Positions 1 to 64,000 of a stretch of 64,000 nt of DNA are shown here, piece by piece. Origin of the DNA: Auanema rhodensis (lineage: Eukaryota > Animalia > Nematoda); contig OZ059899.1 in assembly GCA_964057225.1 (NCBI GenBank), forward strand, positions 9,114,001 through 9,178,000, in the 5' to 3' direction. Within the stretch, counting starts at the first letter, position 1. Every line of letters starts with the position of its first letter. The notes under the pieces were generated by a model that was given only the letters and a program-made list of their open reading frames with translations, had not been told where the DNA came from and searched no databases. The position numbers and the translations under genes are program-made.

Positions 1-532
1 TATTTTACCAAAGACAGTACTGGAGCGTAAGCTGAGAAAATTCGTAATAAAGTTTATTATTAATTTTTCAGATTGGGATGCGTCAATGAAGTTAATAATG
101 AGCTTGTATGCTCAAGCCCAGGATGTTCTCAGCGAAATTGTCCAAAACACGCTCTATGTCATCACAGGTTTCTTAAATTTATAGTACAATTAAGTATATT
201 TTTGTTTCAGACTAGCTGTTTTCATATCATTGGAGAATGAAAATAAAAAAAATGCAATTGTTGAAAACCTGGAACGGAAAAGGAACGAGAGAACAGCAAG
301 AGACGTGCAATCCGAGCAATTGAGACCAGCTGACGGGTCTAAATTCGATCAGAGACGATTTGGTTCGCAATTCTCCAAAACGAACCGTAAAAGAAACTAC
401 TATGACATGGAGTAAGTTTAACACTACTGTCCCGAAATAATTTTTTATTACAGTACGACAGCCGATTCAGATGAAGAGATTTTGATTCCAGGCCCATCAG
501 GACAACAGGATCGCTACTACTCACTTTCATAA
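1..532 (+). CDS. C-terminal exons of MULE transposase (SWIM-like zinc finger and basic tail), 5'-truncated by window edge
   Basis: Same spliced exons as 20444-20975; stop TAA at 530-532. Confidence 0.8.
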
Positions 533-1102
533 AGTGCCGTAGCTACAAAAATTGGATACTAATAAACTTGAATAAGGTGAGTGAACTAACATATTTCAAA
601 CTATATATTTGATTTCATTTACAATATTGATCCATCACACACTCTCACCAAACTGAGAATCATTATTAAAAGGTCAGTTAGAACGATTGCTTAACATCTT
701 TAATGAACACTTTTCATGTATGCAACTGCTCCACAAAAAGAAAACATGCGAAACGGAAAGTTTTATAAAAATTAAATTTCGATTCTTTTCACACTTCATG
801 TTCAACTAATGTAAAAATTTTTTTCCTGATAGTATAATCTCTAATTTGAAAAAAACATAAAATTTCAAACTACAACTTTTGTATTTTAGTATACTTAGTA
901 TAAAGATATTTTTTTGGTAAACTTGGTATACTTGATGAATTTGGTAAACTTGGTAAACCTTGCAAAGTGTTCACAAATTAATATTAGGTATAATTTGGTA
1001 AACCTGGTAAACCTGGTATACCATATAACTATGGTAAACTTGTCTATTGCGTGGTAAACCTAGTTTGGTAAACCTAAAGTTTGGTAAACTTGTCAGTTTG
1101 CC
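1..1102 (+). mobile_element. 3' part of Mutator-like (MULE) DNA transposon, duplicate of 20444-21545
   Basis: Matches 20444-21545 (offset 20,443). Right TIR 923-1102 ends ...TGTCAGTTTGCC, followed by TSD GAAGATTGT (1103-1111) and the 3' half of a tRNA-Arg. Confidence 0.93.
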
Positions 1103-1134
1103 GAAGATTGTAGGTTCGAATCCAGCCGTGGTCG
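1103..1134 (+). pseudogene. 3' half of tRNA-Arg(ACG) (nt 42-73) left by MULE insertion
   Basis: GAAGATTGTAGGTTCGAATCCAGCCGTGGTCG directly after the TIR. Confidence 0.92.
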
Positions 1135-1671
1135 TAAATTTTTTTCATTTCACTTGTCATTTACAAAAATCGAATTTATCTTCTTCAACGATTATTTTTG
1201 CAATGTGTCATAAGAATTTCACAGTTGAACAAAACGTTTTTTAAGAAGTTTTTTTGTTGTCAACATATATATTTTCCTGGAATTCGAAAGCATTTGGGAT
1301 GGAATTTAAAAAGAAAAGAACTAGTTTTTCCTACTTTAAAACAAACAATACGAAATAAAATGAAAAAGATTGTTAGATATCCAATTTAAACATATACATT
1401 AACTTCGATAAAGAGCCTATTAGATTGAAATTTTATGTCTTACAGTTCTCCAACAGAACAGACTGATCCTGATTTTTCCACGATTACATAAAACTCTGGT
1501 TTGATATAAAAAAAAGGAGAGGAATAACGTTTCCAGGATGTCAAGGATATCGAATCTAGTGATATTGTAGAAAAATTTAATGTCAGCTCCATAGGTTTTC
1601 TCCTAATTTCTCTCATCACAATTGTCTTAGTTTTTTTTCTCATAAGAGTTTCTGAAATCTTAGTTGAACAA

Positions 1672-1744
1672 GGCCGCGTGGCGCAATGGATAACGCGTCT
1701 GCCTACGGAGCAGAAGATTGTAGGTTCGAATCCAGCCGTGGTCG
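1672..1744 (+). tRNA. tRNA-Arg(ACG), A63 variant
   Basis: 73 nt cloverleaf GGCCGCG...GTGGTCG, anticodon ACG at 34-36, A/B boxes, T7 run downstream. Confidence 0.93.
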
Positions 1745-1748
1745 TAAA

Positions 1749-1755
1749 TTTTTTT
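1749..1755 (+). terminator. RNA Pol III oligo-T terminator (present after every full tRNA copy)
   Basis: TAAA followed by a T7 run immediately after tRNA nt 73. Confidence 0.8.
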
Positions 1756-2280
1756 CATTTCACTTGTCATTCATAAAAATCGAATTTATTTTTTTCAATG
1801 ATTTTTTTTTGCAATGTGTCATAAGAATTACACAGTTGAACAAAACGTTTTTTAAGAATTTTCTTTCTTGTCAACATATATATTTTCCTGGAATTCGAAA
1901 GCATTTGGGATGGAAATTAGAAAGAAAAGAACTAGTTTTTCCTACTTTAAAACAAACAATAAGAAATAAAATGAAAAAGATTGTTAGATATCCAATTTAA
2001 ACTTATACATTAACTTCGATAAAGAGCCTATTAGATTGAAATTTTATGTCTTACAGTTCTCCAACAGAACAGACTGATCCTGATTTCTCTATGATTACAT
2101 AAAACTCCCGTTTGATATAAAAAAAGGAGAGGAATAACGTTTCCAGGATGTCAAGGATATCGAATCTAGTGATATTGTAGAGAAATGTAATGTCAGCTTC
2201 ATAGCTTTTCTCTTGATTTCTCTCATCACAATTGTCTTAGTTTTTTTCTCATAAGAGTTTCTGAAATCTCAGTTAAACAA

Positions 2281-2353
2281 GGCCGCGTGGCGCAATGGAT
2301 AACGCGTCTGCCTACGGAGCAGAAGATTGTAGGTTCGAATCCAGCCGTGGTCG
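2281..2353 (+). tRNA. tRNA-Arg(ACG), A63 variant
   Basis: Array copy. Confidence 0.92.
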
Positions 2354-3298
2354 TAAATTTTTTTCATTTCACTTGTCATTTACAAAAATCGAATTTATCT
2401 TCTTCAACGATTATTTTTGCAATGTGTCATAAGAATTTCACAGTTGAACAAAACGTTTTTTAAGAAGTTTTTTTGTTGTCAACATATATATTGTGCTGGA
2501 ATTCGAAAGCATTTGGGATGGAAATTAGAAAGAAAAGAACTAGTTTTTCCTACTTTAAAACAAACAATACGAAATAAAATGAAAAAGATTGTTAGATATC
2601 CAATTTAAACATATACATTAACTTCGATAAAGAGCCTATTAGATTGAAATTTTATGTCTTACAGTACTCCAACAGAACAGACTGATCTTGATTTCTCTAC
2701 AATTACATAAAACTCCCGTTTGATATAAAAAAAGGAGAGGAATAACGTTTCCAAGATGTCGAGGATATCGAATCTAGTGATATTGTAAAAAAATGTAATG
2801 TCAGCTCCATAGGTTTTCTCCTAATTTCTCTCATCACAATTGTCTTAGTTTTTTTTCTCATAAGAGTTTCTGAAATCTTAGGTGAACAAGGCCGTATATA
2901 ATTTCCTGGAATTCGAAAGCATTTGGGATGGAAATTAGAAAGAAAAGAACTAGTTTTTCCTACTTTAAAACAAACAATAAGAAATAAAATGAAAAAGATT
3001 GTTAGATATCCAATTTAAACTTATACATTTACTTCGATAAAGAGCCTATTAGATTGAAATTTTATGTCTTACAGTTCTCCAACAGAACAGACTGATCCTG
3101 ATTTCTCTATGATTACATAAAACTCCCGTTTGATATAAAAAAAGGAGAGGAATAACGTTTCCAGGATGTCAAGGATATCGAATCTAGTGATATTGTAGAG
3201 AAATGTAATGTCAGCTTCATAGCTTTTCTCTTGATTTCTCTCATCACAATTGTCTTAGTTTTTTTCTCATAAGAGTTTCTGAAATCTCAGTTAAACAA

Positions 3299-3371
3299 GG
3301 CCGCGTGGCGCAATGGATAACGCGTCTGCCTACGGAGCAGAAGATTGTAGGTTCGAATCCAGCCGTGGTCG
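3299..3371 (+). tRNA. tRNA-Arg(ACG), A63 variant
   Basis: Array copy. Confidence 0.92.
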
Positions 3372-3907
3372 TAAATTTTTTTCATTTCACTTGTCATTTA
3401 CAAAAATCGAATTTATCTTCTTCAACGATTATTTTTGCAATGTGTCATAAGAATTTCACAGTTGAACAAAACGTTTTTTAAGAAGTTTTTTTGTTGTCAA
3501 CATATATATTTTGCTGGAATTCGAAAGCATTTGGGATGGAAATTAGAAAGAAAAGAACTAGTTTTTCCTACTTTAAAACAAACAATACGAAATAAAATGA
3601 AAAAGATTGTTAGATATCCAATTTAAACATATACATTAACTTCGATAAAGAGCCTATTAGATTGAAATTTTATGTCTTACAGTACTCCAACAGAACAGAC
3701 TGATCTTGATTTCTCTACAATTACATAAAACTCCCGTTTGATATAAAAAAAGGAGAGGAATAACGTTTCCAAGATGTCGAGGATATCGAATCTAGTGATA
3801 TTGTAAAAAAATGTAATGTCAGCTCCATAGGTTTTCTCCTAATTTCTCTCATCACAATTGTCTTAGTTTTTTTCCTCATAAGAGTTTCTGAAATCTTAGT
3901 TGAACAA

Positions 3908-3980
3908 GGCCGCGTGGCGCAATGGATAACGCGTCTGCCTACGGAGCAGAAGATTGTAGGTTCGAATCCTGCCGTGGTCG
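3908..3980 (+). tRNA. tRNA-Arg(ACG), T63 (paired T-stem)
   Basis: Array copy, GTAGG/CCTGC T-stem. Confidence 0.96.
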
Positions 3981-4515
3981 TAAATTTTTTTCATTTCACT
4001 TGTCATTCATAAAAATCGAATTTAACTTTTTTAATGAATATTTTCGCAATGTGTCATAAGAATTACACAGTTGAACAAAACGTTTTTTAAGAATTTTCTT
4101 TGTTGTCAATATATATTTTTTCCTGGAATTCGAAAGCATTTGGGATGGAATTTAGAAAGAAAAGAACTAGTTTTTCCTACTTTAAAACAAACAATAAGAA
4201 ATAAAATGAAAAAGATTGTTAGATATCCAATTTAAACATATACATTTACTTCGATAAAGAGCCTATTAGATTGAAATTTTATGTCTTACAGTTCTCCAAC
4301 AGAACAGACTGATCCTGATTTCTCTATGATTACATAAAACTCCCGTTTGATATAAAAAAAGGAGAGGAATAACGTTTCCAGGATGTCAAGGATATCGAAT
4401 CTAGTGATATTGTAGAGAAATGTAATGTCAGCTTCATAGCTTTTCTCTTGATTTCTCTCATCACAATTGTCTTAGTTTTTTTCTCATAAGAGTTTCTGAA
4501 ATCTCAGTTAAACAA

Positions 4516-4588
4516 GGACGCGTGGCGCAATGGATAACGCGTCTGCCTACGGAGCAGAAGATTGTAGGTTCGAATCCAGCCGTGGTCG
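4516..4588 (+). tRNA. tRNA-Arg(ACG), A63 plus C3A acceptor-stem mismatch
   Basis: Starts GGACGCG. Confidence 0.8.
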
Positions 4589-5125
4589 TAAATTTTTTTC
4601 ATTTCACTTGTCATTTACAAAAATCGAATTTATCTTCTTCAACGATTATTTTTGCAATGTGTCATAAGAATTTCACAGTTGAACAAAACGTTTTTTAAGA
4701 AGTTTTTTTGTTGTCAACATATATATTTTGCTGGAATTCGAAAGCATTTGGGATGGAAATTAGAAAGAAAAGAACTAGTTTTTCCTACTTTAAAACAAAC
4801 AATACGAAATAAAATGAAAAAGATTGTTAGATATCCAATTTAAACATATACATTAACTTCGATAAAGAGCCTATTAGATTGAAATTTTAAGTCTTACAGT
4901 TCTCCAACAGAACAGACTGATCCTGATTTTTCTACGATTACATAAAATTCTCGTTTGATATAAAAAAAGGAGAGGAATAACGTTTCCAAGATGTCGAGGA
5001 TATCGAATCTAGTGATATTGTAAAAAAATGTAATGTCAGCTCCATAGGTTTTCTCCTAATTTCTCTCATCACAATTGTCTTAGTTTTTTTTTCTCATAAG
5101 AGTTTCTGAAATCTTAGTTGAACAA

Positions 5126-5198
5126 GGCCGCGTGGCGCAATGGATAACGCGTCCGCCTACGGAGCAGAAGATTGTAGGTTCGAATCCTGCCGTGGTCG
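5126..5198 (+). tRNA. tRNA-Arg(ACG), T63 plus T29C anticodon-stem mismatch
   Basis: GTCCGCCTACGG. Confidence 0.82.
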
Positions 5199-6143
5199 TA
5201 AATTTTTTTCATTTCACTTGTCATTCATAAAAATCGAATTTAACTTTTTTAATGAATATTTTCGCAATGTGTCATAAGAATTACACAGTTGAACAAAACG
5301 TTTTTTAAGAATTTTCTTTGTTGTCAACATATATATTTTCCTGGAATTCGAAAGCATTTGGGATGGAATTTAGAAAGAAAAGAACTAGTTTTTCCTACTT
5401 TAAAACAAACAATAAGAAATAAAATGAAAAAGATTGTTAGATATCCAATTTAAACATATACATTAACTTCGGTAAAGAGCGTATTAGATTGAAATTTTAT
5501 GTCTTACAGTACTCCAACAGAACAGACTGATCTTGATTTCTCTACAATTACATAAAACTCCCGTTTGATATAAAAAAAGGAGAGGAATAACGTTTCCAGG
5601 ATGTCAAGGATATCGAATCTAGTGATATTGTAGAGAAATGTAATGTCAGCTCCATAGGTTTTCTCCTAATTTCTCTCATCACAATTGTCTTAGTTTTTTT
5701 TCTCATAAGAGTTTCTGAAATCTTAGGTGAACAAGGCCGTATATAATTTCCTGGAATTCGAAAGCATTTGGGATGGAATTAAGAAAGAAAAGAACTAGTT
5801 TTTCGTACTTTAAAACAAACAATAAGAAATAAAATGAAAAAGATTGTTAGATATCCAATTTAAACATATACATTTACTTCGATAAAGAGCCTATTAGATT
5901 GAAATTTTATGTCTTACAGTTCTCCAACAGAACAGACTGATCCTGATTTCTCTATGATTACATAAAACTCCCGTTTGATATAAAAAAAGGAGAGGAATAA
6001 CGTTTCCAGGATGTCAAGGATATCGAATCTAGTGATATTGTAGAGAAATGTAATGTCAGCTTCATAGCTTTTCTCTTGATTTCTCTCATCACAATTGTCT
6101 TAGTTTTTTTCTCATAAGAGTTTCTGAAATCTCAGTTAAACAA

Positions 6144-6216
6144 GGCCGCGTGGCGCAATGGATAACGCGTCTGCCTACGGAGCAGAAGATTGTAGGTTCG
6201 AATCCAGCCGTGGTCG
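6144..6216 (+). tRNA. tRNA-Arg(ACG), A63 variant
   Basis: Array copy. Confidence 0.92.
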
Positions 6217-7163
6217 TAATTTTTTTTCATTTCACTTGTCATTTACAAAAATCGAATTTATCTTCTTCAACGATTATTTTTGCAATGTGTCATAAGAATT
6301 TCACAGTTGAACAAAACGTTTTTTAAGAAGTTTTTTTGTTGTCAACATATATATTTTGCTGGAATTCGAAAGCATTTGGGATGGAAATTAGAAAGAAAAG
6401 AACTAGTTTTTCCTACTTTAAAACAAACAATACGAAATAAAATGAAAAAGATTGTTAGATATCCAATTTAAACATATACATTAACTTCGATAAAGAGCCT
6501 ATTAGATTGAAATTTTAAGTCTTACAGTTCTCCAACACAACAGACTGATCCTGATTTTTCTACGATTACATAAAACTCTCGTTTGATATAAAAAAAGGAG
6601 AGGAATAACGTTGCCAGGATGTCAAGGATATCGAATCTAGTGATATTATAGAAAAATGTAATGTCAGCTCCATAGGTTTTCTCCTAATTTCTCTCATCAC
6701 AATTGTCTTAGTTTTTTTTCTCATAAGAGTTTCTGAAATCTTAGGTGAACAAGGCCGTATATAATTTCCTGGAATTCGAAAGCATTTGGGATGGAATTTA
6801 GAAAGAAAAGAACTAGTTTTTCCTACTTTAAAACAAACAATAAGAAATAAAATGAAAAAGATTGCTAGATATCCAATTTAAACTTATACATTTACTTCGA
6901 TAAAGAGCCTATTAGTTTGAAATTTTATGTCTTACAGTTCTCCAACAGAACAGACTGATCCTGATTTTTCTACGATTACATAAAATTCTCGTTTGATATA
7001 AAAAAAGGAGAGGAATAACGTTTCCAAGATGTCGAGGATATCGAATCTAGTGATATTGTAAAAAAATGTAATGTCAGCTCCATAGGTTTTCTCCTAATTT
7101 CTCTCATCACAATTGTCTTAGTTTTTTTTTCTCATAAGAGTTTCTGAAATCTTAGTTGAACAA

Positions 7164-7236
7164 GGCCGCGTGGCGCAATGGATAACGCGTCTGCCTACGG
7201 AGCAGAAGATTGTAGGTTCGAATCCTGCCGTGGTCG
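7164..7236 (+). tRNA. tRNA-Arg(ACG), T63
   Basis: Array copy. Confidence 0.96.
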
Positions 7237-7771
7237 TAAATTTTTTTCATTTCACTTGTCATTCATAAAAATCGAATTTAACTTTTTTAATGAATATTTT
7301 CGCAATGTGTCATAAGAATTACACAGTTGAACAAAACGTTTTTTAAGAATTTTCTTTGTTGTCAACATATATATTTTCCTGGAATTCGAAAGCATTTGGG
7401 ATGGAATTTAGAAAGAAAAGAACTAGTTTTTCCTACTTTAAAACAAACAATAAGAAATAAAATGAAAAAGATTGTTAGATATCCAATTTAAACATATACA
7501 TTAACTTCGGTAAAGAGCGTATTAGATTGAAATTTTATGTCTTACAGTACTCCAACAGAACAGACTGATCTTGATTTCTCTACAATTACATAAAACTCCC
7601 GTTTGATATAAAAAAAGGAGAGGAATAACGTTTCCAGGATGTCAAGGATATCGAATCTAGTGATATTGTAGAGAAATGTAATGTCAGCTTCATAGCTTTT
7701 CTCTTGATTTCTCTCATCACAATTGTCTTAGTTTTTTTCTCATAAGAGTTTCTGAAATCTCAGTTAAACAA

Positions 7772-7844
7772 GGCCGCGTGGCGCAATGGATAACGCGTCT
7801 GCCTACGGAGCAGAAGATTGTAGGTTCGAATCCAGCCGTGGTCG
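7772..7844 (+). tRNA. tRNA-Arg(ACG), A63 variant
   Basis: Array copy. Confidence 0.92.
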
Positions 7845-8381
7845 TAAATTTTTTTCATTTCACTTGTCATTTACAAAAATCGAATTTATCTTCTTCAACG
7901 ATTATTTTTGCAATGTGTCATAAGAATTTCACAGTTGAACAAAACTTTTTTTAAGAAGTTTTTTTGTTGTCAACATATATATTTTGCTGGAATTCGAAAG
8001 CATTTGGGATGGAAATTAGAAAGAAAAGAACTAGTTTTTCCTACTTTAAAACAAACAATACGAAATAAAATGAAAAAGATTGTTAGATATCCAATTTAAA
8101 CATATACATTAACTTCGATAAAGAGCCTATTAGATTGAAATTTTAAGTCTTACAGTTCTCCAACAGAACAGACTGATCCTGATTTTTCTACGATTACATA
8201 AAATTCTCGTTTGATATAAAAAAAGGAGAGGAATAACGTTTCCAAGATGTCGAGGATATCGAATCTAGTGATATTGTAAAAAAATGTAATGTCAGCTCCA
8301 TAGGTTTTCTCCTAATTTCTCTCATCACAATTGTCTTAGTTTTTTTTTCTCATAAGAGTTTCTGAAATCTTAGTTGAACAA

Positions 8382-8454
8382 GGCCGCGTGGCGCAATGGA
8401 TAACGCGTCTGCCTACGGAGCAGAAGATTGTAGGTTCGAATCCTGCCGTGGTCG
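8382..8454 (+). tRNA. tRNA-Arg(ACG), T63
   Basis: Array copy. Confidence 0.96.
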
Positions 8455-9811
8455 TAAATTTTTTTCATTTCACTTGTCATTCATAAAAATCGAATTTAAC
8501 TTTTTTAATGAATATTTTCGCAATGTGTCATAAGAATTACACAGTTGAACAAAACGTTTTTTAAGAATTTTCTTTGTTGTCAACATATATATTTTCCTGG
8601 AATTCGAAAGCATTTGGGATGGAATTTAGAAAGAAAAGAACTAGTTTTTCCTACTTTAAAACAAACAATAAGAAATAAAATGAAAAAGATTGTTAGATAT
8701 CCAATTTAAACATATACATTAACTTCGGTAAAGAGCGTATTAGATTGAAATTTTATGTCTTACAGTACTCCAACAGAACAGACTGATCTTGATTTCTCTA
8801 CAATTACATAAAACTCCCGTTTGATATAAAAAAAGGAGAGGAATAACGTTTCCAGGATGTCAAGGATATCGAATCTAGTGATATTGTAGAGAAATGTAAT
8901 GTCAGCTCCATAGGTTTTCTCCTAATTTCTCTCATCACAATTGTCTTAGTTTTTTTTCTCATAAGAGTTTCTGAAATCTTAGGTGAACAAGGCCGTATAT
9001 AATTTCCTGGAATTCGAAAGCATTTGGGATGGAATTTAGAAAGAAAAGAACTAGTTTTTCCTACTTTAAAACAAACAATAAGAAATAAAATGAAAAAGAT
9101 TGCTAGATATCCAATTTAAACTTATACATTTACTTCGATAAAGAGCCTATTAGTTTGAAATTTTATGTCTTACAGTTCTCCAACAGAACAGACTGATCCT
9201 GATTTTTCTACGATTACATAAAATTCTCGTTTGATATAAAAAAAGGAGAGGAATAACGTTTCCAAGATGTCGAGGATATCGAATCTAGTGATATTGTAGA
9301 GAAATGTAATGTCAGCTCCATAGGTTTTCTCCTAATTTCTCTCATCACAATTGTCTTAGTTTTTTTTCTCATAAGAGTTTCTGAAATCTTAGGTGAACAA
9401 GGCCGTATATAATTTCCTGGAATTCGAAAGCATTTGGGATGGAATTTAGAAAGAAAAGAACTAGTTTTTCCTACTTTAAAACAAACAATAAGAAATAAAA
9501 TGAAAAAGATTGCTAGATATCCAATTTAAACTTATACATTTACTTCGATAAAGAGCCTATTAGTTTGAAATTTTATGTCTTACAGTTCTCCAACAGAACA
9601 GACTGATCCTGATTTTTCTACGATTACATAAAATTCTCGTTTGATATAAAAAAAGGAGAGGAATAACGTTTCCAAGATGTCGAGGATATCGAATCTAGTG
9701 ATATTGTAAAAAAATGTAATGTCAGCTCCATAGGTTTTCTCCTAATTTCTCTCATCACAATTGTCTTAGTTTTTTTTTCTCATAAGAGTTTCTGAAATCT
9801 TAGTTGAACAA

Positions 9812-9884
9812 GGCCGCGTGGCGCAATGGATAACGCGTCTGCCTACGGAGCAGAAGATTGTAGGTTCGAATCCTGCCGTGGTCG
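9812..9884 (+). tRNA. tRNA-Arg(ACG), T63
   Basis: Array copy. Confidence 0.96.
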
Positions 9885-10490
9885 TAAATTTTTTTCATTT
9901 CACTTGTCATTCATAAAAATCGAATTTAACTTTTTTAATGAATATTTTCGCAATGTGTCATAAGAATTACACAGTTGAACAAAACGTTTTTTAAGAATTT
10001 TCTTTGTTGTCAACATATATATTTTCCTGGAATTCGAAAGCATTTGGGATGGAATTTAGAAAGAAAAGAACTAGTTTTTCCTACTTTAAAACAAACAATA
10101 AGAAATAAAATGAAAAAGATTGTTAGATATCCAATTTAAACATATACATTAACTTCGGTAAAGAGCGTATTAGATTGAAATTTTATGTCTTACAGTACTC
10201 CAACAGAACAGACTGATCTTGATTTCTCTACAATTACATAAAACTCCCGTTTGATATAAAAAAAGGAGAGGAATAACGTTTCCAGGATGTCAAGGATATC
10301 GAATCTAGTGATATTGTAGAGAAATGTAATGTCAGCTCCATAGGTTTTCTCCTAATTTCTCTCATCACAATTGTCTTAGTTTTTTTTCTCATAAGAGTTT
10401 CTGAAATCTTAGGTGAACAAGGCCGTATATAATTTCCTGGAATTCGAAAGCATTTGGGATGGAATTTAGAAAGAAAAGAACTAGTTTTTC

Positions 10491-10907
10491 CTACTTTAAT
10501 GACTGAAAGACTGAAAATCCATTGGGCTCCGTTTTTGTTTTATCCAATACAAAATCTAAAATTTTTGTAATATTCGTGTTTGGTACAGCCTCATTATTAA
10601 TCACAAGTTGGTTATTCTTGTTTGTGCGCACCTCTGGAAATTTCTCCCACAAATTGTTATACTTTCTTGGCAACTTGTATTCTGGCAATAGAGGTGGATC
10701 AGCATTTTCCACTTGTACTGATATGGGCGCATCTATACTTTCTCTATAGTTTTTGAGACGAGCAATCAAGTCTTCGTATAGTTCAGCCTTTTTATAATCG
10801 GGTATAGCTCTATTTTCTCGTAAAAGCTTCAATTCAGCATCAAACTTGTCTATATTAATTGTTTCCTCGTCGACAGGAATTAGTCGATATTTATGATTGA
10901 GCTTCAT
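10491..10907 (-). pseudogene. Conserved Polinton protein of unknown function, C-terminally truncated at the array junction
   Basis: KYRLIP...KAELYEDLIARL...NQLVINNEAVPNTNI...PNGF resembles the gene typically found downstream of the ATPase in Polintons. The stop is supplied by array sequence. Confidence 0.6.
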
Positions 10908-11212
10908 GATTTAAAACCAAAATAGGCAATACTACATGTAACTATTGTTTTCAATTGTTTGTGTGAAAGCGTTGCCAATAATGATTTAGCCTTTTCCGGT
11001 GTGCGTATCAAAGCTATTTGACGTAATAATGAAGATATGGGCAAGAGGGTTTTATATTCCTTGTTAGTTAAAAGAAAATTATTATTTTTCACAATATTAA
11101 ATACAATTTCAACAATAATTTCAATTTGTGCAAAAGAAAATGAGGAAACAGAACAAGGAGTTTTGGCGCAAGAAGACAAAAAGTTGAAATTTGACAAAAT
11201 ACGACCACTCAT
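10904..11212 (-). CDS. Small conserved Polinton protein (102 aa) downstream of ATPase
   Basis: QIEIIVEIVFNIVK...LTNKEYKTLLP...LRQIA pattern; tight virus-like packing (4 bp overlap with the next ORF). Confidence 0.62.
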   Translation of the reverse strand: MSGRILSNFNFLSSCAKTPCSVSSFSFAQIEIIVEIVFNIVKNNNFLLTNKEYKTLLPISSLLRQIALIRTPEKAKSLLATLSHKQLKTIVTCSIAYFGFKS

Positions 11213-11224
11213 TGAACAAGCACT

Positions 11225-11873
11225 TTAAACACTAAACACATTTCTGGCAACATAAACAATAGGGTTCTCCGCTGTTATATCAGATAGTATACGCTGCTTC
11301 TCACTTGTTAAAGGATGATTGTCAATCAGTAAATGACTATAGGGAGTAGACATTGCATCATCATACGCCTCTAGAGCATTTTTGAAACGTGGCCCAAATA
11401 ATTGCTGCAGACAATTACGTATTTGTAATATATCTGAATGACTTTTCATCAGTATTATATATGTACTATTGATTCGACTGGTCCTGTCCAGTTGAAATGC
11501 CGCTTGCACAAGATTAAACACTGCCAAATTCCAGTGATGAGCCCATACTGAAAAATGTTGTTGAGTAATTCCTTTGCTGCTTTATTCGATAAAAAAAAGT
11601 TCATCAAATCATCCAGCACTAGTATAGTATTTACTCCCTTTTGTTCTTTTATCAAATCAGGATCAGGAGGCCCTTGAATAATTATTAAACGCTCATCATT
11701 TATTGGTACACCTGACGATGACCCACATTGACTGAACCAGAATATTCTATCAATGGGGACGTTGAGAAAAACTTTTCAGTATTTTCACATATGTGCTTTA
11801 TGAGGGTTGTTTTACCGCATTGGGTAGCACCTATTACAGTTGTCTGACTGGGTAGTTTGAAGCTGAAAACCAT
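11225..11873 (-). pseudogene. FtsK/HerA (A32-like) DNA packaging ATPase with two frameshifts
   Basis: Walker A GATQCGKTT, Walker B ILVLDD, HH...LVQ and R-finger SRINSTYIILMK. Frameshifts near 11765 (+2, TTCTC) and 11553 (-1 in a T run) join ORFs 11700-11906, 11455-11655 and 11225-11527. Confidence 0.9.
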
Positions 11874-11952
11874 AATCAACCACTCGTAAATGTACCTAAA
11901 ATGCAAATGATTTCATTTGCAATAGTGTACACGTATCAAGTGGTGGTTTGTC

Positions 11953-12810
11953 ATGGATGATTTTTACATTACTCTTCCATCATCAGTTGACTCTGAAAAA
12001 AGTAATACATCATCAGTGTTTCTTACCAGATTACCTGAAACACTAAGGCTACGCAATAATAGATATTGCATTGGGCTGACAGACATCATTTTTCCTTGTT
12101 CTATATTAAATGTTCAAAAAGATTTATCTTATACACTACGTTTTTCCAATAGAAAATTTATTCTACACTTGCCTAAAGGCAACTATGCAAATGGTGATGA
12201 AATAATACGCGGAATCAATGCTGGAAGAGAATCATTTATCGCCAACAATACAAAGCCTCTTGGAGCTGAGGAAGAAGCACGTATAAAATGTTTAATAGAT
12301 AAAGATGAAGATGTAAAAAAATGGTATAATAATCGCCAGGCTGAGGCTAAGCTAGTGGAGGAAATGCTCGCAGACGCCACATTTCAGTTTAACAAAACAT
12401 TGCAGCGCATAGAGTTTGTAACAAGCAAGCGACTATTAATGAATGCAACGCTTGGTGATGATTTTGCATATTTTCTTGGTTTTGAAAATAAAAACATCAA
12501 CGATACAATAATAGCCAGGCGTCCCAATGATTTTTCAAATAACATTAATACAATGTATATATATTGTGATATTGTAGAATATTCCATTCTTGGTAATGTG
12601 AAAGCTAATTTACTTGCATGTTTGCCTGTACCACCTCCTACTGAATTTGGTAAAATGATTGCCAAAACATTTAATCCTATTCGTTATGTACCAATCACTA
12701 GACAAACACTCGATACCATACGTATTGAAATTTTAGATGAATTTTGTCGTCCTATGCATTTTAATAATGGTTCTACAGTTGTTACATTGCATGTTAAAAA
12801 TATGAAATAA
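11953..12810 (+). CDS. Polinton minor capsid (penton-like, single jelly-roll) protein, 285 aa
   Basis: N-terminal FYITLPSS...F.TRLP..L.L....IGL.DI.FP and C-terminal MYIYCDIVEYSILG...LLA...F.PIRYVP.....IRIEILD.....F..G..VVTLH, typical of Polinton PX/penton. Confidence 0.88.
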   Translation: MDDFYITLPSSVDSEKSNTSSVFLTRLPETLRLRNNRYCIGLTDIIFPCSILNVQKDLSYTLRFSNRKFILHLPKGNYANGDEIIRGINAGRESFIANNTKPLGAEEEARIKCLIDKDEDVKKWYNNRQAEAKLVEEMLADATFQFNKTLQRIEFVTSKRLLMNATLGDDFAYFLGFENKNINDTIIARRPNDFSNNINTMYIYCDIVEYSILGNVKANLLACLPVPPPTEFGKMIAKTFNPIRYVPITRQTLDTIRIEILDEFCRPMHFNNGSTVVTLHVKNMK

Positions 12811-12815
12811 ACGTT

Positions 12816-13280
12816 TTATTCAACAGTTATACAATACCACATTTTTATTTTCGAAGGTTTAAAAGATAGTTTAGGGCAGTTTTGTTTGTCGCTCGGCTCG
12901 TGTTGTGAATGTTCTCCGTCACTATTGCTGCGGCATCTTTTTGATTGGGTTGAATGTACAAACTCCTCAGCTTTTTCAAAGGGTTTGCTGGTATCATTTC
13001 CATCACCATCTTCACCATTCGTTCCATTATTATTATGAATACGCCGAATATGACGCTCACAATTGAATCTTGTTCCAAAAGTTTCACTACAATGAGGGCA
13101 CAAACGTCTACGAACACCATCCAAATGTCCATATTTTTGAATAAAGTCAGCATTGCTGATATAATTGTTACATATGGGTTGAATCCCTGCATGCCTTTTC
13201 AAAACGTGATCACTAAAATGTTTGGTTGAAGAAAATATTTCCTTGCATGTACCACAATATTTGTTACATAAAAGTTCCAT
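12816..13280 (-). CDS. C2H2 zinc-finger protein (Polinton accessory gene)
   Basis: Two fingers CGTC...F...H...H and CPHC...F...H...H; first ATG at 13280. Confidence 0.75.
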   Translation of the reverse strand: MELLCNKYCGTCKEIFSSTKHFSDHVLKRHAGIQPICNNYISNADFIQKYGHLDGVRRRLCPHCSETFGTRFNCERHIRRIHNNNGTNGEDGDGNDTSKPFEKAEEFVHSTQSKRCRSNSDGEHSQHEPSDKQNCPKLSFKPSKIKMWYCITVE

Positions 13281-13321
13281 TAGAGGAAAATGAAAAACGA
13301 CCACACGCAATCAACCCACTT

Positions 13322-13528
13322 TTATATAATGAGCAATAATATGACTAGTGTTGTACAAAAGCCCAATCCCAATGCTATACCTTTAATAAATGGCACTGAA
13401 ATACATTTCAACATTCTCCTGTATAAAGGCGCTGGTTTAGATTGCTCCAACGTGTATTTGACACATAATTCACAGTGACAAGGAATATTCATAACTGACC
13501 ACGTAATGTAGCAGGTTATTAATGACAA
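13322..13528 (-). CDS. Small protein with CxCxxC motif and C-terminal hydrophobic helix
   Basis: ...PCHCELC...GIALGLGFCTTLVILLLII; fills the gap between the protease and zinc-finger genes. Confidence 0.4.
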   Translation of the reverse strand: MSLITCYITWSVMNIPCHCELCVKYTLEQSKPAPLYRRMLKCISVPFIKGIALGLGFCTTLVILLLII

Positions 13529-13533
13529 ATTTC

Positions 13534-13827
13534 TTATATAGTAGCCAATTTATAGTCGAATACTTTATGCATAAACGCTTTAATAAAGACATCATCATTT
13601 TTCAATAGTTTAAAAAATGAACAAATGCTTTCAAATGAATTACCAGCCGACAACATTAGTATTACAAATACCACATAGCCACCACAAGTGTATTCAATTA
13701 TGCGTTGTGGTTTGCAAGTATTAATTTTTACCTTTTTATATTTTGCCAGATAATTTTGAATGTACTTGTTCATTTTATATCCCAAGCTACAGAAAAAATA
13801 GGCTTGCTTGTTACGGACAAAGATGAC
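13534..13827 (-). pseudogene. C-terminal exon of adenain-like (C5) cysteine protease
   Basis: VIFV...AYFFCSLG...PQ...TCGGYVVF...NDD. The catalytic-His region is missing; preceded by a TTGCAG acceptor. Confidence 0.8.
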
Positions 13828-13841
13828 CTGCAATTACTCAC

Positions 13842-14318
13842 CTCATAGCCATGATTGGCAACGGGGTCATAAGCATCGAGTAGATAGCGATGGCCATCTA
13901 CTCTCACTGCAAATTCGCCACCATTAAGCTTATGCATTAATGGGCGGCCCAATCCTTGTTCTAGCCATTTTATATACTTTATGGCTATTATACTCTGCTT
14001 TTGACCGGCATAATAACCAGTCTCGGGCAGAATACCCACTTGGTTCTCTTTAATATGATTCATTTTCAACTGTAATATAATAGTTTTGAAAATGCTTGTA
14101 TTTGAAAAAACTTGCCTGGAATAAAGAGAAACTGGCAAATGTCATACATTGTATGACAGGGTTCCAGCCAGTGGTGGCGGTTGCCAACTTCATGTAAACT
14201 TTCATACAGTTGGTTAAAATACGGACATCTGTCCTACAATATTCCAAAAGCTCTTCATCAAAATCAAACGCTCTTTGATTACGCTCTTCATACCAAATAT
14301 CGAATGAAGCTAGGTCTA
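13842..14318 (-). pseudogene. Internal fragment of protein-primed DNA polymerase B (pPolB), with one GC-AG intron (14070-14115)
   Basis: Exo III region FDFDEELLEYCRTDVRIL, then CMTFAS...Q|LKMNH...GILPETGY, then QSIIAIKYIKWLE...HKLNGGE...YLLDAYD...YE. Confidence 0.88.
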
Positions 14319-14931
14319 CCGACCAGTGCGTTTTATGCGTCGGTGTGACCACTATAATACACACTTTTTATAATGGTTATACGCTTTTAGTTTAAATATA
14401 AAAAATTTTTGTTTATAACTTTTTATAAATTTACTTTTCTTTAAATTATTTTTATTAATGTTTAAAAATAAATGGCATTTGATTTTTAAATATAAAGTTT
14501 TTTTTTTTCAACTTTGAAAAAACTTTTATAAACATTTGTTAATGTTAAAAAATAAATGAAAAGGTCAAGATTGTGTTTTATTATTTTACTAGTTCAAAAT
14601 GTTTGAAATATTTATAATTTGTAAGAATTCAAAATTGGTTGAAAGAAAGATAGATGAGGAAAGATAGATAGATAGTGAGATGAAATGTAAAGATTTTAAA
14701 ATGAATGCTGTTCAAAAGAATGAATATGTAAATTTCAAAATACTTGCAATTTGCTTGATAAAAGATATAGATTGAGATGAAGTGTAAAGATGAGAGAGAG
14801 AGAATTTTATGAATGCAATTGAAAAAGAGAAATAAATTTCAAAATGTTTTCAAAATATGCAACTGGAGCAAGAGAAAATTTCATGTTTCAAAAGATATAT
14901 TATGAAATGATATGTAAATAAAAGATCGCAC

Positions 14932-15344
14932 CTCTATTTTACAGACATCGTTGAAAGCCGCTCCATATCCGACTTGCCCTCCACTGGTTGATGGGGTAGC
15001 GGGATCCCATTCTCTTAAAAAGAAAAAACTAATTGTTATAATTTTTAATATCGCTTACTCATCACTGTCATCCAAGGTTATTACTTCAATAACCCTTGAT
15101 GATGAGGGCCCACTGTTAAAAGTGGGTGATGTGGGCTCACAGAGCTCGATCCCACCAGCCTCGGCAAACTTTATACGTTTACTAAAAAACAAAATATATA
15201 TAAAGATTCAAAATATTGTTAAATTACCTGAGCTGATTAATCTCTTCATAATCAAATCCTAGCTCTTCACATAAACGTTTATAACTGAAAAAAGAAAAAG
15301 TTTACAAACAAATAATCAAAAAGACACAACCTATTAGCAGCCAT
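14932..15344 (-). CDS. Spliced 5' exons of a Polinton gene, probably the pPolB N-terminus
   Basis: Exons 15344-15331, 15284-15228, 15181-15059 and 15013-14932, joined by GT-AG introns of 46, 46 and 45 nt, give an open frame MAANSYKRLCEELG...VIEVITLDDSDEEWD...GGQVGYGAAFNDVCKIE. Confidence 0.65.
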
Positions 15345-15740
15345 TGTACCTTGATATAATGAATATATCAGTCTACACATTGCTGTTGGCATTGTAATTT
15401 GTTATGTAACATGGATTTGGGTACAGCTGTCAAAACTAACAGTTGCCATAAACTTTAAAATAAATAAGCTTATTGAATACATCTGTTTTTATTGTCCCCG
15501 TCGGATTAATTTTTGTTATTAGTTCTTATTAAATTAACTTTATGCGTTTCATTGAGGTCAGCGCAACTGTTTGTTAATCTTATTGTATTTACCTTCAATG
15601 TGTGCTCTATTTAGTTATTGTATTGTTATATTAGTAAAATAAAGTTTAAAACTAATCTTTTATTATAATTTGAAACTTTTACTTGTTAGAATAAATATAA
15701 TTAATAACAATTTGTAATTTCAAAAAGTAATAATTTAATG

Positions 15741-15890
15741 TCGTTCTTATCGAATTAACTTTCGATATGTGTTCCATTAAATTTTGGTATTTTATATCGT
15801 TCTTATCGAATTAACCTTCGATATGTGTTCCATTAAATTTTGTATTTCATATCGTTCTTATCGAATTAACCTTCGATATGTGTTCCATTG
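15741..15890. repeat. ~56 bp tandem repeat (2 full units plus a partial third) with ATCGAA-N6-TTCGAT palindrome
   Basis: TCGTTCTTATCGAATTAAC(T/C)TTCGATATGTGTTCCATT at 15741, 15797 and 15852. Confidence 0.9.
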
Positions 15891-16232
15891 AATTACCCAT
15901 AACAAGTACGGTGAACAAAACGATATACATGCAAAAATTTTACTGTTCTTTAAAATAAAAACAATACAAACACAATACAATAAAAAATAAACAAAATAAG
16001 TAAACAAACATTATTAATAAATTTAATAAATAAATAAAATTTAAAAAACAAATTTACATATTTAAATATTTAAAATTTATAATTTTTATTTTTACTTAAT
16101 ATATTTAAAAATAATTAAAACTATATACATACATTTGAATAAACAAATTTAAAATTTGATTTAAAAAAAAAAAAAATCATGCTTTAAATCATGATTTTTA
16201 AATTTAAAAAAGTAAAATCCATGAACCATGAT

Positions 16233-16384
16233 CCCAAAATATGATTTAACAGCTGACGCTCAAAAATATGTTTTTGACAGCTGACGCGCCCCAAAAGTAT
16301 GTTTTTAGCAGCTGACGCCCCCAAAAGTATGTTTTTGACAGCTGTTTGGGGGCGTGGTTAGTAAATTTTGCACGGCTCTCTACT
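16233..16384. repeat. Polinton terminal region: ~30 bp tandem repeats x4 and ...CTCTCTACT terminus
   Basis: CCAAAAGTATGTTTTTGACAGCTGACGC-like units; inverted ACGCCCCCAAA/TTTGGGGGCGT; end consistent with the Polinton 5'-AG...CT-3' rule. Confidence 0.75.
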
Positions 16385-16587
16385 CACCGCTTGGCGGCCA
16401 GTTGCTAAAAACTAGCAATGAAATTGTTGATGGGGTGCTCAAGGGCGATAATATCAAGCAAACTCTTAAAACAGCCGGTCGGCAGGCTATACGAGATCTT
16501 ACCGATTTGGGCAAGCGGCGACGACGCAAAACCACAAAACCTCATAAGCGTCTGTGCATAACTCGTGAGCGGTCGTATCGTATTTAA
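16385..16587 (+). pseudogene. C-terminal part of small basic Polinton protein upstream of major capsid
   Basis: PLGGQLLKTSNEIVDGVLKGDNIKQTLKTAGRQAIRDL.DLGKRRRRK; no ATG, N-terminus replaced by the element A terminus; stop abuts the capsid ATG. Confidence 0.65.
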
Positions 16588-17295
16588 ATGGCTAAATTGA
16601 TAGATTCAAAATCAGCACAAGCCCTTTTACCCAATATTAATTATAGTGACATACCGGCGTCGGCATTAGGTGTTGAATTCACTCGTACTGTACAAGTTCC
16701 TTTAAAAAATACTTTTCTTCCTCAAGGACCATGGGAATTTGTTATAGCCCAAAATTCCAAATCATTTCTTAATCTGAGAAGGTGTTGGTTAAATGTAAAA
16801 TTCAAAATTGTAACCACAAACGGCGATCCAGTACCAGACAACCTTGTTTTTGCACCATGCCAACAATTTGCAGCCAGTTTGATACACTCGTATCATTTAA
16901 AAATTGGTGATGTTAGCGTGTATGACTCTACCGTAAATCATGCCTACAAAACATATATTGAGAATATTCTAATGTATAGCAACGATGTTAAAGAGAGCAA
17001 ACTTGCCATAACAGGCTATTATGCGGATAGATATATAGATAATGCAGCCAGTCCTGGATTTAGAGCGCGACAAGGGCTTGTTAAAAATGGCATATTGTGT
17101 GAGATGGCTGCTTCCATCAGTATCGACTTATTCAATCAGGAACGACTGTTTGTAAACTATTCAAAAATGGAGCTAACTGCATATCCAAACCGTGATAATT
17201 TCTTAATTGACACACTGGGATGGAATAATGAAAGCAAGGATGCTGCAATGAAGGAGGAGTTTCCAAACCTGAAAATAGATATCAACGATGTGCAC
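16385..17295 (+). mobile_element. Fragment of a second Polinton (element B): structural gene module
   Basis: C-terminal half of a basic core-like gene plus 5' half of the major capsid, starting abruptly at the terminus of element A. Confidence 0.7.
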
Positions 17296-17325
17296 TTGAA
17301 CAAGGCCGCGTGGCGCAATGGATAA
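16588..17325 (+). pseudogene. Polinton major capsid protein (double jelly-roll), N-terminal ~237 aa only
   Basis: PL...GPWEF.I...FLNL...L.V.FKI, HAYKTYIE..L.YS, SIDLFNQERL. The frame runs into the tRNA array at 17296 and stops in the tRNA D-loop. Confidence 0.87.
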
Positions 17326-17353
17326 CGCGTCTGCCTACGGAGCAGAAGATTGT
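17304..17353 (+). pseudogene. 5' half of tRNA-Arg(ACG) (nt 1-50) interrupted by MULE
   Basis: GGCCGCG...AGCAGAAGATTGT followed directly by the TIR. Confidence 0.93.
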
Positions 17354-17533
17354 GGTAAACTGACAAGTTTACCAAACTTTAGGTTTACCAAACTAGGTTT
17401 ACCATGCAATAGACAAGTTTACCATAGTTATATGGTATACCAGGTTTACCAGGTTTACAAAAGCATACCTAATATTAATTTGTGAACACTTTGCAAGGTT
17501 TACCAAGTTTACCAAATTTATCAAGTATACCAA
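17354..17533 (+). repeat. MULE left TIR with internal GTTTACC repeats
   Basis: Reverse complement of 21366-21545 with a few mismatches. Confidence 0.93.
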
Positions 17534-18084
17534 AATAGATTAAAAAGAGTTTTGAGTATTTTGAAGAAGTTTCCAGGTATAACAAACAAATACGATAAAG
17601 ATATGAAAATGTAAGCTTTTTTTGAAATGATTGATGAGTAATTTTAAAAATATAAGTTTTAAAAAGATACAGTAAGAAAAGTCAAAATCTAAATCATCCT
17701 AATCTCAAAATTCTTGTAATCTGAAATAGAATCTATTATCAAAGAACCTTAATTCATATGAAATTTCTAAAATGTTTCAAGTAGACTAATATAGAACAAT
17801 TAAATAAAAATAAATATTAATTTTTGACAAGATTGTCTTATAAGTGTTAAAAATATTGTTCATATTTAAGAAAAATATAACATGAGTTGATTATAACGCG
17901 TGTTGAACCCTCCGGTATACCATATTAATGACACCTACCATCAATTGGATGACAATTGAGCGTCATATATAGTTCATAAAAAAAGCAAAAATTGTGAACA
18001 TCATCTAAAACATGAAAAATAATTTGATTTTATCAAACCAATTTTAAACTTCAAGTTTAACGCAACCTTCTCAATCTTTCAATC

Positions 18085-20975
18085 ATGAATGCTTTTGAAC
18101 TTATTTTCGATAACAGCATTGCTGTTCTTGATTGCATGCCTGATTTATTGGGCATGCATCAGGGTAAAAATTTTTTCAGGATTTCAAAAAGACAATTTAT
18201 TGTCTACAAGGATATCACTCGGGATATCTTTGTTCCATGGAACAGAAAAGGTCAGTTTTATATTTTCAAATTTCTATATATAATTTGTTTCAGGAGGCAA
18301 TGGTCTGCCTGCTATCAATAACAAGACCTCTTCGAGAGGTTGTAAACTGGTTGACGGGCAATACATCCTTTGCTCGAAGGATGAATGCACCGAATACTCT
18401 TACAGAACTATCCGCTGTAAGAAACCAGATATGGATCTTACTAAAGAGGTTTTTTGTTCATTTAAGATATATAATTAATTTTTGTTTTAGATTCATATGA
18501 TTGTACAAGGCAAGGAAAAAATTGTTGAGCCGGTGCTTATCATTTATAACGTGCAGGTAAGTTTTCTTATTTTGCTTTTTGCTCTATGTACTATATTTAG
18601 GAATCTTTGGAAAATTTTGTGCCCGCTAAACAGAGAATCCTGCCCTCTGTCAGCATAGAAGTTAAAAATGTTCTGGAAAACAGAACAACAGCTGCTGCTA
18701 AGGAAGTGCTAAAAAATATGGAAATTAGCTCCAGTCAGGTATGGGTCTCATTTAATTCTGCATATCAGCACAAATTGCTTGCTATTTTTCTACATTTTTT
18801 TATTTTAGCTGACTAGTCTTGCCCGAAGTGTCAGCACCCACATCAAGTCGGGTACTGGCAAAAGATCGCCAAGCGATGTCAATAAACTCGTTGATAGATT
18901 CGCGAATGCGAGTATGAAAGTGGAGCACATGGAACCAATCAAAGTGGAAAGAACAGGTTAAATTAAGTTTTTATCAATTTAATAGTAATGATTTTTAAGA
19001 TCGTGGTATTGCCTTCTGCCAGATTGTCGGATACCCGACGGCTTTCAAGCATTTTTGTGCTTGCTTGCCAACGGTTGAAGATATGAACGACCATCTTCGC
19101 TTTGTGGACAATCTCCAATACATGCCTAAACAGGAGGCAAAGGAAGCATTTGGTGAGTATTTTGTAATTGAGGCATTGAAACTTTTTTAATCTTCCAGTG
19201 CGAATTTTGAATCAAGTGAATGCTTCCGGAGCTCTACCAACAATAGGAAGTATCATAATGATTGATACTACATTTTCAATCAGTAGTGGCGAATATGTCA
19301 CTCTAGCCCTCGGAGTTTCGGATATGTTCACGTAAGTATAGATTATATTAGTTACATCTTTTTTTATAATGTTAATTTAGGTCAAAAAAATCTGGTAAAA
19401 ACGCTGGCATATTGCTTGCATGTATGGTACATAGTACCAAAAACGCTGGCAATCATGAAGCATTCTCGGCATATTTGAACAAGATGCTATCTCAATATGG
19501 AAGGAACAAAAAAGTAGCTGGTTTGTGCCATGATGGTGAAGATGCTTTCAAAGCATACAACACTGTAAGAAATTTTTTTACATAAGGTTTAATTGTTTTT
19601 TATTTTAGGGATCATTTTTAAAAGATGCTGTGCCGCTAAGATGTTCCGTGCACCGAATGGAGAATATAAAAAGCACATTCGGCAAAGACGATGATGCTGA
19701 GAGAAAGGAACATATCCTGCATAAAATATTCGGGAGAAAAAAAGAGGTATACTTGATATTGTTTTTGAACACTATTTTTATGTTTTAAGACTGAATATGG
19801 AACAATCATGAGGAAAGGGGCTTTATCGTCCCTAACTCGTGACGAATATGAGAAGAAAATGCAGGATATTATTATGAATTGTGGAGAGAAAACTCGACAA
19901 TGGTTTGTTTTATCAACATTTTAACTAATGTTTTTTGGATTCAGGCTCATTGCTAATAAAGAAGATTTGTATCAAACAAATAGTTTGATTCAAAAATTAA
20001 GAGCTGGGCAAAGCCAGCAATTTTTTTCCACTAACTTGCTAGAGTCGAGAAACGCTCAGTTAAAAGCAAGAATGCCTCATCCAATTCCTGCTCACCAGGT
20101 TTTAGAAAAAATGCTGCAATTACATGAAGGTAACTAAACTATTCAAAAAAAAGAAAAAATTAATTTCATTATAGAAGAAATAAAAGATCGAATTGGAGCC
20201 ATTCATCAGAAATCGGACAAACTGGCCACTCACTTTCATGTTGAGAACCACGAGTGGTTAGTAATGACACGTATTGAGAAAATGAACAAACTCAAACTTT
20301 TTGGTTTGAATGACTTCATTTTTGAAAATACGTTGTCGAACTATCCCTCATGGATGAGTGAGCCAGTAGGAACTAATAATGCTGACGTGTTTTTCGAAAC
20401 TGTTCAGCGTTTGGAGGTATTTCCTGCTGCAAAAGCGGGTATATATTTTACCAAAGACAGTACTGGAGCGTAAGCTGAGAAAATTCGTAATAAAGTTTAT
20501 TATTAATTTTTCAGATTGGGATGCGTCAATGAAGTTAATAATGAGCTTGTATGCTCAAGCCCAGGATGTTCTCAGCGAAATTGTCCAAAACACGCTCTAT
20601 GTCATCACAGGTTTCTTAAATTTATAGTACAATTAAGTATATTTTTGTTTCAGACTAGCTGTTTTCATATCATTGGAGAATGAAAATAAAAAAAATGCAA
20701 TTGTTGAAAACCTGGAACGGAAAAGGAACGAGAGAACAGCAAGAGACGTGCAATCCGAGCAATTGAGACCAGCTGACGGGTCTAAATTCGATCAGAGACG
20801 ATTTGGTTCGCAATTCTCCAAAACGAACCGTAAAAGAAACTACTATGACATGGAGTAAGTTTAACACTACTGTCCCGAAATAATTTTTTATTACAGTACG
20901 ACAGCCGATTCAGATGAAGAGATTTTGATTCCAGGCCCATCAGGACAACAGGATCGCTACTACTCACTTTCATAA
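18085..20975 (+). CDS. MULE-family DDE transposase, 15 exons
   Basis: Manual splicing of 14 short GT-AG introns gives a continuous frame with IDTTF (D, 19264), HDGE (D, 19532), LRCSVH..N (CxxH, 19642), TNLLESRN..LK (E, 20042) and SWIM-like C..C...CHH.LAV (~20552-20660). AATAAA follows at ~21004. Confidence 0.9.
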
Positions 20976-21365
20976 AGTGCCGTAGCTACAAAAATTGGAT
21001 ACTAATAAACTTGAATAAGGTGAGTGAACTAACATATTTCAAACTATATATTTGATTTCATTTACAATATTGATCCATCACACACTCTCACCAAACTGAG
21101 AATCATTATTAAAAGGTCAGTTAGAACGATTGCTTAACATCTTTAATGAACACTTTTCATGTATGCAACTGCTCCACAAAAAGAAAACATGCGAAACGGA
21201 AAGTTTTATAAAAATTAAATTTCGATTCTTTTCACACTTCATGTTCAACTAATGTAAAAATTTTTTTCCTGATAGTATAATCTCTAATTTGAAAAAAACA
21301 TAAAATTTCAAACTACAACTTTTGTATTTTAGTATACTTAGTATAAAGATATTTTTTTGGTAAAC

Positions 21366-21545
21366 TTGGTATACTTGATGAATTTGGTAAACTTGGTAAA
21401 CCTTGCAAAGTGTTCACAAATTAATATTAGGTATAATTTGGTAAACCTGGTAAACCTGGTATACCATATAACTATGGTAAACTTGTCTATTGCGTGGTAA
21501 ACCTAGTTTGGTAAACCTAAAGTTTGGTAAACTTGTCAGTTTGCC
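21366..21545 (-). repeat. MULE right TIR
   Basis: GGTAAAC-rich, ends TGTCAGTTTGCC. Confidence 0.93.
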
Positions 21546-21577
21546 GAAGATTGTAGGTTCGAATCCAGCCGTGGTCG
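21546..21577 (+). pseudogene. 3' half of tRNA-Arg(ACG) (nt 42-73) after MULE
   Basis: TSD plus T-arm and acceptor strand. Confidence 0.92.
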
Positions 21578-22114
21578 TAAATTTTTTTCATTTCACTTGT
21601 CATTTACAAAAATCGAATTTATCTTCTTCAACGATTATTTTTGCAATGTGTCATAAGAATTTCACAGTTGAACAAAACGTTTTTTAAGAAGTTTTTTTGT
21701 TGTCAACATATATATTTTCCTGGAATTCGAAAGCATTTGGGATGGAATTTAAAAAGAAAAGAACTAGTTTTTCCTACTTTAAAACAAACAATACGAAATA
21801 AAATGAAAAAGATTGTTAGATATCCAATTTAAACATATACATTAACTTCGATAAAGAGCCTATTAGATTGAAATTTTATGTCTTACAGTTCTCCAACAGA
21901 ACAGACTGATCCTGATTTTTCCACGATTACATAAAACTCTGGTTTGATATAAAAAAAAGGAGAGGAATAACGTTTCCAGGATGTCAAGGATATCGAATCT
22001 AGTGATATTGTAGAAAAATTTAATGTCAGCTCCATAGGTTTTCTCCTAATTTCTCTCATCACAATTGTCTTAGTTTTTTTTCTCATAAGAGTTTCTGAAA
22101 TCTTAGTTGAACAA

Positions 22115-22187
22115 GGCCGCGTGGCGCAATGGATAACGCGTCTGCCTACGGAGCAGAAGATTGTAGGTTCGAATCCAGCCGTGGTCG
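22115..22187 (+). tRNA. tRNA-Arg(ACG), A63 variant
   Basis: Array copy. Confidence 0.92.
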
Positions 22188-22723
22188 TAAATTTTTTTCA
22201 TTTCACTTGTCATTCATAAAAATCGAATTTATTTTTTTCAATGATTTTTTTTTGCAATGTGTCATAAGAATTACACAGTTGAACAAAACGTTTTTTAAGA
22301 ATTTTCTTTCTTGTCAACATATATATTTTCCTGGAATTCGAAAGCATTTGGGATGGAAATTAGAAAGAAAAGAACTAGTTTTTCCTACTTTAAAACAAAC
22401 AATAAGAAATAAAATGAAAAAGATTGTTAGATATCCAATTTAAACTTATACATTAACTTCGATAAAGAGCCTATTAGATTGAAATTTTATGTCTTACAGT
22501 TCTCCAACAGAACAGACTGATCCTGATTTCTCTATGATTACATAAAACTCCCGTTTGATATAAAAAAAGGAGAGGAATAACGTTTCCAGGATGTCAAGGA
22601 TATCGAATCTAGTGATATTGTAGAGAAATGTAATGTCAGCTTCATAGCTTTTCTCTTGATTTCTCTCATCACAATTGTCTTAGTTTTTTTCTCATAAGAG
22701 TTTCTGAAATCTCAGTTAAACAA

Positions 22724-22796
22724 GGCCGCGTGGCGCAATGGATAACGCGTCTGCCTACGGAGCAGAAGATTGTAGGTTCGAATCCAGCCGTGGTCG
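22724..22796 (+). tRNA. tRNA-Arg(ACG), A63 variant
   Basis: Array copy. Confidence 0.92.
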
Positions 22797-23741
22797 TAAA
22801 TTTTTTTCATTTCACTTGTCATTTACAAAAATCGAATTTATCTTCTTCAACGATTATTTTTGCAATGTGTCATAAGAATTTCACAGTTGAACAAAACGTT
22901 TTTTAAGAAGTTTTTTTGTTGTCAACATATATATTGTGCTGGAATTCGAAAGCATTTGGGATGGAAATTAGAAAGAAAAGAACTAGTTTTTCCTACTTTA
23001 AAACAAACAATACGAAATAAAATGAAAAAGATTGTTAGATATCCAATTTAAACATATACATTAACTTCGATAAAGAGCCTATTAGATTGAAATTTTATGT
23101 CTTACAGTACTCCAACAGAACAGACTGATCTTGATTTCTCTACAATTACATAAAACTCCCGTTTGATATAAAAAAAGGAGAGGAATAACGTTTCCAAGAT
23201 GTCGAGGATATCGAATCTAGTGATATTGTAAAAAAATGTAATGTCAGCTCCATAGGTTTTCTCCTAATTTCTCTCATCACAATTGTCTTAGTTTTTTTTC
23301 TCATAAGAGTTTCTGAAATCTTAGGTGAACAAGGCCGTATATAATTTCCTGGAATTCGAAAGCATTTGGGATGGAAATTAGAAAGAAAAGAACTAGTTTT
23401 TCCTACTTTAAAACAAACAATAAGAAATAAAATGAAAAAGATTGTTAGATATCCAATTTAAACTTATACATTTACTTCGATAAAGAGCCTATTAGATTGA
23501 AATTTTATGTCTTACAGTTCTCCAACAGAACAGACTGATCCTGATTTCTCTATGATTACATAAAACTCCCGTTTGATATAAAAAAAGGAGAGGAATAACG
23601 TTTCCAGGATGTCAAGGATATCGAATCTAGTGATATTGTAGAGAAATGTAATGTCAGCTTCATAGCTTTTCTCTTGATTTCTCTCATCACAATTGTCTTA
23701 GTTTTTTTCTCATAAGAGTTTCTGAAATCTCAGTTAAACAA

Positions 23742-23814
23742 GGCCGCGTGGCGCAATGGATAACGCGTCTGCCTACGGAGCAGAAGATTGTAGGTTCGAA
23801 TCCAGCCGTGGTCG
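23742..23814 (+). tRNA. tRNA-Arg(ACG), A63 variant
   Basis: Array copy. Confidence 0.92.
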
Positions 23815-24350
23815 TAAATTTTTTTCATTTCACTTGTCATTTACAAAAATCGAATTTATCTTCTTCAACGATTATTTTTGCAATGTGTCATAAGAATTTC
23901 ACAGTTGAACAAAACGTTTTTTAAGAAGTTTTTTTGTTGTCAACATATATATTTTGCTGGAATTCGAAAGCATTTGGGATGGAAATTAGAAAGAAAAGAA
24001 CTAGTTTTTCCTACTTTAAAACAAACAATACGAAATAAAATGAAAAAGATTGTTAGATATCCAATTTAAACATATACATTAACTTCGATAAAGAGCCTAT
24101 TAGATTGAAATTTTATGTCTTACAGTACTCCAACAGAACAGACTGATCTTGATTTCTCTACAATTACATAAAACTCCCGTTTGATATAAAAAAAGGAGAG
24201 GAATAACGTTTCCAAGATGTCGAGGATATCGAATCTAGTGATATTGTAAAAAAATGTAATGTCAGCTCCATAGGTTTTCTCCTAATTTCTCTCATCACAA
24301 TTGTCTTAGTTTTTTTCCTCATAAGAGTTTCTGAAATCTTAGTTGAACAA

Positions 24351-24423
24351 GGCCGCGTGGCGCAATGGATAACGCGTCTGCCTACGGAGCAGAAGATTGT
24401 AGGTTCGAATCCTGCCGTGGTCG
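24351..24423 (+). tRNA. tRNA-Arg(ACG), T63
   Basis: Array copy. Confidence 0.96.
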
Positions 24424-24958
24424 TAAATTTTTTTCATTTCACTTGTCATTCATAAAAATCGAATTTAACTTTTTTAATGAATATTTTCGCAATGTGTCAT
24501 AAGAATTACACAGTTGAACAAAACGTTTTTTAAGAATTTTCTTTGTTGTCAATATATATTTTTTCCTGGAATTCGAAAGCATTTGGGATGGAATTTAGAA
24601 AGAAAAGAACTAGTTTTTCCTACTTTAAAACAAACAATAAGAAATAAAATGAAAAAGATTGTTAGATATCCAATTTAAACATATACATTTACTTCGATAA
24701 AGAGCCTATTAGATTGAAATTTTATGTCTTACAGTTCTCCAACAGAACAGACTGATCCTGATTTCTCTATGATTACATAAAACTCCCGTTTGATATAAAA
24801 AAAGGAGAGGAATAACGTTTCCAGGATGTCAAGGATATCGAATCTAGTGATATTGTAGAGAAATGTAATGTCAGCTTCATAGCTTTTCTCTTGATTTCTC
24901 TCATCACAATTGTCTTAGTTTTTTTCTCATAAGAGTTTCTGAAATCTCAGTTAAACAA

Positions 24959-25031
24959 GGACGCGTGGCGCAATGGATAACGCGTCTGCCTACGGAGCAG
25001 AAGATTGTAGGTTCGAATCCAGCCGTGGTCG
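24959..25031 (+). tRNA. tRNA-Arg(ACG), A63 plus C3A
   Basis: Duplicate of the 4516 copy. Confidence 0.8.
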
Positions 25032-25568
25032 TAAATTTTTTTCATTTCACTTGTCATTTACAAAAATCGAATTTATCTTCTTCAACGATTATTTTTGCAA
25101 TGTGTCATAAGAATTTCACAGTTGAACAAAACGTTTTTTAAGAAGTTTTTTTGTTGTCAACATATATATTTTGCTGGAATTCGAAAGCATTTGGGATGGA
25201 AATTAGAAAGAAAAGAACTAGTTTTTCCTACTTTAAAACAAACAATACGAAATAAAATGAAAAAGATTGTTAGATATCCAATTTAAACATATACATTAAC
25301 TTCGATAAAGAGCCTATTAGATTGAAATTTTAAGTCTTACAGTTCTCCAACAGAACAGACTGATCCTGATTTTTCTACGATTACATAAAATTCTCGTTTG
25401 ATATAAAAAAAGGAGAGGAATAACGTTTCCAAGATGTCGAGGATATCGAATCTAGTGATATTGTAAAAAAATGTAATGTCAGCTCCATAGGTTTTCTCCT
25501 AATTTCTCTCATCACAATTGTCTTAGTTTTTTTTTCTCATAAGAGTTTCTGAAATCTTAGTTGAACAA

Positions 25569-25641
25569 GGCCGCGTGGCGCAATGGATAACGCGTCCGCC
25601 TACGGAGCAGAAGATTGTAGGTTCGAATCCTGCCGTGGTCG
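25569..25641 (+). tRNA. tRNA-Arg(ACG), T63 plus T29C
   Basis: Duplicate of the 5126 copy. Confidence 0.82.
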
Positions 25642-26586
25642 TAAATTTTTTTCATTTCACTTGTCATTCATAAAAATCGAATTTAACTTTTTTAATGAAT
25701 ATTTTCGCAATGTGTCATAAGAATTACACAGTTGAACAAAACGTTTTTTAAGAATTTTCTTTGTTGTCAACATATATATTTTCCTGGAATTCGAAAGCAT
25801 TTGGGATGGAATTTAGAAAGAAAAGAACTAGTTTTTCCTACTTTAAAACAAACAATAAGAAATAAAATGAAAAAGATTGTTAGATATCCAATTTAAACAT
25901 ATACATTAACTTCGGTAAAGAGCGTATTAGATTGAAATTTTATGTCTTACAGTACTCCAACAGAACAGACTGATCTTGATTTCTCTACAATTACATAAAA
26001 CTCCCGTTTGATATAAAAAAAGGAGAGGAATAACGTTTCCAGGATGTCAAGGATATCGAATCTAGTGATATTGTAGAGAAATGTAATGTCAGCTCCATAG
26101 GTTTTCTCCTAATTTCTCTCATCACAATTGTCTTAGTTTTTTTTCTCATAAGAGTTTCTGAAATCTTAGGTGAACAAGGCCGTATATAATTTCCTGGAAT
26201 TCGAAAGCATTTGGGATGGAATTAAGAAAGAAAAGAACTAGTTTTTCGTACTTTAAAACAAACAATAAGAAATAAAATGAAAAAGATTGTTAGATATCCA
26301 ATTTAAACATATACATTTACTTCGATAAAGAGCCTATTAGATTGAAATTTTATGTCTTACAGTTCTCCAACAGAACAGACTGATCCTGATTTCTCTATGA
26401 TTACATAAAACTCCCGTTTGATATAAAAAAAGGAGAGGAATAACGTTTCCAGGATGTCAAGGATATCGAATCTAGTGATATTGTAGAGAAATGTAATGTC
26501 AGCTTCATAGCTTTTCTCTTGATTTCTCTCATCACAATTGTCTTAGTTTTTTTCTCATAAGAGTTTCTGAAATCTCAGTTAAACAA

Positions 26587-26659
26587 GGCCGCGTGGCGCA
26601 ATGGATAACGCGTCTGCCTACGGAGCAGAAGATTGTAGGTTCGAATCCAGCCGTGGTCG
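26587..26659 (+). tRNA. tRNA-Arg(ACG), A63 variant
   Basis: Array copy. Confidence 0.92.
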
Positions 26660-27606
26660 TAATTTTTTTTCATTTCACTTGTCATTTACAAAAATCGAAT
26701 TTATCTTCTTCAACGATTATTTTTGCAATGTGTCATAAGAATTTCACAGTTGAACAAAACGTTTTTTAAGAAGTTTTTTTGTTGTCAACATATATATTTT
26801 GCTGGAATTCGAAAGCATTTGGGATGGAAATTAGAAAGAAAAGAACTAGTTTTTCCTACTTTAAAACAAACAATACGAAATAAAATGAAAAAGATTGTTA
26901 GATATCCAATTTAAACATATACATTAACTTCGATAAAGAGCCTATTAGATTGAAATTTTAAGTCTTACAGTTCTCCAACACAACAGACTGATCCTGATTT
27001 TTCTACGATTACATAAAACTCTCGTTTGATATAAAAAAAGGAGAGGAATAACGTTGCCAGGATGTCAAGGATATCGAATCTAGTGATATTATAGAAAAAT
27101 GTAATGTCAGCTCCATAGGTTTTCTCCTAATTTCTCTCATCACAATTGTCTTAGTTTTTTTTCTCATAAGAGTTTCTGAAATCTTAGGTGAACAAGGCCG
27201 TATATAATTTCCTGGAATTCGAAAGCATTTGGGATGGAATTTAGAAAGAAAAGAACTAGTTTTTCCTACTTTAAAACAAACAATAAGAAATAAAATGAAA
27301 AAGATTGCTAGATATCCAATTTAAACTTATACATTTACTTCGATAAAGAGCCTATTAGTTTGAAATTTTATGTCTTACAGTTCTCCAACAGAACAGACTG
27401 ATCCTGATTTTTCTACGATTACATAAAATTCTCGTTTGATATAAAAAAAGGAGAGGAATAACGTTTCCAAGATGTCGAGGATATCGAATCTAGTGATATT
27501 GTAAAAAAATGTAATGTCAGCTCCATAGGTTTTCTCCTAATTTCTCTCATCACAATTGTCTTAGTTTTTTTTTCTCATAAGAGTTTCTGAAATCTTAGTT
27601 GAACAA

Positions 27607-27679
27607 GGCCGCGTGGCGCAATGGATAACGCGTCTGCCTACGGAGCAGAAGATTGTAGGTTCGAATCCTGCCGTGGTCG
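27607..27679 (+). tRNA. tRNA-Arg(ACG), T63
   Basis: Array copy. Confidence 0.96.
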
Positions 27680-28214
27680 TAAATTTTTTTCATTTCACTT
27701 GTCATTCATAAAAATCGAATTTAACTTTTTTAATGAATATTTTCGCAATGTGTCATAAGAATTACACAGTTGAACAAAACGTTTTTTAAGAATTTTCTTT
27801 GTTGTCAACATATATATTTTCCTGGAATTCGAAAGCATTTGGGATGGAATTTAGAAAGAAAAGAACTAGTTTTTCCTACTTTAAAACAAACAATAAGAAA
27901 TAAAATGAAAAAGATTGTTAGATATCCAATTTAAACATATACATTAACTTCGGTAAAGAGCGTATTAGATTGAAATTTTATGTCTTACAGTACTCCAACA
28001 GAACAGACTGATCTTGATTTCTCTACAATTACATAAAACTCCCGTTTGATATAAAAAAAGGAGAGGAATAACGTTTCCAGGATGTCAAGGATATCGAATC
28101 TAGTGATATTGTAGAGAAATGTAATGTCAGCTTCATAGCTTTTCTCTTGATTTCTCTCATCACAATTGTCTTAGTTTTTTTCTCATAAGAGTTTCTGAAA
28201 TCTCAGTTAAACAA

Positions 28215-28287
28215 GGCCGCGTGGCGCAATGGATAACGCGTCTGCCTACGGAGCAGAAGATTGTAGGTTCGAATCCAGCCGTGGTCG
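28215..28287 (+). tRNA. tRNA-Arg(ACG), A63 variant
   Basis: Array copy. Confidence 0.92.
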
Positions 28288-28824
28288 TAAATTTTTTTCA
28301 TTTCACTTGTCATTTACAAAAATCGAATTTATCTTCTTCAACGATTATTTTTGCAATGTGTCATAAGAATTTCACAGTTGAACAAAACTTTTTTTAAGAA
28401 GTTTTTTTGTTGTCAACATATATATTTTGCTGGAATTCGAAAGCATTTGGGATGGAAATTAGAAAGAAAAGAACTAGTTTTTCCTACTTTAAAACAAACA
28501 ATACGAAATAAAATGAAAAAGATTGTTAGATATCCAATTTAAACATATACATTAACTTCGATAAAGAGCCTATTAGATTGAAATTTTAAGTCTTACAGTT
28601 CTCCAACAGAACAGACTGATCCTGATTTTTCTACGATTACATAAAATTCTCGTTTGATATAAAAAAAGGAGAGGAATAACGTTTCCAAGATGTCGAGGAT
28701 ATCGAATCTAGTGATATTGTAAAAAAATGTAATGTCAGCTCCATAGGTTTTCTCCTAATTTCTCTCATCACAATTGTCTTAGTTTTTTTTTCTCATAAGA
28801 GTTTCTGAAATCTTAGTTGAACAA

Positions 28825-28897
28825 GGCCGCGTGGCGCAATGGATAACGCGTCTGCCTACGGAGCAGAAGATTGTAGGTTCGAATCCTGCCGTGGTCG
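28825..28897 (+). tRNA. tRNA-Arg(ACG), T63
   Basis: Array copy. Confidence 0.96.
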
Positions 28898-30254
28898 TAA
28901 ATTTTTTTCATTTCACTTGTCATTCATAAAAATCGAATTTAACTTTTTTAATGAATATTTTCGCAATGTGTCATAAGAATTACACAGTTGAACAAAACGT
29001 TTTTTAAGAATTTTCTTTGTTGTCAACATATATATTTTCCTGGAATTCGAAAGCATTTGGGATGGAATTTAGAAAGAAAAGAACTAGTTTTTCCTACTTT
29101 AAAACAAACAATAAGAAATAAAATGAAAAAGATTGTTAGATATCCAATTTAAACATATACATTAACTTCGGTAAAGAGCGTATTAGATTGAAATTTTATG
29201 TCTTACAGTACTCCAACAGAACAGACTGATCTTGATTTCTCTACAATTACATAAAACTCCCGTTTGATATAAAAAAAGGAGAGGAATAACGTTTCCAGGA
29301 TGTCAAGGATATCGAATCTAGTGATATTGTAGAGAAATGTAATGTCAGCTCCATAGGTTTTCTCCTAATTTCTCTCATCACAATTGTCTTAGTTTTTTTT
29401 CTCATAAGAGTTTCTGAAATCTTAGGTGAACAAGGCCGTATATAATTTCCTGGAATTCGAAAGCATTTGGGATGGAATTTAGAAAGAAAAGAACTAGTTT
29501 TTCCTACTTTAAAACAAACAATAAGAAATAAAATGAAAAAGATTGCTAGATATCCAATTTAAACTTATACATTTACTTCGATAAAGAGCCTATTAGTTTG
29601 AAATTTTATGTCTTACAGTTCTCCAACAGAACAGACTGATCCTGATTTTTCTACGATTACATAAAATTCTCGTTTGATATAAAAAAAGGAGAGGAATAAC
29701 GTTTCCAAGATGTCGAGGATATCGAATCTAGTGATATTGTAGAGAAATGTAATGTCAGCTCCATAGGTTTTCTCCTAATTTCTCTCATCACAATTGTCTT
29801 AGTTTTTTTTCTCATAAGAGTTTCTGAAATCTTAGGTGAACAAGGCCGTATATAATTTCCTGGAATTCGAAAGCATTTGGGATGGAATTTAGAAAGAAAA
29901 GAACTAGTTTTTCCTACTTTAAAACAAACAATAAGAAATAAAATGAAAAAGATTGCTAGATATCCAATTTAAACTTATACATTTACTTCGATAAAGAGCC
30001 TATTAGTTTGAAATTTTATGTCTTACAGTTCTCCAACAGAACAGACTGATCCTGATTTTTCTACGATTACATAAAATTCTCGTTTGATATAAAAAAAGGA
30101 GAGGAATAACGTTTCCAAGATGTCGAGGATATCGAATCTAGTGATATTGTAAAAAAATGTAATGTCAGCTCCATAGGTTTTCTCCTAATTTCTCTCATCA
30201 CAATTGTCTTAGTTTTTTTTTCTCATAAGAGTTTCTGAAATCTTAGTTGAACAA

Positions 30255-30327
30255 GGCCGCGTGGCGCAATGGATAACGCGTCTGCCTACGGAGCAGAAGA
30301 TTGTAGGTTCGAATCCTGCCGTGGTCG
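30255..30327 (+). tRNA. tRNA-Arg(ACG), T63
   Basis: Array copy. Confidence 0.96.
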
Positions 30328-31274
30328 TAAATTTTTTTCATTTCACTTGTCATTCATAAAAATCGAATTTAACTTTTTTAATGAATATTTTCGCAATGTG
30401 TCATAAGAATTACACAGTTGAACAAAACGTTTTTTAAGAATTTTCTTTGTTGTCAACATATATATTTTCCTGGAATTCGAAAGCATTTGGGATGGAATTT
30501 AGAAAGAAAAGAACTAGTTTTTCCTACTTTAAAACAAACAATAAGAAATAAAATGAAAAAGATTGTTAGATATCCAATTTAAACATATACATTAACTTCG
30601 GTAAAGAGCGTATTAGATTGAAATTTTATGTCTTACAGTACTCCAACAGAACAGACTGATCTTGATTTCTCTACAATTACATAAAACTCCCGTTTGATAT
30701 AAAAAAAGGAGAGGAATAACGTTTCCAGGATGTCAAGGATATCGAATCTAGTGATATTGTAGAGAAATGTAATGTCAGCTCCATAGGTTTTCTCCTAATT
30801 TCTCTCATCACAATTGTCTTAGTTTTTTTTCTCATAAGAGTTTCTGAAATCTTAGGTGAACAAGGCCGTATATAATTTCCTGGAATTCGAAAGCATTTGG
30901 GATGGAATTTAGAAAGAAAAGAACTAGTTTTTCCTACTTTAAAACAAACAATAAGAAATAAAATGAAAAAGATTGCTAGATATCCAATTTAAACTTATAC
31001 ATTTACTTCGATAAAGAGCCTATTAGTTTGAAATTTTATGTCTTACAGTTCTCCAACAGAACAGACTGATCCTGATTTTTCTACGATTACATAAAATTCT
31101 CGTTTGATATAAAAAAAGGAGAGGAATAACGTTTCCAAGATGTCGAGGATATCGAATCTAGTGATATTGTAAAAAAATGTAATGTCAGCTCCATAGGTTT
31201 TCTCCTAATTTCTCTCATCACAATTGTCTTAGTTTTTTTTTCTCATAAGAGTTTCTGAAATCTTAGTTGAACAA

Positions 31275-31347
31275 GGCCGCGTGGCGCAATGGATAACGCG
31301 TCTGCCTACGGAGCAGAAGATTGTAGGTTCGAATCCTGCCGTGGTCG
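31275..31347 (+). tRNA. tRNA-Arg(ACG), T63
   Basis: Array copy. Confidence 0.96.
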
Positions 31348-32294
31348 TAAATTTTTTTCATTTCACTTGTCATTCATAAAAATCGAATTTAACTTTTTTA
31401 ATGAATATTTTCGCAATGTGTCATAAGAATTACACAGTTGAACAAAACGTTTTTTAAGAATTTTCTTTGTTGTCAACATATATATTTTCCTGGAATTCGA
31501 AAGCATTTGGGATGGAATTTAGAAAGAAAAGAACTAGTTTTTCCTACTTTAAAACAAACAATAAGAAATAAAATGAAAAAGATTGTTAGATATCCAATTT
31601 AAACATATACATTAACTTCGGTAAAGAGCGTATTAGATTGAAATTTTATGTCTTACAGTACTCCAACAGAACAGACTGATCTTGATTTCTCTACAATTAC
31701 ATAAAACTCCCGTTTGATATAAAAAAAGGAGAGGAATAACGTTTCCAGGATGTCAAGGATATCGAATCTAGTGATATTGTAGAGAAATGTAATGTCAGCT
31801 CCATAGGTTTTCTCCTAATTTCTCTCATCACAATTGTCTTAGTTTTTTTTCTCATAAGAGTTTCTGAAATCTTAGGTGAACAAGGCCGTATATAATTTCC
31901 TGGAATTCGAAAGCATTTGGGATGGAATTTAGAAAGAAAAGAACTAGTTTTTCCTACTTTAAAACAAACAATAAGAAATAAAATGAAAAAGATTGCTAGA
32001 TATCCAATTTAAACTTATACATTTACTTCGATAAAGAGCCTATTAGTTTGAAATTTTATGTCTTACAGTTCTCCAACAGAACAGACTGATCCTGATTTTT
32101 CTACGATTACATAAAATTCTCGTTTGATATAAAAAAAGGAGAGGAATAACGTTTCCAAGATGTCGAGGATATCGAATCTAGTGATATTGTAAAAAAATGT
32201 AATGTCAGCTCCATAGGTTTTCTCCTAATTTCTCTCATCACAGTTGTCTTAGTTTTTTTTTCTCATAAGAGTTTCTGAAATCTTAGTTGAACAA

Positions 32295-32367
32295 GGCCGC
32301 GTGGCGCAATGGATAACGCGTCTGCCTACGGAGCAGAAGATTGTAGGTTCGAATCCTGCCGTGGTCG
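32295..32367 (+). tRNA. tRNA-Arg(ACG), T63
   Basis: Array copy. Confidence 0.96.
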
Positions 32368-32903
32368 TAAATTTTTTTCATTTCACTTGTCATTCATAAA
32401 AATCGAATTTAACTTTTTTAATGAATATTTTCGCAATGTGTCATAAGAATTACACAGTTGAACAAAACGTTTTTTAAGAATTTTCTTTGTTGTCAACATA
32501 TATATTTTCCTGGAATTCGAAAGCATTTGGGATGGAATTTAGAAAGAAAAGAACTAGTTTTTCCTACTTTAAAACAAACAATAAGGAATAAAATGAAAAA
32601 GATTGTTAGATATCCAATTTAAACATATACATTAACTTCGATAAAGAGCGTATTAGATTGAAATTTTATGTCTTACAGTACTCCAACAGAACAGACTGAT
32701 CTTGATTTCTCTATGATTACATAAAATTCTCGTTTGATATAAAAAAAGAAGAGGAATAACGTTTCCAGGATGTCAAGGATATCGAATCTAGTGATATTGT
32801 AGAAAAATGTAATGTCAGCTCCATAGGTTTTCTCCTAATTTCTCTCATCACAATTGTCTTAGTTTTTTTTCTCATAAGAGTTTCTGAAATCTTAGGTGAA
32901 CAA

Positions 32904-32976
32904 GGCCGCGTGGCGCAATGGATAACGCGTCTGCCTACGGAGCAGAAGATTGTAGGTTCGAATCCAGCCGTGGTCG
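32904..32976 (+). tRNA. tRNA-Arg(ACG), A63 variant
   Basis: Array copy. Confidence 0.92.
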
Positions 32977-33923
32977 TAATTTTTTTTCATTTCACTTGTC
33001 ATTTACAAAAATCGAATTTATCTTCTTCAACGATTATTTTTGCAATGTGTCATAAGAATTTCACAGTTGAACAAAACGTTTTTTAAGAAGTTTTTTTGTT
33101 GTCAACATATATATTTTGCTGGAATTCGAAAGCATTTGGGATGGAAATTAGAAAGAAAAGAACTAGTTTTTCCTACTTTAAAACAAACAATACGAAATAA
33201 AATGAAAAAGATTGTTAGATATCCAATTTAAACATATACATTAACTTCGATAAAGAGCCTATTAGATTGAAATTTTAAGTCTTACAGTTCTCCAACACAA
33301 CAGACTGATCCTGATTTTTCTACGATTACATAAAACTCTCGTTTGATATAAAAAAAGGAGAGGAATAACGTTGCCAGGATGTCAAGGATATCGAATCTAG
33401 TGATATTATAGAAAAATGTAATGTCAGCTCCATAGGTTTTCTCCTAATTTCTCTCATCACAATTGTCTTAGTTTTTTTTCTCATAAGAGTTTCTGAAATC
33501 TTAGGTGAACAAGGCCGTATATAATTTCCTGGAATTCGAAAGCATTTGGGATGGAATTTAGAAAGAAAAGAACTAGTTTTTCCTACTTTAAAACAAACAA
33601 TAAGAAATAAAATGAAAAAGATTGCTAGATATCCAATTTAAACTTATACATTTACTTCGATAAAGAGCCTATTAGTTTGAAATTTTATGTCTTACAGTTC
33701 TCCAACAGAACAGACTGATCCTGATTTTTCTACGATTACATAAAATTCTCGTTTGATATAAAAAAAGGAGAGGAATAACGTTTCCAAGATGTCGAGGATA
33801 TCGAATCTAGTGATATTGTAAAAAAATGTAATGTCAGCTCCATAGGTTTTCTCCTAATTTCTCTCATCACAATTGTCTTAGTTTTTTTTTCTCATAAGAG
33901 TTTCTGAAATCTTAGTTGAACAA

Positions 33924-33996
33924 GGCCGCGTGGCGCAATGGATAACGCGTCTGCCTACGGAGCAGAAGATTGTAGGTTCGAATCCTGCCGTGGTCG
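33924..33996 (+). tRNA. tRNA-Arg(ACG), T63
   Basis: Array copy. Confidence 0.96.
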
Positions 33997-34531
33997 TAAA
34001 TTTTTTTCATTTCACTTGTCATTCATAAAAATCGAATTTAACTTTTTTAATGAATATTTTCGCAATGTGTCATAAGAATTACACAGTTGAACAAAACGTT
34101 TTTTAAGAATTTTCTTTGTTGTCAACATATATATTTTCCTGGAATTCGAAAGCATTTGGGATGGAATTTAGAAAGAAAAGAACTAGTTTTTCCTACTTTA
34201 AAACAAACAATAAGAAATAAAATGAAAAAGATTGTTAGATATCCAATTTAAACATATACATTAACTTCGGTAAAGAGCGTATTAGATTGAAATTTTATGT
34301 CTTACAGTACTCCAACAGAACAGACTGATCTTGATTTCTCTACAATTACATAAAACTCCCGTTTGATATAAAAAAAGGAGAGGAATAACGTTTCCAGGAT
34401 GTCAAGGATATCGAATCTAGTGATATTGTAGAGAAATGTAATGTCAGCTTCATAGCTTTTCTCTTGATTTCTCTCATCACAATTGTCTTAGTTTTTTTCT
34501 CATAAGAGTTTCTGAAATCTCAGTTAAACAA

Positions 34532-34604
34532 GGCCGCGTGGCGCAATGGATAACGCGTCTGCCTACGGAGCAGAAGATTGTAGGTTCGAATCCAGCCGTG
34601 GTCG
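34532..34604 (+). tRNA. tRNA-Arg(ACG), A63 variant
   Basis: Array copy. Confidence 0.92.
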
Positions 34605-35141
34605 TAAATTTTTTTCATTTCACTTGTCATTTACAAAAATCGAATTTATCTTCTTCAACGATTATTTTTGCAATGTGTCATAAGAATTTCACAGTTGAAC
34701 AAAACTTTTTTTAAGAAGTTTTTTTGTTGTCAACATATATATTTTGCTGGAATTCGAAAGCATTTGGGATGGAAATTAGAAAGAAAAGAACTAGTTTTTC
34801 CTACTTTAAAACAAACAATACGAAATAAAATGAAAAAGATTGTTAGATATCCAATTTAAACATATACATTAACTTCGATAAAGAGCCTATTAGATTGAAA
34901 TTTTAAGTCTTACAGTTCTCCAACAGAACAGACTGATCCTGATTTTTCTACGATTACATAAAATTCTCGTTTGATATAAAAAAAGGAGAGGAATAACGTT
35001 TCCAAGATGTCGAGGATATCGAATCTAGTGATATTGTAAAAAAATGTAATGTCAGCTCCATAGGTTTTCTCCTAATTTCTCTCATCACAATTGTCTTAGT
35101 TTTTTTTTCTCATAAGAGTTTCTGAAATCTTAGTTGAACAA

Positions 35142-35214
35142 GGCCGCGTGGCGCAATGGATAACGCGTCTGCCTACGGAGCAGAAGATTGTAGGTTCGAA
35201 TCCTGCCGTGGTCG
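35142..35214 (+). tRNA. tRNA-Arg(ACG), T63
   Basis: Array copy. Confidence 0.96.
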
Positions 35215-36571
35215 TAAATTTTTTTCATTTCACTTGTCATTCATAAAAATCGAATTTAACTTTTTTAATGAATATTTTCGCAATGTGTCATAAGAATTAC
35301 ACAGTTGAACAAAACGTTTTTTAAGAATTTTCTTTGTTGTCAACATATATATTTTCCTGGAATTCGAAAGCATTTGGGATGGAATTTAGAAAGAAAAGAA
35401 CTAGTTTTTCCTACTTTAAAACAAACAATAAGAAATAAAATGAAAAAGATTGTTAGATATCCAATTTAAACATATACATTAACTTCGGTAAAGAGCGTAT
35501 TAGATTGAAATTTTATGTCTTACAGTACTCCAACAGAACAGACTGATCTTGATTTCTCTACAATTACATAAAACTCCCGTTTGATATAAAAAAAGGAGAG
35601 GAATAACGTTTCCAGGATGTCAAGGATATCGAATCTAGTGATATTGTAGAGAAATGTAATGTCAGCTCCATAGGTTTTCTCCTAATTTCTCTCATCACAA
35701 TTGTCTTAGTTTTTTTTCTCATAAGAGTTTCTGAAATCTTAGGTGAACAAGGCCGTATATAATTTCCTGGAATTCGAAAGCATTTGGGATGGAATTTAGA
35801 AAGAAAAGAACTAGTTTTTCCTACTTTAAAACAAACAATAAGAAATAAAATGAAAAAGATTGCTAGATATCCAATTTAAACTTATACATTTACTTCGATA
35901 AAGAGCCTATTAGTTTGAAATTTTATGTCTTACAGTTCTCCAACAGAACAGACTGATCCTGAATTCTCTATGATTATATAAAACTCTCGTTTGATATAAA
36001 AAAAGAAGAGGAATAACGTTTCCAAGATGTCGAGGATATCGAATCTAGTGATATTGTAGAGAAATGTAATGTCAGCTCCATAGGTTTTCTCCTAATTTCT
36101 CTCATCACAATTGTCTTAGTTTTTTTTCTCATAAGAGTTTCTGAAATCTTAGGTGAACAAGGCCGTATATAATTTCCTGGAATTCGAAAGCATTTGGGAT
36201 GGAATTTAGAAAGAAAAGAACTAGTTTTTCCTACTTTAAAACAAACAATAAGAAATAAAATGAAAAAGATTGCTAGATATCCAATTTAAACTTATACATT
36301 TACTTCGATAAAGAGCCTATTAGTTTGAAATTTTATGTCTTACAGTTCTCCAACAGAACAGACTGATCCTGATTTTTCTACGATTACATAAAATTCTCGT
36401 TTGATATAAAAAAAGGAGAGGAATAACGTTTCCAAGATGTCGAGGATATCGAATCTAGTGATATTGTAAAAAAATGTAATGTCAGCTCCATAGGTTTTCT
36501 CCTAATTTCTCTCATCACAATTGTCTTAGTTTTTTTTTCTCATAAGAGTTTCTGAAATCTTAGTTGAACAA

Positions 36572-36644
36572 GGCCGCGTGGCGCAATGGATAACGCGTCT
36601 GCCTACGGAGCAGAAGATTGTAGGTTCGAATCCTGCCGTGGTCG
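36572..36644 (+). tRNA. tRNA-Arg(ACG), T63
   Basis: Array copy. Confidence 0.96.
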
Positions 36645-37591
36645 TAAATTTTTTTCATTTCACTTGTCATTCATAAAAATCGAATTTAACTTTTTTAATG
36701 AATATTTTCGCAATGTGTCATAAGAATTACACAGTTGAACAAAACGTTTTTTAAGAATTTTCTTTGTTGTCAACATATATATTTTCCTGGAATTCGAAAG
36801 CATTTGGGATGGAATTTAGAAAGAAAAGAACTAGTTTTTCCTACTTTAAAACAAACAATAAGAAATAAAATGAAAAAGATTGTTAGATATCCAATTTAAA
36901 CATATACATTAACTTCGGTAAAGAGCGTATTAGATTGAAATTTTATGTCTTACAGTACTCCAACAGAACAGACTGATCTTGATTTCTCTACAATTACATA
37001 AAACTCCCGTTTGATATAAAAAAAGGAGAGGAATAACGTTTCCAGGATGTCAAGGATATCGAATCTAGTGATATTGTAGAGAAATGTAATGTCAGCTCCA
37101 TAGGTTTTCTCCTAATTTCTCTCATCACAATTGTCTTAGTTTTTTTTCTCATAAGAGTTTCTGAAATCTTAGGTGAACAAGGCCGTATATAATTTCCTGG
37201 AATTCGAAAGCATTTGGGATGGAATTTAGAAAGAAAAGAACTAGTTTTTCCTACTTTAAAACAAACAATAAGAAATAAAATGAAAAAGATTGCTAGATAT
37301 CCAATTTAAACTTATACATTTACTTCGATAAAGAGCCTATTAGTTTGAAATTTTATGTCTTACAGTTCTCCAACAGAACAGACTGATCCTGATTTTTCTA
37401 CGATTACATAAAATTCTCGTTTGATATAAAAAAAGGAGAGGAATAACGTTTCCAAGATGTCGAGGATATCGAATCTAGTGATATTGTAAAAAAATGTAAT
37501 GTCAGCTCCATAGGTTTTCTCCTAATTTCTCTCATCACAGTTGTCTTAGTTTTTTTTTCTCATAAGAGTTTCTGAAATCTTAGTTGAACAA

Positions 37592-37664
37592 GGCCGCGTG
37601 GCGCAATGGATAACGCGTCTGCCTACGGAGCAGAAGATTGTAGGTTCGAATCCTGCCGTGGTCG
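37592..37664 (+). tRNA. tRNA-Arg(ACG), T63
   Basis: Array copy. Confidence 0.96.
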
Positions 37665-38200
37665 TAAATTTTTTTCATTTCACTTGTCATTCATAAAAAT
37701 CGAATTTAACTTTTTTAATGAATATTTTCGCAATGTGTCATAAGAATTACACAGTTGAACAAAACGTTTTTTAAGAATTTTCTTTGTTGTCAACATATAT
37801 ATTTTCCTGGAATTCGAAAGCATTTGGGATGGAATTTAGAAAGAAAAGAACTAGTTTTTCCTACTTTAAAACAAACAATAAGGAATAAAATGAAAAAGAT
37901 TGTTAGATATCCAATTTAAACATATACATTAACTTCGATAAAGAGCGTATTAGATTGAAATTTTATGTCTTACAGTACTCCAACAGAACAGACTGATCTT
38001 GATTTCTCTATGATTACATAAAATTCTCGTTTGATATAAAAAAAGAAGAGGAATAACGTTTCCAGGATGTCAAGGATATCGAATCTAGTGATATTGTAGA
38101 AAAATGTAATGTCAGCTCCATAGGTTTTCTCCTAATTTCTCTCATCACAATTGTCTTAGTTTTTTTTCTCATAAGAGTTTCTGAAATCTTAGGTGAACAA

Positions 38201-38273
38201 GGCCGCGTGGCGCAATGGATAACGCGTCTGCCTACGGAGCAGAAGATTGTAGGTTCGAATCCAGCCGTGGTCG
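38201..38273 (+). tRNA. tRNA-Arg(ACG), A63 variant
   Basis: Array copy. Confidence 0.92.
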
Positions 38274-39220
38274 TAAATTTTTTTCATTTCACTTGTCATT
38301 TACAAAAATCGAATTTATCTTCTTCAACGATTATTTTTGCAATGTGTCATAAGAATTTCACAGTTGAACAAAACGTTTTTTAAGAAGTTTTTTTGTTGTC
38401 AACATATATATTTTGCTGGAATTCGAAAGCATTTGGGATGGAAATTAGAAAGAAAAGAACTAGTTTTTCCTACTTTAAAACAAACAATACGAAATAAAAT
38501 GAAAAAGATTGTTAGATATCCAATTTAAACATATACATTAACTTCGATAAAGAGCGTATTAGATTGAAATTTTATGTCTTACAGTACTCCAACAGAACAG
38601 ACTGATCTTGATTTCTCTACAATTACATAAAACTCCCGTTTGATATAAAAAAAGGAGAGGAATAACGTTTCCAGGATGTCAAGGATATCGAATCTAGTGA
38701 TATTGTAGAGAAATGTAATGTCAGCTCCATAGGTTTTCTCCTAATTTCTCTCATCACAATTGTCTTAGTTTTTTTTCTCATAAGAGTTTCTGAAATCTTA
38801 GGTGAACAAGGCCGTATATAATTTCCTGGAATTCGAAAGCATTTGGGATGGAATTTAGAAAGAAAAGAACTAGTTTTTCCTACTTTAAAACAAACAATAA
38901 GAAATAAAATGAAAAAGATTGCTAGATATCCAATTTAAACTTATACATTTACTTCGATAAAGAGCCTATTAGTTTGAAATTTTATGTCTTACAGTTCTCC
39001 AACAGAACAGACTGATCCTGATTTTTCTACGATTACATAAAATTCTCGTTTGATATAAAAAAAGGAGAGGAATAACGTTTCCAAGATGTCGAGGATATCG
39101 AATCTAGTGATATTGTAAAAAAATGTAATGTCAGCTCCATAGGTTTTCTCCTAATTTCTCTCATCACAGTTGTCTTAGTTTTTTTTTCTCATAAGAGTTT
39201 CTGAAATCTTAGTTGAACAA

Positions 39221-39293
39221 GGCCGCGTGGCGCAATGGATAACGCGTCTGCCTACGGAGCAGAAGATTGTAGGTTCGAATCCTGCCGTGGTCG
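39221..39293 (+). tRNA. tRNA-Arg(ACG), T63
   Basis: Array copy. Confidence 0.96.
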
Positions 39294-39829
39294 TAAATTT
39301 TTTTCATTTCACTTGTCATTCATAAAAATCGAATTTAACTTTTTTAATGAATATTTTCGCAATGTGTCATGAGAATTACACAGTTGAACAAAACGTTTTT
39401 TAAGAATTTTCTTTGTTGTCAACATATATATTTTCCTGGAATTCGAAAGCATTTGGGATGGAATTTAGAAAGAAAAGAACTAGTTTTTCCTACTTTAAAA
39501 CAAACAATAAGGAATAAAATGAAAAAGATTGTTAGATATCCAATTTAAACATATACATTAACTTCGATAAAGAGCGTATTAGATTGAAATTTTATGTCTT
39601 ACAGTACTCCAACAGAACAGACTGATCTTGATTTCTCTATGATTACATAAAATTCTCGTTTGATATAAAAAAAGAAGAGGAATAACGTTTCCAGGATGTC
39701 AAGGATATCGAATCTAGTGATATTGTAGAAAAATGTAATGTCAGCTCCATAGGTTTTCTCCTAATTTCTCTCATCACAATTGTCTTAGTTTTTTTTCTCA
39801 TAAGAGTTTCTGAAATCTTAGGTGAACAA

Positions 39830-39902
39830 GGCCGCGTGGCGCAATGGATAACGCGTCTGCCTACGGAGCAGAAGATTGTAGGTTCGAATCCAGCCGTGGT
39901 CG
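39830..39902 (+). tRNA. tRNA-Arg(ACG), A63 variant
   Basis: Array copy. Confidence 0.92.
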
Positions 39903-40849
39903 TAAATTTTTTTCATTTCACTTGTCATTTACAAAAATCGAATTTATCTTCTTCAACGATTATTTTTGCAATGTGTCATAAGAATTTCACAGTTGAACAA
40001 AACGTTTTTTAAGAAGTTTTTTTGTTGTCAACATATATATTTTGCTGGAATTCGAAAGCATTTGGGATGGAAATTAGAAAGAAAAGAACTAGTTTTTCCT
40101 ACTTTAAAACAAACAATACGAAATAAAATGAAAAAGATTGTTAGATATCCAATTTAAACATATACATTAACTTCGATAAAGAGCGTATTAGATTGAAATT
40201 TTATGTCTTACAGTACTCCAACAGAACAGACTGATCTTGATTTCTCTACAATTACATAAAACTCCCGTTTGATATAAAAAAAGGAGAGGAATAACGTTTC
40301 CAGGATGTCAAGGATATCGAATCTAGTGATATTGTAGAGAAATGTAATGTCAGCTCCATAGGTTTTCTCCTAATTTCTCTCATCACAATTGTCTTAGTTT
40401 TTTTTCTCATAAGAGTTTCTGAAATCTTAGGTGAACAAGGCCGTATATAATTTCCTGGAATTCGAAAGCATTTGGGATGGAATTTAGAAAGAAAAGAACT
40501 AGTTTTTCCTACTTTAAAACAAACAATAAGAAATAAAATGAAAAAGATTGCTAGATATCCAATTTAAACTTATACATTTACTTCGATAAAGAGCCTATTA
40601 GTTTGAAATTTTATGTCTTACAGTTCTCCAACAGAACAGACTGATCCTGATTTTTCTACGATTACATAAAATTCTCGTTTGATATAAAAAAAGGAGAGGA
40701 ATAACGTTTCCAAGATGTCGAGGATATCGAATCTAGTGATATTGTAAAAAAATGTAATGTCAGCTCCATAGGTTTTCTCCTAATTTCTCTCATCACAGTT
40801 GTCTTAGTTTTTTTTTCTCATAAGAGTTTCTGAAATCTTAGTTGAACAA

Positions 40850-40922
40850 GGCCGCGTGGCGCAATGGATAACGCGTCTGCCTACGGAGCAGAAGATTGTA
40901 GGTTCGAATCCTGCCGTGGTCG
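40850..40922 (+). tRNA. tRNA-Arg(ACG), T63
   Basis: Array copy. Confidence 0.96.
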
Positions 40923-41459
40923 TAAATTTTTTTCATTTCACTTGTCATTCATAAAAATCGAATTTAACTTTTTTAATGAATATTTTCGCAATGTGTCATA
41001 AGAATTACACAGTTGAACAAAACGTTTTTTAAGAATTTTCTTTGTTGTCAACATATATATTTTCCTGGAATTCGAAAGCATTTGGGATGGAATTTAGAAA
41101 GAAAAGAACTAGTTTTTCCTACTTTAAAACAAACAATAAGAAATAAAATGAAAAAGATTGTTAGATATCCAATTTAAACTTATACATTTACTTCGATAAA
41201 GAGCCTATTAGTTTGAAATTTTATGTCTTACAGTTCTCCAACAGAACAGACTGATCCTGATTTTTCTACGATTACATAAAATTCTCGTTTGATATAAAAA
41301 AAGGAGAGGAATAACGTTTCCAAGATGTCGAGGATATCGAATCTAGTGATATTGTAAAAAAATGTAATGTCAGCTCCATAGGTTTTCTCCTAATTTCTCT
41401 CATCACAGTTGTCTTAGTTTTTTTTTCTCATAAGAGTTTCTGAAATCTTAGTTGAACAA

Positions 41460-41532
41460 GGCCGCGTGGCGCAATGGATAACGCGTCTGCCTACGGAGCA
41501 GAAGATTGTAGGTTCGAATCCTGCCGTGGTCG
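41460..41532 (+). tRNA. tRNA-Arg(ACG), T63
   Basis: Array copy. Confidence 0.96.
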
Positions 41533-42479
41533 TAAATTTTTTTCATTTCACTTGTCATTCATAAAAATCGAATTTAACTTTTTTAATGAATATTTTCGCA
41601 ATGTGTCATAAGAATTACACAGTTGAACAAAACGTTTTTTAAGAATTTTCTTTGTTGTCAACATATATATTTTCCTGGAATTCGAAAGCATTTGGGATGG
41701 AATTTAGAAAGAAAAGAACTAGTTTTTCCTACTTTAAAACAAACAATAAGGAATAAAATGAAAAAGATTGTTAGATATCCAATTTAAACATATACATTAA
41801 CTTCGATAAAGAGCGTATTAGATTGAAATTTTATGTCTTACAGTACTCCAACAGAACAGACTGATCTTGATTTCTCTATGATTACATAAAATTCTCGTTT
41901 GATATAAAAAAAGAAGAGGAATAACGTTTCCAGGATGTCAAGGATATCGAATCTAGTGATATTGTAGAAAAATGTAATGTCAGCTCCATAGGTTTTCTCC
42001 TAATTTCTCTCATCACAATTGTCTTAGTTTTTTTTCTCATAAGAGTTTCTGAAATCTTAGGTGAACAAGGCCGTATATAATTTCCTGGAATTCGAAAGCA
42101 TTTGGGATGGAATTTAGAAAGAAAAGAACTAGTTTTTCCTACTTTAAAACAAACAATAAGAAATAAAATGAAAAAGATTGCTAGATATCCAATTTAAACT
42201 TATACATTTACTTCGATAAAGAGCCTATTAGTTTGAAATTTTATGTCTTACAGTTCTCCAACAGAACAGACTGATCCTGATTTTTCTACGATTACATAAA
42301 ATTCTCGTTTGATATAAAAAAAGGAGAGGAATAACGTTTCCAAGATGTCGAGGATATCGAATCTAGTGATATTGTAAAAAAATGTAATGTCAGCTCCATA
42401 GGTTTTCTCCTAATTTCTCTCATCACAGTTGTCTTAGTTTTTTTTTCTCATAAGAGTTTCTGAAATCTTAGTTGAACAA

Positions 42480-42552
42480 GGCCGCGTGGCGCAATGGATA
42501 ACGCGTCTGCCTACGGAGCAGAAGATTGTAGGTTCGAATCCTGCCGTGGTCG
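42480..42552 (+). tRNA. tRNA-Arg(ACG), T63
   Basis: Array copy. Confidence 0.96.
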
Positions 42553-43088
42553 TAAATTTTTTTCATTTCACTTGTCATTCATAAAAATCGAATTTAACTT
42601 TTTTAATGAATATTTTCGCAATGTGTCATAAGAATTACACAGTTGAACAAAACGTTTTTTAAGAATTTTCTTTGTTGTCAACATATATATTTTCCTGGAA
42701 TTCGAAAGCATTTGGGATGGAATTTAGAAAGAAAAGAACTAGTTTTTCCTACTTTAAAACAAACAATAAGGAATAAAATGAAAAAGATTGTTAGATATCC
42801 AATTTAAACATATACATTAACTTCGATAAAGAGCGTATTAGATTGAAATTTTATGTCTTACAGTACTCCAACAGAACAGACTGATCTTGATTTCTCTATG
42901 ATTACATAAAATTCTCGTTTGATATAAAAAAAGAAGAGGAATAACGTTTCCAGGATGTCAAGGATATCGAATCTAGTGATATTGTAGAAAAATGTAATGT
43001 CAGCTCCATAGGTTTTCTCCTAATTTCTCTCATCACAATTGTCTTAGTTTTTTTTCTCATAAGAGTTTCTGAAATCTTAGGTGAACAA

Positions 43089-43161
43089 GGCCGCGTGGCG
43101 CAATGGATAACGCGTCTGCCTACGGAGCAGAAGATTGTAGGTTCGAATCCAGCCGTGGTCG
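43089..43161 (+). tRNA. tRNA-Arg(ACG), A63 variant
   Basis: Array copy. Confidence 0.92.
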
Positions 43162-44108
43162 TAAATTTTTTTCATTTCACTTGTCATTTACAAAAATCGA
43201 ATTTATCTTCTTCAACGATTATTTTTGCAATGTGTCATAAGAATTTCACAGTTGAACAAAACGTTTTTTAAGAAGTTTTTTTGTTGTCAACATATATATT
43301 TTGCTGGAATTCGAAAGCATTTGGGATGGAAATTAGAAAGAAAAGAACTAGTTTTTCCTACTTTAAAACAAACAATACGAAATAAAATGAAAAAGATTGT
43401 TAGATATCCAATTTAAACATATACATTAACTTCGATAAAGAGCGTATTAGATTGAAATTTTATGTCTTACAGTACTCCAACAGAACAGACTGATCTTGAT
43501 TTCTCTACAATTACATAAAACTCCCGTTTGATATAAAAAAAGGAGAGGAATAACGTTTCCAGGATGTCAAGGATATCGAATCTAGTGATATTGTAGAGAA
43601 ATGTAATGTCAGCTCCATAGGTTTTCTCCTAATTTCTCTCATCACAATTGTCTTAGTTTTTTTTCTCATAAGAGTTTCTGAAATCTTAGGTGAACAAGGC
43701 CGTATATAATTTCCTGGAATTCGAAAGCATTTGGGATGGAATTTAGAAAGAAAAGAACTAGTTTTTCCTACTTTAAAACAAACAATAAGAAATAAAATGA
43801 AAAAGATTGCTAGATATCCAATTTAAACTTATACATTTACTTCGATAAAGAGCCTATTAGTTTGAAATTTTATGTCTTACAGTTCTCCAACAGAACAGAC
43901 TGATCCTGATTTTTCTACGATTACATAAAATTCTCGTTTGATATAAAAAAAGGAGAGGAATAACGTTTCCAAGATGTCGAGGATATCGAATCTAGTGATA
44001 TTGTAAAAAAATGTAATGTCAGCTCCATAGGTTTTCTCCTAATTTCTCTCATCACAGTTGTCTTAGTTTTTTTTTCTCATAAGAGTTTCTGAAATCTTAG
44101 TTGAACAA

Positions 44109-44181
44109 GGCCGCGTGGCGCAATGGATAACGCGTCTGCCTACGGAGCAGAAGATTGTAGGTTCGAATCCTGCCGTGGTCG
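44109..44181 (+). tRNA. tRNA-Arg(ACG), T63
   Basis: Array copy. Confidence 0.96.
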
Positions 44182-44717
44182 TAAATTTTTTTCATTTCAC
44201 TTGTCATTCATAAAAATCGAATTTAACTTTTTTAATGAATATTTTCGCAATGTGTCATAAGAATTACACAGTTGAACAAAACGTTTTTTAAGAATTTTCT
44301 TTGTTGTCAACATATATATTTTCCTGGAATTCGAAAGCATTTGGGATGGAATTTAGAAAGAAAAGAACTAGTTTTTCCTACTTTAAAACAAACAATAAGG
44401 AATAAAATGAAAAAGATTGTTAGATATCCAATTTAAACATATACATTAACTTCGATAAAGAGCGTATTAGATTGAAATTTTATGTCTTACAGTACTCCAA
44501 CAGAACAGACTGATCTTGATTTCTCTATGATTACATAAAATTCTCGTTTGATATAAAAAAAGAAGAGGAATAACGTTTCCAGGATGTCAAGGATATCGAA
44601 TCTAGTGATATTGTAGAAAAATGTAATGTCAGCTCCATAGGTTTTCTCCTAATTTCTCTCATCACAATTGTCTTAGTTTTTTTTCTCATAAGAGTTTCTG
44701 AAATCTTAGGTGAACAA

Positions 44718-44790
44718 GGCCGCGTGGCGCAATGGATAACGCGTCTGCCTACGGAGCAGAAGATTGTAGGTTCGAATCCAGCCGTGGTCG
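44718..44790 (+). tRNA. tRNA-Arg(ACG), A63 variant
   Basis: Array copy. Confidence 0.92.
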
Positions 44791-45737
44791 TAAATTTTTT
44801 TCATTTCACTTGTCATTTACAAAAATCGAATTTATCTTCTTCAACGATTATTTTTGCAATGTGTCATAAGAATTTCACAGTTGAACAAAACGTTTTTTAA
44901 GAAGTTTTTTTGTTGTCAACATATATATTTTGCTGGAATTCGAAAGCATTTGGGATGGAAATTAGAAAGAAAAGAACTAGTTTTTCCTACTTTAAAACAA
45001 ACAATACGAAATAAAATGAAAAAGATTGTTAGATATCCAATTTAAACATATACATTAACTTCGATAAAGAGCGTATTAGATTGAAATTTTATGTCTTACA
45101 GTACTCCAACAGAACAGACTGATCTTGATTTCTCTACAATTACATAAAACTCCCGTTTGATATAAAAAAAGGAGAGGAATAACGTTTCCAGGATGTCAAG
45201 GATATCGAATCTAGTGATATTGTAGAGAAATGTAATGTCAGCTCCATAGGTTTTCTCCTAATTTCTCTCATCACAATTGTCTTAGTTTTTTTTCTCATAA
45301 GAGTTTCTGAAATCTTAGGTGAACAAGGCCGTATATAATTTCCTGGAATTCGAAAGCATTTGGGATGGAATTTAGAAAGAAAAGAACTAGTTTTTCCTAC
45401 TTTAAAACAAACAATAAGAAATAAAATGAAAAAGATTGCTAGATATCCAATTTAAACTTATACATTTACTTCGATAAAGAGCCTATTAGTTTGAAATTTT
45501 ATGTCTTACAGTTCTCCAACAGAACAGACTGATCCTGATTTTTCTACGATTACATAAAATTCTCGTTTGATATAAAAAAAGGAGAGGAATAACGTTTCCA
45601 AGATGTCGAGGATATCGAATCTAGTGATATTGTAAAAAAATGTAATGTCAGCTCCATAGGTTTTCTCCTAATTTCTCTCATCACAGTTGTCTTAGTTTTT
45701 TTTTCTCATAAGAGTTTCTGAAATCTTAGTTGAACAA

Positions 45738-45810
45738 GGCCGCGTGGCGCAATGGATAACGCGTCTGCCTACGGAGCAGAAGATTGTAGGTTCGAATCCT
45801 GCCGTGGTCG
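45738..45810 (+). tRNA. tRNA-Arg(ACG), T63
   Basis: Array copy. Confidence 0.96.
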
Positions 45811-46346
45811 TAAATTTTTTTCATTTCACTTGTCATTCATAAAAATCGAATTTAACTTTTTTAATGAATATTTTCGCAATGTGTCATAAGAATTACACAG
45901 TTGAACAAAACGTTTTTTAAGAATTTTCTTTGTTGTCAACATATATATTTTCCTGGAATTCGAAAGCATTTGGGATGGAATTTAGAAAGAAAAGAACTAG
46001 TTTTTCCTACTTTAAAACAAACAATAAGGAATAAAATGAAAAAGATTGTTAGATATCCAATTTAAACATATACATTAACTTCGATAAAGAGCGTATTAGA
46101 TTGAAATTTTATGTCTTACAGTACTCCAACAGAACAGACTGATCTTGATTTCTCTATGATTACATAAAATTCTCGTTTGATATAAAAAAAGAAGAGGAAT
46201 AACGTTTCCAGGATGTCAAGGATATCGAATCTAGTGATATTGTAGAAAAATGTAATGTCAGCTCCATAGGTTTTCTCCTAATTTCTCTCATCACAATTGT
46301 CTTAGTTTTTTTTCTCATAAGAGTTTCTGAAATCTTAGGTGAACAA

Positions 46347-46419
46347 GGCCGCGTGGCGCAATGGATAACGCGTCTGCCTACGGAGCAGAAGATTGTAGGT
46401 TCGAATCCAGCCGTGGTCG
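46347..46419 (+). tRNA. tRNA-Arg(ACG), A63 variant
   Basis: Array copy. Confidence 0.92.
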
Positions 46420-47366
46420 TAAATTTTTTTCATTTCACTTGTCATTTACAAAAATCGAATTTATCTTCTTCAACGATTATTTTTGCAATGTGTCATAAGA
46501 ATTTCACAGTTGAACAAAACGTTTTTTAAGAAGTTTTTTTGTTGTCAACATATATATTTTGCTGGAATTCGAAAGCATTTGGGATGGAAATTAGAAAGAA
46601 AAGAACTAGTTTTTCCTACTTTAAAACAAACAATACGAAATAAAATGAAAAAGATTGTTAGATATCCAATTTAAACATATACATTAACTTCGATAAAGAG
46701 CGTATTAGATTGAAATTTTATGTCTTACAGTACTCCAACAGAACAGACTGATCTTGATTTCTCTACAATTACATAAAACTCCCGTTTGATATAAAAAAAG
46801 GAGAGGAATAACGTTTCCAGGATGTCAAGGATATCGAATCTAGTGATATTGTAGAGAAATGTAATGTCAGCTCCATAGGTTTTCTCCTAATTTCTCTCAT
46901 CACAATTGTCTTAGTTTTTTTTCTCATAAGAGTTTCTGAAATCTTAGGTGAACAAGGCCGTATATAATTTCCTGGAATTCGAAAGCATTTGGGATGGAAT
47001 TTAGAAAGAAAAGAACTAGTTTTTCCTACTTTAAAACAAACAATAAGAAATAAAATGAAAAAGATTGCTAGATATCCAATTTAAACTTATACATTTACTT
47101 CGATAAAGAGCCTATTAGTTTGAAATTTTATGTCTTACAGTTCTCCAACAGAACAGACTGATCCTGATTTTTCTACGATTACATAAAATTCTCGTTTGAT
47201 ATAAAAAAAGGAGAGGAATAACGTTTCCAAGATGTCGAGGATATCGAATCTAGTGATATTGTAAAAAAATGTAATGTCAGCTCCATAGGTTTTCTCCTAA
47301 TTTCTCTCATCACAGTTGTCTTAGTTTTTTTTTCTCATAAGAGTTTCTGAAATCTTAGTTGAACAA

Positions 47367-47439
47367 GGCCGCGTGGCGCAATGGATAACGCGTCTGCCTA
47401 CGGAGCAGAAGATTGTAGGTTCGAATCCTGCCGTGGTCG
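47367..47439 (+). tRNA. tRNA-Arg(ACG), T63
   Basis: Array copy. Confidence 0.96.
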
Positions 47440-47976
47440 TAAATTTTTTTCATTTCACTTGTCATTCATAAAAATCGAATTTAACTTTTTTAATGAATAT
47501 TTTCGCAATGTGTCATAAGAATTACACAGTTGAACAAAACGTTTTTTAAGAATTTTCTTTGTTGTCAACATATATATTTTCCTGGAATTCGAAAGCATTT
47601 GGGATGGAATTTAGAAAGAAAAGAACTAGTTTTTCCTACTTTAAAACAAACAATAAGAAATAAAATGAAAAAGATTGTTAGATATCCAATTTAAACTTAT
47701 ACATTTACTTCGATAAAGAGCCTATTAGTTTGAAATTTTATGTCTTACAGTTCTCCAACAGAACAGACTGATCCTGATTTTTCTACGATTACATAAAATT
47801 CTCGTTTGATATAAAAAAAGGAGAGGAATAACGTTTCCAAGATGTCGAGGATATCGAATCTAGTGATATTGTAAAAAAATGTAATGTCAGCTCCATAGGT
47901 TTTCTCCTAATTTCTCTCATCACAGTTGTCTTAGTTTTTTTTTCTCATAAGAGTTTCTGAAATCTTAGTTGAACAA

Positions 47977-48049
47977 GGCCGCGTGGCGCAATGGATAACG
48001 CGTCTGCCTACGGAGCAGAAGATTGTAGGTTCGAATCCTGCCGTGGTCG
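47977..48049 (+). tRNA. tRNA-Arg(ACG), T63
   Basis: Array copy. Confidence 0.96.
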
Positions 48050-48585
48050 TAAATTTTTTTCATTTCACTTGTCATTCATAAAAATCGAATTTAACTTTTT
48101 TAATGAATATTTTCGCAATGTGTCATAAGAATTACACAGTTGAACAAAACGTTTTTTAAGAATTTTCTTTGTTGTCAACATATATATTTTCCTGGAATTC
48201 GAAAGCATTTGGGATGGAATTTAGAAAGAAAAGAACTAGTTTTTCCTACTTTAAAACAAACAATAAGGAATAAAATGAAAAAGATTGTTAGATATCCAAT
48301 TTAAACATATACATTAACTTCGATAAAGAGCGTATTAGATTGAAATTTTATGTCTTACAGTACTCCAACAGAACAGACTGATCTTGATTTCTCTATGATT
48401 ACATAAAATTCTCGTTTGATATAAAAAAAGAAGAGGAATAACGTTTCCAGGATGTCAAGGATATCGAATCTAGTGATATTGTAGAAAAATGTAATGTCAG
48501 CTCCATAGGTTTTCTCCTAATTTCTCTCATCACAATTGTCTTAGTTTTTTTTCTCATAAGAGTTTCTGAAATCTTAGGTGAACAA

Positions 48586-48658
48586 GGCCGCGTGGCGCAA
48601 TGGATAACGCGTCTGCCTACGGAGCAGAAGATTGTAGATTCGAATCCAGCCGTGGTCG
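48586..48658 (+). pseudogene. tRNA-Arg(ACG), A63 plus G53A (B-box/T-stem mutation), likely non-functional
   Basis: TGTAGATTCGAATCC instead of TGTAGGTTCGAATCC. Confidence 0.7.
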
Positions 48659-50015
48659 TAAATTTTTTTCATTTCACTTGTCATTTACAAAAATCGAATT
48701 TATCTTCTTCAACGATTATTTTTGCAATGTGTCATAAGAATTTCACAGTTGAACAAAACGTTTTTTAAGAAGTTTTTTTGTTGTCAACATATATATTTTG
48801 CTGGAATTCGAAAGCATTTGGGATGGAAATTAGAAAGAAAAGAACTAGTTTTTCCTACTTTAAAACAAACAATACGAAATAAAATGAAAAAGATTGTTAG
48901 ATATCCAATTTAAACATATACATTAACTTCGATAAAGAGCGTATTAGATTGAAATTTTATGTCTTACAGTACTCCAACAGAACAGACTGATCTTGATTTC
49001 TCTACAATTACATAAAACTCCCGTTTGATATAAAAAAAGGAGAGGAATAACGTTTCCAGGATGTCAAGGATATCGAATCTAGTGATATTGTAGAGAAATG
49101 TAATGTCAGCTCCATAGGTTTTCTCCTAATTTCTCTCATCACAATTGTCTTAGTTTTTTTTCTCATAAGAGTTTCTGAAATCTTAGGTGAACAAGGCCGT
49201 ATATAATTTCCTGGAATTCGAAAGCATTTGGGATGGAATTTAGAAAGAAAAGAACTAGTTTTTCCTACTTTAAAACAAACAATAAGAAATAAAATGAAAA
49301 AGATTGCTAGATATCCAATTTAAACTTATACATTTACTTCGATAAAGAGCCTATTAGTTTGAAATTTTATGTCTTACAGTTCTCCAACAGAACAGACTGA
49401 TCCTGATTTTTCTACGATTACATAAAATTCTCGTTTGATATAAAAAAAGGAGAGGAATAACGTTTCCAGGATGTCAAGGATATCGAATCTAGTGATATTG
49501 TAGAGAAATGTAATGTCAGCTCCATAGGTTTTCTCCTAATTTCTCTCATCACAATTGTCTTAGTTTTTTTTCTCATAAGAGTTTCTGAAATCTTAGGTGA
49601 ACAAGGCCGTATATAATTTCCTGGAATTCGAAAGCATTTGGGATGGAATTTAGAAAGAAAAGAACTAGTTTTTCCTACTTTAAAACAAACAATAAGAAAT
49701 AAAATGAAAAAGATTGCTAGATATCCAATTTAAACTTATACATTTACTTCGATAAAGAGCCTATTAGTTTGAAATTTTTTGTCTTACAGTTCTCCAACAG
49801 AACAGACTGATCCTGATTTTTCTACGATTACATAAAATTCTCGTTTGATATAAAAAAAGGAGAGGAATAACGTTTCCAAGATGTCGAGGATATCGAATCT
49901 AGTGATATTGTAAAAAAATGTAATGTCAGCTCCATAGGTTTTCTCCTAATTTCTCTCATCACAGTTGTCTTAGTTTTTTTTTCTCATAAGAGTTTCTGAA
50001 ATCTTAGTTGAACAA

Positions 50016-50088
50016 GGCCGCGTGGCGCAATGGATAACGCGTCTGCCTACGGAGCAGAAGATTGTAGGTTCGAATCCTGCCGTGGTCG
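50016..50088 (+). tRNA. tRNA-Arg(ACG), T63
   Basis: Array copy. Confidence 0.96.
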
Positions 50089-51445
50089 TAAATTTTTTTC
50101 ATTTCACTTGTCATTCATAAAAATCGAATTTAACTTTTTTAATGAATATTTTCGCAATGTGTCATAAGAATTACACAGTTGAACAAAACGTTTTTTAAGA
50201 ATTTTCTTTGTTGTCAACATATATATTTTCCTGGAATTCGAAAGCATTTGGGATGGAATTTAGAAAGAAAAGAACTAGTTTTTCCTACTTTAAAACAAAC
50301 AATAAGAAATAAAATGAAAAAGATTGTTAGATATCCAATTTAAACATATACATTAACTTCGATAAAGAGCGTATTAGATTGAAATTTTATGTCTTACAGT
50401 ACTCCAACAGAACAGACTGATCTTGATTTCTCTACAATTACATAAAACTCCCGTTTGATATAAAAAAAGGAGAGGAATAACGTTTCCAGGATGTCAAGGA
50501 TATCGAATCTAGTGATATTGTAGAGAAATGTAATGTCAGCTCCATAGGTTTTCTCCTAATTTCTCTCATCACAATTGTCTTAGTTTTTTTTCTCATAAGA
50601 GTTTCTGAAATCTTAGGTGAACAAGGCCGTATATAATTTCCTGGAATTCGAAAGCATTTGGGATGGAATTTAGAAAGAAAAGAACTAGTTTTTCCTACTT
50701 TAAAACAAACAATAAGAAATAAAATGAAAAAGATTGCTAGATATCCAATTTAAACTTATACATTTACTTCGATAAAGAGCCTATTAGTTTGAAATTTTAT
50801 GTCTTACAGTTCTCCAACAGAACAGACTGATCCTGATTTTTCTACGATTACATAAAATTCTCGTTTGATATAAAAAAAGGAGAGGAATAACGTTTCCAGG
50901 ATGTCAAGGATATCGAATCTAGTGATATTGTAGAGAAATGTAATGTCAGCTCCATAGGTTTTCTCCTAATTTCTCTCATCACAATTGTCTTAGTTTTTTT
51001 TCTCATAAGAGTTTCTGAAATCTTAGGTGAACAAGGCCGTATATAATTTCCTGGAATTCGAAAGCATTTGGGATGGAATTTAGAAAGAAAAGAACTAGTT
51101 TTTCCTACTTTAAAACAAACAATAAGAAATAAAATGAAAAAGATTGCTAGATATCCAATTTAAACTTATACATTTACTTCGATAAAGAGCCTATTAGTTT
51201 GAAATTTTTTGTCTTACAGTTCTCCAACAGAACAGACTGATCCTGATTTTTCTACGATTACATAAAATTCTCGTTTGATATAAAAAAAGGAGAGGAATAA
51301 CGTTTCCAAGATGTCGAGGATATCGAATCTAGTGATATTGTAAAAAAATGTAATGTCAGCTCCATAGGTTTTCTCCTAATTTCTCTCATCACAGTTGTCT
51401 TAGTTTTTTTTTCTCATAAGAGTTTCTGAAATCTTAGTTGAACAA

Positions 51446-51518
51446 GGCCGCGTGGCGCAATGGATAACGCGTCTGCCTACGGAGCAGAAGATTGTAGGTT
51501 CGAATCCTGCCGTGGTCG
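51446..51518 (+). tRNA. tRNA-Arg(ACG), T63
   Basis: Array copy. Confidence 0.96.
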
Positions 51519-52465
51519 TAAATTTTTTTCATTTCACTTGTCATTCATAAAAATCGAATTTAACTTTTTTAATGAATATTTTCGCAATGTGTCATAAGAA
51601 TTACACAGTTGAACAAAACGTTTTTTAAGAATTTTCTTTGTTGTCAACATATATATTTTCCTGGAATTCGAAAGCATTTGGGATGGAATTTAGAAAGAAA
51701 AGAACTAGTTTTTCCTACTTTAAAACAAACAATAAGAAATAAAATGAAAAAGATTGTTAGATATCCAATTTAAACATATACATTAACTTCGATAAAGAGC
51801 GTATTAGATTGAAATTTTATGTCTTACAGTACTCCAACAGAACAGACTGATCTTGATTTCTCTATGATTACATAAAATTCTCGTTTGATATAAAAAAAGA
51901 AGAGGAATAACGTTTCCAGGATGTCAAGGATATCGAATCTAGTGATATTGTAGAGAAATGTAATGTCAGCTCCATAGGTTTTCTCCTAATTTCTCTCATC
52001 ACAATTGTCTTAGTTTTTTTTCTCATAAGAGTTTCTGAAATCTTAGGTGAACAAGGCCGTATATAATTTCCTGGAATTCGAAAGCATTTGGGATGGAATT
52101 TAGAAAGAAAAGAACTAGTTTTTCCTACTTTAAAACAAACAATAAGAAATAAAATGAAAAAGATTGCTAGATATCCAATTTAAACTTATACATTTACTTC
52201 GATAAAGAGCCTATTAGTTTGAAATTTTTTGTCTTACAGTTCTCCAACAGAACAGACTGATCCTGATTTTTCTACGATTACATAAAATTCTCGTTTGATA
52301 TAAAAAAAGGAGAGGAATAACGTTTCCAAGATGTCGAGGATATCGAATCTAGTGATATTGTAAAAAAATGTAATGTCAGCTCCATAGGTTTTCTCCTAAT
52401 TTCTCTCATCACAGTTGTCTTAGTTTTTTTTTCTCATAAGAGTTTCTGAAATCTTAGTTGAACAA

Positions 52466-52538
52466 GGCCGCGTGGCGCAATGGATAACGCGTCTGCCTAC
52501 GGAGCAGAAGATTGTAGGTTCGAATCCTGCCGTGGTCG
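52466..52538 (+). tRNA. tRNA-Arg(ACG), T63
   Basis: Array copy. Confidence 0.96.
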
Positions 52539-53074
52539 TAAATTTTTTTCATTTCACTTGTCATTCATAAAAATCGAATTTAACTTTTTTAATGAATATT
52601 TTCGCAATGTGTCGTAAGAATTACACAGTTGAACAAAACGTTTTTTAAGAATTTTCTTTGTTGTCAACATATATATTTTCCTGGAATTCGAAAGCATTTG
52701 GGATGGAATTTAGAAAGAAAAGAACTAGTTTTTCCTACTTTAAAACAAACAATAAGAAATAAAATGAAAAAGATTGTTAGATATCCAATTTAAACATATA
52801 CATTAACTTCGATAAAGAGCGTATTAGATTGAAATTTTATGTCTTACAGTACTCCAACAGAACAGACTGATCTTGATTTCTCTATGATTACATAAAATTC
52901 TCGTTTGATATAAAAAAAGAAGAGGAATAACGTTTCCAGGATGTCAAGGATATCGAATCTAGTGATATTGTAGAAAAATGTAATGTCAGCTCCATAGGTT
53001 TTCTCCTAATTTCTCTCATCACAATTGTCTTAGTTTTTTTTCTCATAAGAGTTTCTGAAATCTTAGGTGAACAA

Positions 53075-53147
53075 GGCCGCGTGGCGCAATGGATAACGCG
53101 TCTGCCTACGGAGCAGAAGATTGTAGGTTCGAATCCAGCCGTGGTCG
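53075..53147 (+). tRNA. tRNA-Arg(ACG), A63 variant
   Basis: Array copy. Confidence 0.92.
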
Positions 53148-54094
53148 TAAATTTTTTTCATTTCACTTGTCATTTACAAAAATCGAATTTATCTTCTTCA
53201 ACGATTATTTTTGCAATGTGTCATAAGAATTTCACAGTTGAACAAAACGTTTTTTAAGAAGTTTTTTTGTTGTCAACATATATATTTTGCTGGAATTCGA
53301 AAGCATTTGGGATGGAAATTAGAAAGAAAAGAACTAGTTTTTCCTACTTTAAAACAAACAATACGAAATAAAATGAAAAAGATTGTTAGATATCCAATTT
53401 AAACATATACATTAACTTCGATAAAGAGCGTATTAGATTGAAATTTTATGTCTTACAGTACTCCAACAGAACAGACTGATCTTGATTTCTCTACAATTAC
53501 ATAAAACTCCCGTTTGATATAAAAAAAGGAGAGGAATAACGTTTCCAGGATGTCAAGGATATCGAATCTAGTGATATTGTAGAGAAATGTAATGTCAGCT
53601 CCATAGGTTTTCTCCTAATTTCTCTCATCACAATTGTCTTAGTTTTTTTTCTCATAAGAGTTTCTGAAATCTTAGGTGAACAAGGCCGTATATAATTTCC
53701 TGGAATTCGAAAGCATTTGGGATGGAATTTAGAAAGAAAAGAACTAGTTTTTCCTACTTTAAAACAAACAATAAGAAATAAAATGAAAAAGATTGCTAGA
53801 TATCCAATTTAAACTTATACATTTACTTCGATAAAGAGCCTATTAGTTTGAAATTTTATGTCTTACAGTTCTCCAACAGAACAGACTGATCCTGATTTTT
53901 CTACGATTACATAAAATTCTCGTTTGATATAAAAAAAGGAGAGGAATAACGTTTCCAAGATGTCGAGGATATCGAATCTAGTGATATTGTAAAAAAATGT
54001 AATGTCAGCTCCATAGGTTTTCTCCTAATTTCTCTCATCACAGTTGTCTTAGTTTTTTTTTCTCATAAGAGTTTCTGAAATCTTAGTTGAACAA

Positions 54095-54167
54095 GGCCGC
54101 GTGGCGCAATGGATAACGCGTCTGCCTACGGAGCAGAAGATTGTAGGTTCGAATCCTGCCGTGGTCG
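54095..54167 (+). tRNA. tRNA-Arg(ACG), T63
   Basis: Array copy. Confidence 0.96.
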
Positions 54168-55113
54168 TAAATTTTTTTCATTTCACTTGTCATTCATAAA
54201 AATCGAATTTAACTTTTTTAATGAATATTTTCGCAATGTGTCATAAGAATTACACAGTTGAACAAAACGTTTTTTAAGAATTTTCTTTGTTGTCAACATA
54301 TATATTTTCCTGGAATTCGAAAGCATTTGGGATGGAATTTAGAAAGAAAAGAACTAGTTTTTCCTACTTTAAAACAAACAATAAGAAATAAAATGAAAAA
54401 GATTGTTAGATATCCAATTTAAACATATACATTAACTTCGATAAAGAGCGTATTAGATTGAAATTTTATGTCTTACAGTACTCCAACAGAACAGACTGAT
54501 CTTGATTTCTCTACAATTACATAAAACTCCCGTTTGATATAAAAAAAGGAGAGGACTAACGTTTCCAGGATGTCAAGGATATCGAATCTAGTGATATTGT
54601 AGAGAAATGTAATGTCAGCTCCATAGGTTTTCTCCTAATTTCTCTCATCACAATTGTCTTAGTTTTTTTTCTCATAAGAGTTTCTGAAATCTTAGGTGAA
54701 CAAGGCCGTATATAATTTCCTGGAATTCGAAAGCATTTGGGATGGAATTTAGAAAGAAAAGAACTAGTTTTTCCTACTTTAAAACAAACAATAAGAAATA
54801 AAATGAAAAAGATTGTTAGATATCCAATTTAAACATATACATTAACTTCGATAAAGAGCGTATTAGATTGAAATTTTATGTCTTACAGTTCTCCAACAGA
54901 ACAGACTGATCCTGATTTCTCTATGATTACATAAAATTCTCGTTTGATATAAAAAAAGGAGAGGAATAACGTTTCCAGGATGTCAAGGATATCGAATCTA
55001 GTGATATTGTAGAAAAATGTAATGTCAGCTCCATAGGTTTTCTCCTAATTTCTCTCATCACAATTGTCTTAGTTTTTTTTCTCATAAGAGTTTCTGAAAT
55101 CTTAGGTGAACAA

Positions 55114-55186
55114 GGCCGCGTGGCGCAAAGGATAACGCGTCTGCCTACGGAGCAGAAGATTGTAGGTTCGAATCCAGCCGTGGTCG
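55114..55186 (+). tRNA. tRNA-Arg(ACG), A63 plus T16A
   Basis: GGCGCAAAGGAT D-loop variant. Confidence 0.85.
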
Positions 55187-55722
55187 TAAATTTTTTTCAT
55201 TTCACTTGTCATTCATAAAAATCGAATTTATTTTTTTCAATGATTTTTTTTTGCAATGTGTCATAAGAATTACACAGTTGAACAAAACGTTTTTCAAGAA
55301 TTTTCTTTGTTGTCAACATATATATTTTCCTGGAATTCGAAAGCATTTGGGATGGAAATTAGAAAGAAAAGAACTAGTTTTTCCTACTTTAAAACAAACA
55401 ATAAGAAATAAAATGAAAAAGATTGTTAGATATCCAATTTAAACTTATACATTTACTTCGATAAAGAGCCTATTAGATTGAAATTTTATGTCTTACAGTT
55501 CTCCAACAGAACAGACTGATCCTGATTTCTCTATGATTACATAAAACTCCCGTTTGATATAAAAAAAGGAGAGGAATAACGTTTCCAGGATGTCAAGGAT
55601 ATCGAATCTAGTGATATTGTAGAGAAATGTAATGTCAGCTTCATAGCTTTTCTCTTGATTTCTCTCATCACAATTGTCTTAGTTTTTTTCTCATAAGAGT
55701 TTCTGAAATCTCAGTTAAACAA

Positions 55723-55795
55723 GGCCGCGTGGCGCAATGGATAACGCGTCTGCCTACGGATCAGACGATTGTAGGTTCGAATCCAGCCGTGGTCG
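55723..55795 (+). tRNA. tRNA-Arg(ACG), A63 plus G39T and A44C (degenerate)
   Basis: TACGGATCAGACGATT; C31-G39 pair broken. Confidence 0.7.
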
Positions 55796-58380
55796 TAAAT
55801 TTTTTTCATTTCACTTGTCATTTACAAAAATCGAATTTATCTTCTTCAACGATTATTTTTGCAATGTGTCATAAGAATTTCACAGTTGAACAAAACGTTT
55901 TTTAAGAAGTTTTTCTGTTGTCAACATATATATTTTGCTGGAATTCGAAAGCATTTGGGATGGAAATTAGAAAGAAAAGAACTAGTTTTTCCTACTTTAA
56001 AACAAACAATAAGAAATAAAATGAAAAAGATTGTTAGATATCCAATTTAAACTTATACATTAACTTCGATAAAGAGCCTATTAGATTGAAATTTTAAATC
56101 TTACAGTTCTCCAACACAACAGACTGATCCTGATTTTTCTACGATTACATAAAACTCTCGTTTGATATAAAAAAAGGAGAGGAATAACGTTGCCAGGATG
56201 TCAAGGATATCGAATCTAGTGATATTGTAGAGAAATGTAATGTCAGCTCCATAGGTTTTCTCCTAATTTCTCTCATCACAATTGTCTTAGTTTTTTTTCT
56301 CATAAGAGTTTCTGAAATCTTAGGTGAACAAGGCCGTATATAATTTCCTGGAATTCGAAAGCATTTGGGATGGAATTTAGAAAGAAAAGAACTAGTTTTT
56401 CCTACTTTAAAACAAACAATAAGAAATAAAATGAAAAAGATTGTTAGATATCCAATTTAAACATATACATTAACTTCGATAAAGAGCGTATTAGATTGAA
56501 ATTTTATGTCTTACAGTACTCCAACAGAACAGACTGATCTTGATTTCTCTACAATTACATAAAACTCCCGTTTGATATAAAAAAAGGAGAGGAATAATGT
56601 TTTCAGGATGTCAAGGATATCGAATCTAGTGATATTGTAGAGAAATGTAATGTCAGCTCCATAGGTTTTCTCCTAATTTCTCTCATCACAATTGTCTTAG
56701 TTTTTTTCTCATAAGAGTTTCTGAAATCTTAGGTGAACAAGGCCGTATGTAATTTCCTGGAATTCGAAAGCATTTGGGATGGAATTTAGAAAGAAAAGAA
56801 CTAGTTTTTCCTACTTTAAAACAAACAATAAGAAATAAAATGAAAAAGATTGTCAGTTATCCAATTTAAACTTATACATTTACTTCGATAAAGAGCCTAT
56901 TAGTTTGAAATTTCATGTCTTACAGTTCTCCAACAGAACAGACTGATCCTGATTTTTCTACGATTACATAAAATTCTCGTTTGATATAAAAAAAGGAGAG
57001 GAATAACGTTTCCAGGATGTCAAGGATATCGAATCTAGTGATATTGTAGAGAAATGTAATGTCAGCTCTATAGGTTTTCTCCTAATTTCTCTCATCACAA
57101 TTGTCTTAGTTTTTTTTCTCATAAGAGTTTCTGAAATCTTAGGTGAACAAGGCCGTATAAAATTTCCTGGAATTCGAAAGCATTTGGGATGGAATTTAGA
57201 AAGAAAAGAACTAGTTTTTCCTACTTTAAAACAAACAATAAGAAATAAAATGAAAAAGATTGTTAGATATCCAATTTAAAATTATACATTTACTTCGATA
57301 AAGAGCCTATTAGTTTGAAATTTTATGTCTTACAGTTCTCCAACAGAACAGACTGATCCTGATTTTTCTACGATTACATAAAATTCTCGTTTGATATAAA
57401 AAAAGGAGAGGAATAACGATTCCAGGATGTCAAGAATATCGAATCTAGTGATATTGTAGAAAAATGTAATGTCAGCTCCATAGGTTTTCTCCTAATTTCT
57501 CTCATCACAATTGTCTTAGTTTTTTTTCTCATAAGAGTTTCTGAAATCTTAGGTGAACAAGGCCGTATAAAATTTCCTGGAATTCGAAAGCATTTGGGAT
57601 GGAAATTAGAAAGAAAAGAACTAGTTTTTCCTACTTTAAAACAAACAATACGAAATAAAATGAAAAAGATTGTTAGATATCCAATTTAAACATATACATT
57701 AACTTCGATAAAGAGCCTATTAGATTGAAATTTTATGTCTTACAGTTCTCCAACAGAACAGACTGATCCTGATTTTTCTACGATTACATAAAACTCTCGT
57801 TTGATATAAAAAAGGAGAGGAATAACGTTTCCAGGATGTCAAGGATATCGAATCTAGTGATATTATAGAAAAATGTAATGTCAGCTTCATAGGTTTTCTC
57901 CTAATTTCTCTCATCACAATTGTCTTAGTTTTTTTTCTCATAAGAGTTTCTGAAATCTTAGGTGAACAAGGCCGTATATAATTTCCTGGAATTCGAAAGC
58001 ATTTGGGATGGAATTTAGAAAGAAAGGAACTAGTTTTTCCTACTTTAAAACAAACAATAAGAAATAAAATGAAAAAGATGGTTAGATATCCAATTTAAAC
58101 TTATACATTTACTTCGATAAAGAGCCTATTAGTTTGAAATTTTATGTCTTACAGTTCTCCAACAGAACAGACTGATCCTGATTTTTCTACGATTACATAA
58201 AACTCTCGTTTGATATAAAAAAAGGAGAGGAATAACGTTTTCAGGTTTTCAAGGATATCGAATCTAGTGATATTGTAGAAAAATGTAATGTCAGCTCCAT
58301 AGGTTTTCTCCTAATTTCTCTCATCACAATTGTCTTAGTTTTTTTTTCTCATAAGAGTTTCTGAAATCTTAGTTAAACAA

Positions 58381-58453
58381 GGCCGCGTGGCGCAATGGAT
58401 AACGCGTCTGCCTACGGAGCAGAAGATTGTAGGTTCGAATCCTGCCGTGGTCG
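58381..58453 (+). tRNA. tRNA-Arg(ACG), T63
   Basis: Array copy. Confidence 0.96.
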
Positions 58454-61039
58454 TAAATTTTTTTCATTTAACTTGTCATTCATAAAAATCGAATTTATTT
58501 TTTTCAATGATTTTTTTTTGCAATGTGTCATAAGAATTACACAGTTGAACAAAACGTTTTTTAAGAATTTTCTTTGTTGTCAACATATATATTTTCCTGG
58601 AATTCGAAAGCATTTGGGATGGAAATTAGAAAGAAAAGAACTAGTTTTTCCTACTTTAAAACAAACAATAAGAAATAAAATGAAAAAGATTGTTAGATAT
58701 CCAATTTAAACTTATACATTTACTTCGATAAAGAGCCTATTAGATTGAAATTTTATGTCTTACAGTTCTCCAACAGAACAGACTGATCCTGATTTCTCTA
58801 TGATTACATAAAACTCCCGTTTGATATAAAAAAAGGAGAGGAATAACGTTTCCAGGATGTCAAGGATATCGAATCTAGTGATATTGTAGAAAAATGTAAT
58901 GTCAGCTCCATAGGTTTTCTCCTAATTTCTCTCATCACAATTGTCTTAGTTTTTTTTCTCATAAGAGTTTCTGAAATCTTAGGTGAACAAGGCCGTATAA
59001 AATTTCCTGGAATTCGAAAGCATTTGGGATGGAAATTAGAAAGAAAAGAACTAGTTTTTCCTACTTTAAAACAAACAATAAGAAATAAAATGAAAAAGAT
59101 TGTTAGATATCCAATTTAAACATATACATTAACTTCGATAAAGAGCGTATTAGATTGAAATTTTATGTCTTACAGTACTCCAACAGAACAGACTGATCTT
59201 GATTTCTCTACAATTACATAAAACTCCCGTTTGATATAAAAAAAGGAGAGGAATAATGTTTTCAGGATGTCAAGGATATCGAATCTAGTGATATTGTAGA
59301 GAAATGTAATGTCAGCTCCATAGGTTTTCTCCTAATTTCTCTCATCACAATTGTCTTAGTTTTTTTCTCATAAGAGTTTCTGAAATCTTAGGTGAACAAG
59401 GCCGTATGTAATTTCCTGGAATTCGAAAGCATTTGGGATGGAATTTAGAAAGAAAAGAACTAGTTTTTCCTACTTTAAAACAAACAATAAGAAATAAAAT
59501 GAAAAAGATTGTCAGTTATCCAATTTAAACTTATACATTTACTTCGATAAAGAGCCTATTAGTTTGAAATTTCATGTCTTACAGTTCTCCAACAGAACAG
59601 ACTGATCCTGATTTTTCTACGATTACATAAAATTCTCGTTTGATATAAAAAAAGGAGAGGAATAACGTTTCCAGGATGTCAAGGATATCGAATCTAGTGA
59701 TATTGTAGAGAAATGTAATGTCAGCTCTATAGGTTTTCTCCTAATTTCTCTCATCACAATTGTCTTAGTTTTTTTTCTCATAAGAGTTTCTGAAATCTTA
59801 GGTGAACAAGGCCGTATAAAATTTCCTGGAATTCGAAAGCATTTGGGATGGAATTTAGAAAGAAAAGAACTAGTTTTTCCTACTTTAAAACAAACAATAA
59901 GAAATAAAATGAAAAAGATTGTTAGATATCCAATTTAAAATTATACATTTACTTCGATAAAGAGCCTATTAGTTTGAAATTTTATGTCTTACAGTTCTCC
60001 AACAGAACAGACTGATCCTGATTTTTCTACGATTACATAAAATTCTCGTTTGATATAAAAAAAGGAGAGGAATAACGATTCCAGGATGTCAAGAATATCG
60101 AATCTAGTGATATTGTAGAAAAATGTAATGTCAGCTCCATAGGTTTTCTCCTAATTTCTCTCATCACAATTGTCTTAGTTTTTTTTCTCATAAGAGTTTC
60201 TGAAATCTTAGGTGAACAAGGCCGTATAAAATTTCCTGGAATTCGAAAGCATTTGGGATGGAAATTAGAAAGAAAAGAACTAGTTTTTCCTACTTTAAAA
60301 CAAACAATACGAAATAAAATGAAAAAGATTGTTAGATATCCAATTTAAACATATACATTAACTTCGATAAAGAGCCTATTAGATTGAAATTTTATGTCTT
60401 ACAGTTCTCCAACAGAACAGACTGATCCTGATTTTTCTACGATTACATAAAACTCTCGTTTGATATAAAAAAGGAGAGGAATAACGTTTCCAGGATGTCA
60501 AGGATATCGAATCTAGTGATATTATAGAAAAATGTAATGTCAGCTTCATAGGTTTTCTCCTAATTTCTCTCATCACAATTGTCTTAGTTTTTTTTCTCAT
60601 AAGAGTTTCTGAAATCTTAGGTGAACAAGGCCGTATATAATTTCCTGGAATTCGAAAGCATTTGGGATGGAATTTAGAAAGAAAGGAACTAGTTTTTCCT
60701 ACTTTAAAACAAACAATAAGAAATAAAATGAAAAAGATGGTTAGATATCCAATTTAAACTTATACATTTACTTCGATAAAGAGCCTATTAGTTTGAAATT
60801 TTATGTCTTACAGTTCTCCAACAGAACAGACTGATCCTGATTTTTCTACGATTACATAAAACTCTCGTTTGATATAAAAAAAGGAGAGGAATAACGTTTT
60901 CAGGTTGTCAAGGATATCGAATCTAGTGATATTGTAGAAAAATGTAATGTCAGCTCCATAGGTTTTCTCCTAATTTCTCTCATCACAATTGTCTTAGTTT
61001 TTTTTTCTCATAAGAGTTTCTGAAATCTTAGTTAAACAA

Positions 61040-61112
61040 GGCCGCGTGGCGCAATGGATAACGCGTCTGCCTACGGAGCAGAAGATTGTAGGTTCGAATC
61101 CTGCCGTGGTCG
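61040..61112 (+). tRNA. tRNA-Arg(ACG), T63
   Basis: Array copy. Confidence 0.96.
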
Positions 61113-62469
61113 TAAATTTTTTTCATTTAACTTGTCATTCATAAAAATCGAATTTATTTTTTTCAATGATTTTTTTTTGCAATGTGTCATAAGAATTACA
61201 CAGTTGAACAAAACGTTTTTTAAGAATTTTCTTTGTTGTCAACATATATATTTTCCTGGAATTCGAAAGCATTTGGGATGGAAATTAGAAAGAAAAGAAC
61301 TAGTTTTTCCTACTTTAAAACAAACAATAAGAAATAAAATGAAAAAGATTGTTAGATATCCAATTTAAACTTATACATTTACTTCGATAAAGAGCCTATT
61401 AGATTGAAATTTTATGTCTTACAGTTCTCCAACAGAACAGACTGATCCTGATTTCTCTATGATTACATAAAACTCCCGTTTGATATAAAAAAAGGAGAGG
61501 AATAACGTTTCCAGGATGTCAAGGATATCGAATCTAGTGATATTGTAGAAAAATGTAATGTCAGCTCCATAGGTTTTCTCCTAATTTCTCTCATCACAAT
61601 TGTCTTAGTTTTTTTTCTCATAAGAGTTTCTGAAATCTTAGGTGAACAAGGCCGTATAAAATTTCCTGGAATTCGAAAGCATTTGGGATGGAAATTAGAA
61701 AGAAAAGAACTAGTTTTTCCTACTTTAAAACAAACAATACGAAATAAAATGAAAAAGATTGTTAGATATCCAATTTAAACATATACATTAACTTCGATAA
61801 AGAGCCTATTAGATTGAAATTTTATGTCTTACAGTTCTCCAACAGAACAGACTGATCCTGATTTTTCTACGATTACATAAAACTCTCGTTTGATATAAAA
61901 AAGGAGAGGAATAACGTTTCCAGGATGTCAAGGATATCGAATCTAGTGATATTATAGAAAAATGTAATGTCAGCTCCATAGGTTTTCTCCTAATTTCTCT
62001 CATCACAATTGTCTTAGTTTTTTTTCTCATAAGAGTTTCTGAAATCTTAGGTGAACAAGGCCGTATATATTTTCCTGGAATTCGAAAGCATTTGGGATGG
62101 AATTTAGAAAGAAAGGAACTAGTTTTTCCTACTTTAAAACAAACAATAAGAAATAAAATGAAAAAGATTGTTAGATATCCAATTTAAACTTATACATTTA
62201 CTTCGATAAAGAGCCTATTAGATTGAAATTTTATGTCTTACAGTTCTCCAACAGAACAGACTGATCCTGATTTCTCTATGATTACATAAAACTCTCGTTT
62301 GATATAAAAAAAGGAGAGGAATAACGTTTTCAGGTTGTCAAGGATATCGAATCTAGTGATATTGTAGAAAAATGTAATGTCAGCTCCATAGGTTTTCTCC
62401 TAATTTCTCTCATCACAATTGTCTTAGTTTTTTTTTCTCATAAGAGTTTCTGAAATCTTAGTTAAACAA

Positions 62470-62542
62470 GGCCGCGTGGCGCAATGGATAACGCGTCTGC
62501 CTACGGAGCAGAAGATTGTAGGTTCGAATCCTGCCGTGGTCG
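62470..62542 (+). tRNA. tRNA-Arg(ACG), T63
   Basis: Array copy. Confidence 0.96.
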
Positions 62543-64000
62543 TAAATTTTTTTCATTTAACTTGTCATTCATAAAAATCGAATTTATTTTTTTCAATGAT
62601 TTTTTTTTGCAATGTGTCATAAGAATTACACAGTTGAACAAAACGTTTTTTAAGAATTTTCTTTGTTGTCAACATATATATTTTCCTGGAATTCGAAAGC
62701 ATTTGGGATGGAAATTAGAAAGAAAAGAACTACTTTTTCCTACTTTAAAACAAACAATAAGAAATAAAATGAAAAAGATTGTTAGATATCCAATTTAAAC
62801 TTATACATTTACTTCGATAAAGAGCCTATTAGATTGAAATTTTATGTCTTACAGTTCTCCAACAGAACAGACTGATCCTGATTTCTCTATGATTACATAA
62901 AACTCCCGTTTGATATAAAAAAAGGAGAGGAATAACGTTTCCAGGATGTCAAGGATATCGAATCTAGTGATATTGTAGAAAAATGTAATGTCAGCTCCAT
63001 AGGTTTTCTCCTAATTTCTCTCATCACAATTGTCTTAGTTTTTTTTCTCATAAGAGTTTCTGAAATCTTAGGTGAACAAGGCCGTATAAAATTTCCTGGA
63101 ATTCGAAAGCATTTGGGATGGAAATTAGAAAGAAAAGAACTAGTTTTTCCTACTTTAAAACAAACAATAAGAAATAAAATGAAAAAGATTGTTAGATATC
63201 CAATTTAAACATATACATTAACTTCGATAAAGAGCGTATTAGATTGAAATTTTATGTCTTACAGTACTCCAACAGAACAGACTGATCTTGATTTCTCTAC
63301 AATTACATAAAACTCCCGTTTGATATAAAAAAAGGAGAGGAATAATGTTTTCAGGATGTCAAGGATATCGAATCTAGTGATATTGTAGAGAAATGTAATG
63401 TCAGCTCCATAGGTTTTCTCCTAATTTCTCTCATCACAATTGTCTTAGTTTTTTTCTCATAAGAGTTTCTGAAATCTTAGGTGAACAAGGCCGTATAAAA
63501 TTTCCTGGAATTCGAAAGCATTTGGGATGGAAATTAGAAAGAAAAGAACTAGTTTTTCCTACTTTAAAACAAACAATAAGAAATAAAATGAAAAAGATTG
63601 TCAGTTATCCAATTTAAACTTATACATTTACTTCGATAAAGAGCCTATTAGTTTGAAATTTCATGTCTTACAGTTCTCCAACAGAACAGACTGATCCTGA
63701 TTTTTCTACGATTACATAAAATTCTCGTTTGATATAAAAAAAGGAGAGGAATAACGTTTCCAGGATGTCAAGGATATCGAATCTAGTGATATTGTAGAGA
63801 AATGTAATGTCAGCTCTATAGGTTTTCTCCTAATTTCTCTCATCACAATTGTCTTAGTTTTTTTTCTCATAAGAGTTTCTGAAATCTTAGGTGAACAAGG
63901 CCGTATAAAATTTCCTGGAATTCGAAAGCATTTGGGATGGAATTTAGAAAGAAAAGAACTAGTTTTTCCTACTTTAAAACAAACAATAAGAAATAAAATG

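Follow-up and report, generated by a model that had tools for sequence, protein, structure and literature searches.

An apparently intact and very divergent Mutator-like transposon inserted in a tRNA-Arg(ACG) gene of Auanema rhodensis

The stretch of DNA analysed here (called the window, 64,000 nucleotides of Auanema rhodensis) contains a large tandem array of tRNA genes, at the edge of which stands a tRNA-Arg(ACG) gene split in two by a transposon (Table 1). Of the other tRNA genes that the window contains, all 54 are intact; the 5' half at 17304..17353 is the only 5' half that lacks a 3' partner. The tRNA bodies account for 7.5% of the array, a figure that an earlier note on this DNA had put too high (8-12%), and the tRNA body is a GC-rich island in an array of 30-32% GC. 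Upstream lies a unique block, in which PF03175 is matched at 14050-14364 on the minus strand (27.6 bits). The block ends 8 nt before the split gene, with which the array therefore begins on that side. At this boundary, the read contigs of the array enter at 17296-17297, and others leave the block at 17298.

Part of this arrangement occurs twice. Positions 1-10499 are the same as 20444-30942, over 10,499 bp without a mismatch, and this duplicate consists of the right 1.1 kb of the element and 9.4 kb of array. The offset is 20,443 bp, which would carry a whole second copy of the element, mostly upstream of the window. Given that the second copy lies in a 10.5-kb duplication of 100% identity, there is only one insertion event to consider (n=1), as the earlier note had recognised for the partial copy at 1-1102.

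Table 1 Features of the split tRNA gene, the element and their surroundings (positions in the window)
Feature	Position	Strand	Remarks
Second copy of the right 1,102 bp of the element and of the tRNA 3' part	1..1134	+	Same event, not independent
Unique block with Polinton-type DNA polymerase B fragment	10500..17295	.	No array homology
tRNA-Arg(ACG), 5' part	17304..17353	+	nt 1-50, including the A box; matches the intact array genes exactly
Putative Mutator-like element (MULE)	17354..21545	+	4,192 bp; 180-nt inverted repeats, 9-bp duplication; flanks rejoin into a perfect tRNA
Left terminal inverted repeat	17354..17533	+	Tip GGTAAACTGACAAGTTTACC; about 9 GTTTACC/GTATACC heptamers
Predicted transposase gene	18085..20975	+	15 exons, 14 introns of 42-70 nt, 749 codons; no internal stop
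Right terminal inverted repeat	21366..21545	-	Tip GGCAAACTGACAAGTTTACC on the minus strand
tRNA-Arg, 3' part	21546..21577	+	nt 42-73, including the B box; followed by T-run terminator and array spacer

The two parts of the tRNA gene, when rejoined, have the same sequence as 18 intact copies in the array. The A box occupies nt 8-18 and the B box, GGTTCGAATCC, nt 52-62, and the element stands between the two, after nt 50 and 2 nt before G53. It is flanked by perfect copies of GAAGATTGT (17345-17353 and 21546-21554), which is tRNA nt 42-50 and covers the end of the anticodon stem, the variable loop and the first 2 nt of the T stem. The duplication is exactly 9 bp long, because the adjoining outer bases differ. 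Direct reading of junctions and repeats thus agrees with the earlier note on the size of the element and its terminal inverted repeats (TIRs), on the place of the split and on the duplication, which is exact on both sides and has no extension outside. The idea that the tRNA pieces might be parts of the element was rejected, since they are in direct orientation, overlap by 9 nt and rejoin into an array gene. The element has genuinely inserted into a tRNA-Arg gene and has duplicated 9 bp of its target site there. The promoter boxes now stand 4.2 kb apart, and the disrupted copy is therefore presumably inactivated. Neither excision footprints nor further half tRNAs were found elsewhere in the array within the window.

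The left and right inverted repeats differ at 6 of 180 nt, and both have GG tips. In the window there are three instances of the 20-nt repeat tip, where 0.01 would be expected by chance, and no further tips were found. Almost all of the exact GTTTACC/GGTAAAC heptamers of the window (24 of 26) fall within the inverted repeats, and these are probably binding sites for the transposase. It is worth adding that the repeat unit AGGTTTACC and the B box sequence AGGTTCGAATCC, which begins at the base directly after the duplication, have AGGTT in common; this was spotted post hoc and could be chance.

The predicted transposase has a putative catalytic layout of D298, D371, C393xxH396 and E498, with a Cys/His cluster at about residues 628-652. 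By BLASTP, the spliced protein has 35% identity over 599 aa (E 1e-113) to a protein of Auanema sp. JU1783 (P0001, on contig CALQYR020003942.1); the match runs collinearly through the joins between exons, and the C-terminal part and last intron agree with the Auanema annotation. The gene extents of 18085-20975, with 14 short introns, are supported by this comparison, as a gene model. An in-frame TAA at 20856-20858 lies inside the last splice donor, so that an unspliced message would end there, giving 724 aa. Among the read variants listed, the exon differences comprise 9 synonymous and 2 non-synonymous changes, which suggests that the transposase is under constraint; a non-coding part of equal length has 25 read differences. 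The element is apparently intact and functional, to judge from its sequence.

The JU1783 protein is the only sequence relative found. It sits in a TIR-bounded element of its own, which is unnamed and which its record does not describe as a transposon. This element shares several features with the one described here: the catalytic layout and the C-terminal Cys/His cluster are the same, the stop codon within the last splice donor recurs, the gene is also intron-rich, with at least 3 intron positions in common, and there are again long inverted repeats with GGT/GGC tips and short internal repeats. The JU1783 element is shorter (3.3 kb as against 4.2 kb), and its GG-tipped inverted repeats are of 146 nt with subrepeats of the GTACACC type, rather than GTTTACC. 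The Auanema contig (L001) stops exactly at the element tips, and contains neither flanks nor a tRNA.

Elements of the Mutator/MULE superfamily make target-site duplications of 8-11 bp, typically 9, and long terminal inverted repeats are common among them, if not universal. Their transposases have a core related to the MURA/IS256-type DDE transposases (the MULE domain), an N-terminal zinc-finger DNA-binding domain of the WRKY-GCM1 or FLYWCH type and frequently, again not universally, a SWIM zinc finger (CxCxnCxH) after the catalytic domain. The duplication GAAGATTGT has the typical length, and the 180-nt repeats, with their GG tips and internal heptamers, are of the long kind. The MULE core was recognised from the motifs and from neighbour searches with the JU1783 protein, with no HMM match. 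In the ESM Atlas, almost all of the neighbours of this protein are MULE (PF10551) or FAR1 clusters, with feature scores of 0.95 and 179-183 features in common, and some of those with PF10551 also carry PF04434 (SWIM) or PF03101 (FAR1). The predicted structure gives TM-scores, normalised to the match, of 0.76-0.83 over the core (up to 0.83, residues 219-540).

Pfam was searched with the exons and with the JU1783 protein. PF10551 and PF00872 matched neither single transposase exons (E up to 1) nor the JU1783 protein or its core (residues 250-520; E up to 10), ten single exons gave nothing meaningful, and phmmer found nothing in the PDB. At the N-terminus, exons 1-2 of the transposase had no Pfam match, and the JU1783 protein matched only DUF7747, whose score of 24.1 bits falls just short of the cut-off of 25; a Med12 match in the same protein (E 0.027) was weak and was disregarded. 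The AlphaFold single-sequence model of the JU1783 protein has a pLDDT of 32. An alignment of this protein with the separate exons using MAFFT put most of the short exons wrongly, and was not used as a profile. Given that Pfam detects no MULE domain and that the pLDDT is 32, the superfamily call rests on the motifs, the duplication, the repeats and the Atlas neighbours, which support its assignment as a putative Mutator-type (MULE) element of a very divergent nematode lineage. The earlier note had described an intact Mutator-like transposon with a SWIM finger. The former description is borne out, for an intact-looking element, by an uninterrupted 15-exon frame, catalytic residues in the order D-D-CxxH-E, a duplication of 9 bp and long repeats ending in GG. 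As for the latter, there is a SWIM-like Cys/His cluster (C...C-x4-C...C-x-H) in the SWIM place, conserved between the window and Auanema sp. JU1783, but it has no canonical CxC pair, and the Pfam SWIM model does not match it in single exons.

The element resembles MuDR/Mu and the plant MULEs, which make 9-bp duplications and have inverted repeats of about 200 bp and a DDE transposase in which CxxH follows the second D and a zinc-finger-like cluster lies downstream. It differs from them in that the Pfam models MULE, Transposase_mut and SWIM give no match. Insertions of Mu fall near Pol II start sites, and the de novo ones in maize are not enriched at tRNA genes (PMC7337890). Tm1 of root-knot nematodes, which belongs to the Phantom subclass of Mutator, is likewise a nematode MULE that makes target-site duplications of 9 bp and has composite inverted repeats made of short subrepeats; compared by description, it differs in its transposase of 496 aa, with a FLYWCH finger and a recognisable MULE domain, and it inserts without target preference or target consensus (PMC3169594). 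Dada is the only DNA transposon superfamily known for specific insertion inside the tRNA and snRNA genes of multicopy arrays, and its DDE transposase is distantly related to those of MuDR, hAT and P (PMC3706591, PMC8869645). Dada elements make duplications of 6-7 bp and lack terminal inverted repeats, having short sub-terminal ones instead (PMC3706591), as against 9 bp and 180 bp here, and membership of Dada was rejected because duplication length and inverted repeats do not fit. Many independent copies at a single site demonstrate the specificity of Dada, whereas here there is one event.

Several collections were searched for further copies of the family. An exhaustive HMMER search of 1.84 billion representatives with the exon at 19382-19564 returned only the JU1783 protein and an unrelated Tic110 protein. 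A word-based protein search with the JU1783 protein found only that protein itself, and exact-protein look-ups with two reading frames of the window found no record. Protein-guided scans of metagenome and viral contigs gave no match, nor was the repeat-tip pattern found in the viral contigs. Two repeat-tip matches in metagenome contigs were rejected as bare chance matches of 20-21 nt, in DNA of 59% and 48% GC. Read contigs were also searched over the whole element, and among the matches listed there was no flank at the element tips. The metagenome and viral collections and the protein look-ups yielded no further family copy with flanks.

As to why the element lies in a tRNA gene, on balance we favour the simplest account: an autonomous MULE of a very divergent nematode lineage inserted here without targeting, and the insertion was kept through redundancy. 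The DDE transposase, for which the GTTTACC heptamers of the 180-bp inverted repeats are the probable recognition sites, made a 9-bp staggered cut at nt 42-50 of one tRNA-Arg(ACG) copy and joined the element into it; that a tRNA body was struck is most simply put down to an untargeted insertion. The insertion presumably survived because this tRNA-Arg gene belongs to a group of more than 50 near-identical neighbours and can be lost at no cost. From the share of the array taken up by tRNA bodies, it follows that one insertion into a tRNA has p of about 0.075 even within the array, and none of the data here require that the family target tRNA genes. A single event can neither show nor exclude targeting. 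It may be noted, counter to an untargeted insertion, that the tRNA body takes up little of the sequence and that the cut is right beside the B box.

A softer preference, in which the transposase would favour nucleosome-free, transcription-factor-bound or GC-richer DNA without any sequence specificity, seems unlikely. Pol III-bound tRNA genes would then be favoured in an array of about 31% GC, and the family would be enriched there at varying positions. The GC-rich tRNA body in its GC-poor array would suit such a preference, as would the liking of maize Mu for open chromatin near gene 5' ends, but in the one data set testing this, Mu insertions near tRNA and rRNA genes resembled random loci (PMC7337890), and at this locus there is one event, with 54 neighbouring tRNA genes untouched. 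Strict targeting is less probable still. Here, in line with the suggestion of the earlier note, the MULE would recognise either a tRNA by its sequence or TFIIIC on the B box, and would integrate at nt 42-50, with multicopy tRNA genes serving as a safe harbour in the manner of Dada elements. Dada proves that such a habit can evolve in DNA transposons (PMC3706591), and it would fit that the insertion is within the gene with its duplication ending one base before AGGTTCGAATCC, that AGGTT is common to AGGTTTACC and the B box, and that the transposase is intact and seemingly constrained. However, n=1, the second copy being a mismatch-free duplicate, the 54 adjacent identical targets have no further insertion, and no MULE with specificity for RNA genes was found in the literature searched. 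The case was moreover chosen for lying in a tRNA, which weakens the odds further. Since neither maize Mu nor Tm1 has such a preference, the prior for a MULE that aims at tRNA genes is low. It is very improbable that the junctions, or the position of the element in the array, come from repeats mis-joined in assembly. The mismatch-free 10.5-kb duplicate could be an assembly duplication, and related runs yield only short Logan contigs at this locus, but a mis-join would not give a perfect 9-bp duplication with the tRNA parts in register at both TIR tips, and the element is present in 11 public runs from three organisms.

As matters stand, the element adds a MULE lineage to those of rhabditid nematodes, very divergent, rich in introns and apparently active; the Pfam family models miss it, and it has a single other member, unnamed, in the protein collections searched. 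It also offers a clean example of a DNA transposon that presumably knocks out a tRNA gene inside a redundant array. There is a small chance that this is the first Mutator-superfamily lineage with true target specificity for an RNA gene, at nt 42-50, achieved by the transposase alone or via TFIIIC at the B box. Were this true, the lineage would inhabit the tandem tRNA arrays that are unusually abundant in A. rhodensis, as Dada does in fish, and a Dada-like strategy would have arisen independently in an element with classical long inverted repeats. With its TIRs, one transposase gene and a defined 9-bp site, it would then be a tractable system for Pol III-linked integration, with possible use in site-directed gene delivery. 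If further copies share the tRNA position, this would be the second group of DNA transposons known to target small RNA genes; in related strains, read data with multi-copy signals suggest about 3-5 copies of the element per genome.

ARAGORN identifies 54 intact tRNA-Arg(ACG) genes in the window, on the + strand, and no intact tRNA gene between 9884 and 22115. The element lies in this interval, between two halves of a further tRNA-Arg gene which, when joined, give exactly the sequence carried by 18 intact genes of the array. It is flanked on the left and on the right by the 9-nt sequence GAAGATTGT, and because the outer bases differ between the two sides, the duplication is exactly 9 bp. In standard tRNA numbering it spans nt 42-50, taking in the last two pairs of the anticodon stem, all 5 nt of the variable loop and two nucleotides at the start of the T stem; the B box GGTTCGAATCC starts at nt 52. 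An earlier note on this DNA had described such an insertion, and its description is confirmed. The arrangement shows that the element entered an intact tRNA-Arg gene by canonical DDE-type integration, the stagger being 9 bp. On the side of a Polinton block, the split gene is the outermost tRNA of the array. A search for tRNA halves found one orphan 5′ half, two orphan 3′ halves and no others. The split gene is presumably dead, and the insertion probably persisted because its target was redundant.

Coordinates of the split tRNA gene, the transposase gene and neighbouring features in the window
Feature	Position	Strand	Remarks
Third occurrence of 20-nt repeat tip	1083-1102
Unique 6.8-kb block	10500-17295		No array homology
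Polinton-type DNA polymerase B fragment	14050-14364	-	PF03175
tRNA-Arg(ACG), 5′ part	17304-17353		nt 1-50
Transposase gene	18085-20975		15 exons, 749 codons
Region with in-frame stop inside last-intron donor	20855-20896		About 3041-3083 in L001
tRNA-Arg, 3′ part	21546-21577		nt 42-73

The element comprises the 4,192 bp between the tRNA halves, with inverted repeats of 180 nt that differ by 6 mismatches. Three occurrences of the 20-nt repeat tip were counted in the window, where 0.01 would be expected. Each repeat contains about nine GTTTACC/GTATACC heptamers. The 64-kb window has 26 exact GTTTACC/GGTAAAC heptamers, and the inverted repeats account for 24 of them; the heptamers are putative transposase binding sites. 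At 17345-17400 and 21546-21566, the commonest inverted-repeat unit, AGGTTTACC, has its first five bases, AGGTT, in common with the B box AGGTTCGAATCC; the latter starts at the base right after the target-site duplication.

No long open frame is present in the element interior. A search for introns (GT..AG, 38-110 nt) gave a single uninterrupted frame starting at ATG 18085, with introns all of 42-70 nt and nematode-style, TTTCAG-like acceptors. The spliced product is collinear at every exon join with P0001 from Auanema sp. JU1783 (629 aa; 35% identical over 599 aa, E 1e-113), which validates the gene model. The complete model was accepted because, over its C-terminal part and its last intron, it also agrees with the gene called downstream on the contig from Auanema. 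The two genes have at least three intron positions in common. In both elements the last splice donor contains a stop codon, and splicing appends a short acidic tail; spliced and unspliced messages would therefore differ at the C-terminus.

The contig encoding P0001 (L001, 3,319 bp) is exactly one element with repeats of 146 nt, and has the same tips, GGT.. and GGC.., as the window element. It starts and stops (1-3319) precisely at these tips, with no flanks, which is how assemblers behave where a multi-copy repeat ends. In its record the product is an "unnamed protein", and the gene is divided into two calls (216-2670 and 2744-3142).

Pfam gave no match to MULE, Transposase_mut or SWIM, either for single exons (E up to 1) or for P0001 and its core (E up to 10). 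No PDB entry is related to P0001 in sequence, and its single-sequence AlphaFold model (pLDDT 32) provided no usable structure. In the ESM Atlas, the clusters nearest to P0001 by language-model features score 0.95, with 179-183 shared features, and are nearly all PF10551 MULE. By predicted structure, the nearest Atlas models are MULE-domain and FAR1/FRS proteins, with TM-scores (normalised to the hit, P0001 residues 219-540) of up to 0.83. The motifs IIMIDTTF (D298), CHDGED (D371), RCSVH (C393xxH396) and LLESRN (E498) are kept. Given these neighbours, the target-site duplication of 9 bp, the length and GG tips of the repeats and the order D-D-CxxH-E, the element very probably belongs to the MULE superfamily, as had been proposed, and adds a new, highly divergent member to it. 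As for the SWIM finger proposed with it, a Cys/His cluster (C...C-x4-C...C-x-H) resembles one, but is non-canonical and has no Pfam SWIM match. A Dada identity was rejected, since Dada elements make duplications of 6-7 bp and have no terminal inverted repeats (PMC3706591), whereas the duplication here is 9 bp and the inverted repeats are 180 nt. The N-terminus of P0001 (residues 39-131) scores 24.1 bits against Pfam DUF7747, a domain of unknown function whose cut-off, 25, is narrowly missed; DUF7747 may act as the DNA-binding module in the P0001-type transposase lineage.

Eleven public sequencing runs, from three coded organisms, contain about half of the element's 31-mers. Every contig placed from these runs shows fixed differences from the window, which means that the contigs derive from other strains or close species. 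Of 133 differences, the best-supported were listed, and the 36 of these inside the element were placed on the gene model: the first 14 exons (2,175 nt) hold 11, 9 of them synonymous, and the remaining 2,017 nt, including the 76-nt last exon, hold 25. On these best-supported differences, the pattern is that of a transposase under purifying selection. The transposase gene, with its uninterrupted frame, is intact and the inverted repeats match, in agreement with the earlier view of the element as intact. The element interior is present as short unitigs, the main ones at 1-4x the lowest depth, which, as a rough reading of assembler depths, suggests some 3-5 copies per genome. Among the minor variants, one carries 17 differences within 246 nt, and in runs X1-X3 there are internal deletions at 19310-19344 (35 nt) and 19868-19925 (58 nt). 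In run X3, whose depth is zero across 20868-21024, a 4.5-kb contig matches 20186-20793, beyond which follow about 3.9 kb of dissimilar DNA. The family therefore has rearranged copies elsewhere. No flanks of the element tips were found among the run contigs listed, no relative of the element in the metagenome and viral collections (two 20-mer matches to the repeat tip there were attributed to chance), and no match in exact-protein look-ups of the window frames.

Positions 1-10499 and 20444-30942 are identical, with zero mismatches, at an offset of 20,443 bp. This 10,499-bp stretch contains the right part of the element, 11 tRNA genes and spacers, and because it is mismatch-free, the partial element copy at 1-1102 represents the same insertion event, bearing out a caveat already made. 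After the insertion, a duplication would have copied at least the right part of the element and 9.4 kb of array. Either tandem duplication of a unit of 20.4 kb, very recent in that case, or a duplicate in the assembly could account for the repeat. At 10499/10500 array spacer adjoins the Polinton block, which ends 6-8 nt 5′ of the split tRNA; array homology left of this tRNA is limited to 8 nt (17296-17303). At 17298 contigs from related runs depart from the block into different sequence, and contigs of the array join at 17296-17297. The joint is therefore not a transposon end but an illegitimate junction with a 2-3 nt overlap, and since the related contigs continue otherwise past 17298, it truncates a repeated element by illegitimate recombination. 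A C2H2-like frame is also present in the block.

The window thus holds one independent insertion event, in a case selected for striking a tRNA. The array is 7.5% tRNA-body sequence, rather than the 8-12% estimated earlier, so an insertion confined to the array would strike one about once in 13 times. We consider it probable that insertion was untargeted and was kept through target redundancy. That the element softly prefers DNA that is open or bound by Pol III is possible but unlikely, and strict tDNA targeting by a MULE lineage, as the earlier note had suggested, is less likely again. The latter would find some support in the AGGTT common to the repeat unit and the B box, a similarity of a kind that Dada elements show with their targets; here it was noticed after the fact and could be chance. 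tDNA targeting as a general habit of MULEs is opposed by maize Mu, whose de novo insertions near tRNA and rRNA genes resemble those at random loci (PMC7337890), and by the nematode MULE Tm1, which has no target consensus (PMC3169594), and a literature search found no tRNA-specific MULE. An assembly artefact is highly improbable.

Within the array (22115-64000), genes are spaced at 609, 1019, 1430 or 2659 bp, these classes reflecting how many copies of a 410-bp subrepeat, from 1 to 6, the spacer holds. Two tRNA alleles are present: T63, whose T-stem partner is A51, in 31 genes, and A63, which gives an A-A mismatch, in 23. The tRNA split by the element carries A63.
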